Shown: in pieces, positions 1 to 64,000 of the stretch
Position numbering within the stretch: the first letter of the stretch is position 1
How the letters are laid out: each line of letters opens with the position of its first letter
Source of the DNA: Gemmatales bacterium
GTDB lineage: Bacteria > Planctomycetota > Planctomycetia > Gemmatales > HRBIN36
Assembly: GCA_041640595.1 (NCBI GenBank)
Contig: JBEPZY010000001.1
Coordinates: 1,026,657 to 1,090,656, forward strand
Length of the DNA stretch: 64,000 nucleotides
Direction: 5' to 3'
Position numbers and translations under genes: made by a program
Notes under the pieces: generated by a model
The model's input: only the letters and a program-made list of their open reading frames with translations
What the model was told of the DNA's origin: nothing
Database searches by the model: none

Positions 1-138
1 ATCAGTGCTAGCAATTCTGCCTGCTTAGCGAGCAGCATGCCAGACTGACTCGCACCTGCTGATTCCATTTCTCGATCGTAAGTCATCACGTGGTCTTAGC
101 TTATGACAGAAAAAACAAACGGATTAATCGAGCCTCAT

Positions 139-154
139 TGGCATAAGCGTTGCT
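139..154 (+). promoter_or_regulatory. sigma-54 (RpoN)-type -24/-12 promoter candidate for glnA
   Basis: TTGGCATaagcgTTGCT. GG is at 140-141 and GC at 152-153, the same 12-nt register as the consensus YTGGCACGrNNNTTGCW. It lies about 90 nt upstream of the glnA start. glnA is a classical sigma-54 target in other phyla. Confidence 0.5.
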
Positions 155-167
155 AAAATTTGCTTAT

Positions 168-204
168 CCTTCCCAAATGGATGAGCGGGTGGCCTTTGGG
201 AAGG
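168..204 (+). promoter_or_regulatory. 10-bp perfect stem-loop in the glnA 5' leader
   Basis: CCTTCCCAAA (168-177) is the exact reverse complement of TTTGGGAAGG (195-204), with a 17-nt loop. It sits between the putative -12 element and the SD/GTG start. No U-tract follows it. Confidence 0.5.
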
Positions 205-245
205 GCTTTAGCTATTTAAGAGAAACCCGTGAGGAGGTAACATCT

Positions 246-1658
246 GTGAAACCGAAAGAAGTGCTGGCTCTGATCAAGGAAAAGCAAATCCAGGCCGTGG
301 ATTTGCGATTCATGGACTTCCCGGGAATGTGGCAACATTTCACCATCCCGGCGGATGCTCTGGACGAGGCGGTCTTTGAGGAAGGAGTTGGCTTTGACGG
401 ATCTTCGATTCGCGGTTGGCAGGCCATCAATGAATCCGACATGCTGGTTATTCCGCAACCGGAGACCGCCTTCATTGACCCGTTTACCAAAGTTCCCACG
501 CTTACCATGATTTGCAACATTCAAGACCCGTTGACCCGGGAGGACTACACGCGCGACCCTCGTAATATTGCCCGCAAAGCCGTCAATTACATGAAGTCCA
601 CCGGCATTGCCGATGTCGCTTATTTCGGTCCCGAACTTGAGTTCTTCATTTTCGACGACATTCGCTACGACCAGACCCAGAACTGCGGCTACTATTACAT
701 AGATTCCATCGAAGGGGCCTGGAACACGGGCCGCGATGAGAAACCGAACCTCGGTTACAAACTGCGTTACAAAGAAGGCTACTTCCCCGTTCCGCCGTCC
801 GATCATCTCCAGGACATTCGTACTGAGATGATGCTGACGCTCATCCAATGCGGCGTGCCCATCGAAGCGCAGCATCACGAGGTGGCCACCGGTGGTCAGG
901 GCGAAATTGACATGAAGTACGCCCCACTTGTTGAGATGGCGGACAACGTGCTCAAGTACAAGTACATTGTCAAGAACGTGGCACGCAAGTATGGCAAGAC
1001 GGCCACGTTTATGCCCAAGCCGATCTTTGGCGACAATGGTTCCGGCATGCACGTGCACACCAGCCTGTGGAAAAACGGTGTGAATTTGTTTGCCGGTTCT
1101 GGTTATGCCGGGTTGAGCGACATTGGTCTATATGCCATCGGTGGATTGCTCAAACATGCCCCTGCCCTGTGCGCGTTCACCAACCCAACCACCAACAGCT
1201 ACAAGCGACTGGTTCCCGGCTATGAGGCGCCTGTCAATCTCGCCTATAGCCGACGCAACCGCTCCGCGGCAATACGTATCCCCGTCTATAGCCCCAGCCC
1301 CAAGGCCAAGCGTCTGGAGTTCCGTTGTCCGGACGGCAGCTCCAATCCCTACCTCACTTTCGCTGCCATGCTCATGGCCATGCTCGACGGCATCCAGAAC
1401 AAAATCCATCCGGGCGAGCCACTCGATAAGGACATTTACGACCTCGAACCGGAAGAACTGGCAAAAGTCCCCAAGACGCCGGGTTCCCTGGAAGAAGCCC
1501 TGAAGGCGCTGCGGGCCGACCATGAATTCCTGCTACGCGGCGATGTGTTTACTCCCGATGTGATTGACACCTGGATCTGGTACAAGACCGAACGGGAGGC
1601 GGATGCTGTCCGACTTCGGCCACATCCGTACGAATTCGTGCTCTATTTTGATATCTAG
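246..1658 (+). CDS. glnA: glutamine synthetase, type I
   Basis: The ORF 150..1658 translation is GS-I-like along its full length ([43 protein letters not shown]). The start is trimmed to GTG 246, which is 8 nt after GAGGAGG (231-237) and gives the usual short N-terminus ([12 protein letters not shown]...). Confidence 0.95.
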
Positions 1659-1795
1659 AGCGACTCACCATACCCGTCCCGACGGCCTTCCCGGCTCGTG
1701 GCTGTGAGTCACCCAAAAGCACGGCCGTAGCTAAAACGGGCTGGAAACGGCCCTGGCTTTCTGACCGGGCAAAGCAACGGACAAACCCGGCATTC

Positions 1796-1830
1796 GGGGC
1801 ACGAGCGGATTCGTGCCCCTGATTTTTTTT
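1796..1830 (+). terminator. rho-independent terminator of glnA
   Basis: GGGGCACGA (1796-1804) pairs with TCGTGCCCC (1811-1819), with a 6-nt loop. It is followed by tgaTTTTTTTT (T-run 1823-1830). Confidence 0.85.
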
Positions 1831-1930
1831 AGTGCCCAAATTTTTCCGAAACCGCAGCTTACAAACCCCCGCTCAAATTCGGTGTGCGCAATTTTAATGC
1901 CCGGCGAACAGCATTACGTTTCCGGCACGG

Positions 1931-2575
1931 CTAATTTCGATCCGGCTCCGGCTGGGTGAAATCTACTACGACCCGTGAGCCAGCTTGAACGGTGACATGT
2001 CTCTTCTTGCGGACAGTCTCCTCCCCTTGCTTCCACGTCGCCGTTATGGTGTACGTGTACAACTTGCCCGGCTGTAATTCCGGCGACTCCAATACCCGGC
2101 GAGGTCCGCCAGTACGCACCGGATAATCTTCCACCATTACCTCAGCGTCGGCAACAGGCAGAATGATCGTAATTTCTGCGGTATTGCGGGATGTGGCAAT
2201 ACGTGGTGCCGTTAGCTCACCGTTTGGACTGGCTGATGGGTAAGCCCGCGGAACGACATGATACTCAGCAGTACTAGGCGGGGCAATCGGCACCACCGGG
2301 TAAACGTAACGCGGATAGACGTAGGGATAATATCCGTAATACGGTTCGCCCCAATAGGGGTCGTAACGTGGGCCGACGTAAACTCCGACACGATACGGAA
2401 CGTAGCCATACGGATAAGTCGAATACTCCCACCAGTAGCGGCGGTAAGCGGGGCCGTAATATACACCAACGCCTCCGGTGCGGACGCCAACTATCACCTG
2501 TTGAGCAGAAGCAACCTCCACGCTGGCCAAAGCTAACACGGTTACAAGCAGGATTGCCTGCAAAATCGGACGCAT
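1931..2575 (-). CDS. secreted protein with Tyr/Pro/Gly-rich region and C-terminal TIGR03000-like planctomycete domain
   Basis: Internal ATG at 2575 gives a signal peptide (MRPILQAILLVTVLALASVEVASA). The C-terminus (AEITIILPVADAEVMVEDYPVRTGGPRRVLESPELQPGKLYTYTITATWKQ...VTVQAGSRVVVDF) matches the pattern I recall for TIGR03000. The upstream part of ORF 1931..2857 looks non-coding. Confidence 0.7.
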   Translation of the reverse strand: MRPILQAILLVTVLALASVEVASAQQVIVGVRTGGVGVYYGPAYRRYWWEYSTYPYGYVPYRVGVYVGPRYDPYWGEPYYGYYPYVYPRYVYPVVPIAPPSTAEYHVVPRAYPSASPNGELTAPRIATSRNTAEITIILPVADAEVMVEDYPVRTGGPRRVLESPELQPGKLYTYTITATWKQGEETVRKKRHVTVQAGSRVVVDFTQPEPDRN

Positions 2576-2756
2576 GGCGGACTCCTTCGTAAAAGGGTTG
2601 GGCAGCGAGATTCCAGTTTCTATTGTAACGCATGACAGGCACGTGTGGGGTGAGCCAATAATCCGGGCGACAGGATTTTTTGACGGTAGAAGATGCGGTT
2701 TTCTTTCCATACAGTGGTGAGCGATAATCCAGGCGACACAATTTCGGAGAAACATC

Positions 2757-3902
2757 GTGGCTACGGCAGCGGTAATCGGTACGGGATTCATTGGGCCGGT
2801 ACACGTTGAAGCCCTGCGGCGATTAGGTGTGCGTGTGCGAGGCATTCTCGGTTCCACTTCCGAGAAGAGCCAGGCCGCCGCTGAGCGCTTGCGGCTGGAA
2901 AAAGCCTACGCCTCGCTCGACGAACTCCTCGCCGACCCCGAGGTTGACGTGGTGCATATCACCTCACCGAATCGGTTCCACTATGAACAGGCACGTCGGG
3001 CCCTGGAAGCCGGCAAACACGTCGTCTGTGAAAAACCGCTGGCGATGAATGTTCAGGAAAGCTCCGAATTAGTGCGTCTGGCAAAAGCGAGTGATCGAAT
3101 ATGTGCCGTGTGCTACAACATCCGCTTCTACCCTCTTTGCCTGGAGGCGCGGGCACGGATCGTCAGTGGTCAACTGGGGCGAATTTTTCACGTTACAGGA
3201 TCGTACCAGCAGGACTGGTTGCTTTATCCGACCGATTACAACTGGCGAGTGCTGGCCAGCGAAGGTGGAGCAGTACGAGCCATCGGCGACATTGGCACCC
3301 ACTGGTTCGATCTGCTGACTTTTATCCTGGGTCAGCCAATCGTTGCGGTTTGCGCAGAGTTGCGAACGATCTGGCCCAAACGCTATAAGCCGACCGGTTC
3401 CACGGAAACGTTTCAGACCAAAATCCAGACCGCCCAAAGCGCAAACGAGGTGCCCATCGACACCGAAGATTACGGGGCGGTACTGATCAGGTTTGCCGAC
3501 GGTACGCCCGGCGTGCTCATCGTTTCGCAGGTAACCGCCGGTGCAAAAAACCGCCTGCGTTGGGAAATTGCCGGCCAGCGGATGGCACTGGCCTGGGACA
3601 GCGAACGTCCCAACGAGATGTGGCTCGGTTACCGCGACCAACCGAATCAACTGCTGCTGCGTGATCCCAGCTTACTGTCTCCGCCAGCACGCATCTGTGC
3701 CGACTATCCCGGCGGGCACAACGAGGGCTTTCCCGACACCTTCAAGCAACTGTTTCGGGCGATTTATGAAGCCATCGAGACCGGTCGCTATCGGGACAAC
3801 CTGATCCCGACTTTCGCAGATGGCCATCGGGAAATTCTCCTGTGTGAGGCCATTCTGCAAAGCCACCAGCAACGTCGCTGGGTCGAAGTCCCCGCGGAGT
3901 AA
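2757..3902 (+). CDS. Gfo/Idh/MocA family NAD(P)-dependent oxidoreductase
   Basis: N-terminal Rossmann motif ([13 protein letters not shown]), EKP motif ([10 protein letters not shown]), and about 380 aa length. Confidence 0.85.
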
Positions 3903-3903
3903 T

Positions 3904-4233
3904 TTATTCGGCCGGCTCAATAATTGCCGACATCGAGCCTTTGGAACGTGGCAACAACGGGTCCGGGCCAAAGGCGTGAATCTGGTCGCGTTTGAGTTCG
4001 GCATGTTCCTTGGTCGTGGTAAGCACGATAGCCCGCCCCTTGGTATGCACTTCCAGGGCGATCTGATACCCCTTCTCCCGCGGATAGCCAAACAGGGTCT
4101 GCATCATGTGGATCACGTAGTCGAAGGTATGGTCGTCGTCGTTTAGCAAAATGACATGGTAAGGCGGCTGCTGCTTGACCTTGTCTTTTTCCTTAGTCTT
4201 CTTTTCCGGAATGGTCAGCGTCTCCGCAGCCAT
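3904..4233 (-). CDS. clpS: ATP-dependent Clp protease adaptor ClpS
   Basis: Core YHVILLNDDDHTFDYVIHMMQTLFGYPREKGYQIALEVHTKGRAIV is typical ClpS. ATG 4233 is preceded by GGAGGGAG. Confidence 0.9.
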   Translation of the reverse strand: MAAETLTIPEKKTKEKDKVKQQPPYHVILLNDDDHTFDYVIHMMQTLFGYPREKGYQIALEVHTKGRAIVLTTTKEHAELKRDQIHAFGPDPLLPRSKGSMSAIIEPAE

Positions 4234-4452
4234 AACCACTCCCTCCACACTGCTGCTGAGCATTTCCGCGGACGCAAGCCTGGCTGAATGTGCTTACCTT
4301 CAGCCGTCCCCAATGAGGATTGTATCGGTTTACCCACGTCGGGGAATTTCGAGAGCCGCACAACCTGCGGGTCTCCTAGACCATCTTAATCAACGTTTTC
4401 CCCAAAGCAAGCGTTCCGCCCAAGGAGCAGAGAGGCGACAAAGGCGGCCTTG

Positions 4453-4965
4453 CTAAGGCAAATCTATGAGTTCGGCAATGCCGAGCCGGGCCAGTTCACG
4501 TCCAAACAAAAATTGCCCCTGACGCACCCATTCGCGAATGTGGTGCTGGTGTGGTTCAAACAAGCGGGCCAGCAATCCGTCCATGTCTTCTTCCATGCGA
4601 ACGAAATGCTGGGCCCATTGCCGCGCTTCATCGGCCATGATGCGGCGATCGCTTTGCCAGCGCATCCGGTGAAAGAAAAAGACACTGTGAGGAGTTACCA
4701 GTCGGCGAACTGCACCACCAAAAATAAGCAAGCATGCTGAGGAACATTCTCCCAGCACTACAATACTCGCCTGCACTTTCCGCAGCCGCAACAGCGATAA
4801 AACCGCTAATGCGCCATAGACCGAACCGCCTGGCGAATCCATGTACAGGGTACACTCGCCGCCCACCGGCAAATCCAGCAAAAATCGAATGGCGTCCGCT
4901 TCCCAGTCTTCAACGTCGCCGACCAGAGCAATTTCGTTACTGTCTTTTTTGCTGCGTCGTGGCAT
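4453..4965 (-). CDS. ClpP/S14-family (Clp protease fold) protein, short N-terminally truncated form
   Basis: LYMDSPGGSVYGALAV...VVLGECSSACLLIFGG...VFFFHRM aligns by eye with ClpP INSPGG...GQAASMG...MIHQP. It is only 170 aa and lacks the canonical about 40-aa N-terminal region. Confidence 0.7.
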   Translation of the reverse strand: MPRRSKKDSNEIALVGDVEDWEADAIRFLLDLPVGGECTLYMDSPGGSVYGALAVLSLLRLRKVQASIVVLGECSSACLLIFGGAVRRLVTPHSVFFFHRMRWQSDRRIMADEARQWAQHFVRMEEDMDGLLARLFEPHQHHIREWVRQGQFLFGRELARLGIAELIDLP

Positions 4966-5223
4966 TTTCGGCCCTCGTTGCCCAATCCCGAGCGGGAGAC
5001 CAGCGTTCTGCAGCCAGGGAAAATGTACCGACCACCTTTGACACCGGCACAGGAAAGCGAATTATAACAGTCCCGATAGCACACGCCTAGACGAACCCGA
5101 CCAGCCACGGCGAGAGCAGCGTTTACACAAGTCGGAAAAAGTGGCGGCGGGACTTGCATCTCCCCTGACGGGTTTGCTAGCATAATATTAGTTATGATGG
5201 CGAAGCTGCTCAAGGAGAAAACT

Positions 5224-5805
5224 ATGCGCGGGCAAACCATGTGGGCAATGCTGCTGGCATGTGGGCTGATGGTGTTTTTCCAGCAAGGCGTTTACGGGCA
5301 GGAAGAGGAACCCGTTAACCGACGTAAATTCGACAAGCCACAGGAAAAGCCTTCAGAGGTGAAGCTCGTCCCTGCCGGTAGCGTTACTGGCAGGATTTCC
5401 AAGGTAGGGGAAGACGGCCGCACGCTTACCCTTACCGTCACCTTCCGTGTGCAGGAACCCAACCCCGGCGCGAATCCCGCTGACCCGCGCACTTATTTCC
5501 GCTGGGTGGAACGCCATCAGGAAATTGATTACATCCTGGCGGAGGATGTGAAAGTGCGGCTACCACCGCCAGCTCCGTATCAGGTGGATGAAAAAGGTAA
5601 GCCTGTCTTCAAACCGTTCAAACCCGACCCCAAAAACGATCCGGACTATCGGTTGGGTGGTGTCAAAGGAGAAGTAAAGGATTTGACTAGCGGGATGATG
5701 GTGACACTGGAATTGAAACGTGCCATCGTGCCGGGTAAACCGATTAATCAGGCTCCGATCTACGCCACCGTTGTAAAAGTGATCGCCAATCCGACGGGAC
5801 AGTAA
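5224..5805 (+). CDS. hypothetical secreted protein
   Basis: AAGGAG (5211-5216) precedes ATG 5224. Signal-like N-terminus MRGQTMWAMLLACGLMVFFQQGVYG. No family recognised. Confidence 0.6.
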   Translation: MRGQTMWAMLLACGLMVFFQQGVYGQEEEPVNRRKFDKPQEKPSEVKLVPAGSVTGRISKVGEDGRTLTLTVTFRVQEPNPGANPADPRTYFRWVERHQEIDYILAEDVKVRLPPPAPYQVDEKGKPVFKPFKPDPKNDPDYRLGGVKGEVKDLTSGMMVTLELKRAIVPGKPINQAPIYATVVKVIANPTGQ

Positions 5806-6157
5806 ATCGCGCTGTTCCCGAAGCGTGGCACGTTGACTGAGCTTAGCGCGGCAGCATCCCCATATCGGTTTCGTCCGGTGTGACCGTCAGGAGAAAAATT
5901 CTGTGCCTGGTCGGAATATCGCGTCCCGATAGCAAACATAACGGTAATCTAGGTGCAATCTCCTGCACGTTGATCGGAGTTCCGGGCGAGTCAGGCCGAT
6001 GACCTGTTCAGCAATACAGGCTGCCATCGCAACTGTGTTTGAATGTGGTTGGTCGCTAGCTACTCAAAACACACCGGAAACAGTCAGAAACGCCGCACGG
6101 GGGAAACTCATGCGCATCACTCAGCCGCGTGGAGGCATACAGCTTAGCACACCTGGA

Positions 6158-6523
6158 ATGAGCCGTATGTCCACACGATTCTCGGGCCGGACGGTATCAA
6201 TTGCCTGCTTTCTGAAAACTCTGCTTCTAGCCGGCGTATGGTTCTGCAGCACGAAAGATGGATCGGCACAGGACCTCCTGCATCCGTGGCAGAATTTCCA
6301 CCCGCCTATTCCGATCCAGAGCTTCTACTGGTACCGTTGCCCGTACGGCTTTCGGGGTCCGCATGACCGTCCCTGTCAGCCGGCCAACGGCGTGGGCCCA
6401 CCCCCGTTGATTATTCCACCCTGTTGCGGATTCCATCCCATTACAGGCGAACCCATCCTGTACACCTGGCATCTGTACGCCCGCAGTCCACGCGATTACT
6501 TCATGCTGACGCCGATACGTTAG
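6158..6523 (+). CDS. hypothetical small secreted Cys/Pro/aromatic-rich protein
   Basis: Internal ATG 6158 gives a signal-like segment (TVSIACFLKTLLLAGVWFCS). No homology recognised, and the start is uncertain. Confidence 0.35.
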   Translation: MSRMSTRFSGRTVSIACFLKTLLLAGVWFCSTKDGSAQDLLHPWQNFHPPIPIQSFYWYRCPYGFRGPHDRPCQPANGVGPPPLIIPPCCGFHPITGEPILYTWHLYARSPRDYFMLTPIR

Positions 6524-7060
6524 GCTCTCCGCAACAACCAACGGTTGCCATCGTTTTCGCCGGCTGAGATACCCAACCGCGACACTTTTTAGACAGCGAA
6601 TGAGCTGGCAGCGACTAAAGCGGCCTTCTAGTCGGCTGAGCTATTGCCCAAAAAGAATCACCGACCAATCCTATCGCGATGCCAAGTAGCGGAAAGGGAA
6701 AGCGAGACACCGGATTCCCACGTTCTACAGGTTTGAGCGTGGCCACGTTTTGGTTGTCACTACAGGGACACGCGAGCGAAACCCTTTCTGCGATCCGGTG
6801 GCGACCAGGCAACGGTTCGCAAAGGCCGGTGACCGACTATAATGGCTCCTAGGAAGGTCAACCGATTGGCGCGACTCGCAGCCGGCCCGCGAAATCGAAG
6901 CATTAGTTGGTTCCTGTCGATAAAGCCGATTCCATCATACCTGGACAATCGTGTAGCAAACAACGAAAGGAACCACCAGTCGTTATCAGGTCGGCTGACG
7001 AGTTCGGGCAACCCGGTCGGGAATTGCGATTCTCTCGATGCTGGAACGTGGCCAACGGTT

Positions 7061-7771
7061 ATGCAGAACTCGGCCCGCTTTTACGGACCACTGGAGCCAT
7101 GCGGTTATTTGCCGGAGCAAATCTGGCGCCTGGAATATGAGTTTGTCAACCGCTTAACTCCGCAAGAGTATCAGGACCGCTTGGAAAGCGGCTGGCGACG
7201 CTTTGGGCGATCTCTATTTCGGAACCGCTGTCCGCAGTGTCATGCCTGTCAATCTTTGCGGGTGCTGGTCGAGGAATTTCGGCCCAACCGCAGTCAGCGC
7301 CGCGCCGCTCGAGCCAATCGTGATGCCACGCGTCGGGTCATTACCACGCCGTCCATTTCGCGGGCAAAACTTGAGCTTTACCGCCGTTTCCACGCCTTTC
7401 AAGCGCGGGAAAAAGGTTGGCCGCAACTCGAAGATTCCGGTTATTTCGCCTACATTGCTTCCTTTGTTGAAAATCCGCTGCCCACGGAAGAGTGGCAGTA
7501 TTACCGTGACGAGCATCTGATCGGCGTGGGCTACGTGGACGTTGTGCCCCACGGATTGTCCGCGATCTACTTTTTTTACGACCCGGACTACCGCCGGTAT
7601 TCGCCGGGCACATGGAACATCCTGTCGTTGATTGAGGAAGCCAAACAACGGGGCATGGCTTACGTGTACCTGGGTTATTACGTGCGGGGATGCCGTTCCC
7701 TGGAGTATAAGGCTAACTTTCGCCCCTGCGAAATTCTCCGCCCTGGGGGATATTGGGAGCGTTTGGACTAA
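7061..7771 (+). CDS. bpt: arginyltransferase-family aspartate/glutamate leucyltransferase (Bpt)
   Basis: ATE_N/ATE_C-like sequence: CGYLPEQIWRLEY, ESGWRRFGRSLFRNRCPQCHACQSLRV, FHAFQAREKGW, LSAIYFFYDPDYRRYSPGTWNIL, YVYLGYYVRGCRSLEYKANFRP. Start trimmed to ATG 7061 (MQNSARFYGP). Confidence 0.85.
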   Translation: MQNSARFYGPLEPCGYLPEQIWRLEYEFVNRLTPQEYQDRLESGWRRFGRSLFRNRCPQCHACQSLRVLVEEFRPNRSQRRAARANRDATRRVITTPSISRAKLELYRRFHAFQAREKGWPQLEDSGYFAYIASFVENPLPTEEWQYYRDEHLIGVGYVDVVPHGLSAIYFFYDPDYRRYSPGTWNILSLIEEAKQRGMAYVYLGYYVRGCRSLEYKANFRPCEILRPGGYWERLD

Positions 7772-8715
7772 TCTGGTTCTGGCGCCGTAGCTTCCACCAG
7801 GAGCCAATCTCCTTGCCCCACCAGCGGCGCCAGACTGGCAGCCAGCCAATTCCGAACCCGGCACGTTCGCCACCATTGCCACCAGCGCGCAAGCAACGGT
7901 CGAGGATTCGAGCAGCACCATTCTCGCCATCGGCGTGCAGATGCTTCCAGCCAATCCAGACACCCGTAAGTACGCACCCGGCGAATGCGCCACCCGGCAG
8001 CCTGCAAGAGCTGAGTAAGCGACCCGACAGTGAAATGCACCCGGCGGTAAGGCAAGTCCAAACCCCGCCACAGTCCTCCGTACTTTCGCAAACCTTGCCC
8101 GGCCAGATTCGGCACCAGTAGCAACAACCGTCCATCTGGGTGCAACAAATTTCGCCAGCTGGCGAGAACCGGCGGAACTTCAGGCTGTCGTTCCAGCCAA
8201 TCTGCGCAGGTAATGCAGGTGATTTGGTTCCGGTACAGCGCTACCAGGTCGTCGAGGCTGCCAAACACCGCATATCCGCCAGCCAGCCACCAGGATTCGG
8301 GAACCTCGCAGGGCCGCGCTTTCCACAACATCACCCGCCAGCCAAGCCGGCTTGCCCAGCGTGGCCAAACGGGGTCAGCCAATCCGAAATGCACAAGTAA
8401 TTGCCCGCGTCGTTCGGCCCGACCGAGTCCTGTTTTGAGAATGGCCGTCGCCCCAGCTGCGGCAATAAAATCGCTCACCGGTTCACCAGCCATCTCGGGC
8501 AGCCCGGCAGGCAGCGGATTGGTGTACCACACGCGGCACCGGTTGCACAACGCCACAGCGTAAATCCTTTGCTCGGAGTCATTCCAGCCGGGACCTTGCA
8601 ATACAGGCTGAGAATCTTCACTGCCGCAAACCGGACAGGGAACATCTATCCAGACGTTGCCGGAAGGGGCAGCTTTTACCGAAGGTATTTCCAGTAGATG
8701 GTAATTGGCGATCAT
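7768..8715 (-). CDS. methyltransferase-fold protein with N-terminal zinc ribbon; SAM motif I appears degenerate
   Basis: CPVCGS...CNRCRVWYTNPLP, then a class-I MTase-like tail (LLHPDGRLLLLVPNLAG). The expected D/ExGxGxG reads LLVHFGLAD. The gene overlaps the bpt stop by 4 nt (convergent). Confidence 0.5.
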   Translation of the reverse strand: MIANYHLLEIPSVKAAPSGNVWIDVPCPVCGSEDSQPVLQGPGWNDSEQRIYAVALCNRCRVWYTNPLPAGLPEMAGEPVSDFIAAAGATAILKTGLGRAERRGQLLVHFGLADPVWPRWASRLGWRVMLWKARPCEVPESWWLAGGYAVFGSLDDLVALYRNQITCITCADWLERQPEVPPVLASWRNLLHPDGRLLLLVPNLAGQGLRKYGGLWRGLDLPYRRVHFTVGSLTQLLQAAGWRIRRVRTYGCLDWLEASARRWREWCCSNPRPLLARWWQWWRTCRVRNWLAASLAPLVGQGDWLLVEATAPEPD

Positions 8716-8976
8716 GCGCTGGGTCCTGGCAGTTCCACTAACCCTTAAAGCCAGTGGTTTGGCAGCTTGTTTGCATCCTGGCTGATATCCTCTCCCCGCA
8801 CGCTGCTAGTTGGTTTGCCAGTAAAGGTCGGCAACACGCTTTGCTCGTTTGAGTGCCGCGTAGTCCGGCTCAACCGGTATACCTATTTGTTCCTGGCCTG
8901 GTCAATAGAAGATGCCAGGTGCCTGGCCGCATCAAAATCGCTATCATATTCGCACCATACCTGGGGAGATCAGCTT

Positions 8977-10005
8977 ATGAATGCAAAGTGGTTGGTGACC
9001 GGAGCCACAGGCTTTATCGGCAGCCACGTCGCCGAGACCGTGGCGGGACAAGGAAAGCCAGTTGTGGCTTTAGTCCGACCCGGTAGCGATGCGAGTTGGC
9101 TGGAATCGCTCGGCGTGGAGGTTGTACGCGGCGATCTGTTTGATGCGAAAGCTCTCGAACAGGCATGCGAGTCGGTGGCAGTGATCGTGCATTGTGCGGC
9201 ACGGGTAGGCGACTGGGGGCCCGTCGAAGAATATCGCCAGGTCAACGTCGAGGGACTACGCCATCTGCTCGAGGTAGCGCGGAAAGTACCGCTTCAGCGG
9301 TTCATTCATCTGAGCAGTCTGGGGGTTTACGAAGCCCGCGACCATTACGGTACTGATGAGTCGGAGCCATTGCCCACTCGGCACATGGATGGTTACACCC
9401 AGACGAAAGTGGAAGCCGAGCAATTAGTGCGGCTCTATCACCAACAGTATGGCCTGCCAGCGGTGATTTTGCGTCCCGGTTTCGTCTATGGTGCTCGCGA
9501 TCGCACCGTGTTACCGCGATTGCTCCAGGCCCTCGAAAAGAAACAGGTACGCTATCTCGGCAGCGGCGAACAGCGGATGAACACCATTTATGTCGGCAAC
9601 CTGGTGCAGGCCATCCTGCTGGCCGCCGAGAAAAAAGAAGCCGTTGGCCAGACCTATAACCTCACGGACGGCGATGAGGTGACCAAACGCCGCTTCTTTG
9701 AAACCCTGGCGCAGGTTGCAGGTTTGCCGCCTCCGCAGGGAAGTGTACCGCGCTGGCTGGCACGTATCTTAGCTGCGGGCATGGAAACCTGGGCACGCTG
9801 GCGAGGTGAAACCCAACCGCCTAAACTGACCCGCGCCCGCGTCAAGTTCCTCGGCTTGAATCTGCATTTTTCCATTGACAAAGCTCGACGCGAACTCGGC
9901 TACCAACCTGAACCGGCTTTGGAAAAAGGGCTGCAGGAAGCCGTTACCTGGTATCGCCAGCATTCAGCTCATGCGGCGACACCTGCGCTGGCACAGACCT
10001 CCTGA
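8977..10005 (+). CDS. NAD-dependent epimerase/dehydratase (SDR) family protein
   Basis: VTGATGFIGSHV and YTQTK motifs. ATG 8977 is preceded by GGGGAGA. The upstream part of ORF 8767.. shows no homology. Confidence 0.85.
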   Translation: MNAKWLVTGATGFIGSHVAETVAGQGKPVVALVRPGSDASWLESLGVEVVRGDLFDAKALEQACESVAVIVHCAARVGDWGPVEEYRQVNVEGLRHLLEVARKVPLQRFIHLSSLGVYEARDHYGTDESEPLPTRHMDGYTQTKVEAEQLVRLYHQQYGLPAVILRPGFVYGARDRTVLPRLLQALEKKQVRYLGSGEQRMNTIYVGNLVQAILLAAEKKEAVGQTYNLTDGDEVTKRRFFETLAQVAGLPPPQGSVPRWLARILAAGMETWARWRGETQPPKLTRARVKFLGLNLHFSIDKARRELGYQPEPALEKGLQEAVTWYRQHSAHAATPALAQTS

Positions 10006-10059
10006 CATAAAATCGGGATTCCACTCTGCCCTTTGCTCAAGCTCTGTGGAGAGGTAACC

Positions 10060-11223
10060 ATGACCGACAAGTACACGCCAAAAAAGACCGACAAATTCGC
10101 TTTCGGCATCTGGTGCATCCAGAATCGCGGGCGCGACCCCTTCGGCGACGTGACCCGTCCGGAATTGAGTGTGCGGGAATGCCTGGAAGGATTAGCCAAA
10201 CGCAACGTTTACGCCTTCGAGTTCCACGACAACGACATCATTCCTTTCGGAGCTTCAGCCGCGGAGCGCGACCGTTGCATCCGCGAGGTGCGCAAGCTCA
10301 TGGACGATCTCGGTATCCGCGCCACGGTGATCACGACGAATTTGTTTTACCATCCCATTTTCAAAGACGGAGCGTTCACGAGCACCGACCCGGCAATCCG
10401 CAGTTTCGCGGTGCAGAAGGTCATGCAATGTCTCGATGTTGGTCACGAAGTGGGAGCCGAGGTGTACGTCTTCTGGGGTGGCCGCGAAGGCACTGAAGTG
10501 GACGCCAGCAAAGACCCGATCACTGCCAACGGCTATTTCCGTGACGCCGTCAACTTCTTATGCGAGTACGTGCTTGATAACGGCTACAACATCAAGTTCT
10601 CGATCGAACCGAAACCCAATGAGCCTCGCGGCGACCTTTACCTGCCGACGGTGGGGAGTGTGCTGGCGTTCATCCAGACGCTCGACCATCCGGAGATGGT
10701 CGGCACCAACCCGGAAGTCGCCCATATCAAGATGGCCGGGCTCAATGTCTATCACGAATTTGCTCAGGCTCTCGACGCCGGCAAGCTGCTCGATGTCCAC
10801 CTCAACGATCAAAAACCGCTCCGCTTCGACCAGGATTTGAGTTTTGCCAGCGAAAATCTCAAAGAGGCGTTTTTCCTGGTGAAATTGTTGGTGGACCACG
10901 GTTACGATCGCACCATCGGCTTCGACGCTCATCCCTACCGCAGCGAGGCCGACCCTTGGGATTTCGTCGAACGCAATATGCGCAATTACCTCATCCTCAA
11001 GGAAAAGGTGCAGCGCTTCAACGAGGATCGGGAAATCCAGGACCTGCTCAAGGAAATCCATGGTGCCCACCCCGACTGGGCCGGTGCATTCTCTCGTTAC
11101 AGCAAAGATGCCGCCACGCGGATCAAAAACGCCGCGTTTGACGTACAGGCCTTGACCAGTCGCCGACTTCCTTACGAGCGGCTCGACCAGCTGGTAACGG
11201 AGCTGTTACTGGGGGTGCGCTAA
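10060..11223 (+). CDS. xylA: xylose isomerase (class I, short form)
   Basis: FAFGIWC, FEFHDNDIIPFG, VFWGGREG and SIEPKPNEPRGD motifs. About 387 aa. GGAGAGG precedes ATG 10060. Confidence 0.9.
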   Translation: MTDKYTPKKTDKFAFGIWCIQNRGRDPFGDVTRPELSVRECLEGLAKRNVYAFEFHDNDIIPFGASAAERDRCIREVRKLMDDLGIRATVITTNLFYHPIFKDGAFTSTDPAIRSFAVQKVMQCLDVGHEVGAEVYVFWGGREGTEVDASKDPITANGYFRDAVNFLCEYVLDNGYNIKFSIEPKPNEPRGDLYLPTVGSVLAFIQTLDHPEMVGTNPEVAHIKMAGLNVYHEFAQALDAGKLLDVHLNDQKPLRFDQDLSFASENLKEAFFLVKLLVDHGYDRTIGFDAHPYRSEADPWDFVERNMRNYLILKEKVQRFNEDREIQDLLKEIHGAHPDWAGAFSRYSKDAATRIKNAAFDVQALTSRRLPYERLDQLVTELLLGVR

Positions 11224-11236
11224 GGTCGCAGAAGCT

Positions 11237-11617
11237 ATGAGCCAGGAAGAAAAATGGCTGGCTTTTGCCTGCCATGTCGGAGGGGCTATCGGCGCTGTTT
11301 TACTGGCCAATCTCGGCTTCTTAGTACCGCTTGTCCTGTGGCTAGCCAAGCGGCAGCAGTCCGCCTTTGTGGATCGACACGGTAAAGAGGCCCTCAATTT
11401 CCAGCTCAACATGCTTCTGGCCGGACTGCTGTTGCTCGCATTACTTTCCATGTTTCGCGGGAGCATACTGCGCCCATTTCAGATACTGGAATGGCATAAC
11501 TGGCCGGTATTCAGTCTCCTCTTGGTGCTCAATATCGTGCTCTCGGTATTGGCCGGAATCGAAGCCTACAACGGCCGGGATTACCGTTATCCGTTCATCG
11601 TGCGGCTGATTCGCTAA
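11237..11617 (+). CDS. DUF4870-like small membrane protein
   Basis: Pattern LVPLVLWLAKRQQSAFVDRHGKEALNFQLNMLL and about 4 hydrophobic segments. Confidence 0.65.
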   Translation: MSQEEKWLAFACHVGGAIGAVLLANLGFLVPLVLWLAKRQQSAFVDRHGKEALNFQLNMLLAGLLLLALLSMFRGSILRPFQILEWHNWPVFSLLLVLNIVLSVLAGIEAYNGRDYRYPFIVRLIR

Positions 11618-11625
11618 ATGCCCGG

Positions 11626-13035
11626 TTAGTGCACGATGACGGTCTTGACCTCGGTCATTTCGAGGATGGCGTACCGCGGACCTTCTTTGCCCATGCCACT
11701 TTCTTTCAATCCGCCGTAGGGCATGAGGTCGGCACGCCACTGGGGCCCCCAGTTGATGTGAATGTTTCCCGACTCAACTTCCCGAGCAAACCGCAGGGCC
11801 CGGTCTATGTTCTGCGTGAAAATGGCAGCACTCAGACCGTACACCGTATCGTTGGCCAGTCGGATCGCTTCATCCAGATCGGCAACGGGTGTGACTGCCA
11901 CCGCCGGGCCAAACAACTCCTCGCAGGAAATTCGCATGGTGGGGCTGACATCCGCCACGATGGTCGGCGCATAGATTGCGCCACGACGGACACCGCCGGT
12001 GATCAGCTTCGCGCCTGCATCCACCGCCTCGCGCACCCATTGTTCGACGCGAATGGCATCGCGTTCGCGGACCATCGGCCCCATCTGCGTTTGTTCCTGC
12101 AAGGGATCGCCCACCCGTAGCGCTTCGACAGCAGGTTTGAGCGCGTCGAGATAATCGCGGTAAATCTTCCGGTCGGCCAGAACCCGTTGCGTCGAAATGC
12201 ACACCTGCCCGGCGTTGCTGTAACCAGTAGCGACAGTAGCCCGCACCACTTTTTCCATATCGGCATCGTCCATAACAATCAGCGGGGAATTGGAACCCAA
12301 TTCCATCGTAACTCGTTTCAGACCGGCAATGTGGCAGATGCGTTCGCCGACGTCCCGGCTGCCGGTGAAGCTAATCTTGCGAACGCGCCGATCGCGGCAG
12401 AGCAGCTCGCCAAGCTCGCCACCGGGACCGGTCAAGCACTGAATCGCCTCCGGCGGAAAACCGGCCTGCAGGAGAATTTCGCACAGTTTCAGGCTGGAAA
12501 GGGGCGTATCGGTGGCGGGTTTGAGGATCACCGCGTTGCCAGCTGCTAAGGCCGGGCCTACCTTGTGGCAAACCAGCATCAGCGGAAAATTGAAAGGTGT
12601 AATCGCCACCACGACCCCGCACGGAACACGCAGGGTGAAACCGAACTTCCCCGCTCCTCCTGGGGCCGCATCCAGAGGCAACACTTCGCCGTACAAGCGT
12701 TTTGCTTCCTCGGCGGAAAGTTGCATGGTTTGAATTGAACGATTGACCTCAAAACGGGCCTCGTTGATCGGCTTGCCCTCTTCGAGCGTGATTGTACGGG
12801 CCAGGTCTTCCTGCCGCTGTTTCATGAGTTCGACCGCCCGCTGTAACCGTTCAAAACGCTCCAGAGCCGGCATCTTCCGCATCAACTCCGCGCCACGTTG
12901 AGCCGTGCGCAGAGCCAACTCGACATCCTCAGCATCAGCGCGGGGCACTTCGTCAACCACGCGACCATCATAAGGGTGCACCACGGGAATTTTCTGCGGT
13001 TTATCTCGCCATTCTCCGCCCACCAGCATACGCAT
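11626..13035 (-). CDS. NAD(P)-dependent aldehyde dehydrogenase family protein
   Basis: FTGSRDVG, MELGSNSP and catalytic NAGQVCISTQR motifs. GGGAGGA lies 7 nt before ATG 13035. Confidence 0.9.
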   Translation of the reverse strand: MRMLVGGEWRDKPQKIPVVHPYDGRVVDEVPRADAEDVELALRTAQRGAELMRKMPALERFERLQRAVELMKQRQEDLARTITLEEGKPINEARFEVNRSIQTMQLSAEEAKRLYGEVLPLDAAPGGAGKFGFTLRVPCGVVVAITPFNFPLMLVCHKVGPALAAGNAVILKPATDTPLSSLKLCEILLQAGFPPEAIQCLTGPGGELGELLCRDRRVRKISFTGSRDVGERICHIAGLKRVTMELGSNSPLIVMDDADMEKVVRATVATGYSNAGQVCISTQRVLADRKIYRDYLDALKPAVEALRVGDPLQEQTQMGPMVRERDAIRVEQWVREAVDAGAKLITGGVRRGAIYAPTIVADVSPTMRISCEELFGPAVAVTPVADLDEAIRLANDTVYGLSAAIFTQNIDRALRFAREVESGNIHINWGPQWRADLMPYGGLKESGMGKEGPRYAILEMTEVKTVIVH

Positions 13036-13342
13036 GGCCCAATCCTCCCTGTCGGTCAAATGGCTCAAATTCGCATAGTGCGTTTCGCATATTGTAGTGG
13101 CTTACACCGTACTTCAGGCGCGAACGCCCGTTGATTGACCCAATCTTTTTTCTGGGAGTGCCCCCGGTTCGCGGAAACCGGATAAGTGCCCTCCAAAAAG
13201 TAACACAGTGCTCAGGCCAGAGCAAATCACTCGGCCCGGCTCCATGATCCTGGACGATAAATTTCACGTGCCTAAGAAAACTTGGTCGGCGTCGTCGTGT
13301 ATGTCGGAATATGCCTGATTTCGGAGCTTGTGGAGGACGGTC

Positions 13343-14572
13343 ATGAAGCGAGCCTCTGCATCAGTTATGGCAACCGCTGTGGCAATGTCCTGGCTCATCG
13401 TAGCTGGTGGTTTCCCAGTCGCAGCGGGTAAAGACGACGGCCCCCCTGTCGAGGTGAAAGGCCTTGCCGACTCGCTCAACAAATTCACATGGGACGTTTA
13501 TCCCAGGTTGAGGAGCAAGCCGGGTAATCACTGTTTTTCTCCCGTGGCCATAGCCAATTCGCTGACACTCGTAGCAGCAGGTGCCCGTGGCAGAACAGCC
13601 GACCAGCTTTTCACTGCGCTTCACCTTAACGACCGCCGCGGAGAACGAACGCATGAGGCAATGCGACAATTGAGTGAATGGCTGAAAGTATATAGCGGAC
13701 AAGCAGGGTGTGAACTGCATCTGGCCGTTGCGTTATGGACTCGCGGTGAGCGGAACTTGCAACCCGGCTATGTCGAGCTGGGTCGTAAGTTTTATGGGGC
13801 TGAGTTTCACCGCCTGGCTCATGACGATCCTCCCGAAAAGCTGCGACAGCGAATTAACCAGTGGGCCGAGCGCCAAACCAAAGGCAAGATTACGCAATTG
13901 CTCGTGGATAACGATCTCGACGCGGGCATTCCTCTGTTACTCACCAGTGCCAACTACTTTCAGGCTAACTGGAAGTTTCCTTTTGACCAGCGCCTGACCC
14001 AGCAACAGGATTTTGTTACCGACTCCGGCAAAACGGTGCGAGTTGCTATGATGCACGGCATGTTCTGGCTTCCGTATTATGCAGATGAGCAGGTGCAACT
14101 GGTGCTGTTGCCTTATTCGTGTACCGGGCTGAATATGGCCATTCTGATGCCCAGAGGCAACCAAACTGAGCTGAGCAAGCTCGAGCAATCCTTGCAAAGT
14201 GAATCGTTACAACGGTGGCTATCGGGTGCCCAGGTAGATAGAGTCGACTTATCCTTACCTCGTTTCCAGGTGCAGGGTAGCTATCGTTTGGAACACGTGT
14301 TAGCCGAACTCGGTTGCAAAGACGTTTTTACTCTTGGTGTTGCCGATCTCAGCGGCATCACGGGGAACCGCGACCTGTACGTGGGCCGAATGTGGTATAA
14401 GGCATTGACGACCGTCAGCGAACAGGGCACAGAAGCCGCGGCGGCAACAACTGTCGAATTCAAGGCCGTACCTGTTGCGTTTCGCGTCAACCGACCATTT
14501 TTGTTCCTGATAATGGACATCCGCTCGGGTTTGATACTATTCGCCGGTCGTGTGGTAAACCCGCTGGGTTAG
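13343..14572 (+). CDS. serpin family protein, secreted
   Basis: GGAGGA precedes ATG 13343, followed by a signal peptide. Hinge EQGTEAAAATTV and C-terminal NRPFLFLIMD...ILFAGRVVNP are serpin hallmarks. Confidence 0.85.
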   Translation: MKRASASVMATAVAMSWLIVAGGFPVAAGKDDGPPVEVKGLADSLNKFTWDVYPRLRSKPGNHCFSPVAIANSLTLVAAGARGRTADQLFTALHLNDRRGERTHEAMRQLSEWLKVYSGQAGCELHLAVALWTRGERNLQPGYVELGRKFYGAEFHRLAHDDPPEKLRQRINQWAERQTKGKITQLLVDNDLDAGIPLLLTSANYFQANWKFPFDQRLTQQQDFVTDSGKTVRVAMMHGMFWLPYYADEQVQLVLLPYSCTGLNMAILMPRGNQTELSKLEQSLQSESLQRWLSGAQVDRVDLSLPRFQVQGSYRLEHVLAELGCKDVFTLGVADLSGITGNRDLYVGRMWYKALTTVSEQGTEAAAATTVEFKAVPVAFRVNRPFLFLIMDIRSGLILFAGRVVNPLG

Positions 14573-14884
14573 CAAATTGGTGCAGCCTGGGTGGCACTTT
14601 TTAGCATAAACCATTGCCCAACTGCGGCGTTACGGCAGCATGAATCAGTATGCTACCGACCTAACCACTCATTCCCAGGGCCAAGCACTTTGATCCCAGG
14701 GCGTGAAATCCTCGGCAGCGTTCGCGTATTGATGCAAAGTGCGAAACAGCTGCCCAGCCATCGGGAAATTTATCAACTTGCCCACAGGTGGCACGTCTCT
14801 TGCGAGGAGGCTGGAAGCCCCTGCAAAGTGCAAAGCTAAATGAATGCCCGCGGCCGAGTTCGACCGTAAGTTTTGGGGCAATGG

Positions 14885-15751
14885 CTATGGGCGTGGGCCA
14901 CCGAATCCGCCGAAAGGTGGTCCGCCAAAACCGCGACCGCTTCCAAAACTGATACCGCGCTGTTGCATCCGTTCCTGCATCAATCGGCGATATTCCGAAC
15001 GCATTGCTCGCATTTCCGGGCTGGTGTGATCGAGGTAAAGGCGACGCAGGCGGTCACGCTCTTCGCTAGAAAGAGGCCTGCGTTGACCAGATGGGGCTGG
15101 ACCTCCCGCCTGTGGGCCCGGGCCTCCCGGTCCGCGCCCTCCTGGCCCACCGAAACCAGGTTTGCCACCTGGGCCGGGACCTGCAGCCGGACCGCCAGGG
15201 CCAGGACCACCGGGATTCCCAGCCCACGGAGGTTTGCCACCGCCTCCCGAATTACCCGAACCGCTGGGGCCACGTGGACCGCGACCACCACCAAAGCCTC
15301 CCTGTTGCATTCGCTGTTCCCACTGCCGACGTCGTTCCAGCATCCGGTCAATTTCCTCGTCAATGCGTTTGATGCGCTGTTCGTAAGGGAGGCTGAAAAA
15401 TTCCCGGAGACGGTCATTGAACCGGTTGTTTTCCTCCATTTCGGCCCAGAGGATCGTGCGCTGCTCTTCGTTGAGATTGCGCATGTTCTGGAACATCTCC
15501 CGCATTAGTTCCCACCGCTTTTGCGGATCGGTCTCGTTGTCAATTTTTTCACGAAGGGCGAAAATTTTTTCCAGTTCCGGATCGGGACGGTTACTGTACC
15601 ACCAGGCGAAGGCCATCCCGCCCAGGAAAAGCAACAGGATAAGCACGACCGCAACAATGGCCACCTTCTCCCGTTCCTCACGGAGAAAGTCCCGGACACG
15701 AAGGGCCTTCTCGCGCGTCCATTCCCAGGCACGTTCGAAATACTCGCGCAT
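14885..15751 (-). CDS. membrane-anchored hypothetical protein with long Gly/Pro-rich low-complexity region
   Basis: AAGGAG precedes ATG 15751. One TM segment (VAIVAVVLILLLFLGGMAFAWW), helical charged segments, and an about 75-aa GGPG/RGP tract. The C-terminus is FGGPPFGGFGGPRP. Confidence 0.6.
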   Translation of the reverse strand: MREYFERAWEWTREKALRVRDFLREEREKVAIVAVVLILLLFLGGMAFAWWYSNRPDPELEKIFALREKIDNETDPQKRWELMREMFQNMRNLNEEQRTILWAEMEENNRFNDRLREFFSLPYEQRIKRIDEEIDRMLERRRQWEQRMQQGGFGGGRGPRGPSGSGNSGGGGKPPWAGNPGGPGPGGPAAGPGPGGKPGFGGPGGRGPGGPGPQAGGPAPSGQRRPLSSEERDRLRRLYLDHTSPEMRAMRSEYRRLMQERMQQRGISFGSGRGFGGPPFGGFGGPRP

Positions 15752-15773
15752 GGCCAGCTCCTTTGTCGAGGGC

Positions 15774-16355
15774 CTATTGACAATGGCCGTCGGCGTACAC
15801 AATCACCCGACTGGTGGGCGTTCCCTCAGGGCCGTGGAAATTGTCGAAGTCGTAGCTGAGCATGATCTGGTGGCTACCTCGTTGCCGTTGCGCTTCGAGT
15901 TCCTCCAGCGTTTTCCCGGCCACGCTGGACGGATATTCGTAGCTCAAGCCGATGTCGGGATAATTTTTCGCCCGCTCACGTTCCCAGTAGTGGTAATACT
16001 GCGGAGTATTGGGATCCGTCATGCGATCCACGGGGCAGCGGAAAATCAAGCCATTGCCTTCGACGTATGGGTAGAGTTCATCAGCCAGGGTGGGTCGCTG
16101 CGGCGCGATGCTGGGCATCTGGGCCGCGTCGGGGTAGCGCAACCCATTAGTCTGACGGTACATCTCCAGAGCCAGACCGATCTGTCGGAGATTGTTCATA
16201 CACTTGACGCGATTGAACGCCTGCCGCACGCGCTGTACGGCCGGCATCATCATCCCCATCAGCATCATAATAATCGCCAGCACCACCAGCAGTTCGACCA
16301 GCGTGAAACCACTCTTACGGCCTACCATTTGCTTTCTCGCGCGACTAGCTGACAT
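15774..16355 (-). CDS. prepilin-type N-terminal cleavage/methylation domain protein (DUF1559/HX9DG-like)
   Basis: [24 protein letters not shown]-terminus and C-terminal ...FHGPEG...[14 protein letters not shown] precedes ATG 16355. Confidence 0.8.
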
Positions 16356-16493
16356 AGCTTGCCCTCCGGCGAGCAGACGAAGCTCTATCCGGATCTTACC
16401 AGAACAAGATTAATGCCTGATGAAACAGTAAAGATTTTTGCAGTGGCCGAGCATGGCCCCTATGGTTGCCACTCAACCAGCCCCGTACCTCAG

Positions 16494-16594
16494 CAAACCA
16501 GTCGGCCAACTGGAAGTCGAAAGTCCTGCGGACTGGCTAACCCTCTGCCCAATGCGGCCCCCTAACAAACCAGTCGGCCAACTGGAAGTCGAAA
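16494..16594. repeat. two perfect 29-bp direct repeats (period 72 bp)
   Basis: CAAACCAGTCGGCCAACTGGAAGTCGAAA occurs at 16494-16522 and 16566-16594. Each copy carries the imperfect palindrome CCAGTcggccaACTGG. Confidence 0.9.
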
Positions 16595-16609
16595 ATGGTG
16601 TATCGGTAG

Positions 16610-16630
16610 GCGGAAGTGTTTCCGCTTTTC
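16610..16630 (+). terminator. orphan intrinsic-terminator-like hairpin
   Basis: GCGGAA (16610-15) pairs with TTCCGC (16620-25) around loop gtgt, followed by TTTTCT. No annotated plus-strand gene lies upstream. Confidence 0.45.
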
Positions 16631-16702
16631 TCGGACACGTCGCCGACCGGTTTTTGCACCGCAGCGTATATGCCTGCAAAGGAGGCGATTGGGCTGATTT
16701 GC

Positions 16703-16731
16703 TTGACGTGTAACAGGCATACTGGTAACAT
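16703..16731 (+). promoter_or_regulatory. sigma-70-like promoter candidate for the cimA leader
   Basis: TTGACG (16703-08), a 17-nt spacer, then TAACAT (16726-31) with an upstream TGn (16723-24). Confidence 0.35.
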
Positions 16732-16800
16732 ATCAGCAAACTCCACAGCGGGAGCAGCTTGCAGCCCGTTCTTTACCTGAATCCACAAGGAACGGCATTG

Positions 16801-16857
16801 ATGCTGGTTCGAGTCGGTCGGATTGGCGAGGCAGTGATTATTATTACCGGCCTGTAA
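16801..16857 (+). CDS. 18-codon Ile/Val/Leu-rich leader peptide (attenuation uORF) of cimA
   Basis: AAGGAA (16787-92) lies 8 nt before the ATG. The peptide is MLVRVGRIGEAVIIITGL*. ATT ATT ATT at 16837-45 sits immediately 5' of hairpin segment 1. Confidence 0.6.
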   Translation: MLVRVGRIGEAVIIITGL

Positions 16858-16900
16858 TGGGCCGGGAGGCTCCCGCTGTCCGAATCCGCGAGCAGCAACC

Positions 16901-16931
16901 GGCCCTGAGAGAAGCACTCGGGGCCTTTTTT
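16901..16931 (+). terminator. attenuator (intrinsic terminator) 20 nt upstream of the cimA start
   Basis: GGCCCTGAG (16901-09) pairs with CTCGGGGCC (16917-25): 9 bp with one G-U, and a 7-nt loop. TTTTTT follows at 16926-31. The left arm can alternatively pair with 16859-65. Confidence 0.75.
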
Positions 16932-16950
16932 ATTGCCAGCGAGCACAACC

Positions 16951-18522
16951 ATGAGCCGACGCATTGCCATTTACGACACCACACTACGCGACGGCAGCCA
17001 GGGAGAAGGAGTGAACTTTTCCCTGCAGGACAAAATCCTCATCGCCCGGAAACTCGACGAACTGGGCGTGGATTACATCGAAGGCGGCTATCCTTACTCC
17101 AATCCGAAAGATGCCGACTTTTTCGATGAGATTCGCCGCATTCCGTTGCAACATGCTCGCATTTGCGCATTTGGCATGACGCGGCGTCGCAATTGCCGGC
17201 CCGAAGACGATCCCGGCTTACATGCGCTTCTGGCCTCGCAGGCCCCCATTGTAACCATCGTTGGCAAAACCTGGGACCTGCACGTGGAGCAAGTGCTGGG
17301 GGTGTCGCTGGACGAAAACCTGCGGATGATCCGCGAAAGCATTGCCTACCTGCGCAGCCAGGGGCGCACCGTTTTTTACGATGCCGAACATTTTTTCGAT
17401 GGCCTGCACAGCAACCGCGACTACGCCCTGCAAACCATTCGCGTTGCCGAAGACGCTGGCGCCACTTGTATTATTCTGTGCGATACCAATGGCGGCTCGC
17501 TGCCGGACCGCATTGCGGAGTATGTGCGGCTGGCGCGGCAGGCCGTACACACCGAACTCGGCATCCATTGCCACAATGATAGCGATGTGGCCGTGGCCAA
17601 TTCCCTGGCCGCTGTTGATGCCGGCGTTTCCCAGGTGCAGGGCACGATCAACGGCATCGGTGAACGTTGCGGTAACGCCGACCTCATCAGTATCATTGCC
17701 AACCTCGCATTGAAGAAAGGCTACGAAGTGCTGCGCCCCGGCAGCCTGCGCAAACTCACGGAAGTCTCTCGCTATGTGTACGAAACCGCCAACATGAACT
17801 ATCGCAACAATCAACCTTTCGTGGGAATTAGCGCCTTTGCCCACAAGGGCGGGATGCACGTGCACGCGGTGGTGAGAAACACGGCAACCTACGAACACAT
17901 TGACCCTTCGCTGGTCGGTAACGAACGGCGAATCCTGATCAGCGAGCTTTCCGGTCGGAGTAACATCGCCGCCAAGACCAGCCGTTTAGGTTTGCAGCTC
18001 GACGAAACCCTGCTGCGCCGTGTGCTTGAGCGCATTTGTGAGCTGGAGAACCAGGGCTACGAATTCGAAGCGGCCGAAGCTTCGTTCGACCTACTGGTGC
18101 GCAAGCTGGCCGGGCTGTACCAGCCGTGGTTTGAGCGGCTCCATTACCATGTCACCGTGGAAGCCGACAGTGCCGGTCGGCTGGTCAGCGAAGCGACTGT
18201 CAAGCTACGGGTTCGGGGCGAAGTGCAACATGTCGTCGCTGAGGGCGATGGCCCGGTCAACGCACTGGACGCAGCATTGCGTAAGGCCCTGGAGCCGTAT
18301 TTTCCCAAACTCAAAGAGATGCGGCTGATGGATTACAAGGTGCGGGTAGTCAACTCCAGGGCCGGTACCGCCGCCCGGGTCCGCGTCGTCATCGAGTCCG
18401 GCGACAAAGACGATGTTTGGGGCACCGTCGGCGTCAGCGAAAATATCATCGAGGCCAGCTGGCAAGCACTCGTGGATAGCTTCGAATACAAACTGTACAA
18501 AGAGGCGAACAAGTCGCGCTGA
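16951..18522 (+). CDS. cimA: (R)-citramalate synthase (LeuA/CimA family, long form)
   Basis: N-terminus MSRRIAIYDTTLRDGSQGEGVNFSLQDKILIARKLDELGVDYIEGGYPYSNPKD and about 523 aa length match the CimA-type (TIGR00977-like) branch as I recall it. A C-terminal LeuA-dimer-like regulatory domain is present. Confidence 0.8.
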   Translation: MSRRIAIYDTTLRDGSQGEGVNFSLQDKILIARKLDELGVDYIEGGYPYSNPKDADFFDEIRRIPLQHARICAFGMTRRRNCRPEDDPGLHALLASQAPIVTIVGKTWDLHVEQVLGVSLDENLRMIRESIAYLRSQGRTVFYDAEHFFDGLHSNRDYALQTIRVAEDAGATCIILCDTNGGSLPDRIAEYVRLARQAVHTELGIHCHNDSDVAVANSLAAVDAGVSQVQGTINGIGERCGNADLISIIANLALKKGYEVLRPGSLRKLTEVSRYVYETANMNYRNNQPFVGISAFAHKGGMHVHAVVRNTATYEHIDPSLVGNERRILISELSGRSNIAAKTSRLGLQLDETLLRRVLERICELENQGYEFEAAEASFDLLVRKLAGLYQPWFERLHYHVTVEADSAGRLVSEATVKLRVRGEVQHVVAEGDGPVNALDAALRKALEPYFPKLKEMRLMDYKVRVVNSRAGTAARVRVVIESGDKDDVWGTVGVSENIIEASWQALVDSFEYKLYKEANKSR

Positions 18523-18562
18523 GGTGAGTAATTTTGTCGGCTCCTGATGGGAGACGCTCGCC

Positions 18563-21478
<2,916 letters not shown>

Positions 21479-21499
21479 CTCCGGTCAGGATAGCCTTGC

Positions 21500-23647
21500 C
21501 TACTTGCCGCGCGTGCGGAGATGGAAACGGTCAGCAGCGCCGGCACGGTGATACGCTTCCAGAGCAGGGCGAAAAATGGCTCGGATTTGCTCTTCGCTCA
21601 GCTCGGAGCCGTCGGCCGAAACGGGATGGAAGATTTCGAGAGGTCGTGGTGCCAGCAACGTCATCAGTTCTGGCAGATCGTAATGACGCAGTGCACCGGG
21701 CACCACATTGGCTAGCTGGCCGATACTGATTCGCTCGCGGATAATCGTTTCCCAGGAAGCCAGCATGTCCGCGAGGATCAGACTGTCCACTTTGGGCGCA
21801 AGCACAGCAGCATGCAGAACAATTGGCCCGCAACGTCCCAGCCCCACCAGCTGGACAGGGCGATGAGGAAACTCCTGACGTAGCGCTTCTGTCACACTCA
21901 CCACGTCCCAGGCACGCTGTCCGAGTAGCGGCCGATTCAAGTGCAAGGCGAGGAACGCCTCACGCCAATCCGGGCCCACCATATCCATGCTGCCGGGTTT
22001 GGCCTTCGGCAGCGCAGTCATGCCGCGCGGAACCATGGCCCAGACGGTGCCATTCAACCGCTGTCCTATTCCACTTCCCTCTTTCAACAAATCCGCCAGC
22101 TGGGCTTCGCTTTCGACCACGCACACGGTCAATGGGCCATCTTGCGAGGAACCTACCAGTTGCAGCGACACGGTAATGCCTGGCTCGGTCTCCAAAAGCC
22201 GGCGAGTTCCACCAGTCCGAACCGAGACGGTTTTAGCTGGCGTCACTTCTCGCCAGGCCAGGAGGTTTGCCAGTATCTTTCGCCGTGCCTCGGCCGGTTG
22301 TTTCAGCCAGTCTGCTCTGAGCTGGCGACAACGGTCTGCTTCCTGGCGACAGATATCGAAAACCGAAACCCCTTTCAGGTCTGCCAGCACCTGGCCGGTT
22401 TTGGTGCATTGCAACTGAGCATCTGTGAAGACCGGAAAATCAGGTTCCGTAGCGGCATCATCTTTTCCCTGCAACCAGCGGCGCATCCAGCGAAGCATAG
22501 CCTCCCGCTGACCCTTGTGGAAGCCGTGTTTGGTGGGGAATTCGGCCAGCTCCACACGCTCCGGAAACCCCAGCAAGCCGTAGAGTCGCTTGGCTTCGCG
22601 GAAAGTTTCCCAGCTGCCGCGAATGTCGAAATAGTCATAGGTGGCTGTCAACACCAGGGTCGGTTTCGGAGCACGCAAGGTGATGTAGTCGGCGTGGTCA
22701 AGTCCGAAGGCCACCTGGCCGGGGATATTTTGTTCGGCATCCTGTGGGCCGATAGTTTCAAACAACCGTTCCAGGGAGGTGATGTAACACGACGGAGCTG
22801 CCGCCAGGATGCGGTCATCCAGTGCCATCAGGTATGCCGTTAGCGTGCCCCCGCCGGAGTTTCCCGTACATCCCAGACGATGGGCATCTACTTCGGGTCG
22901 GCTGGAGAGATAATCGAGTGCACGTATGCCATCCCAGATGCGAAACGTGGCAGTATTCCAGCCAACCAGCAGCGCCGCGATACCGCTAAGCGTGTGTTCC
23001 GTGGTGCTGGAGCGGATGCGGGGTTTGCCTTCATCATCGAGAATCTGATAACGTTCACCCTGGCCGATCGGGTCGTAGCAAAGCACAACGAAACCGTGTT
23101 TGGCCAGCGAAATACATGCCCGCTGGTATGCCTCGGCTGCCTTGCCATTGGCGCTATGCCCGCAGGGAAGCAGAACGCCAGGGAATGGCCCTTGGCCCTC
23201 CGGCACATAAAGCGCTGCGGTAACGTGGTGCCCCGGCCGACTCTCAAAAATCACCTTCTCCACTCGGAAACCAACGCCGGTCAGCGTGCCGGTTACCTGC
23301 GGGCGAAGCGGTGTCTTGTCTGGAAAACCACCGAGAGCCGCCACGAATTGTTTCCGCAGGCGATCTTGCCGCTGGCGGATTTGTTCCGCCGACTGCAACT
23401 GTTCTATTTCCTGGCGCCGATGCTGAAAGTGCTTGCGACACTCGCTGAGCAAAAAGTCGTAAAGCTGTTTGCGAGAGTCAACTGCCTCATTTTGCTCAGC
23501 CAGCGAAGTCCAGACCGGAAGCTGCACACTCAGCGCTAGGGCAACCAATGCCAGGAACCAGCGGGAAGCGAGTGTTGATCTGGGCTCCAGTCGGGCAAAC
23601 CGTTTTCGACACCGTAGGCTCACCGCTGTTCTCAGTTGGGCAGGCAT
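21500..23647 (-). CDS. secreted alpha/beta-hydrolase (acetyl-xylan-esterase/dienelactone-hydrolase-like) with C-terminal extra domain
   Basis: Signal-like N-terminus and nucleophile elbow GCTGNSGGG. The sequence FPGVLLPCGHSANGK...VVLCYDPIGQGER is typical of this fold. Confidence 0.7.
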   Translation of the reverse strand: MPAQLRTAVSLRCRKRFARLEPRSTLASRWFLALVALALSVQLPVWTSLAEQNEAVDSRKQLYDFLLSECRKHFQHRRQEIEQLQSAEQIRQRQDRLRKQFVAALGGFPDKTPLRPQVTGTLTGVGFRVEKVIFESRPGHHVTAALYVPEGQGPFPGVLLPCGHSANGKAAEAYQRACISLAKHGFVVLCYDPIGQGERYQILDDEGKPRIRSSTTEHTLSGIAALLVGWNTATFRIWDGIRALDYLSSRPEVDAHRLGCTGNSGGGTLTAYLMALDDRILAAAPSCYITSLERLFETIGPQDAEQNIPGQVAFGLDHADYITLRAPKPTLVLTATYDYFDIRGSWETFREAKRLYGLLGFPERVELAEFPTKHGFHKGQREAMLRWMRRWLQGKDDAATEPDFPVFTDAQLQCTKTGQVLADLKGVSVFDICRQEADRCRQLRADWLKQPAEARRKILANLLAWREVTPAKTVSVRTGGTRRLLETEPGITVSLQLVGSSQDGPLTVCVVESEAQLADLLKEGSGIGQRLNGTVWAMVPRGMTALPKAKPGSMDMVGPDWREAFLALHLNRPLLGQRAWDVVSVTEALRQEFPHRPVQLVGLGRCGPIVLHAAVLAPKVDSLILADMLASWETIIRERISIGQLANVVPGALRHYDLPELMTLLAPRPLEIFHPVSADGSELSEEQIRAIFRPALEAYHRAGAADRFHLRTRGK

Positions 23648-24288
23648 CGTGCTGCTCCTCGGCAGGTCGGTAAGATGGAAGGGTGCGCAATGGGTGGTCT
23701 GGAGCTACATTATTGTGCGATTATGCCACTGACTACCCGACTGAGCCAGCAGGTCCGATCCTGGCTTATCGCCAAACGAAAACCGCATTGCGCCATTGGC
23801 CAGCTTACGGACGCGGCAGCAGCTGTCTCTGGTGCATACACGTGGCCCATACGACGAATGCCGGGCAACCAATGCCAGATTGAAAGGACACCTTAGCACG
23901 TAGTCGGATCGCCGGTGTTAAACGCCGTTCCGCACGCGTGAGCAGGTGGGTTGTGGACTTCTCGCATCCTGTTTTTGACCGGTTTTTGCGAAGCGATTTT
24001 TGCGCCTGTTGCGTCCTTCCGGCTTGCGACGACGCCAGAGCCAACCTAAGCTGAAATCGGAAGACCCTGCGGCGCTTGATAAACCCGGCATACCGGTCAG
24101 GGTAACCGAAGCGGTGTCAACTCGCAACTTCCTCGAAATAGCAACGTCCGGCAGCAAATATCTTGCTGGCACACGCAGCGATCCTTAGACACCGCCTCGA
24201 TGTGTGCGTCGGGCCTGGCTAACTCGACCGCACCGGCAAACGGCATGGGCTTGCTTCACAAGGGCATTTCATCGGCAGGAATATCACC

Positions 24289-25941
24289 ATGAAAAGGCAC
24301 CCAATTGTGTGGTGGGGATTATTCGCCAGCCTTTGGTTGATAGGAGAGTCGGTCAGGATGACAGATGCCCGGCTTCCGGCCGGAGATGTTTTGCCTCCAC
24401 CACAGATTGTTTCCGTGCAGCCATATACTCCGATTGCTGGTGCCCCCGTAAAAGTTATCCTGGCTCACCCCTGGGCATCTGCGCAGCTGGTACAGTTGCA
24501 GTGGCGGTGGGCAGGTTCCGAACAGTGGCAATGGCTGACCAGTTGTGAATGGCACCTGCTGCAAGCACCGCCCGAAAAACTCCATGTGCAATTTCGCGCG
24601 ACAGATGCCCACGGTCGAAGCTCGCCGGTGGTGGAATTGGTTCGCCCGACCGTTTCACCCCGGCCACTGGTTCGAGTCGTCGGAATCGAGCCACCAGAAG
24701 GCCCTGTCTATGGCCATCCGTTTGCGGTGCAGCTGGTGGCACAATCGCCCTTGCTTCGCACCATCCATACGGTTCAGTGGCGGTACCCTGGCGAAACAGC
24801 CTGGAAGACGCTGCCAGCACTGGCAGGAAAACCTCACTGGGTATGGAAACTCGCAAAAGTAACATCGCTGAAAGTATCGGTTGAGTTTCGAGCGGTGGAT
24901 GAACGCGGTGACGTTTCGTCCTCGCTGCTGGCCAGCTGGGATGTTTCTCCCTTGGTTGCATCGTTCCCTGTTGCCCAACTCGGTGGCTTGCGAGAACGAC
25001 CGTCTCTGCATGCGCTGGCGCTGGTGCCCAAAACCACCCGGCTGGTCTTTGCAGGAGATGCTGGTCTGGTTGGCTGGCTCGACTGGCAAACGGGTGAAGT
25101 GAAGCTGTGGCCGGGACATTCTGCGGAACACCCAGTTTGGGACATAGCGGCGATAACCTTGCCCGATGGCCGAATGCTTGCCCTTTCTGGAAGCCAGGAC
25201 GGCACGGCACGCCTTTGGGATGTGCAGAAACAGAAAGACGAGCGTGTCTTAACCGGAGATCCCGGATCGGTCAATGCCGTCGCTTTTTCTCCTGATGGCA
25301 AATTTTGCTTCACCGGAGACAGTAGCGGCCGGTGCACGATGTGGGAAACCGCAACCGGCAAGCAGGTAAGGGAGCTCGAAATGAGCACTGGCCCGATCTG
25401 CGTGCTGCGAGCCTGGTTGCAAAACGGCGACGTAATCCTGGCTGCTGGCGATGCCGACAAGAATGTGCACGTCTGGAACGCCAGCCAGGGTGACAGGATC
25501 GCGGTTCAGGTGGCTGACGATGAACTGGTTTGGGCCCTCGCCCACGCTTCTGGCAAAAACTTGCTGACAGGGGGCAAGTCGCCAATGGCGCGATACTGGA
25601 GAGCGCTGCTGGAAAAAGGCGCACTTCGCCTGCACAGAGAACTGTTCCCGACCCAGGAGCACGGTACAAGGCCCTGGTATGCGGACTCGAATTTCACCGC
25701 CGCTGAGTTTACGCCCGATGAAAAATTTGCCGTCACCTGCGATCGCTCTGGACGATTGATACTTTGGGAGCTTGAGGGCGGCCGGCCATTGCGGGTCATG
25801 TACCAGCCCAATCAAAACCTGTGGGAGGATCGCCGAGGGTTTAGCGATCTTGTGTTGACCGCTGACGGCGAATTCGCTTTAACCGCCGACCGCGACGGTT
25901 ATGTCCGTGTCTGGTATATAGGCGAACGGCCGGTTCGTTGA
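24289..25941 (+). CDS. WD40-repeat protein with N-terminal anchor and two tandem Ig/Y_Y_Y-like modules
   Basis: WD motifs (SGSQDGTARLWDV, TGDSSGRCTMWE, GDADKNVHVWN, ADRDGYVRVWY). Two about 95-aa repeats are present (QWRWAGSEQWQWL...VQFRATDAHGRSS and QWRYPGETAWKTL...VEFRAVDERGDVS). Confidence 0.8.
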   Translation: MKRHPIVWWGLFASLWLIGESVRMTDARLPAGDVLPPPQIVSVQPYTPIAGAPVKVILAHPWASAQLVQLQWRWAGSEQWQWLTSCEWHLLQAPPEKLHVQFRATDAHGRSSPVVELVRPTVSPRPLVRVVGIEPPEGPVYGHPFAVQLVAQSPLLRTIHTVQWRYPGETAWKTLPALAGKPHWVWKLAKVTSLKVSVEFRAVDERGDVSSSLLASWDVSPLVASFPVAQLGGLRERPSLHALALVPKTTRLVFAGDAGLVGWLDWQTGEVKLWPGHSAEHPVWDIAAITLPDGRMLALSGSQDGTARLWDVQKQKDERVLTGDPGSVNAVAFSPDGKFCFTGDSSGRCTMWETATGKQVRELEMSTGPICVLRAWLQNGDVILAAGDADKNVHVWNASQGDRIAVQVADDELVWALAHASGKNLLTGGKSPMARYWRALLEKGALRLHRELFPTQEHGTRPWYADSNFTAAEFTPDEKFAVTCDRSGRLILWELEGGRPLRVMYQPNQNLWEDRRGFSDLVLTADGEFALTADRDGYVRVWYIGERPVR

Positions 25942-26202
25942 CGTTTGGGCGTGGTTCCGGTACAATTTTTGCGATGCCTATTCAGAGATTGGTCAGGTCG
26001 CTAAATTTGGATAGGGCGCACCTGCGCAGACGGGTGAATCACTAGGGGCATGACACAAGAATTCCCTGGCGTAATGCCGGTAGGGCAGGGTTTCGAGACT
26101 AACGGGATCTCTTAGCTCGCTGAGTACAGGAATAAATACACGAGATCACGCAACCGGGGTGAGTGGCCGAGCTATTCACCTCCCAGACGGAGATCAACAG
26201 CG

Positions 26203-27441
26203 ATGGCATCTCAAGAGCGGTTGCAGCGGTTGACACGGAATGAATTGGTGGAACTGGCACGCCAACGTAAAATCCGCGGTTATTCCCGCATGACCAAAGA
26301 AGAACTGATCGCAGCCCTGACCGGTGAGCCAACCGGGGAACGGACACCGTCAAGAATTTCTCAACGGCGACAAACCACGACGCCCACCGAATCAAAGCAA
26401 ACCAGAGGCCCGCGGTCTCGCGCAGCTCGCTCGGCAGAGAAAAGTGCAGCCGATGCTTCTCAGGCTTCCTCGTCGCAAACTGGTGAAGCTATGCCAGCAC
26501 GACAACGCTCCGCAGCCAGACTTGGAGAAAGTGGAGTAGCGACCCCTGAAGAGCAGGTCGAAACCAGCAAATACGAAGTCGGTGTCCCGACGCGGGAATT
26601 GTCGCCGCAATTGCCGCGTGACCTGCCCGCAGGATATGGCGTGGATCGGCTGGTTTTGTTGGTGCGCGACCCATTCTGGCTCCATGCCTATTGGGAATTG
26701 ACCCCGGCCACAATTGAACGAGCGGCAGCTGCGCTGGGAGCAGAATGGCACGGCTCTCGACCGGCATTGCGCCTAGTGGACGTTACCAGTGGTGATAGCA
26801 CACCAACCAGCGAAACCGTCCTGCGCGACATTCCCATCAACGACCAGGCCCGCAACTGGTATATCGAGGTCAGCGATCCGCCTCGGAGTTTTCGAGTGGA
26901 CCTGGGTTACCTGACTCCTTCCGGTCGCTTCCACACGGTGTTGCGCTCCAATGTGGTGACCACCCCGCGAGCTGGCGTCAGTGAACGCATAGATGAAGCC
27001 TGGGCCGATTTGCCGGAAAACTACGAGCGTATCCTCGCTATGTCCGCTGGATTCCAACCGGGCACGAGCAGCGAAGAAGTCCGGCGTTTGATTCGGGAAC
27101 GGTTGCAGCGACCGCTGGCTTCCGGAATGCTGGCCAGCATGGCCTCCGAAGCACTGGCGCGACGGCGTGGTGCACGTGGTTTCTGGTTCCAGGTCGAAGC
27201 TGAGCTCATCGTTTACGGAGCCACCGAACCCGGTGCAAAAGTAACTCTTCAGGGGGAACCGGTTACCTTGCGGCCTGACGGTACTTTCACCGTGCGAATG
27301 GCGTTACCCAATGGCCGACAGATTATTCCCGCTGTGGCGATTTCTCCTGACGGTCTGGAAGAGCGCACCATTGTCCTCGCTGTCGAACGTAACACCAAAA
27401 CTCTCGAGCCGGTGTTACGAGAGTTAGTGACTGAAGCCTGA
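26203..27441 (+). CDS. Rho_N(SAP-like)/DUF4912 domain protein
   Basis: N-terminal LTRNELVELARQRKIRGYSRMTKEELIAAL, then a disordered S/A/R/Q-rich linker, then LVLLVRDPFWLHAYWELTP (DUF4912-like). Confidence 0.7.
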   Translation: MASQERLQRLTRNELVELARQRKIRGYSRMTKEELIAALTGEPTGERTPSRISQRRQTTTPTESKQTRGPRSRAARSAEKSAADASQASSSQTGEAMPARQRSAARLGESGVATPEEQVETSKYEVGVPTRELSPQLPRDLPAGYGVDRLVLLVRDPFWLHAYWELTPATIERAAAALGAEWHGSRPALRLVDVTSGDSTPTSETVLRDIPINDQARNWYIEVSDPPRSFRVDLGYLTPSGRFHTVLRSNVVTTPRAGVSERIDEAWADLPENYERILAMSAGFQPGTSSEEVRRLIRERLQRPLASGMLASMASEALARRRGARGFWFQVEAELIVYGATEPGAKVTLQGEPVTLRPDGTFTVRMALPNGRQIIPAVAISPDGLEERTIVLAVERNTKTLEPVLRELVTEA

Positions 27442-27643
27442 TTCCCCGGAAAGCCGCGGCAGCGCCGAGCGTCCTGATGCTCACAGCATTCAGGCGGTCA
27501 TTAGGCAATATCAAGGGAAAAGCCTGCGGAAGCTACTCATCGCCTTGATGGTATCCGTGTAACCGTCGTCAGGCTCAACACAAGAAACGCCCTTTGAACC
27601 GGCCTTGTTTACTTCGCTTTGCGTCTCTCAGCGTGTCCACAAA

Positions 27644-28702
27644 ATGCATCGCCGTGAATTTTTGAGCCTGCCCAATCTGGCCACTTCTGCTGGACATATC
27701 CTCGGCCTGGTACAAGAGGTATCCGGAGAAGATCAGGCAAAGCTCGACCAGGAACTGGTTTGGCTGCGGTTCAGTCATGCAGCTATGGCGACCACGTTTG
27801 AACTAATCGTCCCCTACGGTACGCCGAACGCTCTCGAACTGGCGGAAGCGGTCTTCGACGCTATTGACGCCGTGGAGGCCGAACTCAGTGTGTACCGCGA
27901 GGATAGTTTCGTTTCCGAACTCAACCGCCGCGCTTTCCTGGAACCAGTGCCGCTCGATGAACCCTTCCTGACATTCCTGAAAACAGCTCTCCGTTTGCAC
28001 CGCGAGACCGAAGGGGCATTCGATTGCGCCATTCATCGGCTCATCGAATGCTGGGGCTTTTTCCGCGGACCGCCCCGGGTACCCAATCCGCAGGAGCGCC
28101 AGTTCGCCTTGTCGCAAAGTGGCAGCCGCTGGGTTCAGCTTGACGAAGAACGGCGAACCGTGCGGTTTCTCCGGCCGCACCTGGCCCTGAATTTCGGCAG
28201 CATCGGCAAAGGTTACGCGCTTGACCGGGCAGCCGAGTTAATCCGCGAGCACGGCACCTGCGCGCTTCTGCAAGGCGGGCGTAGTTCGGTGCTCGCTATC
28301 GGAAACCCACCCGGCGAACCTCGGGGCTGGCACGTCGCCATTCGCCACCCACACCAGCCAGACCAGGTGCTGGCGGAAATTTATCTAAAAGATAACGCTC
28401 TCGGTACCTCCGCCGCTACATACCGGCACCTAGAATGGCAAGGCAAGCGCCTCGGCCACATCCTCGACCCGCGCACCGGCTGGCCAGCTTCCGGCATGTG
28501 GAGTGCGAGCGCTATTGCTCCCACCGCTGCCGAAGCCGATGCGCTGGCCACCGCGTTCTTTATCCTGGGCGTGGAAAAGACCGGCTTGTTTTGTCAGACC
28601 CATCCTCAGTACGCAGCCATCTTGCTGCCGGTAGATGCGCGCACTCCGCTGTTGGCCGACGAACACGGCATCACCCCGCTTCCACCCGTAACAACCGGGT
28701 AA
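27644..28702 (+). CDS. apbE: FAD:protein FMN transferase (ApbE family)
   Basis: MHRREFL Tat-like start. Also MATTFELIV, NFGSIGKGYALDRA and GHILDPRTGWPA. Confidence 0.85.
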   Translation: MHRREFLSLPNLATSAGHILGLVQEVSGEDQAKLDQELVWLRFSHAAMATTFELIVPYGTPNALELAEAVFDAIDAVEAELSVYREDSFVSELNRRAFLEPVPLDEPFLTFLKTALRLHRETEGAFDCAIHRLIECWGFFRGPPRVPNPQERQFALSQSGSRWVQLDEERRTVRFLRPHLALNFGSIGKGYALDRAAELIREHGTCALLQGGRSSVLAIGNPPGEPRGWHVAIRHPHQPDQVLAEIYLKDNALGTSAATYRHLEWQGKRLGHILDPRTGWPASGMWSASAIAPTAAEADALATAFFILGVEKTGLFCQTHPQYAAILLPVDARTPLLADEHGITPLPPVTTG

Positions 28703-28785
28703 TAATTCGCTTCCTGTGTGTGCTGGCGCTCGGCCGGGAGTCGCGCTGTTGTCCACTCCGAACCTTGTGGCCAGTGCGCGTTTCG

Positions 28786-31086
28786 CTACCGGCCGGGAAG
28801 TTGTTGGCGGAGTTGGCGGGCGGCTTCCACCATGTTTCGCAAGGCGGGGAGGACTTCTTCCCAGTGACGGGTTTTCAGGCCGCAGTCCGGATTGACCCAG
28901 ACACGTTCCGGAGGAATTACCCGGATGACTCGCCGTAATATTTGCACGATGGATTCCACAGAAGGGATCGCCGGCGAATGGACATCGTAAACGCCAGGCC
29001 CGATTTGCCGTGGGTAGCTATGCCGCTCGAACGCTTCAATCACTTCGCCTTTGCTCCGCGTGGCTTCGATGGTAATGACGTCGGCGTCGAGCTGTTCGAT
29101 GTAAGGCAGGATTTCGTTAAACTCGGAATAGCACATGTGGGTGTGGATCTGCGTTTGCGGCTGAGCGCGGGAGGCAAGACGAAACGCCTTCACTGCCCAG
29201 TCGAAATACTCCGGCCAGTGGGCTCGGCGTAGCGGAGCCATTTCCCGAAAGGCCGGTTCGTCAATCTGAATGACGCCGATACCAGCGGCCTCCAGGTCGC
29301 GGACTTCGTCCTGCAAAGCCAGAGCGATCTGCCAGGCCACTTCAGACGTTGGAATGTCCTGGCGAACATAACTCCAGGCGAGTATCGTAACCGGCCCGGT
29401 CAGCATGCCTTTCATGGGTCGTTTGGTGAGCGACTGTGCGAAGGTGATTTCCGAAACGGTCATTGGTGCCGGCCGGCTAACATCGCCGTAAATGATCGGT
29501 GGGCGATACACTCGGGTACCGTATGAAAGCACCCAGCCATGTTGCGTCAGCGCTATGCCGTGCAGCTTTTCCGCGAAAAACTCCACCATGTCGCTGCGTT
29601 CGAATTCCCCATGCACCAGCACGTCCAGACCCAGTTCCTCTTGCACCTGTACAACATGCCGGATTTGCTCGCGGATGAAACCGGCATACTCATCGGCAGA
29701 AATCCGCCCGTTTTTGAAGGCGTTCCGCATGCGGCGAACTTCCTCGGTTTGCGGAAAGCTGCCGATGGTAGTGGTGGGAAACATCGGCAGTTTCAGACGC
29801 TGGCGCTGTAACGCATCGCGTTCAGGATACTCAGCAGTGCGACGGAAATCTTCATGCCGCAAACTGGCCACACGTTGCCGGACACTTTCATTCCGCCAAT
29901 CTTCGTTTCCGGAAGAATATGCGTTCCAGTTCCGCAACAGCGATTCGTCATCGCCCTCGGTTACCTCGTGCGGGCTTCCAAGCAATAACCGCCGCAGCAA
30001 GCGTAGTTCCGTAAGTCGCTCGTTCGCAAAAGCCAGCCTTTGCCGCAAGGGCAGCGCCATTTTGTCTTCTGCGGCCAGACTGACGGGCAAATGCGAAAGC
30101 GGCCCGGCATTCGAGATCCAGACCTCGGCCGCAGTATATTGCCGCAAACGTTGCACTAAGTCGGCAGTTCGACGAAGGTCGGTCTTCCAAACATTCCGGC
30201 CATCCACTACGCCCAGGATCAGGATTTGGTCCTGGCGTAGCGGCTGACGTTGTAGCGCAGCCTGCAACTCGCTGCTAGCATTGCCCTGCCCTTTTACACT
30301 GGCAGAGCCATGCACCAGGTCCACACCGAAACCGCGCACCGGCAATTGCAAGAATGCCTGCCAGTCCGCCGGTGTATCGTAGTAAGTGAACAGCAAAATC
30401 GGAGCTCGCGATGCCAATTGGGCATAGCCCTGCTGCACCAGGGGCCAGTGTTTCGATGGGACATCTCCAGCCAGAGCCGGTTCGTCCACATGAACGTAAC
30501 TGGCTCCTGCTTGAGCGCACCGGGTCAATAGCTCGGCATAAGCGCTGACCAAACGCTCCCACAATTTGGGCCAGGAATCAGCGTGATAGCCCTTGCTCAG
30601 ACTCAAAAAGGTGTACGGGCCAACCAGATACGGAACGCCATTCTGGTATTGTTGCCAGGACTGCAACGGTTTTGCCCACACCAGGCGAAACTCGGTGTTA
30701 TCGCCGATTGGAGGCACCAGGTAGTGATAGTTGGTATTGAACCATTTGGTCATTTCCCAGGCATCGCTACCGCGAGCCAGGCGATAATAAACTGCCAGAT
30801 GGAGCGGCGCGTCCCAGGAACGTCCAACTCGCAGTCCATCGGTAACGGCTTCCGGTACCAGACCGAACATGATGCCGTGATCCAGCATGGCATCATAAAA
30901 CGTCATCTCGCCAACAGGATAAAAGTCCACACTGGCGTGATAGGCTCGCTGCCGCTCGCGTTCCAATCGGTCAAGACCTTCACGAAGTTGCAGTTCGGTG
31001 ATTTCCTGTTTCCAGAAGCCTTCGATGAGCCGTTTGTATTCGCGGTTCTGTCCCAGCCTCGGGTAGCCGTAAGCATAGGTTTTCAT
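28786..31086 (-). CDS. metE: cobalamin-independent methionine synthase
   Basis: 766 aa with a two-domain MetE pattern (MKTYAYGYPRLGQNREYK..., TTTIGSFPQT, HMCYSEF, NPDCGLKTR). Confidence 0.95.
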   Translation of the reverse strand: MKTYAYGYPRLGQNREYKRLIEGFWKQEITELQLREGLDRLERERQRAYHASVDFYPVGEMTFYDAMLDHGIMFGLVPEAVTDGLRVGRSWDAPLHLAVYYRLARGSDAWEMTKWFNTNYHYLVPPIGDNTEFRLVWAKPLQSWQQYQNGVPYLVGPYTFLSLSKGYHADSWPKLWERLVSAYAELLTRCAQAGASYVHVDEPALAGDVPSKHWPLVQQGYAQLASRAPILLFTYYDTPADWQAFLQLPVRGFGVDLVHGSASVKGQGNASSELQAALQRQPLRQDQILILGVVDGRNVWKTDLRRTADLVQRLRQYTAAEVWISNAGPLSHLPVSLAAEDKMALPLRQRLAFANERLTELRLLRRLLLGSPHEVTEGDDESLLRNWNAYSSGNEDWRNESVRQRVASLRHEDFRRTAEYPERDALQRQRLKLPMFPTTTIGSFPQTEEVRRMRNAFKNGRISADEYAGFIREQIRHVVQVQEELGLDVLVHGEFERSDMVEFFAEKLHGIALTQHGWVLSYGTRVYRPPIIYGDVSRPAPMTVSEITFAQSLTKRPMKGMLTGPVTILAWSYVRQDIPTSEVAWQIALALQDEVRDLEAAGIGVIQIDEPAFREMAPLRRAHWPEYFDWAVKAFRLASRAQPQTQIHTHMCYSEFNEILPYIEQLDADVITIEATRSKGEVIEAFERHSYPRQIGPGVYDVHSPAIPSVESIVQILRRVIRVIPPERVWVNPDCGLKTRHWEEVLPALRNMVEAARQLRQQLPGR

Positions 31087-31409
31087 TCTGTCGTTCTCCA
31101 GCCTTACGGGGAATTATCGGGAAACGGGCGCACGATCAGGCTTGCGCTCCGACTGCCCGACATAAAAACCGCCTTCAATGTAGAAGTGGCTCCCACGTTC
31201 GGCTAGCCAGCGCATGCAGCACTCTGCAGACCAATCCGCCTTGGCTGCCAGCGTGTCGGAAGCAACGTTGCCCATAGTGACTGCCGCTGGATGTTTAACA
31301 GCCGTTCGGGTCGAAGTTAAGACCCAGGAGAATCATGGTAACGTCGAATTTTTCACGGGAGCGGCGGGTTTATACAATGCTGAGTGTTAGAACTGTGCGA
31401 GGGTGAATC

Positions 31410-32105
31410 ATGGGGCAGACTGCTCGCTGGAGACTTGGGGACCGGGTGCTGGCACCGTGGGAGCCGGACTTTTTGTACCCCGGAACGGTGGTCTTTGTTG
31501 GCAAACGGGGATTGGTCATCGAATATGACGATGGCGACGAGGGGTACGTACCGGAATCCACGCTCCGGCCTTTGCAGATACAGGTCGGTTCCCAGGTCCA
31601 GGTGCGGCGAGACCCGGACGTCAATCGCTATTATTGGGCTGAGGTGCTCGCGGTAGATGGTGAGATGGTTCGTGTTCGCTATTCGGAAGATGACGGCGAA
31701 GAAACGCTTCCCGTCGGTCGGATTCGGATTCCCCGCGTGCTGCTACGCCTGCCCCGTGAGCAGGAGGAAGCGTTAGCGGCACTCTGGAAACCAGGCGATC
31801 GCGTGTTAGCTCCCTGGGAACCTCACTTTCTTTATCCCGGTACGATTCGGGAGATTGCATCGGGCATTGCCTTGATTGACTACGACGATGGCGACGTAGG
31901 CCCGGTTGCTCTGGCGGAGTTATTTCCGTTGCACCTGGAAGTGGGCATGCGCGTGCAGGCCCGGCGAGAACGCTTCGAAAAGGTGTACGAACCAGCCATT
32001 CTGACCGCCGTACATGAGGATTCCGTTACAGTTCGCTACGATAGCGACGACAGCGAAGACGAACTGGACATTGCCTATCTGCGTTTGCCGCGGGAAACCC
32101 TTTAG
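31410..32105 (+). CDS. protein made of four Tudor/Agenet-like (SH3-fold) modules (2 x 2 internal duplication)
   Basis: W-x-x-GDRVLAPWEP-x-FLYPGT...YDDGD occurs at residues 7 and 126. Each copy is followed by a second module (VGSQVQVRR...YWAEVLAV...VRVRY and VGMRVQARR...YEPAILTAV...VTVRY). Confidence 0.65.
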   Translation: MGQTARWRLGDRVLAPWEPDFLYPGTVVFVGKRGLVIEYDDGDEGYVPESTLRPLQIQVGSQVQVRRDPDVNRYYWAEVLAVDGEMVRVRYSEDDGEETLPVGRIRIPRVLLRLPREQEEALAALWKPGDRVLAPWEPHFLYPGTIREIASGIALIDYDDGDVGPVALAELFPLHLEVGMRVQARRERFEKVYEPAILTAVHEDSVTVRYDSDDSEDELDIAYLRLPRETL

Positions 32106-32526
32106 CCGTGTTACTGCCCTTTGCATGTCCACGGGAACGCCGCAATCACAACAGTCCAATGGGCACGGTTGAGTGAGGGCGAGCCTAGCCGCGAACACAA
32201 CGCCCACCGGAATACCTGTATATCACTGAGGAGCAGCCAGGTCTTATCTGCAGACAAGCTTAAGCGTGAACACAATGCTCAGCGGAATGGCGCCGAGTTC
32301 GCCGATGCACATTCCGATACCTGAGCCACCCAATCGCTTTTGTCGCTCTTGGCCTATTGAACCCTTTTGTGCATCCGTCAGTCCGTGGCTTAAAAGCAAT
32401 AGTCCTTGCGGTTTCCAGCCATGCAAACCAGCGCGCCGGTGTCGTAAGATGGCCAAACCCGACCCGCGTATGATGCAAAAAGCTGATGCGGTTTGTGATG
32501 AAAGAGCGAGGGGTTCTGGACAAATT

Positions 32527-33297
32527 TCAGAGCATCCCGGCCAGCAGCAGACGCAACGTGCGTAACTCCGGCTCCAGTGGGTAGGGCGGTTCCGGTTTGT
32601 CGAACATCTCGATGGTGATCAGGCGGTTGTATTCGTAACGGCGAAGTTGCTGGATAATGCGACTGAACGGCATCTTGCCCTGGCCCACACGCACCTGGAT
32701 TTTATCCGGAGTGGTGCCGCTATCTCGAAGGTGGACATGGTGCACGTAAGGAAACACCCCGTCGAACGACTGGCCGGCATTTGGTCCGCACAGGTAATGG
32801 CTTGGATCGAGCGTCAGCCGCAATGGTGGCACACACCGGCACAGTTCCACCGCGGCTTGCGGCGTCTCAGTGAGGGTACCCAGACGTGTCTCCACGCAGA
32901 CAACCACGCCATACGGAAACGCCCAACTCACCACCTGTCGCAAACGTTCCACTTCCTTTGCCCAATCGCTGCCACTGGGAGCCGCGGCAATTGTTACAGT
33001 TACAATGCCCAGGATATTTGCGAGCCGGCATAACACAGGAAATTGCTGCTGCCACAGGCGCAGTTCGGTACTTTCCAATTCCACCAGCAACGCTGCCGGG
33101 GCGATGCCGCTGACGGAGCGTAACAGTTCTACCACATCGTTCAAATGGCGGCACACAGTTTCGGGCGTCAGATGCGGATTGCCCGGCGTGATGGCAACCT
33201 CCGCATGGGCGAATCCGAGATCGGCCATTCTTCGCAGGGCTTCTTCGAGGTCGTAGCGTGTGAAAGCCAGTGTCGAACAGGCAAGGTCCACGGCCAT
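32527..33297 (-). CDS. sugar phosphate isomerase/epimerase (xylose-isomerase-like TIM barrel)
   Basis: From ATG 33297: MAVDLACSTLAFTRYDLEEALRRMADLGFAHAEV... and ...HVHLRD..., an AP_endonuc_2-like pattern. The upstream part of the ORF was discarded. Confidence 0.7.
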   Translation of the reverse strand: MAVDLACSTLAFTRYDLEEALRRMADLGFAHAEVAITPGNPHLTPETVCRHLNDVVELLRSVSGIAPAALLVELESTELRLWQQQFPVLCRLANILGIVTVTIAAAPSGSDWAKEVERLRQVVSWAFPYGVVVCVETRLGTLTETPQAAVELCRCVPPLRLTLDPSHYLCGPNAGQSFDGVFPYVHHVHLRDSGTTPDKIQVRVGQGKMPFSRIIQQLRRYEYNRLITIEMFDKPEPPYPLEPELRTLRLLLAGML

Positions 33298-33583
33298 ACT
33301 CCTGGTTTGAGCTTCCGAAAAGCCGCAGCGGAGTGAAAGGGCGAGCTTATGGTGGCACGTCGGAGGTTGAGCCAAGCAGATGCGTTTCCGTATCGGCAAC
33401 CGGCCTTCATAACAATTTCGCGTAACCGGACAAGGCGAGTTGTGGCAAACAGACTCGCCAACCGATGCAGCCACGCTTTGGCAGCAAAATGAAACAGGTG
33501 GTGCGGATCAATCTGGCCAGAGGCCCTGGAAAATGGTTGACCGCTATCCTTTAGCAAAACAGCGGGAGCCGGGGTAAAGGTAG

Positions 33584-35038
33584 TCAGCGGGGCTGGCTCT
33601 TTTCTGGCTTGAACGGGCCACCGTAATAGGGAAACTTGTCGAAGCGGTCGTCGTCCTGGGACGCCCGCGGATCGCCGGTCTCTTTCATCCAGGCCTGCAG
33701 ACGTGCCGCAAGCTGTTGTTTGATGGCCGCATATTCGGGTTTGTCCGCCAGGTTATCGAGTTCGTCGGGGTCCTTTTGAAGGTCATACAGTTCCTCTGCA
33801 GGTCGTTTGCCGCAACTGAGAGTGAAATAACGTTGCCAATCCTGGTCGTTGCGCCGAGCCAGAATGATCTGTTTGGTCGGCCCGTCGTCAATATCGCCGA
33901 ACGGACCCACCGCGAAAACCAGCTGCGGATCGCCAGCCGGCCAGCGATCGGGTCGAAAATTGCGGATGTATAAAAACCGCTCCGTCCGAATCGCTCGCGC
34001 CGGATAACTCAGGTTCCCCTGTCGAACATAAGCATGGCGCTCACGTTCAGTAAAAACTGCGTCCAGCCAGGATTTCGCATCGCCCGTGAGCAGTGGTTTC
34101 AGATTACGACCATGCCAATCGGCTGGGATTGGTAAGCCTGCTGCCGCAAGAAAGCTCGGAGCGAGGTCCACGTGGCTGACAAACCGGTCAATACGCATAC
34201 CAGGCCGTGTGACTCCCGGCCAGCGAATCGCCAGAGGCATATGCGTTCCCAGGTCGTAAAGGTTGGCTTTGCATCGCGGGAAAGGCATGCCATTGTCGCT
34301 GGTGATAACGATAAGCGTTCGTTCATAAAGGCCGCGCTTTTCCAGTTCCGCCAGCAGCCCGGCTACCTGATGGTCGAAGCGTTGCACCTCGAAATAATAA
34401 TCCAGGACGTCGTGCCGAACCTCGGGACAATCCGGCCAGAAAAGCGGAACACGTACGCGTTCCGGAGCAAGGCCCGCTTTCCGACCGGCATCGTGTTCAT
34501 AAGGCCTGTGAGGGTCGGTACTGCCGAACCAGAAGCAAAACGGCTTGTCCTTGGGACAAGCGTCCAAAAACTGCGTAAAGGATTTATAAACAGGCCCGGC
34601 CGGATTGCGTGTTCTACCACCGGCCTGGAAGTTCCCTGGCCCCCATCCTTTACCCATGTAACCGACATGGTAGCCTGCCTTTTCCAGTAAGTCGGGATAT
34701 ACCGCAAAACGTGCCGGCAAAAACCCCCAGAGGTTTGCCCCTTCCTCGAGACTGTGAGGAAAACGACCGGTGAGGATCGCGGCCCGTGACGGTGTGCAGG
34801 ACGGTGCCGCGCAATAACATCGGCTAAACAAGGCGCCTTCTCGAGCCACGCGGTCGAAGGCCGGCGTTTTTACCACCGGATCGCCGTAGATGCTGGCGTG
34901 CGGGTACGACCAGTCATCAGCAATGCAGAACAAAATGTTGAGCCGGTCGTTAGCTGTAACCCGCGGCACTGCATAAAAACCGACCAGCAGCGTCACACTC
35001 CATAGCCCAAATAACCAACCTCGCATCTTTGATGCCAT
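33584..35038 (-). CDS. sulfatase (formylglycine-dependent)
   Basis: Signal peptide, NILFCIADDWSYPH, and the CTPSRAAILTGR (C-x-P-x-R) motif. 484 aa. Confidence 0.9.
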   Translation of the reverse strand: MASKMRGWLFGLWSVTLLVGFYAVPRVTANDRLNILFCIADDWSYPHASIYGDPVVKTPAFDRVAREGALFSRCYCAAPSCTPSRAAILTGRFPHSLEEGANLWGFLPARFAVYPDLLEKAGYHVGYMGKGWGPGNFQAGGRTRNPAGPVYKSFTQFLDACPKDKPFCFWFGSTDPHRPYEHDAGRKAGLAPERVRVPLFWPDCPEVRHDVLDYYFEVQRFDHQVAGLLAELEKRGLYERTLIVITSDNGMPFPRCKANLYDLGTHMPLAIRWPGVTRPGMRIDRFVSHVDLAPSFLAAAGLPIPADWHGRNLKPLLTGDAKSWLDAVFTERERHAYVRQGNLSYPARAIRTERFLYIRNFRPDRWPAGDPQLVFAVGPFGDIDDGPTKQIILARRNDQDWQRYFTLSCGKRPAEELYDLQKDPDELDNLADKPEYAAIKQQLAARLQAWMKETGDPRASQDDDRFDKFPYYGGPFKPEKSQPR

Positions 35039-35304
35039 GAAGCGATCTCCCGTCTAGTCGTTGGAACCAGGCATAATGCTACGGTGTAAGACAAAATACC
35101 CGCTTCCGCAGTGCATGCTGATGCTTCGCCTGGTCTGGCTATTGTGGGTATAACTGTGGCCCTCGGCAACCGCTATGCTCCAGTTGAAGTTGACCGGGGA
35201 GCCGAGACGGTTATGGTACCCAACCGACGCCGCCTCAAAAGCAAAGTCCGGTACTCCTGGCCCGACAATTTGGCGGGGCCTGACGCGAACCCTGGAGCAT
35301 AGAG

Positions 35305-36678
35305 ATGGCAGGCAGATTACTGATAGTCCCATCCCTACTTTTCGCCTTGACGAGTACCCTTTTGTTTTCCGCAGAACCGAGCCGCTATGCACTACGTGAG
35401 CGCTGCCAGGAGGGGCAACAGTGGCAGGTAGAAATGCAGACTCGCGTCGAAGTAAAAGCTAAATCAGGCGAGGCTAAGGCGCTGGTCACCGCTCGCCATA
35501 GTTTTTGGGAACACGTACTGGCACTGGTTGACGCAACTCCGAATGCGAATCAGGCTGGCCCAATCGGTGTGCGTCCCGGACTGCCGCGCCGTGTAGCCCG
35601 CTACTACGAGCTGGCCGATTGGCAACGCCAGCCCCTTCACGCGGTGCAGGCCAGTCTTTCCTCAGGCAAGACCGAAAAACGCCAGCTCCGAGATGAACGA
35701 AGGCTCCTGATAGCGCAACGCTGGCGCGACGAAACAGTGGTCTTTTCGCCGAATGGGCCGCTGACCCGTGAAGAACTCGATTTGACCGAAGGACACCTCG
35801 ATGTGCTCATGGTGCCCAACCTTTTGCCGGAAGGATTGGTGGCGGTGGGCGAAAGCTGGACGGTACCGATCCCGGTAGTCCAGGCGTTGTGCGGTCTGGA
35901 TGGCGTTACCGAGTCAAAAGTTCAAGCCCGATTCGCCTCGGTTCAGAACGACCGGGCCGTCGTTGTCGTGGAGGGAAAAGTGGACGGCATCGCCGATGGT
36001 TGCGAAACCATCAACACCGTTCAGGCAAAGCTGGAATACGACCTGACTTTTGAACGGTGGACGCAATTGCACTGGCGACAAACCCAGGAGCGGCAAGCTG
36101 GCCCCATCACCCCTGCCCTGCATCTGGTGGCCGAGGTTCAAGCATCGCGCCAATTCGGCGGTCGCAGTTCCCATTTGACACCGGCGGTGTTGCAAAACTT
36201 GCCCGGCGAACCTGCCCCAGCTTTTCTCTTGCTCAGTTACCGCGCACCCAATGGCGAGTGCGAGTTTCTTTATGACCGGGGATGGCACCGTGTTGCCCAG
36301 GAGGAACGCTTTGCCGTCTTTCGACTCCTCGATCGCGGGGAACTGGTTGCGCAGATGAACGTGACGTTCTGGCCCAAAGCGAAACCCGGCCAGCATCTCA
36401 CCGCTGATCAAATACGCGAATTCGCGGAAAAGGCCCCCAATTTCCAGCCGGAGAAAGTTATCGAAAGTGGCGAAATCAAATCTCCGGATGGCCGCTGGAT
36501 CTATCGCCATACTGTGCAGGGTAAAACCGAGGACTTGCCGATTATGCTTACCTGGTACGTGGTAGCCGATGCTCAGGGGCACCAGGCGGTCTTCGTGTTC
36601 ACGACGGAACCTGCTTTGGCCGATAAACTCGGCGGCCGCGACCTGGCCATCGTCCAGTCCGCATCTTTCCCCAGGTAA
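35305..36678 (+). CDS. hypothetical secreted protein
   Basis: Signal peptide MAGRLLIVPSLLFALTSTLLFSA and protein-like composition. The antisense ORF 35914..36951 looks like a shadow. Confidence 0.6.
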   Translation: MAGRLLIVPSLLFALTSTLLFSAEPSRYALRERCQEGQQWQVEMQTRVEVKAKSGEAKALVTARHSFWEHVLALVDATPNANQAGPIGVRPGLPRRVARYYELADWQRQPLHAVQASLSSGKTEKRQLRDERRLLIAQRWRDETVVFSPNGPLTREELDLTEGHLDVLMVPNLLPEGLVAVGESWTVPIPVVQALCGLDGVTESKVQARFASVQNDRAVVVVEGKVDGIADGCETINTVQAKLEYDLTFERWTQLHWRQTQERQAGPITPALHLVAEVQASRQFGGRSSHLTPAVLQNLPGEPAPAFLLLSYRAPNGECEFLYDRGWHRVAQEERFAVFRLLDRGELVAQMNVTFWPKAKPGQHLTADQIREFAEKAPNFQPEKVIESGEIKSPDGRWIYRHTVQGKTEDLPIMLTWYVVADAQGHQAVFVFTTEPALADKLGGRDLAIVQSASFPR

Positions 36679-36984
36679 AAGCAAACCTATCCACCAGAAC
36701 GGTTCAACTAAATGCAGCCAATCTGTACACGGTAAAGCCCATACACGGCCTCGTTGAATTCCCGGCGGGTAGCCGCTTCCGATGAATGAGTTGCAAATTC
36801 GCCTGCCACTGTGCTGGCCTAGCTCGTAGCCAGTCAGCCTGGCGATAACCGTAGCGAGTGTTCCCGGCGAGTTTGCTGCGGATGGCAGTACCTTGCTTTT
36901 AGCGTGTGAAACTTTTATAGTCCAAAGAAGCCCAGGCGCTTTCAGTAACAAAGAATCCAGGCTGGATAAGCCTGGCTAACGAGG

Positions 36985-38388
36985 ATGGAGCCGATGAGTT
37001 TGAGCATACGCCGAATTGTATGGTCCAACGATGAGGATGCGGCGAGCCTCATAGGCGAATTACGACGTCAGCATAGCCTGGACACTGAACGAATCACTCC
37101 ACGGAGTCGAGAATTGACCATTCGCGCCTTCGGGGAAGCGTTATCACCTGCGCGCAGTGTTGAGCGGATTTGCAACGAAGTGCGTGATCAGGGCTTTCCT
37201 GCTGTTGCTCGGTTCAGCCAGATCTTTGACAATTTTGAATTGCGGCGGGAAAATCTGCGTGTTTCGCCGGAAGAGTTGCAGCAAGCTCACCGCCAGGCGC
37301 AATCGGAATTTTTGCAGACTGTGCGACATGTGCGAGACCGCGTCCTGACGTTCCAGAGTGGCTTGTTACACAGCGACGCGGTTTGGCGCAACGGCGAGGG
37401 TGAGGAAATCCGCGTTCGCTACCGTCCGGTACGGCGAGTCGGAGTACACGTTCCCGGCGGAAATGCCGCTTATCCCAGCACAGTACTGATGACAGTGTGC
37501 CCGGCAATCGCCGCCGGGGTGAATGAAATCGCTGTTATCGCCCCGCCTACCCGCTATGGTTCGAACAATCCCGACCTTCTGGCTGTGTGCTACGAACTCG
37601 GCGTGCGCGAGGTCTATCGGCTGGGCGGTGCACACGGGATTGCAGCACTGGCTTACGGCCTGCCCGAATTGCCTGCCGTGGACATGATTGTCGGACCGGG
37701 CAATCTGTATGTGATGCTGGCTAAGAAATACGTTTTTGGTACGGTCGGAATTGATTCGCTGGCCGGTCCGACCGAGCTGGTACTGGTAGCGGATGAATCT
37801 GCTCGTCCCGATTACCTGGCGGCCGACATGCTGGCGCAAGCAGAACACGCACCGGGGGCCAGCATCTTGATTACCTGGCAGGCTGACCTTCTTGATGCCG
37901 TGCATGCTGCTCTGCAAGAACAACTCGCAACTATCGAACGGGCTGACCTGACTCGTGACAGTCTCGAACGGTTCGGAGCGCTGGTGCAGGTAACGGATGC
38001 AGAGCAGGCAGTGCGGTTGGTCAATTTGCTAGCACCAGAGCACGTCCATGTTTGCACCCGACGGGCCGAACAGCTGGCCGAGCGCATTGTCAACGCCGGG
38101 GCCATTTTCCTGGGCAATTCCACACCCGTAGCCCTGGGGGATTACGTGGCGGGCCCGTCCCACGTGTTGCCAACCAGCGGTACAGCACGGTTCGCGTCGG
38201 GGTTATCGGCCAACGATTTCCTGAAGCGCACCAGCGTCCTGCGTTTCAGCGAATCAGCGCTGGCCCGTGAGGCGGAGCATGTGATTCGCCTGGCGGAAGT
38301 GGAAAAACTCCCGGCCCACGCGCACAGCGTCCGTATTCGCCAGGCTTCCGGCCAACCCGCAGCACTCCTGGCCAGTGAAACGACATGA
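36985..38388 (+). CDS. hisD: histidinol dehydrogenase
   Basis: GGNAAYPSTVLM, QAEHAPGAS and HVLPTSGTARF motifs. The start may be ATG 36994 instead (GAGGA lies 8 nt upstream of it). Confidence 0.9.
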   Translation: MEPMSLSIRRIVWSNDEDAASLIGELRRQHSLDTERITPRSRELTIRAFGEALSPARSVERICNEVRDQGFPAVARFSQIFDNFELRRENLRVSPEELQQAHRQAQSEFLQTVRHVRDRVLTFQSGLLHSDAVWRNGEGEEIRVRYRPVRRVGVHVPGGNAAYPSTVLMTVCPAIAAGVNEIAVIAPPTRYGSNNPDLLAVCYELGVREVYRLGGAHGIAALAYGLPELPAVDMIVGPGNLYVMLAKKYVFGTVGIDSLAGPTELVLVADESARPDYLAADMLAQAEHAPGASILITWQADLLDAVHAALQEQLATIERADLTRDSLERFGALVQVTDAEQAVRLVNLLAPEHVHVCTRRAEQLAERIVNAGAIFLGNSTPVALGDYVAGPSHVLPTSGTARFASGLSANDFLKRTSVLRFSESALAREAEHVIRLAEVEKLPAHAHSVRIRQASGQPAALLASETT

Positions 38389-38486
38389 TTTGCTGCTAAA
38401 ATACATTGTTCCGACCCTCGACCTAATACAGTGTTCCTTCCCTGCCCCAGGTCCCACTTCGGGACAACACAAAAGAATCCGCAACC

Positions 38487-39518
38487 ATGCTGGAATTTGT
38501 CCGTAGCAACATTTTGCAGATGCGCGGCTATGAGCCTGGCGAACAGCCACAGGACGGCGAATATCTCAAGCTCAACACCAACGAGAATCCGTTTCCACCT
38601 TCTCCACGTGTGGTCGAAGCATTGCGTCAGGCATTGACCGGCGATCGGTTGCGAAAGTATCCCGACCCACTTGGGAGACAGTTCCGTGAAACGGCCGCCC
38701 GAGTCTTTGGTATTCCCGCTGAAGCTATCCTGATTGCGAATGGTTCTGACGACGCCCTGACAATCATCACTCGCACACTCGTGCCCGAACATGGCCGGGT
38801 TCTCTTTCCCACGCCGAGTTATCTGCTTTACGAAACGCTTGCTCAAATTCAGGGGGCTGAAACCCACACCATTCCCTTCACGCCGACGGGGGATTTGAAC
38901 CCGCAGGATGTGCCTGACGGCGTACATCTGAGTTACATTCCGAACCCCAATTCACCGACAGGCACGGTGGTGCCTCGATCACGATTGCATTACTGGCCTA
39001 CACCCCTGGTAATTGATGAGGCCTATGCAGACTTTGCCGACGAAAATTATCTCTCCCTGCCTCTCACGCAAGAAAAAGTGATCGTGACCCGCAGTCTGAG
39101 CAAATCGTATAGCCTGGCCGGCATTCGCTTCGGTTTTGCTGTCGCTCATCCGGAGCTGACCAGGCAGTTTTACAAGGTGAAAGATTCCTATAATTGCGAC
39201 GCGTTAAGTCTGGTTGCGGCGACAGCGGCTATCGAAGACCAGGACTATATGCGGAGCAACGTCGCCCGCATTCGTGCAACACGGCAACGCATTATCCCTC
39301 ACCTGCGGCAGCTCGGCTTCAGCGTGCCGGACAGCCAAGCCAATTTCGTGTGGTGTCGGCATGCTGAGCGGCCCGCCCGTTGGATTTACGAGCAGCTTAA
39401 GGCCCGACGTATCCTGGTACGCTACATGAGCTATCCTGAAATAGATGGCCTGCGGATCACCATCGGGACGGATGCGGATATGGATCGCCTGCTGGACGAA
39501 CTCAGGCGGTTAGTCTAG
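38487..39518 (+). CDS. hisC: histidinol-phosphate aminotransferase
   Basis: LNTNENPFPPSP, and SLSKSYSLAGIRFGF (PLP lysine). Confidence 0.9.
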   Translation: MLEFVRSNILQMRGYEPGEQPQDGEYLKLNTNENPFPPSPRVVEALRQALTGDRLRKYPDPLGRQFRETAARVFGIPAEAILIANGSDDALTIITRTLVPEHGRVLFPTPSYLLYETLAQIQGAETHTIPFTPTGDLNPQDVPDGVHLSYIPNPNSPTGTVVPRSRLHYWPTPLVIDEAYADFADENYLSLPLTQEKVIVTRSLSKSYSLAGIRFGFAVAHPELTRQFYKVKDSYNCDALSLVAATAAIEDQDYMRSNVARIRATRQRIIPHLRQLGFSVPDSQANFVWCRHAERPARWIYEQLKARRILVRYMSYPEIDGLRITIGTDADMDRLLDELRRLV

Positions 39519-39600
39519 CCAGTGCCCCGATTTCAAGCCCGGACGCATCCGTGCCAATGGCGTTCTTCCGATGGTCTGCACACTAGGCGAGAATAACGCT

Positions 39601-40194
39601 ATGGCGCGCCAGGCCCACATACAGCGGCAAACTGCCGAAACGTCTATTGACCTGCTCCTCGATCTCGATGGCACGGGTCGAGCTGAGATTCAGACCGGTA
39701 TTGGTTTTTTCGACCACATGCTCCAGCTTTTGGCCCGCCATGCTCTGTTCGACCTGCGGGTTCAGGCACGTGGGGACCTGCACGTGGATGCTCACCACAC
39801 GGTTGAGGATGTTGGCATCTGTCTGGGTCGGGCTCTCGCAGAAGCGTTAGGCGACAAGACCAACATCCGCCGATATGGTCATGCCCTGGTGCCCATGGAC
39901 GAAACACTGGTGACCGCAGTCGTTGATTTGAGCGGACGGGCTTATTTGGTCTGGCAGGTGGACATGCCCCGACAACAACTGGGCCAGTTCGACAGTGAAT
40001 TGACCCAGGATTTCTGGCAAGCAGTAGTGCAACATGCAGCGATGAATTTACATGTGCTTTGCCACTATGGCCGAAATGTTCACCACATCGTCGAAGCGGT
40101 GTTCAAAGCAGCAGCCCGTGCCTTACGCGATGCCGTCGAAATTGACCCGCGGGGCGGTGGTATTCCCTCGACCAAGGGCAGCCTGACCGGCTAA
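39601..40194 (+). CDS. hisB: imidazoleglycerol-phosphate dehydratase
   Basis: RQTAETSIDLLLDLDG, DAHHTVEDVGI and NVHHIVEAVFKA. Start at ATG 39601. Confidence 0.9.
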   Translation: MARQAHIQRQTAETSIDLLLDLDGTGRAEIQTGIGFFDHMLQLLARHALFDLRVQARGDLHVDAHHTVEDVGICLGRALAEALGDKTNIRRYGHALVPMDETLVTAVVDLSGRAYLVWQVDMPRQQLGQFDSELTQDFWQAVVQHAAMNLHVLCHYGRNVHHIVEAVFKAAARALRDAVEIDPRGGGIPSTKGSLTG

Positions 40195-40326
40195 CCGCCG
40201 GGCTAGCCGTGAAAGATAACTGCCAGGCCAGCCGTGCCTCTGTGTGTCGGTATCCGCCCAGCTTTGGCGAAGCAACAGTCCCACGAACTTGAAGAAAACC
40301 AGGCCCATAGTTGCCAGCCAGCAGCG

Positions 40327-40740
40327 TCACGGCGGCGGCAAATTCGTTTGTCCGTAACTGCGTAATTCCTGCGCTGATTGCAACAATTGTTCGCGGGAGA
40401 TGGCTGGCGGAAGCTGAAGCTGGTAGGTCAACTCCCGGTAATAGCGAATGCGGAAGGGCCAGACCACTTCCGCGAAAAAGTCGAAGGGAAATCGCAAGTA
40501 CCACGGTGGGCGTAGCTCCTGACGAACACGCAACGGTTCGTAACCGTCTTTGCGCAGTACGATTTCGTAGGCCCCATCGTAAACGAACAGGTCATCGGGA
40601 ACGTCAACCGGTGCGGCTCCAATATCGCGATTATTGACGGTGACCAGCGCCCCAGGTGGATCGGAAACGATGGTCAGCCGCCGTTCGACGCACCCATTTA
40701 GTGCCAGCAGGAGGACAATCAGCATCAGGATTCGGCACAT
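40327..40740 (-). CDS. PEGA-domain lipoprotein
   Basis: Lipobox LLLALNGC. The PEGA-like region is IVSDPPGALVTVNNRDIGAAP...YEIVLRKDGYEP. Confidence 0.65.
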   Translation of the reverse strand: MCRILMLIVLLLALNGCVERRLTIVSDPPGALVTVNNRDIGAAPVDVPDDLFVYDGAYEIVLRKDGYEPLRVRQELRPPWYLRFPFDFFAEVVWPFRIRYYRELTYQLQLPPAISREQLLQSAQELRSYGQTNLPPP

Positions 40741-40927
40741 GGTCGCTGGCTTATTTTTGCTCCCGTGGGCAGTCGGTTTCCCGTCTCGGCAACAGTTGGG
40801 CCCAGGCGAATGGCCCCGTGCAGTGAAGTGCCAAGTTGCAACACTTCGCCGACGCATAACGAACCCACCTCTTCCTGTCAAGCACAAGGGCCGCCGGCAT
40901 GATACCTTTGGGTGGTAAGACACCATG

Positions 40928-41446
40928 CTACCGGGCGAGCTCGGAAGTCGGCTTGGGCCACAACAACCAAAGCACCAACCAGGCGACCATAGCAGGAGCG
41001 AAACCGTATTTTCCGAGCATCCACAAACGCCGTTGTGATTCCGCCAAGCGACTTTGTTCCAGCAATTCCCTCCACGTTTCTGGTGTCAGCCGACACAACG
41101 CCACCCCGGCAAACATCAACTTCGGGCCTTCCGGCAACTCCAGGATGACCGATTCTGTGTACACGTCGTAGATGATCTGGCGATCGCGCAGGAATTGTGG
41201 TGTTGGTGTCCAGGAACCATCGGGCCAGACTTGCCGCAACCAGGAGGCAATCTGTTCAGCGGCTTTTTGTTGCGCACACTCGATGGCCTCCTGGCGCCGA
41301 CTGGCCAATTCAGTTCGCTCCACTCGCACCTCCCACGTATAGGCAGTAGTTGTTTCCGCCGCTCCGCCCCGCGCCGACGGAAGCAAAACGATCAGCCCAA
41401 CTCCAAACATGCTCACCCAGGCTGATGGCTTTTTTGACTGACGCAT
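40928..41446 (-). CDS. hypothetical protein with N- and C-terminal hydrophobic segments
   Basis: ATG 41446 (MRQSKKPSAWVSMFGVGLIVLL...). C-terminal segment FAPAMVAWLVLWLLW. No family recognised. Confidence 0.5.
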   Translation of the reverse strand: MRQSKKPSAWVSMFGVGLIVLLPSARGGAAETTTAYTWEVRVERTELASRRQEAIECAQQKAAEQIASWLRQVWPDGSWTPTPQFLRDRQIIYDVYTESVILELPEGPKLMFAGVALCRLTPETWRELLEQSRLAESQRRLWMLGKYGFAPAMVAWLVLWLLWPKPTSELAR

Positions 41447-41590
41447 CCGGCAGCTTGAGTTACGCCATCGCCATCGCATGATCCGCAGTACCTTCTTATT
41501 CACCGGTCCGCCAGATTCTCAGTTTGAGACCGGGCAGAGCAATCGCCGGTGTATCGCCGAAAAGCCGAACCGACACAGTTGTTTCAGGTC

Positions 41591-43168
41591 TCACCGCTGC
41601 ACCCCTTGTCGGGGACTGGCGAGTTGCAGTACGACACTGGTCAAGGCCACGGCTGCGATTTTCGGCCATTCCCGTTCCCACGAAAGTCTTTCCCAGTATT
41701 GCCAGAACCAGACCAGCAGCCCCGCCAGGAAAGCGACAAGGATGACCGGGTCCCATGTAAAGCGTACCCGTCGATCTCGCCGCATCAAATTCTCCCACGG
41801 CGTGAGCAGGAACAATATGCCAAAAAACGCAGCATCCCGCAGTCCGCACCGTGCCATGCTGTAAGCGATTGCCTGCTCTTGCAACTCCAGCGTAGGCAGG
41901 CGAGGCTTTTCCCACAACCAGGCAAAACCAGCAAGCCAGGCACCTGCCACTCCTAGAACCATACCCAGCACCAGTCGGACCAGGCACCGCACCCAGACTT
42001 CCGGAAGCCCCCTGTCCCACCACAGCCGCTGCAGCGACAGCAAGGGCCAGGCACTGAGCAGGGCGAAACTCCCCACCCAAATAAAGGTGTCTGTGGGAAC
42101 GTCCCGGCGTAAATTCCACCCGACCACCGCCATAAATACTGTCAGGATCACCGCACTGATTGCGCTGGCTAGTAAGGAATTCAACAATGCCAGCCCCCGG
42201 CTGGTTGTCGCATCCGCACTGGCATTTGCGCTCGATTTAACAGGAGCCCGACCAGCTGCCGGAGCGGCTTTCGGCCTGTCTGGGGAAATTGGTTTCTGCG
42301 CTGGTTGCATACGATCTGTCGGTTCAGCTCTGGCCGGACTGGCCTGGATTTGTGAAATCGCATCGCACAAATGTTGAGCCAGCTCGCCTACGCTGGTAAA
42401 GCGCGCCCTTGGATCTTTCGCCAGGGCAGTGCGTAAAACCGGCACGACCGCAGCGGGGACCCTCGACCAGTCGGGTTCATCCGTCAAGTGGCGAAGCAGT
42501 ACTTCCTGCACCGATTGGCCCGTAAAAGGCAACTGTCCGGTGAGCAGCTGAAAAGCCAGCACTCCTGCCGCGTACACGTCCACGCCATGGTCGTAGCGGC
42601 CCTGGGCCATCTCCGGAGCCATGTAGTACGCCGTGCCGATAGCGCTATGCTGTTCGCTCATCCTGCCGGCGATCGCTTTGCTCAAACCATAATCACCAAC
42701 CTTGACCCATTCCTCGCGGTCCCAATCGGCCAGGAAAATATTGCTGGGCTTCAGGTCGCGGTGCAGGATACCGTGCTGGTGCAGAAAATCGAGAGCTTTC
42801 GCCAATTGCTGAAACCAGCAGGCCACACGTTCCGGTGACAAACCCTGCGGATGCTGCTGCAAAATTGCCGACCAGGTAGGCCCGGCCAGGTATTCCATGA
42901 TCAACCACCAGTTGCCATCACCTGCCTGACGCAGGTCGTAAACGGTCACCAGATGCGGATGATTCAGATTGAGGCAAGCCTGGATCCCGCGCAATTCGAT
43001 TTCCGGTTCACGGCACAAAAGCTTGAGCGCAACCTCCTTGCCGGCATCGGAAACAGCATAGTACACCTCCCCGAAACCACCGGAGCCCAGACCGTGCTTG
43101 ATGGTGTAAGGCTCAACAGGTCGGCTGCCTGGTGCGTATGCAAACGCCATAGTCGGTCTCCGTAACAT
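41591..43168 (-). CDS. Ser/Thr protein kinase with C-terminal polytopic membrane domain
   Basis: GSGGFGEVY, VALK, HRDLKPSN, DYG and APE motifs, then an Ala/Pro linker and about 6 hydrophobic segments. The start may be ATG 43150. Confidence 0.85.
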   Translation of the reverse strand: MLRRPTMAFAYAPGSRPVEPYTIKHGLGSGGFGEVYYAVSDAGKEVALKLLCREPEIELRGIQACLNLNHPHLVTVYDLRQAGDGNWWLIMEYLAGPTWSAILQQHPQGLSPERVACWFQQLAKALDFLHQHGILHRDLKPSNIFLADWDREEWVKVGDYGLSKAIAGRMSEQHSAIGTAYYMAPEMAQGRYDHGVDVYAAGVLAFQLLTGQLPFTGQSVQEVLLRHLTDEPDWSRVPAAVVPVLRTALAKDPRARFTSVGELAQHLCDAISQIQASPARAEPTDRMQPAQKPISPDRPKAAPAAGRAPVKSSANASADATTSRGLALLNSLLASAISAVILTVFMAVVGWNLRRDVPTDTFIWVGSFALLSAWPLLSLQRLWWDRGLPEVWVRCLVRLVLGMVLGVAGAWLAGFAWLWEKPRLPTLELQEQAIAYSMARCGLRDAAFFGILFLLTPWENLMRRDRRVRFTWDPVILVAFLAGLLVWFWQYWERLSWEREWPKIAAVALTSVVLQLASPRQGVQR

Positions 43169-43389
43169 CCGATGCGTTCCCCGCGAATCGCAAATGTTCC
43201 GTCACTCAATCCCCGCGGAAAAGCACTATTTCCTCGGTTCGAGGTTGTGGGCAGCATGACAAAAAGGTTTCAGCGGCTCGCCTGCTCTGTAAGATTATTC
43301 GCAGCAGGCCGACCATTCTTAGCCACGGATAATTTCAAGGGTGGCATTCACGGCGGGCCTGGCGTTTTCCTAGTCGCCAGTCGGTCAGA

Positions 43390-46026
43390 GTGAACGACAA
43401 TCAATATCAGCTGGCGTCCACGATGCATCCGGCAAACGACATCGAGCGAGCAAACCTGACACCGATGATGCAACAGTATCGGGACATCAAGGCACGCCAT
43501 CCCGATATGTTGCTATTATTCCGGCTGGGCGACTTTTACGAGCTGTTTTACGAGGATGCGTTAACGGCCTCGCGAGTTCTGCAATTGACGCTGACCAGCC
43601 GCGACAAGCAGGTACCGATGGCTGGCTTTCCCCATCATGCACTGGATCAGCAGCTGCGGCGGTTGTTGCAGGCAGGTTTTCGCGTCGCCGTGTGCGAACA
43701 GGTAGAAGACCCAGCGACCGCCAAAGGACTGGTGCGGCGGGAAGTGGTCCGCATTGTTACGCCAGGCACCCTTACCGAAGATGCCCTGCTCGACCCACAG
43801 CGTCCCAATTATCTATCGGCGGTCTGGCCAGGTGAACGCCTTGCCGGTCTGGCCTGGGTAGAGCTTTCCACCGGACAAATGTGGGCCGCTGATCTTCCCA
43901 CCGAACGGCTGGTAGATGAATTGTTACGCCTGGAACCGGCGGAATTAATCCTGCCCGATGGCGCGGTACCTTCCTGGCTGTCGCAGGTGCAGGCACAGTG
44001 GCCGAGCCTGAGCTTGACCTATCGACCGGTCTGGACTTTTGAAATTCGCAGTGCCCTGGAGGCGTTGCGGCAGCAGTTGCGGGTCGTATCGCTGGAAAGT
44101 TTCGGTTTCGAGGAGACGCAAATCTGTTTACAGGCCGCTGGTGCTTTAGTGCGGTATTTACAGGAGACGTTGAAGACTCAGCCGGGACATCTGACCCGGT
44201 TACGCCCTTACCGTAGCGGCGAAGTATTACATCTGGACGCGGTAACGCGTCGAAGCCTGGAACTGGTGCGTACCTTGCGCGAAGGGCGGCGGGAAGGTTC
44301 TTTGCTGGCCGCGATCGATCGCACCGTAACGCCCATGGGGGCTCGATTGTTGCAGGACTGGTTGCTGGCTCCTCTTACCGACCCGCAGGCTATTATTGAT
44401 CGCCTCGATGCCGTTGGCGAATTGAAGGAAAAACCGACCTGGCGGCGACAGATACGCAACCTGCTCGGAAGGCTATACGACTTGCAACGGCTCACCAGCC
44501 GGATCAGCACCGGGCGTGCTTCGCCGCGTGATCTGGTGGCTGTTAGTGCTACCCTGCGAGTTTTGCCGGAGTTGTTAGCGCGTCTGGAGGAAGCCCAGGC
44601 ACCGGCACTGAAACTGATTCGCAGTCAATTGCATCTGTTGCCGGACTTACAAACGGAACTGGAACGCGCTCTGGTTGAGGCACCACCACTCAGCCCGAGG
44701 GAAGGCGGATTAATTCGCGACGGCTATCATGCCGAATTAGACCGACTCCGTGAGCTGTCACGCGGCGGCAAGGCCTGGATAGCTCAATTCCAGGCGCGCG
44801 AAATTGCCCGCACTGGCATCCCGTCGTTAAAAGTCGGATTTAACCGCGTCTTCGGTTACTACATCGAAGTTACTCATGCACATGCTGATAAAATCCCTCC
44901 CGATTACCAGCGCAAGCAGACGCTCAAAAACGCAGAGCGCTACATTACCGAGGAACTCAAACAGTACGAGGACCAGGTGCTACGGGCCGAGGAACGCGCT
45001 TGTGCACTGGAGTATGAGTTGTTCGTGCAACTCCGCGAACGCACCGCCTCCGTAGCACCGCAATTGATTGAAACAGCGGAAGCGCTGGCGCGTTTGGATG
45101 TGCTGGCCGGACTGGCGGAACTGGCCGACCTGAACCATTATTGCCGACCGGAAGTCGTTACCGAACCTGTGCTGTGCCTGCGTAATGCTCGCCATCCCGT
45201 TCTCGAGCAGATTCTGCCCGCCGGCACTTTTGTGCCCAACGATGTCAGCCTGTCGCCAGAAAATGGCTTTCTGTGGCTGATCACCGGACCGAACATGTCC
45301 GGCAAATCCACGTTCATCCGGCAGACGGCCCTGCTCGTGCTTCTGGCCCAGATGGGAAGTTTCGTTCCCGCCGAGAGCGCCCGTGTCGGTATCGTGGATC
45401 GCATTTTCACCCGCGTCGGTGCCAGCGACGACGTGGCTCGAGGCCAGAGCACGTTCCTTGTGGAGATGACAGAAACGGCCAACATCCTGCATAATGCGAC
45501 TCCGCGCAGTCTGGTCATTTTGGACGAAATCGGTCGCGGCACCAGTACCTATGACGGACTGGCAATCGCCTGGGCGGTGGCAGAGTATATCCACAACGTT
45601 ATCGGTTGCCGGACACTTTTCGCCACGCACTACCATGAACTGACCCAGCTAGCAGAAGCCCTGTCGGGACTGCGCAACTACCAGGCCGCGGTACACGAAG
45701 AAAGTGGCAGAATCGTGTTTCTGCATCGTATCCTGTCCGGTGCTGCCGATCGCAGTTACGGTGTGCACGTAGCGGAACTGGCGGGTTTGCCGCAAGCCGT
45801 TATTGCCCGTGCTCGTCAAATCCTGACACGTCTGGAAAGCCAGCATGAAGCCAGCGCAACCGCAGTGCGGCAAAGTCGCCCAGCCCGTGGCTCATGGCGC
45901 TACTCGACCCGGCTCAGCAAAACGGCTCATTCAGCGGAGCTACTATTCAATCTGGGCCACGACTCGGCAAGCGACCCGTTGTATTCCCCAGCGCCCTCGG
46001 AAGCGGAGAGCGAACGGCAGGAGTGA
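43390..46026 (+). CDS. mutS: DNA mismatch repair protein MutS
   Basis: TPMMQQYRDIKARHPD, Walker A GPNMSGKST, and STFLVEM. 878 aa. Confidence 0.95.
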   Translation: MNDNQYQLASTMHPANDIERANLTPMMQQYRDIKARHPDMLLLFRLGDFYELFYEDALTASRVLQLTLTSRDKQVPMAGFPHHALDQQLRRLLQAGFRVAVCEQVEDPATAKGLVRREVVRIVTPGTLTEDALLDPQRPNYLSAVWPGERLAGLAWVELSTGQMWAADLPTERLVDELLRLEPAELILPDGAVPSWLSQVQAQWPSLSLTYRPVWTFEIRSALEALRQQLRVVSLESFGFEETQICLQAAGALVRYLQETLKTQPGHLTRLRPYRSGEVLHLDAVTRRSLELVRTLREGRREGSLLAAIDRTVTPMGARLLQDWLLAPLTDPQAIIDRLDAVGELKEKPTWRRQIRNLLGRLYDLQRLTSRISTGRASPRDLVAVSATLRVLPELLARLEEAQAPALKLIRSQLHLLPDLQTELERALVEAPPLSPREGGLIRDGYHAELDRLRELSRGGKAWIAQFQAREIARTGIPSLKVGFNRVFGYYIEVTHAHADKIPPDYQRKQTLKNAERYITEELKQYEDQVLRAEERACALEYELFVQLRERTASVAPQLIETAEALARLDVLAGLAELADLNHYCRPEVVTEPVLCLRNARHPVLEQILPAGTFVPNDVSLSPENGFLWLITGPNMSGKSTFIRQTALLVLLAQMGSFVPAESARVGIVDRIFTRVGASDDVARGQSTFLVEMTETANILHNATPRSLVILDEIGRGTSTYDGLAIAWAVAEYIHNVIGCRTLFATHYHELTQLAEALSGLRNYQAAVHEESGRIVFLHRILSGAADRSYGVHVAELAGLPQAVIARARQILTRLESQHEASATAVRQSRPARGSWRYSTRLSKTAHSAELLFNLGHDSASDPLYSPAPSEAESERQE

Positions 46027-46031
46027 TTGGT

Positions 46032-46808
46032 ATGAGCGAACTTGTTGTAACACATATCGAGAAACCGGCTACCATCATAACGTTGAACCGGCCCGACAAA
46101 CGTAACGCTCTCAATCGTGCCCTGGTAACAGCGTTGACGGAAGCATTTCAACGGGCGATTGCCGAGCCACACAGCCGGGCGATTATTCTCACGGCTAACG
46201 GCCCGGCTTTTTGCGCAGGCATGGATTTGCAGGAACTGGCAGACACTCTCGACAGCCCCAACGAAGCAGAGCAGGTGCACGCCGACACACAACGCCTGGC
46301 TCAACTGTACGAACTCATCTACACCTGTCCCAAACCCACGATTGCTGCGGTGCCGGGCCCGGCAGTGGCTGGTGGGGCAGGTCTGGTGGCCGTTTGCGAT
46401 CTGGCCATCGCTTCACCGCGAGCTAGTTTCGGCTATCCGGAAGTGCGTCGGGGTCTGGTGGCCGCGATGGTATTGCCTCACTTATTGCGGCTGGTCGGTG
46501 AACGGATTGCCCGGGAGTTACTGCTAGGCGGCGAACTGATAGATGCTCAGCGGGCGTATCAGGTGGGTCTGGTAAATGCTGTTGTCCGTGAAGAAGACTT
46601 GCTGCCGACGGCTCTGGAGTGGGCACGCCGTTGCGCTCTGGGCGGACCACAAGCCCTGGCCAGAACCAAGGAGTTACTGCGCAGGTTTTCTCCTTTTGCC
46701 TCATCGGCGCAGGCGGTGAACGAGAGCGCTACCGCTCGCCTGCAGGTCGAATGTCGGACAGGATTGCGTGCCTTTCTGGAGAAACGTCCCGCTCCCTGGG
46801 TAGATTAA
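46032..46808 (+). CDS. enoyl-CoA hydratase/isomerase (crotonase) family protein
   Basis: From ATG 46032: ITLNRPDKRNALN, FCAGMDL and PGPAVAGGAGL. Confidence 0.85.
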   Translation: MSELVVTHIEKPATIITLNRPDKRNALNRALVTALTEAFQRAIAEPHSRAIILTANGPAFCAGMDLQELADTLDSPNEAEQVHADTQRLAQLYELIYTCPKPTIAAVPGPAVAGGAGLVAVCDLAIASPRASFGYPEVRRGLVAAMVLPHLLRLVGERIARELLLGGELIDAQRAYQVGLVNAVVREEDLLPTALEWARRCALGGPQALARTKELLRRFSPFASSAQAVNESATARLQVECRTGLRAFLEKRPAPWVD

Positions 46809-46940
46809 CAATGGAGCCAGTCCGCCAGGAGCAGCAGGAAACTTTGCCCTACGCGGCGCATTGGGTGCAGGACGAACTAGCATTTTCCTAAAGCCAGACG
46901 GTTTGTAAGCTCCCCTGCAGGTCAGCCGGAGGAAGAAACG

Positions 46941-48617
46941 ATGGCGGGGTCTCCCTGGGTAGATGGATTGACCTTTGGGCAGGTTCTCGAAAGTACGGTG
47001 CGACGCTGGCCCGACGGTGAAGCAATGGTCTTTCCTCAGCTGGGCTACCGTTGCCGCTGGCGAGAGTTTGCAGAAGAAGTAGAGCGCGCTGCTCGATCGC
47101 TGTTGGCTCTCGGTGTGCAACCGCAGGAACATATCGGCATTTGGGCCACCAATTGGCCGCAGTGGGTGATCTTACAATTCGCCACCGCTACCGTGGGGGC
47201 AGTGCTGGTTAACATCAACCCCGCCTACCGCTCGCATGAACTCGAATACGTCCTCAACCAGGCCGACATCACCACACTCTTTCTTACCGACCGCTTCAAA
47301 CAGTCGGATTACTTTGCCATCCTGGCGGAGTTGTGCCCGGAATTGCACCAGCACCCGTTAACGGATCGCCCAGCCGTTCGTTGCCCGCGATTGCGACGGG
47401 TCATCAGCATTCAATCCTCGAAATTGCCAGGGATGTACAACTGGCAGGAATTCCTGGCACTCGCCGACAGAGTTTCCCCCGAGGCAGTTCGTCAGCGTGC
47501 CGCATCGGTTCAACCTCACGACGTGGTGAATATCCAGTACACCTCTGGTACCACAGGCTTCCCGAAAGGTGCAATGCTAACGCACCGAAATTTGCTGATG
47601 AACGCCTACTACGTCGGGGAGCGCCTGGCCATGACCGAAAAAGACCGACTGTGCATACCCGTCCCATTTTATCACTGTTTCGGCTGTGTTATGGGTACGC
47701 TGATGTGCGTCATTTACGGAACGACGATGGTGATACCTGCCGAGGTGTTTGATCCCCTGGCTACCTTACAGGCAATCCAGCAGGAACGTTGCACGGCTGT
47801 GTACGGAGTTCCGACGATGTTTCTGGCGGAGCTGAATCATCCCCGCTTTGGCGAATTTGACCTGCGAAGTTTACGCACCGGCATCATGGCTGGCAGCCCG
47901 TGTCCAATCGAACTGATGCGGCAGGTCGTCGAAAAAATGGAGTGTCGCGAAATCACCATTGCGTATGGCCTGACCGAGGCCTCGCCAGTAATCACCCAAA
48001 CACGCACCACCGATAGCCTGGAACATCGCGTCGGTACCGTTGGCCAACCTTTGCCGGGACTGGAGGTGCGAATTGTGCGGCCGGGAACCTGGGAAGATGT
48101 GCCTGTTGGCCAGCCCGGAGAATTGGTCGTTCGCGGTCACAGTGTCATGAAAGGTTATTACAACAAGCCGAAAGAAACTGCCGAAGTGCTGAGCCCCGAT
48201 GGTTGGCTTCGCACCGGTGATCTGGCCACGCAAACCCCCGATGGCTATTTCCGCATCACCGGGCGTATCAAAGACATGATTATTCGCGGTGGCGAGAACA
48301 TTTATCCGCGGGAGATCGAAGAATTCCTGCTTCAGCACCCGCAGATTCTCGACGTGCAGGTGGTCGGGTTGCCGGACGAAAAATACGGCGAGGAGGTCAG
48401 TGCCTGGATACGATTGCGGCCTGGAGCCACGCTTACGGAAGAGCAGGTTCGGGAATTTTGCCGGGGCCGAATCGCCCACTACAAGATTCCCCGCTACGTC
48501 GTTTTCGTAGAACAGTACCCCACGACCGTTACCGGCAAAATCCAGAAATTCAAACTCCGGGAAATGGGCATCCAGCGTTTCGGTTTGGAACGCGCTGCCC
48601 GTATCGAGACCGCCTGA
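46941..48617 (+). CDS. AMP-dependent acyl-CoA synthetase/ligase
   Basis: IQYTSGTTGFPKGAMLTH, YGLTE, TGDL and RIKDMIIRGGENIYP motifs. GGAGGA precedes the ATG. Confidence 0.9.
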   Translation: MAGSPWVDGLTFGQVLESTVRRWPDGEAMVFPQLGYRCRWREFAEEVERAARSLLALGVQPQEHIGIWATNWPQWVILQFATATVGAVLVNINPAYRSHELEYVLNQADITTLFLTDRFKQSDYFAILAELCPELHQHPLTDRPAVRCPRLRRVISIQSSKLPGMYNWQEFLALADRVSPEAVRQRAASVQPHDVVNIQYTSGTTGFPKGAMLTHRNLLMNAYYVGERLAMTEKDRLCIPVPFYHCFGCVMGTLMCVIYGTTMVIPAEVFDPLATLQAIQQERCTAVYGVPTMFLAELNHPRFGEFDLRSLRTGIMAGSPCPIELMRQVVEKMECREITIAYGLTEASPVITQTRTTDSLEHRVGTVGQPLPGLEVRIVRPGTWEDVPVGQPGELVVRGHSVMKGYYNKPKETAEVLSPDGWLRTGDLATQTPDGYFRITGRIKDMIIRGGENIYPREIEEFLLQHPQILDVQVVGLPDEKYGEEVSAWIRLRPGATLTEEQVREFCRGRIAHYKIPRYVVFVEQYPTTVTGKIQKFKLREMGIQRFGLERAARIETA

Positions 48618-48726
48618 TTACAGCGGTTCGCTCGACGCTTGTGATAGATGATCTGCAGCCCACAAAGGACGCACTCAGGCCGTTGATGCAGTTACCTGAA
48701 ATCGCAACCGGATGCAGTAACCGCAA

Positions 48727-49011
48727 TCACGCCACTGGTGGGTTGCTTTCCTCAAATTTCGGTGCTGTCGGGGTAATCCGTTGCGGGGGCGCCGGAGGCT
48801 CGGTGCGATTACTCACACTTGGGCCGTAGCTGGTTGGTGCCGGTGGCTCCACATCTTCTTCGATGCCTCGCAATCCTTTCTTGAACTCGACGATGCCCTT
48901 GCCGAGATAGCGACCGACTTCCGGCAACCGTCGCCCAAACAGCAATACGCCCACGATCAGGATGATAATCAGCTCCGGTGTTCCCAGGTTGAACGCAAGC
49001 GGCCAGTGCAT
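48727..49011 (-). CDS. tatA: twin-arginine translocase subunit TatA/E
   Basis: LGTPELIIILIVGVLLFGRRLPEVGRYLGKGIVEFKKG. Confidence 0.85.
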   Translation of the reverse strand: MHWPLAFNLGTPELIIILIVGVLLFGRRLPEVGRYLGKGIVEFKKGLRGIEEDVEPPAPTSYGPSVSNRTEPPAPPQRITPTAPKFEESNPPVA

Positions 49012-49353
49012 AGGTCTCTCTCCTCAGTACAGTCCAGTTTCTCGCAGTGAGCCAGAGGCGACCTGCCAGGCGCTGTCTTCGCCCGGCTCTGTTAGTAGTA
49101 TACGCGCCAAAGGGCGGATTGTTCAGTGCTTAAACCTGTCCCGCATGGAGGGCTGCGCCGGAAGGGCCATGCAACGATTATTAACCCCCGGGCTCCGTTC
49201 GCATTCCCATTGCTCCAGGCGGTAGTTGCCCGCAACAACGCGCGAACACTCCGCAGACCACATCGCAGCGCTCGCCGACACAGGCTTGGTCGCAGCTAGG
49301 AAAATAATGGTGAAGCCATAGCAAGAACCTCCGCCGATATTCTGGCATCGCCC

Positions 49354-51426
49354 TCAGTACGGCCGATAGGATTTCTCTTCCACCAACCGTGAGCCCAGCA
49401 GCAAATTGATCCGTTTCTTTATCTCAGCACGCCGGTCATTGTAGCGATAGACGGAGCGAGCCAGTGCCACGAATTCTGCATCGAATTTCTGCTGGCGTTC
49501 GCACTCCCGCAATGCATCTTCCACGTCCCACAGCGTCTCGTTGACCGATTGCAGTTCCCTCACCAGAAAATCGAGTTCCGCCAGTTGTGGCAGGGAGCAC
49601 GCCGCGATTTGCTCCAGCTCGGCAAGCTCGATTTCAACGTGTCGCAACTTCTCCTCGTCCCGGATACGCGCCTGCTTGATGCGTAAGATGGTGATTTTGT
49701 CGAGCAATTCTCCCGGCGATATGGGCACGCGCAGGTCCGCCGTCAGGCCAAGCGGTCGTTCCTGTCGTCGGTTGGCCACGAATTCCTGCAGTGCCTTCCG
49801 CACCTGCCGAAACACACCATCCCAGTCCTGCCGTACTTCCTGGCGAAATAAACGCATCGTCGGATACAAGGGGGTGGTCGAACCCTCCGTCCCCCAACGC
49901 CAGTCACAAACCTGACCCAACAGTAGCCACACGGGTCGCCCCAGAGCACCCACCAGATGAGCAATGGCCGAGTCGGTGCAAATGACCAGATCGAGATGCT
50001 GCACAATCGCTGCCGTGTCCATAAAAGCGCCGTTGCTCTCATCCCGACCCGCTCCTAAATCCACGACCGGAAAATCAACTTCTCGCAACTGTTCCTCGCC
50101 CGGACCTTTTTGCAAACTGATTAGCCTTACCCCATCTACGCTGGCCAAACACGCGAACTTTCGTAAGGGTACCGATCGCTGCCGATCATTTGCGTAGCTC
50201 GGGCTGCCTTGCCAGGCAATACCGATACGCACCCCTTCATACTTAGTAACCACATCCTTCCAATATGCTACGAGATTAGGATCGGCCGTAATATAAGGTA
50301 CCGTCGCCGGTACGTTATCCGGTCGGGTATTTAGATAGCGCGGCAAACTAAGTAACGGACTATAATAGTCATAGCCCGGCACCTGATCACCGCTGGCATA
50401 ACATACAGCTAATCCTGAAGCGCGGCTCAGGAGGGGAACTAAGTTCCGAGGACATTCTAATAAAACGCGGGCCCCTTGATTTTCCAGCACCTGCGCATAG
50501 CGAACGAACTGTATCGTATCGCCGATTCCCTGTTCCGCTACCAGGAGAATGGTGCGCCCTGCTAATGGATTCCCCTGCCAGCGTGGTGCTCGATAATCTT
50601 GCCAGCGATGGGGCTGGATTAGTAACCGATATTCGTAATCTTCCCAGCCCTGCTGCCAGTTACCGCGTAGCAGATAGATCATGCCCCGGTTCAGATGAGC
50701 TAAATAATGCTGCGGCTGGTAAGTTAGTGCCTGTTGAAAGCAGGCGAAGGCTTCATCGTAGCGACCGCACGAGGAGAGTATCGTACCCAATGTGTTCCAT
50801 GCCTCTGCATGGCTTGGAGCTAAGTGTACAGCGTGCCGGGCCCAGGCTTCCGCTTCCCTTTCCTCGCCCGTAGCCAGCAGGCTGAGGCTTAGACCTAAAC
50901 ATATTTCTACTTGTTCCGGACGCGCCGCCAGCGCCGAACGAAAATGTTCAACGGCTTTTAGATGTTGATTAAGAGAGCGGTAAAGCTGCGCTAAGTTGAC
51001 GTGCAAGGTAATCTGATCGGGACGACTTTGCAGAGCACGTACTAAGTATTGAATGGCCTCCTGCGGTCTCCCCAGGTCGCGCAGAGTTAATGCGAGATTG
51101 TTAAGGGCCTCGACAGCCTGGGGATCAATGGACAGGGCTTGCTTGAATGCCTCAGCCGCGTCCTGCATTCGCCCTAGCCGACGCAACACCAGGCCGAGAT
51201 TACTGTAAGCCGGGCCATAATCGGGATAATGTTGCAACAACTGTCGGAAGGCGATTTCGGCATCCTGCATCCGGCCGTTCCGCGCCAGAGCGATGCCATA
51301 TTCGTTCCACAGGTCGGGCGGAATCTGATAACCAGTCCGCCGGAGTTGGTGAAACAGATTCTCGGCTAGCGACCATTGGCCCGCTTGCAGGAGCTGACGC
51401 AATTGTTCCAGGTGCGGCGAAATCAT
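49354..51426 (-). CDS. TPR-repeat protein fused to a GT9 (heptosyltransferase)-like domain and a DUF6165-like C-terminus
   Basis: About 7 TPRs at the N-terminus, then ILLVAEQGIGDTIQFVRYAQVL (GT9-like). The C-terminal ISPGELLDKITILRIKQARI...YRYNDRR pattern is one I associate with DUF6165. Confidence 0.65.
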   Translation of the reverse strand: MISPHLEQLRQLLQAGQWSLAENLFHQLRRTGYQIPPDLWNEYGIALARNGRMQDAEIAFRQLLQHYPDYGPAYSNLGLVLRRLGRMQDAAEAFKQALSIDPQAVEALNNLALTLRDLGRPQEAIQYLVRALQSRPDQITLHVNLAQLYRSLNQHLKAVEHFRSALAARPEQVEICLGLSLSLLATGEEREAEAWARHAVHLAPSHAEAWNTLGTILSSCGRYDEAFACFQQALTYQPQHYLAHLNRGMIYLLRGNWQQGWEDYEYRLLIQPHRWQDYRAPRWQGNPLAGRTILLVAEQGIGDTIQFVRYAQVLENQGARVLLECPRNLVPLLSRASGLAVCYASGDQVPGYDYYSPLLSLPRYLNTRPDNVPATVPYITADPNLVAYWKDVVTKYEGVRIGIAWQGSPSYANDRQRSVPLRKFACLASVDGVRLISLQKGPGEEQLREVDFPVVDLGAGRDESNGAFMDTAAIVQHLDLVICTDSAIAHLVGALGRPVWLLLGQVCDWRWGTEGSTTPLYPTMRLFRQEVRQDWDGVFRQVRKALQEFVANRRQERPLGLTADLRVPISPGELLDKITILRIKQARIRDEEKLRHVEIELAELEQIAACSLPQLAELDFLVRELQSVNETLWDVEDALRECERQQKFDAEFVALARSVYRYNDRRAEIKKRINLLLGSRLVEEKSYRPY

Positions 51427-51507
51427 AGCGTCAAAACCAGGGACTTTCTCAGCGACCGCTTTCTGGATAACAGCATTTTAGCAACCGCATCCCCGTGATA
51501 ACGGGGT

Positions 51508-53415
51508 TCAGTTCGCTTGGCAGGTTTCCGGATTCTCGGCATCGTGCACTGGCAAAAATATGGAAAACGTGGTGCCCTTGCCGACTTCGCTTTCCAATTC
51601 GATCCAACCGCGATGCTCATTGACAATGCCATACACAGTCGCCAGTCCTAAACCGCTGCCGCGCCCCGGTTCTTTCGTAGTGAAAAACGGCTCGAAAATG
51701 CGGGAGCGAATTTCCGGCGGGATGCCGTGCCCAGTATCGCACACATCCAGGCGAATGAACTTCCCTGGACGGGCCGCTACATGTCGCCGTGCATCTTCGG
51801 CTGAAAGCACCAGCTGTTTTGTCCGTACCAGCAACTGTCCTCCTTGCGGCATAGCATCGCGGGCGTTCAGGCAAAGATTCATGAGCACCTGTTGCATCTG
51901 CCCGGCATCTGCGTAAACTCGACCGGCCTGAGGGTCGAGTTCACTGGTGATGGTAATGCGTTTATCAATCGTGCGCCGCAACAGGTTGAGGGTCTCTTCC
52001 ACAATCTGGTTGAGGTCAGTTGGCTGCGGGCGTAAACGTGTACGGCGGGAGAAACTCAAGAGTTGTCGGGTCAATTCGGCGGCACGCAACGCCGCTTTCT
52101 CGGTGATTTGCAGCAGTTCACGGTTGGGATCATCGGCAGGAAGATTCGCCAGCACCAGCGAAACGTTGCCGAGAATGGCGGTGAGCAGGTTATTGAAATC
52201 GTGGGCAACGCCTCCGGCCAGCTGACCGACAGCTTCCATCTTCTGAGCATGACGGAGTTGTTCTTCCAGAGCCCGCTGGTGCGTAATGTCCCAGAAAATT
52301 CCCAGCACACCCACGATATTTCCCTGTTCATCGCGCATGGGCCGCTTGACAACACGCACCAGACGCGTGCGTCCTTCGCTGACATTTTCTTCTTCGAGTT
52401 CCAGTGTCTGACCCGTCGTCAACACCTTCATATCGTCGGCACGGTATTTATCGGCGAGATGGCGAGGATAAAAATCGTAATCGGTCTTGCCGAGAATCTC
52501 CTCCTCGGGCTTACCGACCGCCTGGCAGAATCTGGGATTAACCGCGGCAAAACGCAACTCCCGGTCCTTGAGAAAGACGCATTGCTCCAGGTTTTCAATC
52601 AGAGCACGGTATTTAGCTTCGCTATAACGTAGTTGCTCCATCATCTGGCGGCGTTCGGTAACATCGGAAACCACGCAGTGGACCAGGAGACGACCATCTT
52701 TCTGGCGTTCGACGGAAACACTATCCCGCAGCCAGCGGAGGCTACCATCCGGCAGGAAAATGCGATACTCATCTTCGGCATGAGTGATTTCGTACCGCCG
52801 CACCTGTTCAAACCGTTGTATCATCGCCGACCGATCGTCGGGATGCACTATGCTCAGCCAAGCATCGGGACTGTTGAGGAAAAACTCCGGAGGTCGGCCT
52901 GTCAGTTTCTCCACCACTGGCGAGATGTAACGCAATTTCCATACACCATCAGCACCGACTTCCGCACTCCAGAGGAAATCGCTGATGGAATTGAACAGGT
53001 GTCGCAATTCGGCTTCGCGCTGTTCGAGCTGACGGCGCATTTCGTGCATTTCGCTAACATCACGCGCTGTCACCAGGCCGAGTACCTGATTGTCCAGATG
53101 CAAGCGGGTTACGCTGATGTTGACGGGGACCCAATTGAGCAAACGGTGCCGAATCCAGAAGCCATCTTTGCTGTGAAACATTCCCGTTTTCTGATACGCC
53201 CGCCGCAACTGGTACAAATCCTGAGGACGGTCGCTGCGAAACAAGTCAGTTACCAGCACGCTTCGCAATTCTCGGCGGCTGTAACCGGTCAGCCGCTGGG
53301 CAAACGGATTGACATCGAGCACCTGCTCAGTTTCCACATCAAACAAAATCAACGCATCCGCCGATTCCTCAAAAAGTGCCTGTGCGAACTCGGCAGAACT
53401 GTGCGCGGTTTTCAT
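51508..53415 (-). CDS. multi-PAS sensor histidine kinase
   Basis: Three PAS-like segments, an H-box (VAHDFNNLLTAILGN), and HATPase N/G boxes (LNARDAM, DTGHGI, GSGLGL). Confidence 0.9.
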   Translation of the reverse strand: MKTAHSSAEFAQALFEESADALILFDVETEQVLDVNPFAQRLTGYSRRELRSVLVTDLFRSDRPQDLYQLRRAYQKTGMFHSKDGFWIRHRLLNWVPVNISVTRLHLDNQVLGLVTARDVSEMHEMRRQLEQREAELRHLFNSISDFLWSAEVGADGVWKLRYISPVVEKLTGRPPEFFLNSPDAWLSIVHPDDRSAMIQRFEQVRRYEITHAEDEYRIFLPDGSLRWLRDSVSVERQKDGRLLVHCVVSDVTERRQMMEQLRYSEAKYRALIENLEQCVFLKDRELRFAAVNPRFCQAVGKPEEEILGKTDYDFYPRHLADKYRADDMKVLTTGQTLELEEENVSEGRTRLVRVVKRPMRDEQGNIVGVLGIFWDITHQRALEEQLRHAQKMEAVGQLAGGVAHDFNNLLTAILGNVSLVLANLPADDPNRELLQITEKAALRAAELTRQLLSFSRRTRLRPQPTDLNQIVEETLNLLRRTIDKRITITSELDPQAGRVYADAGQMQQVLMNLCLNARDAMPQGGQLLVRTKQLVLSAEDARRHVAARPGKFIRLDVCDTGHGIPPEIRSRIFEPFFTTKEPGRGSGLGLATVYGIVNEHRGWIELESEVGKGTTFSIFLPVHDAENPETCQAN

Positions 53416-53447
53416 GGCGCAAATACCTCCCGCAAGTGAAAAAGCTC

Positions 53448-54592
53448 TTAGTCGGGGACTTCCTCTTTTTGAGTGCGCGATGCTGGCGAAATATGCTGGG
53501 ATTTATCTGTTGACGGCGTGAGAGTGGGGGACGATACGGATGGCGAGGTGGGTCGGTCATCTACGCGTTCCTGGCCGTTGAAAAAAGTCCGCATCAACAA
53601 GGGCACGGCTACTATCCCGGCGATTGCCAGCGCTGCCAGAGAACCCCACACCGGATGCTGACGTTTATCCAATAAAGCCTGGCGCAGGTCGCGATAAAAA
53701 GCTTCAGCCGTCTCGTATCGCTCCTCCTTGTCCCGTGCCAGTCCCCTGGCCAGCACTTTATCCACTCCGGCAGGCAAGAAGAGATTGCGCCGGGTCGCGG
53801 GCACATAAACCCGCCCCGGCACATACCCGGTCAATAACTCATAGGCGAGAACCGCCAGAGAGAACACATCGGCCCGGCGATCCACTCCCAGACCGAAGCG
53901 TTGCTCTGGAGCACAATAGTCGGTGGTACCCCAAATAACCCCTGAGGCGTCTCCTGAACCGTCCACTTGCGAAACACCAAAGTCAGTTATCTTGGCCTGA
54001 CCGGTTTCGGTCAGGAGCACGTTTTCCGGCTTCAGGTCCAGATGTAACACCCCGCGGGCGTGGATATATTCCAGGGCCTGGGTAACGGCTTGCAAAACTT
54101 CCAGCGCCTGGCTTATGCGCCACGGTTTACCTCGCTGCATCTTTTCTCGCAAACTGTGCCCGGCAATGTATTCCATCACGAAATAGCAGGTTTCGCCGAG
54201 CTGACCGGCATCGTACACGCTCACGATATGAGGATGCGACAGGTTAGCTCGCATCAGTGCTTCATGCCTACCGACTGTCTGGCCATTGGATTCACAACTA
54301 TTGCGGCTGCTAACATGCAGCACTTTGGTGGCCACCGGCCGGCGGAGGGCTGCACCGCTTTATAGACCGTAGCCGTGCTCCCCTCATGCAAGACTCCCTC
54401 AATTCGATACCCTGGAATTTCCGGCACTTTTCGATTTTGTTCGGGTTGAGACACGTGTTCGGGTGTGAGCGTGGACACTGTTCTCCTCCCAGCCGGTTTC
54501 CGTCCGAATCTCTGGCCCTGCCATTCCTTCAGGGTAGGCGATCTGGCAATCATGCCAAATATAGCTCGCAATTTTTCGCCAAGTCGCCGCAA
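53448..54592 (-). pseudogene. Ser/Thr protein kinase interrupted by a 1-nt frameshift (or assembly error)
   Basis: ORF 54254..54592 ends with the kinase subdomain I sequence (YRIEGVLHEGSTATVYKAVQPSAGR). The -1 frame then continues (R)PVATKVLH...HLDLKPEN...DFG...APE as ORF 53448..54335. The junction lies in GCCGGCCGGTGG near 54335-54340. Confidence 0.6.
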
Positions 54593-54840
54593 CTTCGCAC
54601 TAACCGTAGGCCTTCAGCGAAAATATGCCTGCTGAAAAATTTTGGCACAGGTGAATAGTTCGGCCGGCGACGTGCTGCCCAGCAATCCACGGCGAGAACA
54701 ACCAACTCTGCTGGCAGGCTCCCGATGCGCGCCGGCCTGGTTCATCGGCGCTTACAATGCTGTTAGCGTTCCACTGCTTGATCGTCTTAACTACCGAAAG
54801 AGCCAAAAACGCAACGGGCCCGGGCAAAACGAACACAACC

Positions 54841-55383
54841 ATGGCTGTGCAGTCGCGTGGCGAGGCGCAGGATTACTCGGCTTTCGATGCTTTGTATCAA
54901 CACTACGGACGGGAAGTCTGGAGCCTCGTCTTCGCCCGCTGGCTCAATGCCGAGATCGCTAACGATATTTGCCAGGAAACCTTCCTGCGGCTCTGGCAAC
55001 AATGGCAACGCGGCGAAGAAATCCGTAATCCACGAGCCTGGCTGCTTCGTGTAGCACGCAACCTCGCTGAAGATTATGGCAAAAGCGCTTTCCACCGCAA
55101 CGGCACGCAAGAGCCGGAATACCTCGCTACGGTTTCCGGCTCCCATCCAACACCGCCGGAACAACTCCAGAAACGCGAAGCACTGCAACTGGTACGCCGA
55201 TTCCTGCAAGAGCTTGCCCCGACAGACCGGGAAATATTGACCCTGCGCTATGCCCTGGAATATTCCATCGAAGAAATTGCGGAAACTCTGGGAATCAACG
55301 TCTCAGCAGTGCACATGCGCCTTACTCGGGCTCGCCAGCGACTGGCGGCGCGATTGGCCAATACGGGGGAGTTTTTCGCATGA
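54841..55383 (+). CDS. ECF-type RNA polymerase sigma-70 family factor
   Basis: Region 2 (FDALYQHYGREVWSLVF...DICQETFLRLW) and region 4 (REILTLRYALEYSIEEIAETLGINVSAVHMRLTRARQRL). Confidence 0.85.
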   Translation: MAVQSRGEAQDYSAFDALYQHYGREVWSLVFARWLNAEIANDICQETFLRLWQQWQRGEEIRNPRAWLLRVARNLAEDYGKSAFHRNGTQEPEYLATVSGSHPTPPEQLQKREALQLVRRFLQELAPTDREILTLRYALEYSIEEIAETLGINVSAVHMRLTRARQRLAARLANTGEFFA

Positions 55384-55928
55384 CCCGCGACGTCCATAAC
55401 AACGCCTCCTCACAGAACCAATATGAACAGTTGGCCGAGGAGCTTCTGCGCTGGTATTTCCAGCAAACCGTGATACGGCAACTGCCGCCACTTCAAACCC
55501 CGACAAACGATAGCATTGCTACCTTAGATTTTCAGCAAAGGGCAACCATCGGCGTTGACCGTTCTTCGCTGGTTGCAGACTCATCTCCGGGTGGGCTGCA
55601 TTCCTACACTATTCCGTCCCAGCTTCATATCCGCCCATCAGACAGCCTGACAGCACCGGTTAGCGAGCCAGCCTTGTATTCAACCAGCGCCTCGCGTTAC
55701 GGGCGTTATGCACTGCTGGCTGTGCTTTGCTTGCTTGCCCTTGCGCTCTTGTTTGTTCCCTGGGAACCCCCCAGAATCTTCCGTTTTCCCTCCAACCACG
55801 ACGGTATGCGAGCATTGGATAAACCGACACCGGGAGCAGGCTCCCATCGTCCTTCCCCTGCTCGACCTTTGCCCGGCTCCGAGCTTTCCGTACCCCACCG
55901 CTCCCCCGACCCCAACCTCCCTCGCTGA
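55380..55928 (+). CDS. putative single-pass anti-sigma factor
   Basis: ATGA overlap with the sigma factor stop, and one TM segment (YALLAVLCLLALALLFV). No ZAS motif. The assignment rests on genomic context only. Confidence 0.4.
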   Translation: MTRDVHNNASSQNQYEQLAEELLRWYFQQTVIRQLPPLQTPTNDSIATLDFQQRATIGVDRSSLVADSSPGGLHSYTIPSQLHIRPSDSLTAPVSEPALYSTSASRYGRYALLAVLCLLALALLFVPWEPPRIFRFPSNHDGMRALDKPTPGAGSHRPSPARPLPGSELSVPHRSPDPNLPR

Positions 55929-56260
55929 TGATCTACCTGACTGCTCTCCACCTCTTTGGCGAAACTTGAACGGCATCAGGCCTCAGTCATCATCGCAAAC
56001 ATTAATTTCCGCACCATGTAGCACACCCCGAAAAGGAAATGTTTTGCTTAACGGGCGGCATGTTAATCGGGACCGGCGTTTTGCTGTGTTGCTGGCCTCC
56101 CCGAAGCTTTCCGCGAAAAACCGTAGCGTAAATGCGACCTGTTGTTAGTTTCCCATCGGATAGCATACTTACGTGCACTAAGCATTGGAGTGATTAGGTT
56201 ACACCGGGTAGATTCCCGACCGGATACCGCGCCTAGGTCAGCTATTGTCAAACTGCGACG

Positions 56261-57403
56261 TTATTCTAAAAACGAGGCGATGCGCATGCGCGCCAAGTAA
56301 ATGGCCTCGTAAGGATGCGCTTGGCCGCGTTCGTACAGGCAACCGAGTGTGTCGCGGTCGAGGGCAGCCAGGCAGGAATATGCCGACGGGCCCTCGTACA
56401 AAGTCAGTTGCCTGGGCCAGGTTCGGCCATCATCGAAACTCACCCGCACGGTCATACGTTCTCGCCGAGTGCTGGCAGGATTGGCAAACAACAGTACGGA
56501 CTTTTTCCCTTCGACCGGGAAGGGCCAGCGCAGCAAGCTGGCCTGGCAAACTGGCTCAGTGAGGGCGGCATCTTCATACAGCGTCCCGAATGTGCGACCG
56601 CCATCTCGACTAATGGCGACCAATCGGCGGTGATTGCCGCGATAACTGCGAATGTTAAGCATAACCCGGCCATCGCTGAGTTCGGCAGCCTGGCATTCAT
56701 TGCAGTGCGGCCCTACCGTGCCACCGAGTTGCCAGCTCTTGCCATGGTCGTCGCTATAAATGACATGGGCACGCCAAACCACGCCGTCAGCGGTTGGCTC
56801 TTTGTGATCGCATGGGATTATGAGCCGACCACTGGACAACTGAATGCCGACGCCGGGTCCGGTGGCATACCAGGTCCATTCGGGGCGTTTGACCTGTGCG
56901 GTAATGTTGATGGGCTTCGACCAGGTCTGGCCGTCATCTTCGCTTCGCATCAGCCAGACCGTGCGAGTGCCCTTGGCCTTTCCAGCAGTTATGGCCGGTT
57001 CGGCATCGGAGCCGAGGTTGTGCGTCAATAGCAGGAAAATCGTGCCCGTCTGGCGATCCACTACCGGACACGGATTGCCGCAGGTGTTCGGGCCATCGTC
57101 CCAGAGGACTTGCAACGGTGACCAGGTCTTGCCGCCATCGGTGCTTCGCTTCATGACCACGTCAATATCGCCGAAATCGCTGCGACTATTTTTTCGCCCT
57201 TCGCAGATGGCCAGTAATGTTCCACGCGCAGTCACGAGTAACGAGGGTATGCGGAAGGTATGGTACCCCTCCCGTCCGCTGATGAAGACTGGTTGCTGTT
57301 CCACGGCAGGCGGTTGATCGGCCAGCCCGCCACGATTTGTCAGCAATGCCGCCAGGACAATACTACCGCTGAGATACATCAGCAAAGCGAATCGGTCTGA
57401 CAT
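56261..57403 (-). CDS. exo-alpha-sialidase (GH33, BNR/Asp-box repeats)
   Basis: FRIPSL motif. Asp-boxes STDGGKTW, SEDDGQTW, SDDHGKSW, SRDGGRTF and SFDDGRTW. Signal anchor present. Confidence 0.85.
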   Translation of the reverse strand: MSDRFALLMYLSGSIVLAALLTNRGGLADQPPAVEQQPVFISGREGYHTFRIPSLLVTARGTLLAICEGRKNSRSDFGDIDVVMKRSTDGGKTWSPLQVLWDDGPNTCGNPCPVVDRQTGTIFLLLTHNLGSDAEPAITAGKAKGTRTVWLMRSEDDGQTWSKPINITAQVKRPEWTWYATGPGVGIQLSSGRLIIPCDHKEPTADGVVWRAHVIYSDDHGKSWQLGGTVGPHCNECQAAELSDGRVMLNIRSYRGNHRRLVAISRDGGRTFGTLYEDAALTEPVCQASLLRWPFPVEGKKSVLLFANPASTRRERMTVRVSFDDGRTWPRQLTLYEGPSAYSCLAALDRDTLGCLYERGQAHPYEAIYLARMRIASFLE

Positions 57404-57427
57404 AAGCAGACACTCCCGATGTTAGGT

Positions 57428-57637
57428 TCAAGTGCGGCAAGGCAATGGTTCCGGCTCATCGTGAACCGGCGGACCCACGCGAACGATTGCCGACCAGCTT
57501 GGCGGATCACTGGCCGGGAACGACTCCTGCAAAGCTTCATCTACCTGGTCGTTTTCCGGAGAGAGACTTTCTGGCCGGGTATCTAACGGTTGCACCGCAC
57601 AAGCATCGGGTGAATAAGGCTCAGCCATAGTCAACAT
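57428..57637 (-). CDS. small conserved hypothetical protein with FPASDPP motif
   Basis: AGGAGG precedes ATG 57637. 69 aa. It contains ESFPASDPPSW, a motif I recall from small proteins of many bacteria. Confidence 0.5.
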   Translation of the reverse strand: MLTMAEPYSPDACAVQPLDTRPESLSPENDQVDEALQESFPASDPPSWSAIVRVGPPVHDEPEPLPCRT

Positions 57638-57825
57638 GGTGCACCTCCTGTCTTGCTCACTGACATGCCAATCCCGACCGGGCCTGCTACCAAGGGCGCT
57701 TTGCTTTCCACTGCCGTGGTGGGCGTCCTTTTTATTGTAGCGATACACCTTTTGGACGGTTGCCGCAGGAGCGAATAGTTTGTTTCCAGGTATCCGCAAA
57801 TGGTCAGCACAAAGGAGGAACGGCT

Positions 57826-59187
57826 ATGTACAGACTGATCGGTGTAGGCGTGGCGGTACTCACCGCGATAACGGCCAGTTTCGCCCAAAATAGCGAACCC
57901 GCTGTGTTCAAGGCCGGCGTCGCTAAAGCGATCATTACCCCCGAACCAGGACTCTGGCTCGCCGGTTACGCTGGACGCAACAAGCCGTCCGAGGGTAAAG
58001 CCAACGACCTGTACGCGAAAGCTTTAGCTCTGGAAGATGCACGCGGCACGCGACTGGTGCTGGTTACGCTGGACGTCATCGGTTTGCCGCACGATCTGTC
58101 CGAACAGATGTACCAGGACATCCGACAAAAAACGAATTTGCCTCGTGAAGCAGTCGTTTTTGCTTGCTCCCACACTCATTGTGGCCCGGTCATTTTCGGC
58201 AACCTGATGGACATGTATCCGCTGACGCCCGACCAGCCGGAAAAACTGAAAAAGTACCGGGAATTCCTCAGGCAAACGGTAGTCAAACTGGTGAGCGACG
58301 CGCTGGCCGATCTGAAGCCAGCTCAACTTGCCTACGGTCAAGGCACAGCCCGCTTTGCCATCAACCGCCGCCAATTCCAGAAAAAAGGCGTGATCATCGG
58401 CCAGAATCCGGAAGGACCGGTGGATCATTCCGTGCCCGTGTTGCAAGTAACTGATCCCCAGGGAAAGATTCGCGCTATCGTTTTCGGTTACGCCTGCCAC
58501 AACACCACGCTATCCTTTTACCAATACTGTGGCGACTATGCAGGCTTCGCCCAGGAATACGTGGAAGAAAAATTCCCCGGCGCAGTGGCGCTATTCTGGA
58601 CCGGTTGCGGTGGCGACGCTAATCCCAATCCACGCGGCACACTCGAATTGGCCCAGAAGCATGGCCGCGAATTGGCCGATGCCGTGGCCAACGTCCTGCG
58701 GTACAACCTGACACCGATTCGCGGACATTTCCGCGCCGCCTACTCGACGATCCGTCTACCGCTCGACACTCTTCCCACCAAAGATCAGCTGCAGGCCCAG
58801 ACGCTGGACAAGAACCATGCGGTTCGACAACGCGCTCAGCGGCTGTTAAAACAGCTGGAAACTTCTGGCCGGCTCGACGACCATTATCCTCATTATCCAG
58901 TGCAGGTGTGGCGGTTAGGCAATGAGATTGCCTGGATCATGCTCGGTGGCGAGGTGCTCGTGGATTACGCTCTCCGCTTCAAAAAAGATTTCGGTGAACA
59001 ACGCACCTGGGTCATGGGCTACGCCAATGACGTCATGGCCTATATCCCCTCCGTGCGCGTTTTGAAGGAAGGCGGCTACGAAGCCGATAGTTCTATGATT
59101 TATTACGGTCTGCCTACTCGCTGGTCGCCGCAGATCGAAGAATTGATTGTCCGCCAAGTTCACGCATTGATGAAAAGCACCCAGTGA
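57826..59187 (+). CDS. neutral/alkaline non-lysosomal ceramidase-like hydrolase
   Basis: AAGGAGGA precedes ATG 57826, followed by a signal peptide. GVAKAIITPEPGLWLAGYAGR...NDLYAKALALED...ACSHTHCGPV resembles the ceramidase_alk N-terminal domain pattern. Confidence 0.6.
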   Translation: MYRLIGVGVAVLTAITASFAQNSEPAVFKAGVAKAIITPEPGLWLAGYAGRNKPSEGKANDLYAKALALEDARGTRLVLVTLDVIGLPHDLSEQMYQDIRQKTNLPREAVVFACSHTHCGPVIFGNLMDMYPLTPDQPEKLKKYREFLRQTVVKLVSDALADLKPAQLAYGQGTARFAINRRQFQKKGVIIGQNPEGPVDHSVPVLQVTDPQGKIRAIVFGYACHNTTLSFYQYCGDYAGFAQEYVEEKFPGAVALFWTGCGGDANPNPRGTLELAQKHGRELADAVANVLRYNLTPIRGHFRAAYSTIRLPLDTLPTKDQLQAQTLDKNHAVRQRAQRLLKQLETSGRLDDHYPHYPVQVWRLGNEIAWIMLGGEVLVDYALRFKKDFGEQRTWVMGYANDVMAYIPSVRVLKEGGYEADSSMIYYGLPTRWSPQIEELIVRQVHALMKSTQ

Positions 59188-59220
59188 TCGCCGTGTCTCT
59201 GTACGGCAAGACGACGGAAG

Positions 59221-59922
59221 ATGCGCTACCACTTTCTCGGTATTCCCATTCTCACAGCCCAGACCGATGAGGAGTGGTTTCCACCGCTGGATCGGGTGGG
59301 GCCGGAAGGCTTGGTCTGCCTGGGCGGACAACCCACCCCACGGCGATTGCTGGCCGCGTATCGGCAAGGGATTTTCCCGTGGTATAGCGAAGGGGAACCG
59401 GTAGCCTGGTTTTCGCCGGATCCGCGTGCTATTTTTGAATTCGAACATTTCCATGTCCCCCGCCGGCTCGCCCGAACTATTCGCCAGGGCAAGTTTCACC
59501 TCACCATCAATCAGGCTTTCGCTGAGGTCGTTCGCGGTTGTGCACGCCGACCCGATGGCGAAACCTGGATCACTCGCCGATTGCTTCGCACTTATCTCGA
59601 ACTTCACAAACGCGGATTCGCTCACAGCGTGGAATCCTGGTACGGCGACGAACTGGCCGGCGGTATCTTCGGCATTGCCATCGGGGGTTTCTTTTCTGGC
59701 GAATCTATGTTTTACCGCATCAGCGACGCTTCTAAAGTCGCTCTGGTGCATCTCGTCGAACATTTACGCCAGCGCGGTTACGTGCTGTTCGATATTCAGG
59801 TGATCAACGATAACACTCGGCGTTTCGGTGCCGTTCTTATCCCGCGTGCCGAATACCTGCAGCGCCTGCAACACGCCCTCACCTTACCGGTCACTTTCAC
59901 CGACTCTCCCCCGCCAACTTAG
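59221..59922 (+). CDS. aat: leucyl/phenylalanyl-tRNA--protein transferase
   Basis: LLAAYRQGIFPWYSEGEPVAWFSPDPRAIF, HVPRRLARTIRQGKF and GESMF motifs. Confidence 0.9.
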   Translation: MRYHFLGIPILTAQTDEEWFPPLDRVGPEGLVCLGGQPTPRRLLAAYRQGIFPWYSEGEPVAWFSPDPRAIFEFEHFHVPRRLARTIRQGKFHLTINQAFAEVVRGCARRPDGETWITRRLLRTYLELHKRGFAHSVESWYGDELAGGIFGIAIGGFFSGESMFYRISDASKVALVHLVEHLRQRGYVLFDIQVINDNTRRFGAVLIPRAEYLQRLQHALTLPVTFTDSPPPT

Positions 59923-60090
59923 ACCGCAATTGATTAGGAAATGACCGAAATATAATGGCACCGCGAAACCGGAATGAACCGCATATATTTCGCCGGGCGC
60001 TTACAATGCTGGACGTCAGTATGCTTCGTCCAGATACTCCAACGCCGTCGCCAAGTCGTCCCAGCTTAGCGGAAAGCTGAGATAAGTACC

Positions 60091-61299
60091 ATGCGGCACG
60101 AGAAAAGCCCATTGCGTCGCTATGGAATTACGGGAAACCCAGACTACGGAAGTAAACCGTTCACGGACATCCAGTCTGTAACACCGGAAACGCCTTTGGA
60201 AAGGCTGAATTTGAACTGGCGTGAATGCGACCTCCCGGAGCGTGAACGCACCAAGCATGTTCACCGGTTACATCCCTACCTTGGCAAATTCGTCCCGCAG
60301 TTGGTAGAAATTTTCTTACGCAAATATCAACCCCGCACGGTGTGCGATCCGTTCTGCGGGTCCGGAACGACTCTGGTCGAGGCGAACTGCCTAGGCATTC
60401 AGTCGGTGGGTTGTGATGTTTGCGAATTTAATTGCTTGCTCACCCGCGCTAAACTCGAACATTACGACTTACTATTGCTGCAGCGCGAGGTCCAGGATAT
60501 TCTGGAACGACTGCGCTTGGGTCTCGAAAGCCCGCTGTTTCGCCAAGAAACGACTCATTCTCTCGAACAAGCCTCGCCCTACCTTCGAACATGGTATGCC
60601 CCAAGAGCACTCAGACAGCTCCTGTATTTCAAGTCTTTGATTCCGAACTATCGGTACCAGTTGTTATTTCAAGTCATACTCTCCAGGGCGGCTCGGTCAG
60701 CCCGGCTAACTACACACTATGAACTTGATTTTCCCAAGAAACCTCAGACGCAACCATACTATTGCCATAAACACAAGCGGGTCTGCAAGCCAACCCAGGA
60801 CGCTCTACAATTTCTTGTTCGTTACTGTGCCGATGCGTTACGGCGAATAGAAGAGTTTCAGAAACTGCGGACTTCTGCTCCTTTTCAGATTTTGTGTGGT
60901 GATGCTCGAAACGTGAAGTTTCCTCCCACGGACTTAGTAGTCACTTCGCCACCTTATGTTGGGTTGATAGATTACCATGAACAACACCGCTACGCTTATG
61001 AGTTGCTAGATTTGCCCATGCAGGTAGAGAGCGAAATTGGGCGAGCGTCTCTAGGGCAATCTCAAGCAGCTATTCAGCGTTATTTAGACGACATGAGCCG
61101 CGCGTTCGCTAACGTTTTGGAATCGCTACGCCCTGGAGGGCGAGTCGTGATTGTTGTGTATGACCGATTTCAACTTTATGATCGTATCGCCTCCAGGCTT
61201 GGCTGCCGAGTCGAACACCGGTTCCAAAGACACGTCAACCGTCGCACTGGACGCCGAGCTACCGACTTCTTTGAGGACGTCATTATATGGCGGGGCTAA
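60091..61299 (+). CDS. site-specific DNA methyltransferase (N4-C or N6-A; motif I before motif IV)
   Basis: HRLHPYLGKFVPQL, motif I DPFCGSGTT and motif IV SPPY (VVTSPPYVGLIDY). GC is lower than in the flanking genes. Confidence 0.8.
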   Translation: MRHEKSPLRRYGITGNPDYGSKPFTDIQSVTPETPLERLNLNWRECDLPERERTKHVHRLHPYLGKFVPQLVEIFLRKYQPRTVCDPFCGSGTTLVEANCLGIQSVGCDVCEFNCLLTRAKLEHYDLLLLQREVQDILERLRLGLESPLFRQETTHSLEQASPYLRTWYAPRALRQLLYFKSLIPNYRYQLLFQVILSRAARSARLTTHYELDFPKKPQTQPYYCHKHKRVCKPTQDALQFLVRYCADALRRIEEFQKLRTSAPFQILCGDARNVKFPPTDLVVTSPPYVGLIDYHEQHRYAYELLDLPMQVESEIGRASLGQSQAAIQRYLDDMSRAFANVLESLRPGGRVVIVVYDRFQLYDRIASRLGCRVEHRFQRHVNRRTGRRATDFFEDVIIWRG

Positions 61300-62117
61300 T
61301 TTCTGATGATATTCGAAGTGAGATCAAGAATTCGCTACGGAAAACTATAACAGAGAAGCTGAATCGCGTGCAGCCGGGCACGTTTTCGCCATTCCACCAA
61401 GCGTTATTCCCTCAGTGGTTACTGCTGGCATGGCAATTCGAGAGGACCTGTTCCACCGCCCTTGGAAAATTCTTTGAGAAGGTAGCGAAGCTCTTGGCCA
61501 GCAATTCACGCCGATACAAGACCGTAGAAACCCAAAAGAGAATTGAAGGCTATATTTCAAACGCAGCTAGCAGCACTATCAACTCCATTGTTACCCACCT
61601 CCGCGAGGGCGGAATAGAAAAGGCAGTCCAGCAGGCGGTTAGCAGCATTGGCAACCGACGGAAGCAAGAATACATCCGGAAAAGCCCTTTCAATGGACTG
61701 GCGAGCTTGGTTGCAGGTGCCTTTCGGGCTCCAAATGGTTCCAGAAAAACGATCGTCATAGATTTGTACCTGGAGGGTCTGGACGGGACGGAATATTACT
61801 TCGAAATGAAATCCCCTTTGCCGAATAAGGATCAGTGTATAGCCACTACCGAAAAATTTCTGTGGATCCATGCTATGCGTCCTCAAGGAAAAGTGGTCAC
61901 TAAATATGCGATGGCCTTTAATCCTTTCGGTGATGACCGGACAACTTACCGACATTCGATTGCGAAAAAGTATCTGGACTTGAAGACACAGGTGCTTATT
62001 GGTCAGGAATTCTGGGACTTGCTTGCAGGCAAAGGCGTTTATCTCGAATTACTGGATGTGTACAAGGAAGTTGGTCAGGAGCTAATTGCCGAATTTGAAT
62101 CTAAGTTACAAAGATAG
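61287..62117 (+). CDS. putative type II restriction endonuclease (PD-(D/E)XK-like; possibly TdeIII-like family)
   Basis: It overlaps the MTase stop by 13 nt. The candidate catalytic core is VIDLYLEG...EYYFEMKSP (D...E-x-K). GC is low. The family assignment is from memory only. Confidence 0.5.
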   Translation: MAGLISDDIRSEIKNSLRKTITEKLNRVQPGTFSPFHQALFPQWLLLAWQFERTCSTALGKFFEKVAKLLASNSRRYKTVETQKRIEGYISNAASSTINSIVTHLREGGIEKAVQQAVSSIGNRRKQEYIRKSPFNGLASLVAGAFRAPNGSRKTIVIDLYLEGLDGTEYYFEMKSPLPNKDQCIATTEKFLWIHAMRPQGKVVTKYAMAFNPFGDDRTTYRHSIAKKYLDLKTQVLIGQEFWDLLAGKGVYLELLDVYKEVGQELIAEFESKLQR

Positions 62118-62138
62118 ATGTCTGAGATTCAGCTCAAA

Positions 62139-64000
62139 CTAACTTTCGTGTGTCTGTGCGGAAAGGGACGATGTGGGTGATGAGCGATTGACTGGGCCGT
62201 TTGTGTCGGTTGTGAGCGGTTTTGAGGTTTTGTCCTTATCGTGCCGGATACTGGAAAATTGCAAGTCGGCGTCTTTTTCCGTGCCGGACGCTGATAAATC
62301 CACATGTAGCCGACGCCGGTGCGACCAGAGAATAGCTAAGTCATCGAGATAACTATAGACAATGGGAGTGGCCAGCAAGGTAAGCAACAGCGAAAGGGTC
62401 TGTCCCCCTACGACCAGAACGGCAATAGACCGCCGTTCTTCCGCACCAGGGCCCCGACCTACTAACAGCGGCAACATGCCGGCCACGAAAGAAAGCGTGG
62501 TCATCAGGATAGGACGCAATCGGTCGCGATTAGCTTGCATAATCGCTTCCAAGCGCTCCAGGCCTTGCTCTCGCAACTGATTAGTGTGGTCAACTTGCAA
62601 AATCGAGTTTTTCTTTATCACGCCAAACAGGACTAATATTCCCAGGGCTGAATATAAGTTAAGCGTTTCGCCACCCCACCACAGACTTAGTAACCCAAAT
62701 GGCACCGCTAACGGCAGGGAAATCAAGATGGTGAGCGGATGAATGAAATGTTCGAATTGCGCGGCCAGTACGATGTACATGAAAATGAGCGACAGCACGA
62801 ACGCCCAGGCGAAATCGCGGAACGTGCGCTCTAATTCCCGGCCACGACCAAGCACGCGGAAGGAATAACCCGGGGGCAGATTTAGTTCCTCGGCAGCACG
62901 ACGTAAACGCGCAAGGCAATCTCCGAGAGCGTAACCAGGAGCAACATTGCCCCGAATCGCCACCATCCGTTGTCGGTCCACACGGTCAATTCGTGCAGGG
63001 CTGAAGGCTTCCTCAAATCTCATCACCGTATCGAGGCGTACCAGCCTGGGGCGATTTGTCGTCCCTGTGACCACCGGATTGCCGAAACTAAGTCGTGGCA
63101 ACGGTGTCGCCCCCGACCGAACATAGAGTTGCTCGATTTTGGCCTTACTGCCGCGATCATCACCGATTAAACGTAACTCCACGTCATAGACATCGTCTAA
63201 CTTTTCGTCGCGGTACCTCGACACACGATCGTCTCCGCCTACCATAAGTCGTAACGATACCGCGATCTCTTGGGCATCTATGCCCAGTTCCGCAGCTTTC
63301 TGGCGATCGATCCTGCCCACCAGCTCCGGTTTGTCCAAGCGCAAGGTTATATCGGCGTCAACAATGCCGTCCAGACCACCGTTAGGGTCATTAATGCGAT
63401 CTAATAACTGCTGAGCGTACTTAGCCAGCGGGAGCAGTTCCGGTCCGGTGAGCACGAAATCTATATCCACGGGTGCACCCTGGCGCAAGGAAGTCAGGTT
63501 ACGCACAGAAACCCGCAGATCAGCAAACCTCGACTGGCGAAGTCGTCGGCGAATTTCCACCATTTTTTCCCGCTGAGTATAGTTGTTGCGAAAGGCATTC
63601 CAGGGTTGGCCGCGTAAGGTTTCGCGTATCAGTCGCACGATAGAGAAGGTGCGTTTTTCTAAGTCTTCCAGCCGCACGTAAATATTCGCACTGTTGACCC
63701 GTCCCAGACCGGAACTGCCGACAGTTGTCAGGAGATGAACGACGCCTCCGACTTGGCGGATTTCCTCCTCGACAGCTTCGACGACGCTGCGCATACCTTC
63801 GATACTCAGTCCCTCCGGTGCCTGGATGCTCACTTCAAATTCAGACTCGTCCACGTTTGTAGGGACATAATCCTGTTGCACCAGGAAATAGAGGGGCACA
63901 TTGGAGAGCAGAACAACGATGCTTAGAACGCCCACAATCCAGCGATGCCGCATGCACCACCGGAGCATGGCAAGGTAAACGACTTCAATCCAGTGATAAA
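62139..64000 (-). CDS. RND efflux transporter permease (AcrB/CzcA family), C-terminal half; 5' end beyond the window
   Basis: The frame stays open upstream of the first ATG (63968) to the window edge (...YHWIEVVYLAMLRW). RND TM7-12 and periplasmic-loop pattern is present. Confidence 0.85.
   Translation of the reverse strand, partial: YHWIEVVYLAMLRWCMRHRWIVGVLSIVVLLSNVPLYFLVQQDYVPTNVDESEFEVSIQAPEGLSIEGMRSVVEAVEEEIRQVGGVVHLLTTVGSSGLGRVNSANIYVRLEDLEKRTFSIVRLIRETLRGQPWNAFRNNYTQREKMVEIRRRLRQSRFADLRVSVRNLTSLRQGAPVDIDFVLTGPELLPLAKYAQQLLDRINDPNGGLDGIVDADITLRLDKPELVGRIDRQKAAELGIDAQEIAVSLRLMVGGDDRVSRYRDEKLDDVYDVELRLIGDDRGSKAKIEQLYVRSGATPLPRLSFGNPVVTGTTNRPRLVRLDTVMRFEEAFSPARIDRVDRQRMVAIRGNVAPGYALGDCLARLRRAAEELNLPPGYSFRVLGRGRELERTFRDFAWAFVLSLIFMYIVLAAQFEHFIHPLTILISLPLAVPFGLLSLWWGGETLNLYSALGILVLFGVIKKNSILQVDHTNQLREQGLERLEAIMQANRDRLRPILMTTLSFVAGMLPLLVGRGPGAEERRSIAVLVVGGQTLSLLLTLLATPIVYSYLDDLAILWSHRRRLHVDLSASGTEKDADLQFSSIRHDKDKTSKPLTTDTNGPVNRSSPTSSLSAQTHES

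Follow-up and report, generated by a model that had tools for sequence, protein, structure and literature searches.

A candidate isoleucine-responsive leader-peptide attenuator upstream of cimA and valS in a Gemmatales bacterium and related leaders in Planctomycetota

The citramalate synthase gene (cimA) of a Gemmatales bacterium is preceded by a leader that is most likely a ribosome-mediated leader-peptide transcription attenuator, acting on cimA and probably on a cimA-valS operon. The leader was analysed within a stretch of 64,000 nucleotides, called here the window. Its anatomy, mutually exclusive pairings, folding order, conservation and covariation were established directly. A preliminary description of this DNA had proposed an attenuator of the trp/leu/ilv type in front of cimA; the present analysis adds to it the probable co-regulation of valS, the lack of the 1:2 hairpin in most relatives and a probable long-range helix, P1, that is conserved in close relatives.

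The features of the leader and of the two genes that follow it are compiled in Table 1. The Shine-Dalgarno-like motif, the upstream open reading frame (uORF) with its run of Ile codons, segments 1 to 3, the terminator with its T-tract and the start of cimA had all been placed at these positions in the preliminary description and were found there on reading the sequence, the terminator being recovered also by an independent scan. Ile, Val and Leu make up 9 of the 18 residues of the leader peptide. Segments 1 and 2 pair through six Watson-Crick pairs and one U.G, with the stop codon in the 5-nt loop. The 9-bp terminator stem is formed by eight Watson-Crick pairs and one U.G. In the minimum free energy (MFE) fold P1 encloses the uORF, closing a multibranch domain. 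P1 was scored with RNAduplex, the spacer between segments 2 and 3 being run against the whole upstream leader, and is graded as a probable helix only, because its z-scores are modest (-1.6 to -3.5, one at +0.7) and long interrupted duplexes dominate the output. The predicted hairpin that pairs the Shine-Dalgarno motif is not clearly conserved in the relative L081. As counterweights, this motif is predicted to be paired and the uORF of the window offers only three regulatory Ile codons.

Table 1. Features of the cimA leader and downstream genes (positions in the window)
Feature	Position	Strand	Details
Sigma-70-like promoter	16703..16731	+	-35 TTGACG (16703-08), 17-nt spacer, TG-extended -10 TAACAT (16726-31); promoter scan
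P1 long-range helix, 5' strand	16745..16755	+	ACAGCGGGAGC; 11-nt perfect inverted repeat with 16869-79
Predicted hairpin sequestering the uORF Shine-Dalgarno	16766..16795	+	16766-74 / 16787-95; MFE fold only
Shine-Dalgarno-like AAGGAA	16787..16792	+	8 nt 5' of the uORF ATG; sequence reading
Leader peptide uORF	16801..16857	+	18 codons, MLVRVGRIGEAVIIITGL; ATG start, stop codon 16855-57
Regulatory Ile codons	16837..16845	+	ATT ATT ATT; unpaired in the MFE fold
Segment 1	16847..16853	+	CCGGCCT; made by the final uORF codons
Segment 2	16859..16865	+	GGGCCGG; begins 2 nt past the stop codon; partner of segment 1 or 3
P1 long-range helix, 3' strand	16869..16879	+	GCTCCCGCTGT; within the spacer separating segments 2 and 3
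Segment 3	16899..16905	+	CCGGCCC; exact reverse complement of segment 2; shares 5 nt with the terminator 5' arm
Intrinsic terminator	16901..16931	+	Stem GGCCCTGAG (16901-09) / CTCGGGGCC (16917-25), 7-nt loop, T6 (16926-31)
cimA, (R)-citramalate synthase	16951..18522	+	TIGR00977 equivalog, 727 bits vs cut-off 450
valS, valine--tRNA ligase	18563..21478	+	NF004349, 1123 bits

The joint presence of these features is far beyond chance. A strict terminator scan of both strands of the window returned seven terminators in all; none on the + strand is stronger than that of the leader, and no further + strand terminator follows it in 16925-33582. Three consecutive Ile codons (ATH) occur only five times on the + strand of the window, and Ile accounts for 22% of the uORF codons vs 4.5% across ten large ORFs of the window. 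The 206-nt leader has an MFE of -85.2 kcal/mol vs -71.4 +/- 4.3 kcal/mol for shuffled sequences (z = -3.3), and none of 200 shuffles reached its fold energy.

The hairpins compete as a classical attenuator would demand. The 1:2 hairpin has an energy of -14.0 kcal/mol and, as a duplex, scores -15.6 vs -8.1 for shuffles; the 2:3 antiterminator reaches -24.0 kcal/mol with its apical hairpin included, and the terminator hairpin -17.8 kcal/mol. Whatever the ribosome state, the fold carrying the terminator is more stable at equilibrium than the 2:3 fold. For a stalled ribosome it lies at -64 to -68 vs -52 to -57 kcal/mol over the full leader, and at -33.7 vs -27.2 kcal/mol when the 5' part is excluded. 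Equilibrium folding was discarded as a means to decide between the conformers: the terminator always won, and pairings spanned the masked ribosome, segment 2 pairing under the stalled-ribosome mask with a segment-3-like stretch at 16764-70. Folds of the nascent RNA were used instead. When segment 1 is masked and segment 4 is not yet transcribed, 2:3 is the MFE fold (P = 0.98); when segment 1 is free, 1:2 forms in its place. The comparison of conformer energies suggested by the preliminary description favours 2:3 in nascent RNA when segment 1 is masked, and the terminator at equilibrium. Since the terminator fold is always favoured at equilibrium, the modelled switch would have to be kinetic, 2:3 having to form first. 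Such an order of formation is an accepted premise for classical attenuators. P1 (11 bp) and 2:3 cannot coexist in a nested fold, and either P1 or the pairing with 16764-70 could, on these models, blunt antitermination.

The position of the ribosome agrees with this competition. If the ribosome covers about 12 nt of mRNA beyond the A-site codon (the value quoted in PMC4833913), one that holds Ile codon 16840 or 16843 at its A site has its leading edge at about 16852-57, masking segment 1 and leaving segment 2 free, and one with the stop codon at 16855 in the A site reaches about 16867-69, masking segment 2. Both steps had been anticipated in the preliminary description and are upheld. The elements of a classical attenuator are found together on the sequence: a uORF with a ribosome binding signal, Ile codons, a terminator, the 2:3 and 1:2 pairings and the matching ribosome footprint.

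The proposed mechanism is as follows, with transcription start, uORF translation, stalling, response to Ile and valS co-transcription all inferred. The promoter would initiate RNA near 16738, and the nascent leader would adopt P1, the uORF hairpins and the 1:2 hairpin while a ribosome translates the 18-codon uORF. Under ample charged Ile-tRNA the ribosome would arrive at the stop codon and cover segment 2, or 1:2 would re-form after its release; segment 3 would then be free for segment 4, and RNA polymerase would terminate at the T-tract. If Ile-tRNA is scarce, the ribosome would stall at the ATT codons 16840-45 and cover segment 1. Segment 2 would then capture segment 3 as it emerges, blocking the terminator and allowing readthrough to cimA and valS. 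In a leader that is not translated, 1:2 and P1 would lock segment 2, so the default would be termination.

Conservation was followed in the loci L081, L161, L162, L163 and L164, whose CimA proteins are 88-95% identical to that of the window. A promoter pattern CTTGAC[GA]-17 nt-TAnnAT is common to them all, with varying spacer sequences, and each has an ATG-started uORF, 15-23 codons long, that runs to the same stop codon. A 1-nt indel at 16766 in L081 disrupts the frame of the extended uORFs that would begin at TTG; these were therefore rejected, and ATG 16801 is the likely start. The Ile codon 16840-42 is invariant, and three of the four uORF substitutions that separate the window from L081 are synonymous changes of ATT to ATC at Ile codons. 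The uORFs of L161 and L163 have two Ile only, plus Val and Thr. The N-terminal two-thirds of the leader peptide and the 5' UTR diverge freely; conservation of the peptide is limited to the Ile/Val codons and to those forming segment 1, whose core CCGGCC is unchanged. Strength of the uORF Shine-Dalgarno varies, being strong (AGGAG) in L163 only and weak in several. The P1 core GGGAGCG/CGCUCCC is present in all of these relatives, with a C:G to G:C swap in L161. All keep CCGGCC, GGCCGG and CCGGCCCTG together with the terminator, whose stem is preserved and whose loop is variable. The segments are identical throughout the window's own lineage and therefore no covariation is visible there. Of what the preliminary description expected from an alignment of relatives, the uORF, the invariant Ile codon, segments 1 to 3 and the terminator are kept, while compensatory changes, seen for the 2:3 stem, appear only on the scale of the whole family.

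Leaders with an Ile/Val-rich uORF and a terminator precede cimA across Planctomycetota; culturable carriers include Gemmata, Fimbriiglobus, Singulisphaera and Schlesneria. A strong terminator lies at most 200 nt upstream of cimA in 59 of 155 loci. An ORF whose stop lies 10-60 nt before the terminator and whose final 14 codons include at least three Ile is found at 27 of these 59 vs 1 of 50 control terminators (odds ratio about 41, p = 3e-8), and one with at least six Ile plus Val over the same 14 codons at 30/59 vs 0/50 (p = 1e-10). Among loci whose CimA is at least 64% identical, 41 of 73 show an Ile/Val-rich ORF tail, whereas the reverse complement gives 5 of 73. Stop codon and terminator keep a constrained distance, most often 28 nt. 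In the majority of loci the terminator 5' arm has its best partner in a sequence that either begins 0-3 nt past the stop codon or spans that codon. A column-based count of 2:3 covariation was dropped because MAFFT, given stop-codon windows with the terminators appended, left segment 2 out of register; the pairing was assessed instead by register-free duplex energies per locus with permutation controls. Matched 2:3 duplexes average -15.6 kcal/mol, vs -12.0 for mismatched loci, -7.2 for uORF-internal windows and -10.3 for shuffles (p = 1e-8 to 1e-14). At least five different terminator-arm sequences each have their own matching complement, so that the two strands of 2:3 covary.

Substitutions in the uORFs of six independent close pairs fall 13/5/18 on codon positions 1/2/3. 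The ratio of synonymous to non-synonymous changes is 13:15 in the uORF frame vs 6:19 and 3:21 in the other frames (p = 0.01), a pattern that supports translation of these frames. Gemmata-type leaders, conserved in the Gemmata spp. loci L020 and L036, are rich in Ile, Val, Thr and Ala, a Val-rich example ending in VVVVITTG before the stop. Over a set of 46 leaders, 1:2 energies are equal to those of shuffled sequences; there is no general 1:2 hairpin, and most relatives, L004 among them, are therefore three-segment variants. The four-segment trp/leu/ilv geometry put forward in the preliminary description thus holds for the window and its close relatives; it is special to this lineage and is not to be extended to most of the wider family. 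In the three-segment design the stop codon directly adjoins the antiterminator strand, and the ribosome that terminates there would itself act as an anti-antiterminator. On balance we lean towards a phylum-wide family of Ile/Val attenuators on cimA-valS, spanning Gemmatales, Isosphaerales, Planctomycetales, Pirellulales and Phycisphaerae, mostly of three segments with readthrough as default, in which the 1:2 hairpin and P1 would have made the window's lineage default-off; conservation in Gemmata would then be genetic evidence of co-transcriptional translation.

The assignment of cimA as citramalate synthase, already made in the preliminary description, is supported by its equivalog match (Table 1); no obvious Shine-Dalgarno was seen before the gene in the window. 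The 40-nt gap between cimA and valS holds no terminator. In about 80 of the loci fetched, cimA is followed by valS in the same orientation, and the leader therefore probably governs a cimA-valS operon. The two genes are probably co-transcribed, which would place valS under the same leader.

The switch between terminator and antiterminator could be real and be set in trans by an RNA-binding protein, a T-box-like tRNA or a small-molecule ligand, with an incidental uORF, an explanation to which we assign a small probability. The high degree of structure of the leader, the conserved P1 helix, which lacks a role in the ribosome model, and a uORF Shine-Dalgarno that is weak or paired would all suit such a factor. 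Yet what very different leaders have in common is precisely a reading frame that stays open, Ile/Val codons towards its end and a stop codon adjoining segment 2; the codon-position pattern points to translation, and the subfamilies share no conserved core resembling a ligand pocket. Moreover, Rfam scans of the window leader (E <= 10) and of nine related loci (E <= 1) gave chance-level matches only, to miRNA, snoRNA and sRNA families, with no match to T-box riboswitches or to the covariance models of curated amino-acid leaders (Leu, Thr, His, Trp and others), a result that is not a test against the ilvB-OMG, ilvB and ilvB-II motifs. The leader is therefore neither a curated family nor a T-box.

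Still less probable is an action of the uORF at another level than the choice between terminator and antiterminator, namely through Rho-dependent polarity, mRNA stability, translational coupling or reinitiation, or a hydrophobic micropeptide. A boost of translation through reinitiation after leader ORFs near structural genes was proposed for bacteria that include Planctomycetes (PMC4833913), and the lack of an obvious Shine-Dalgarno at cimA would fit it. The distance from the uORF stop to the cimA ATG, 93 nt in the window and 140-220 nt in L162-L164, far exceeds the reported range of 10-16 nt (PMC4833913), and the reinitiation role was rejected on this ground. The peptide, furthermore, is unconserved outside the Ile/Val and segment-1 codons, while a canonical intrinsic terminator with its matched antiterminator is conserved. 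The smallest probability is given to a constitutive or leaky terminator, ending the upstream transcript or a small RNA, next to a uORF that is Ile-rich by chance. Intrinsic terminators do occur intergenically, and a second, weaker terminator-like site is found at 16610-25; against this, the upstream gene ends 550 nt earlier with a terminator-like site of its own, and the conserved promoter sits between that gene and the leader terminator. Chance would also have to produce the excess of Ile/Val-rich ORF tails over control terminators, the constrained spacing from stop to terminator and the covariation of segment 2 with the terminator arm. Attenuation by a translating ribosome is thus the preferred reading.

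This reading would extend ribosome-mediated attenuation to Planctomycetota, a phylum whose gene regulation is almost unexplored, and to isoleucine synthesis by way of citramalate, where no described transcriptional control was found. A single leader would also connect an amino-acid pathway gene with valS, which encodes an aminoacyl-tRNA synthetase. The shift between Ile-rich and Val-rich leaders by lineage provides a natural series for the evolution of attenuator specificity, and the occurrence of three- and four-segment variants in one family suggests how an added hairpin could flip the default between on and off. We know of no demonstration of transcription-translation coupling in Planctomycetota, a counterweight to this reading; the leaders would in turn offer a readout of such coupling. 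The mechanism requires a ribosome close behind RNA polymerase, so the Gemmata leaders would be evidence of co-transcriptional translation. A spatial separation of the two processes was proposed in Gemmata (Gottshall 2014, as cited in PMC5394234). The conserved attenuators of L020 and L036 are hard to square with a strict form of that separation, a claim that is still cited. The leaders could further be developed into Ile/Val-responsive parts for use in the few genetically tractable planctomycetes.

The preliminary description knew of no leader-peptide attenuator in this lineage, and neither an Rfam family nor a publication describing the cimA leader was found, though the survey of Lopatovskaya et al. 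(2010) might mention it. Among known systems the closest in design are characterized in Escherichia coli. There, the leaders of ilvGMEDA (ilvL), ilvBN (ivbL), thr, leu and trp represent classical four-segment attenuation. The window leader shares with them a short uORF with a codon run for the pathway end product, a segment 1 formed by the final uORF codons, mutually exclusive 1:2, 2:3 and 3:4 pairings, an intrinsic terminator just before the first structural gene and, as modelled, termination as default without translation and a kinetic decision despite the more stable terminator. It differs in belonging to another phylum, in the absence of sequence similarity (no Rfam match) and in its target, citramalate synthase followed by valS; to our knowledge E. 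coli is devoid of the pyruvate route to Ile, whose entry is citramalate synthase. The stop codon in the 1:2 loop, the number of regulatory codons, only three, and the extra long-range helix around the uORF are further differences.

Outside Proteobacteria, leader-peptide attenuators of leuA and ilvB were predicted in Actinobacteria (Seliverstov et al. 2005, PMC1262725), a uORF at Corynebacterium ilvB-II is reported to regulate ilv operon expression, and the ilvB-OMG and Leptospira ilvB motifs were reinterpreted as candidate uORF attenuators (PMC10272879). Like the cimA leaders, all of these concern branched-chain biosynthesis and come from comparative genomics, and their uORFs, variable in length and sequence, are rich in branched-chain and Thr codons as are the I/V/T/A-rich uORFs of Gemmata type. 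Their targets are ilvB or leuA rather than cimA-valS, and their structures are unrelated. Judging from titles and abstracts, control of branched-chain synthesis from the leader region is also shared by Staphylococcus aureus ilvD, with a leucine-rich attenuator peptide upstream (PMC5794164), and by Listeria Rli60, which is isoleucine-responsive (PMC5864092). These appear to differ in occurring in Firmicutes, on other genes and in joint action with CodY. For the synthetase gene the relevant comparison is E. coli pheST, where a leader-peptide attenuator (pheM) likewise precedes an aminoacyl-tRNA synthetase gene and senses the synthetase's own amino acid. In the window, by contrast, valS would, if co-transcribed with cimA, follow a leader specific for Ile, whereas the Val-rich leaders of Gemmata type would fit valS itself.

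The (R)-citramalate synthase gene (cimA) of the window is preceded by a leader that very probably functions as a ribosome-mediated attenuator, as judged from its sequence and from modelled folds. The preliminary description had read a leader-peptide ORF (uORF) with Ile codons and four pairing segments as an attenuator responsive to isoleucine, and all the elements it listed were found in place by direct reading of the sequence. Pairing of segments 1 and 2 (1:2) forms the anti-antiterminator, 2:3 the antiterminator and 3:4 the terminator. A chance coincidence of these features is unlikely because the window (56.7% G+C), counting both strands, holds just seven strict terminators, that of the attenuator being the strongest on the + strand, only five (ATH)x3 runs on the + strand and 4.5% Ile among the codons of ten large ORFs, and because the fold of the 206-nt leader is more stable than those of dinucleotide shuffles by 3.3 standard deviations. 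Sequence signals suggest where transcription would start and that the uORF would be translated; its Shine-Dalgarno sequence is base-paired in the predicted window fold and weak in several relatives.

Features of the cimA leader and its neighbourhood (window positions)
Feature	Position	Strand	Remarks
Serpin ORF	13328-14572	+	full-length, 414 aa; PF00079, 330 bits
Long overlapping ORFs, opposite strands	14873-15508; 14885-15802	+; -	within 14873-15802
72-bp tandem duplication	16494-16637		intergenic; perfect 29-nt copies CAAACCAGTCGGCCAACTGGAAGTCGAAA at 16494-16522 and 16566-16594; small hairpin CCAGTCGGCCAACTGG in each copy
Terminator-like hairpin, weaker	16610-16632		GCGGAAGTGTTTCCGC then TTTTCTCG
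Sigma-70-like promoter	16703-16731	+	TTGACG-17-TAACAT; consensus scan; upstream of uORF
Long-range helix	16745-16755 / 16869-16879	+	11-bp, perfect; encloses uORF and 1:2 hairpin
Imperfect direct repeat	16749-16767 / 16887-16905		CGGGAGCAGCTTGCAGCCC and CGCGAGCAGCAACCGGCCC; 74% identity
Shine-Dalgarno-like	16787-16792	+	AAGGAA; sequence reading
uORF	16801-16857	+	18 codons and stop; peptide MLVRVGRIGEAVIIITGL; sequence reading
Ile codons	16837-16845	+	ATT ATT ATT; inside uORF
Segment 1	16847-16853	+	CCGGCCT; pairs with segment 2, stop codon in loop
Segment 2	16859-16865	+	GGGCCGG; partner of segment 1 or 3
Segment 3	16899-16905	+	CCGGCCC; exact complement of segment 2
Terminator (3:4)	16901-16909 / 16917-16925; T6 16926-16931	+	9-bp stem; also recovered by independent consensus scan
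cimA start	16951	+	ATG; TIGR00977 equivalog (citramalate synthase), 727 bits, cut-off 450
valS (valine--tRNA ligase)	within 18523-21478	+	begins 40 nt past cimA

The device is present in all five close relatives: the metagenomic contig L081 (CimA 95% identical) and four contigs obtained by protein search, L161 (93%), L162 (90%), L163 (90%, a Gemmatales genome from a metagenome assembly) and L164 (88%). Conservation of the uORF and stems, on which the preliminary description had made its reading depend, thus extends to each of them. The six sequences keep the promoter CTTGAC[GA]-17 nt-TAnnAT with differing spacers, an ATG-started ORF of 15-23 codons with the same stop, the order CCGGCC - stop codon - GGCCGG, and CCGGCCCTG[AG]G with the terminator stem and its T-run. 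The relatives' leader peptides are MLVRVGRIGKAVIIITGL (L081), MFAAKDQPVVRIVIRAGL (L161), MLCMDKSLSAIGIIITGL (L162), MTPGGSGGAGIAWVTIRTGL (L163) and MKVVWERVVQEITVIIAGR (L164). Their amino-terminal two-thirds vary freely, while the reading frame, the Ile/Val codons near the uORF end (all six have Ile at codon 16840-42) and the codons forming segment 1 are kept; three of the four substitutions separating the uORFs of the window and L081 turn an Ile codon ATT into its synonym ATC. This pattern is the one expected for a regulatory leader peptide and is unlike that expected for a functional micropeptide or a purely structural RNA. A longer, TTG-started uORF was rejected since a 1-nt indel in L081 disrupts its frame; ATG 16801 is therefore the likely start. 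In the window, L081 and L161 the T-tract lies 19 nt from cimA, in L162, L163 and L164 69-140 nt; sequence downstream of the attenuator has therefore been gained or lost.

Of 160 cimA loci fetched from genomes and metagenomes, 155 extend at least 200 nt upstream of the gene; a strong intrinsic terminator stands no more than 200 nt before the start of cimA in 59 of the 155. An ORF stopping 10-60 nt before the terminator with at least three Ile in its last 14 codons accompanies 27 of the 59, against 1 of 50 other terminators from the same loci (p = 3e-8); at least six Ile plus Val occur in this tail in 30/59 and 0/50, respectively (p = 1e-10). The gap from stop codon to terminator is tightly distributed (mode 28 nt; 43 nt in the window). 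Of the 73 loci sharing 64% or more CimA identity with the window, 41 have an Ile/Val-type ORF tail within 300 nt upstream, versus 5/73 on the reverse complement; the low-identity non-planctomycete cimA loci show no enrichment (14 versus 13). By record title, carriers belong to Gemmataceae (including Gemmata, Fimbriiglobus and Limnoglobus), Singulisphaera, Planctomycetaceae with Schlesneria, Pirellulaceae and Phycisphaeraceae, with peptides such as ...AVIGVVVVITTG, MIDSHRLIIGIGVAIIIVPA, ...PISIITVVAGITIPASG.., MTLTATTIITITIGNPHPR and VTSGVIIIGVIITLAL. Gemmata- and Singulisphaera-type peptides share an AQGVR or AQEVR motif (L007, L012, L015, L018, L083, L088, L089, L090, L099 and other loci), which at the RNA level is a perfect small hairpin within the uORF, GCGCAGGGAGUGCGC, with loop GGGAG or GGAAG; one may guess at a pause hairpin or standby site.

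When the best upstream partner of the terminator 5' arm was sought at each locus, it started 0-3 nt past the uORF stop codon, or spanned it, in most loci. The arms include at least five unrelated sequences, each matched by a complement of its own at the stop codon or past it: CCGGCCCUGAG with UGGGCCGG, GACCCCGGAGC with ACGGGGUCG, GCCCUGAAGC with GCUUCAGGGC, ACCCUCAGGUCG with GACGCUGAGGG, and ACCCUGCCG with CGGUAGGG. The matched segment 2-arm duplex averages -15.6 kcal/mol, compared to -12.0 across loci of different terminator types, -7.2 for a uORF-internal window and -10.3 for shuffled segment 2 (p = 1e-8 to 1e-14 over controls). This covariation holds at the family level only, because the segments are invariant within the window's own lineage. 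Six independent close leader pairs have 13/5/18 substitutions on codon positions 1/2/3 of the last 15 codons, and a synonymous to non-synonymous ratio of 13:15 in the uORF frame versus 6:19 and 3:21 in the others (p = 0.01); many non-synonymous changes exchange I, V, T and A.

The four-segment layout holds in the window's lineage but is not general. Over 46 leaders, 1:2 duplexes score the same as their shuffled controls (-9.9 vs -10.4), only the window with L081 and L109, a further cimA locus, standing out, and 1:2 was thus discarded as a family-wide feature. Most relatives have a three-segment device whose stop codon adjoins segment 2: the terminating ribosome itself would block the antiterminator, and an untranslated leader would be expected to read through. 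The preliminary description did not include the long-range helix. Its core GGGAGCG/CGCUCCC is found in the window and all five close relatives, with one C:G to G:C swap in L161, and the 5' strand precedes the uORF in four of these six sequences and falls within it in two (L163, L164); statistical support is modest. In a nested fold it excludes 2:3, though a pseudoknot of both seems sterically possible. It would strengthen a default-off state.

Ribosome edges were computed for an assumed footprint of about 12 nt of mRNA on the 3' side of the codon being decoded, a figure quoted in PMC4833913. With the A site at 16840/16843 the edge reaches about 16852-57, masking segment 1 and freeing segment 2 as proposed; for a ribosome at the stop codon it lies at about 16867-69, so that segment 2 is masked. 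Nascent RNA was folded with its 3' end at 16906-16916, segment 3 being made and segment 4 not. Starting at the ribosome edge it adopts 2:3 (-24.0 kcal/mol including an apical hairpin, pair probability 0.98), and starting at 16834, without a stall, 1:2 instead. Isolated 1:2 and terminator hairpins have -14.0 and -17.8 kcal/mol. At equilibrium the terminator-containing fold is preferred whatever the ribosome state, with a margin of 6 to 13 kcal/mol where segment 2 is free, so that in this model the switch must be kinetic, the first partner met by segment 3 winning. The E. coli trp attenuator likewise favours its terminator fold at equilibrium and decides kinetically. Stalling at Val codon 16834 or earlier would leave 1:2 mostly intact and Thr codon 16846 would be too near segment 2; the modelled device in the window's lineage is therefore tuned to Ile codons, and the leader is predicted to respond to isoleucine. 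Under the stalled-ribosome mask at equilibrium, segment 2 pairs with 16764-70 rather than segment 3. The 5' copy of the direct repeat supplies a segment-3-like stretch to the 5' leader that might be a decoy tuning the switch, and long-range pairings could compete with the antiterminator.

In the window no terminator separates cimA from valS. In about 80 fetched loci valS follows on the same strand, some 12-160 nt behind cimA. The leader is therefore likely to govern a cimA-valS operon, co-transcription being deduced from this arrangement. The order occurs throughout Planctomycetota and also, without the leader, in Omnitrophota and other non-planctomycete groups. Control of valS by the same leader would explain the Val-dominated peptides of many relatives, especially of the Gemmata type. 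The only metabolic rationale offered for this strikingly conserved pairing is branched-chain amino acid supply. Isotope tracing has shown that an anammox planctomycete (PMC8027424) makes isoleucine by the citramalate route.

Upstream of the leader promoter, the 72-bp repeat is a single copy in L081. The hairpin at 16610-16632, between gene 15417-16352 and the promoter, is partially conserved there and probably terminates the upstream transcription unit. The 311-aa ORF (15417-16352) has no NCBIfam or Pfam match and is 83% identical in L081. The window also codes a serpin, uncommon among bacterial proteins.

Leader-peptide attenuation requires a translating ribosome right behind RNA polymerase. 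The conserved attenuators of Gemmata spp. (L020, L036) therefore bear on the spatially separate transcription and translation proposed for Gemmata obscuriglobus (Gottshall 2014, as cited in PMC5394234 and PMC5287468). Rfam has no family matching the window leader or nine related loci, the hits at E <= 10 and E <= 1, respectively, being to unrelated families at chance level, and the literature covered, to which the survey of Lopatovskaya et al. (2010) does not belong, yielded no cimA leader peptide or Planctomycetota attenuator. The nearest published analogues are leuA/ilvB attenuators predicted in Actinobacteria (PMC1262725) and three leaders treated in PMC10272879: the Corynebacterium ilvB-II uORF, which is reported to regulate ilv operon expression, and the ilvB-OMG and Leptospira ilvB motifs, reinterpreted there as candidate uORF attenuators. 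The peptides of these three have many codons for branched-chain amino acids and Thr, a pattern shared with the Gemmata-type cimA leaders. The working mode proposed here is that of the classical four-segment attenuators of enterobacterial amino-acid operons, whose defining features, as far as they can be tested in silico, are all present.
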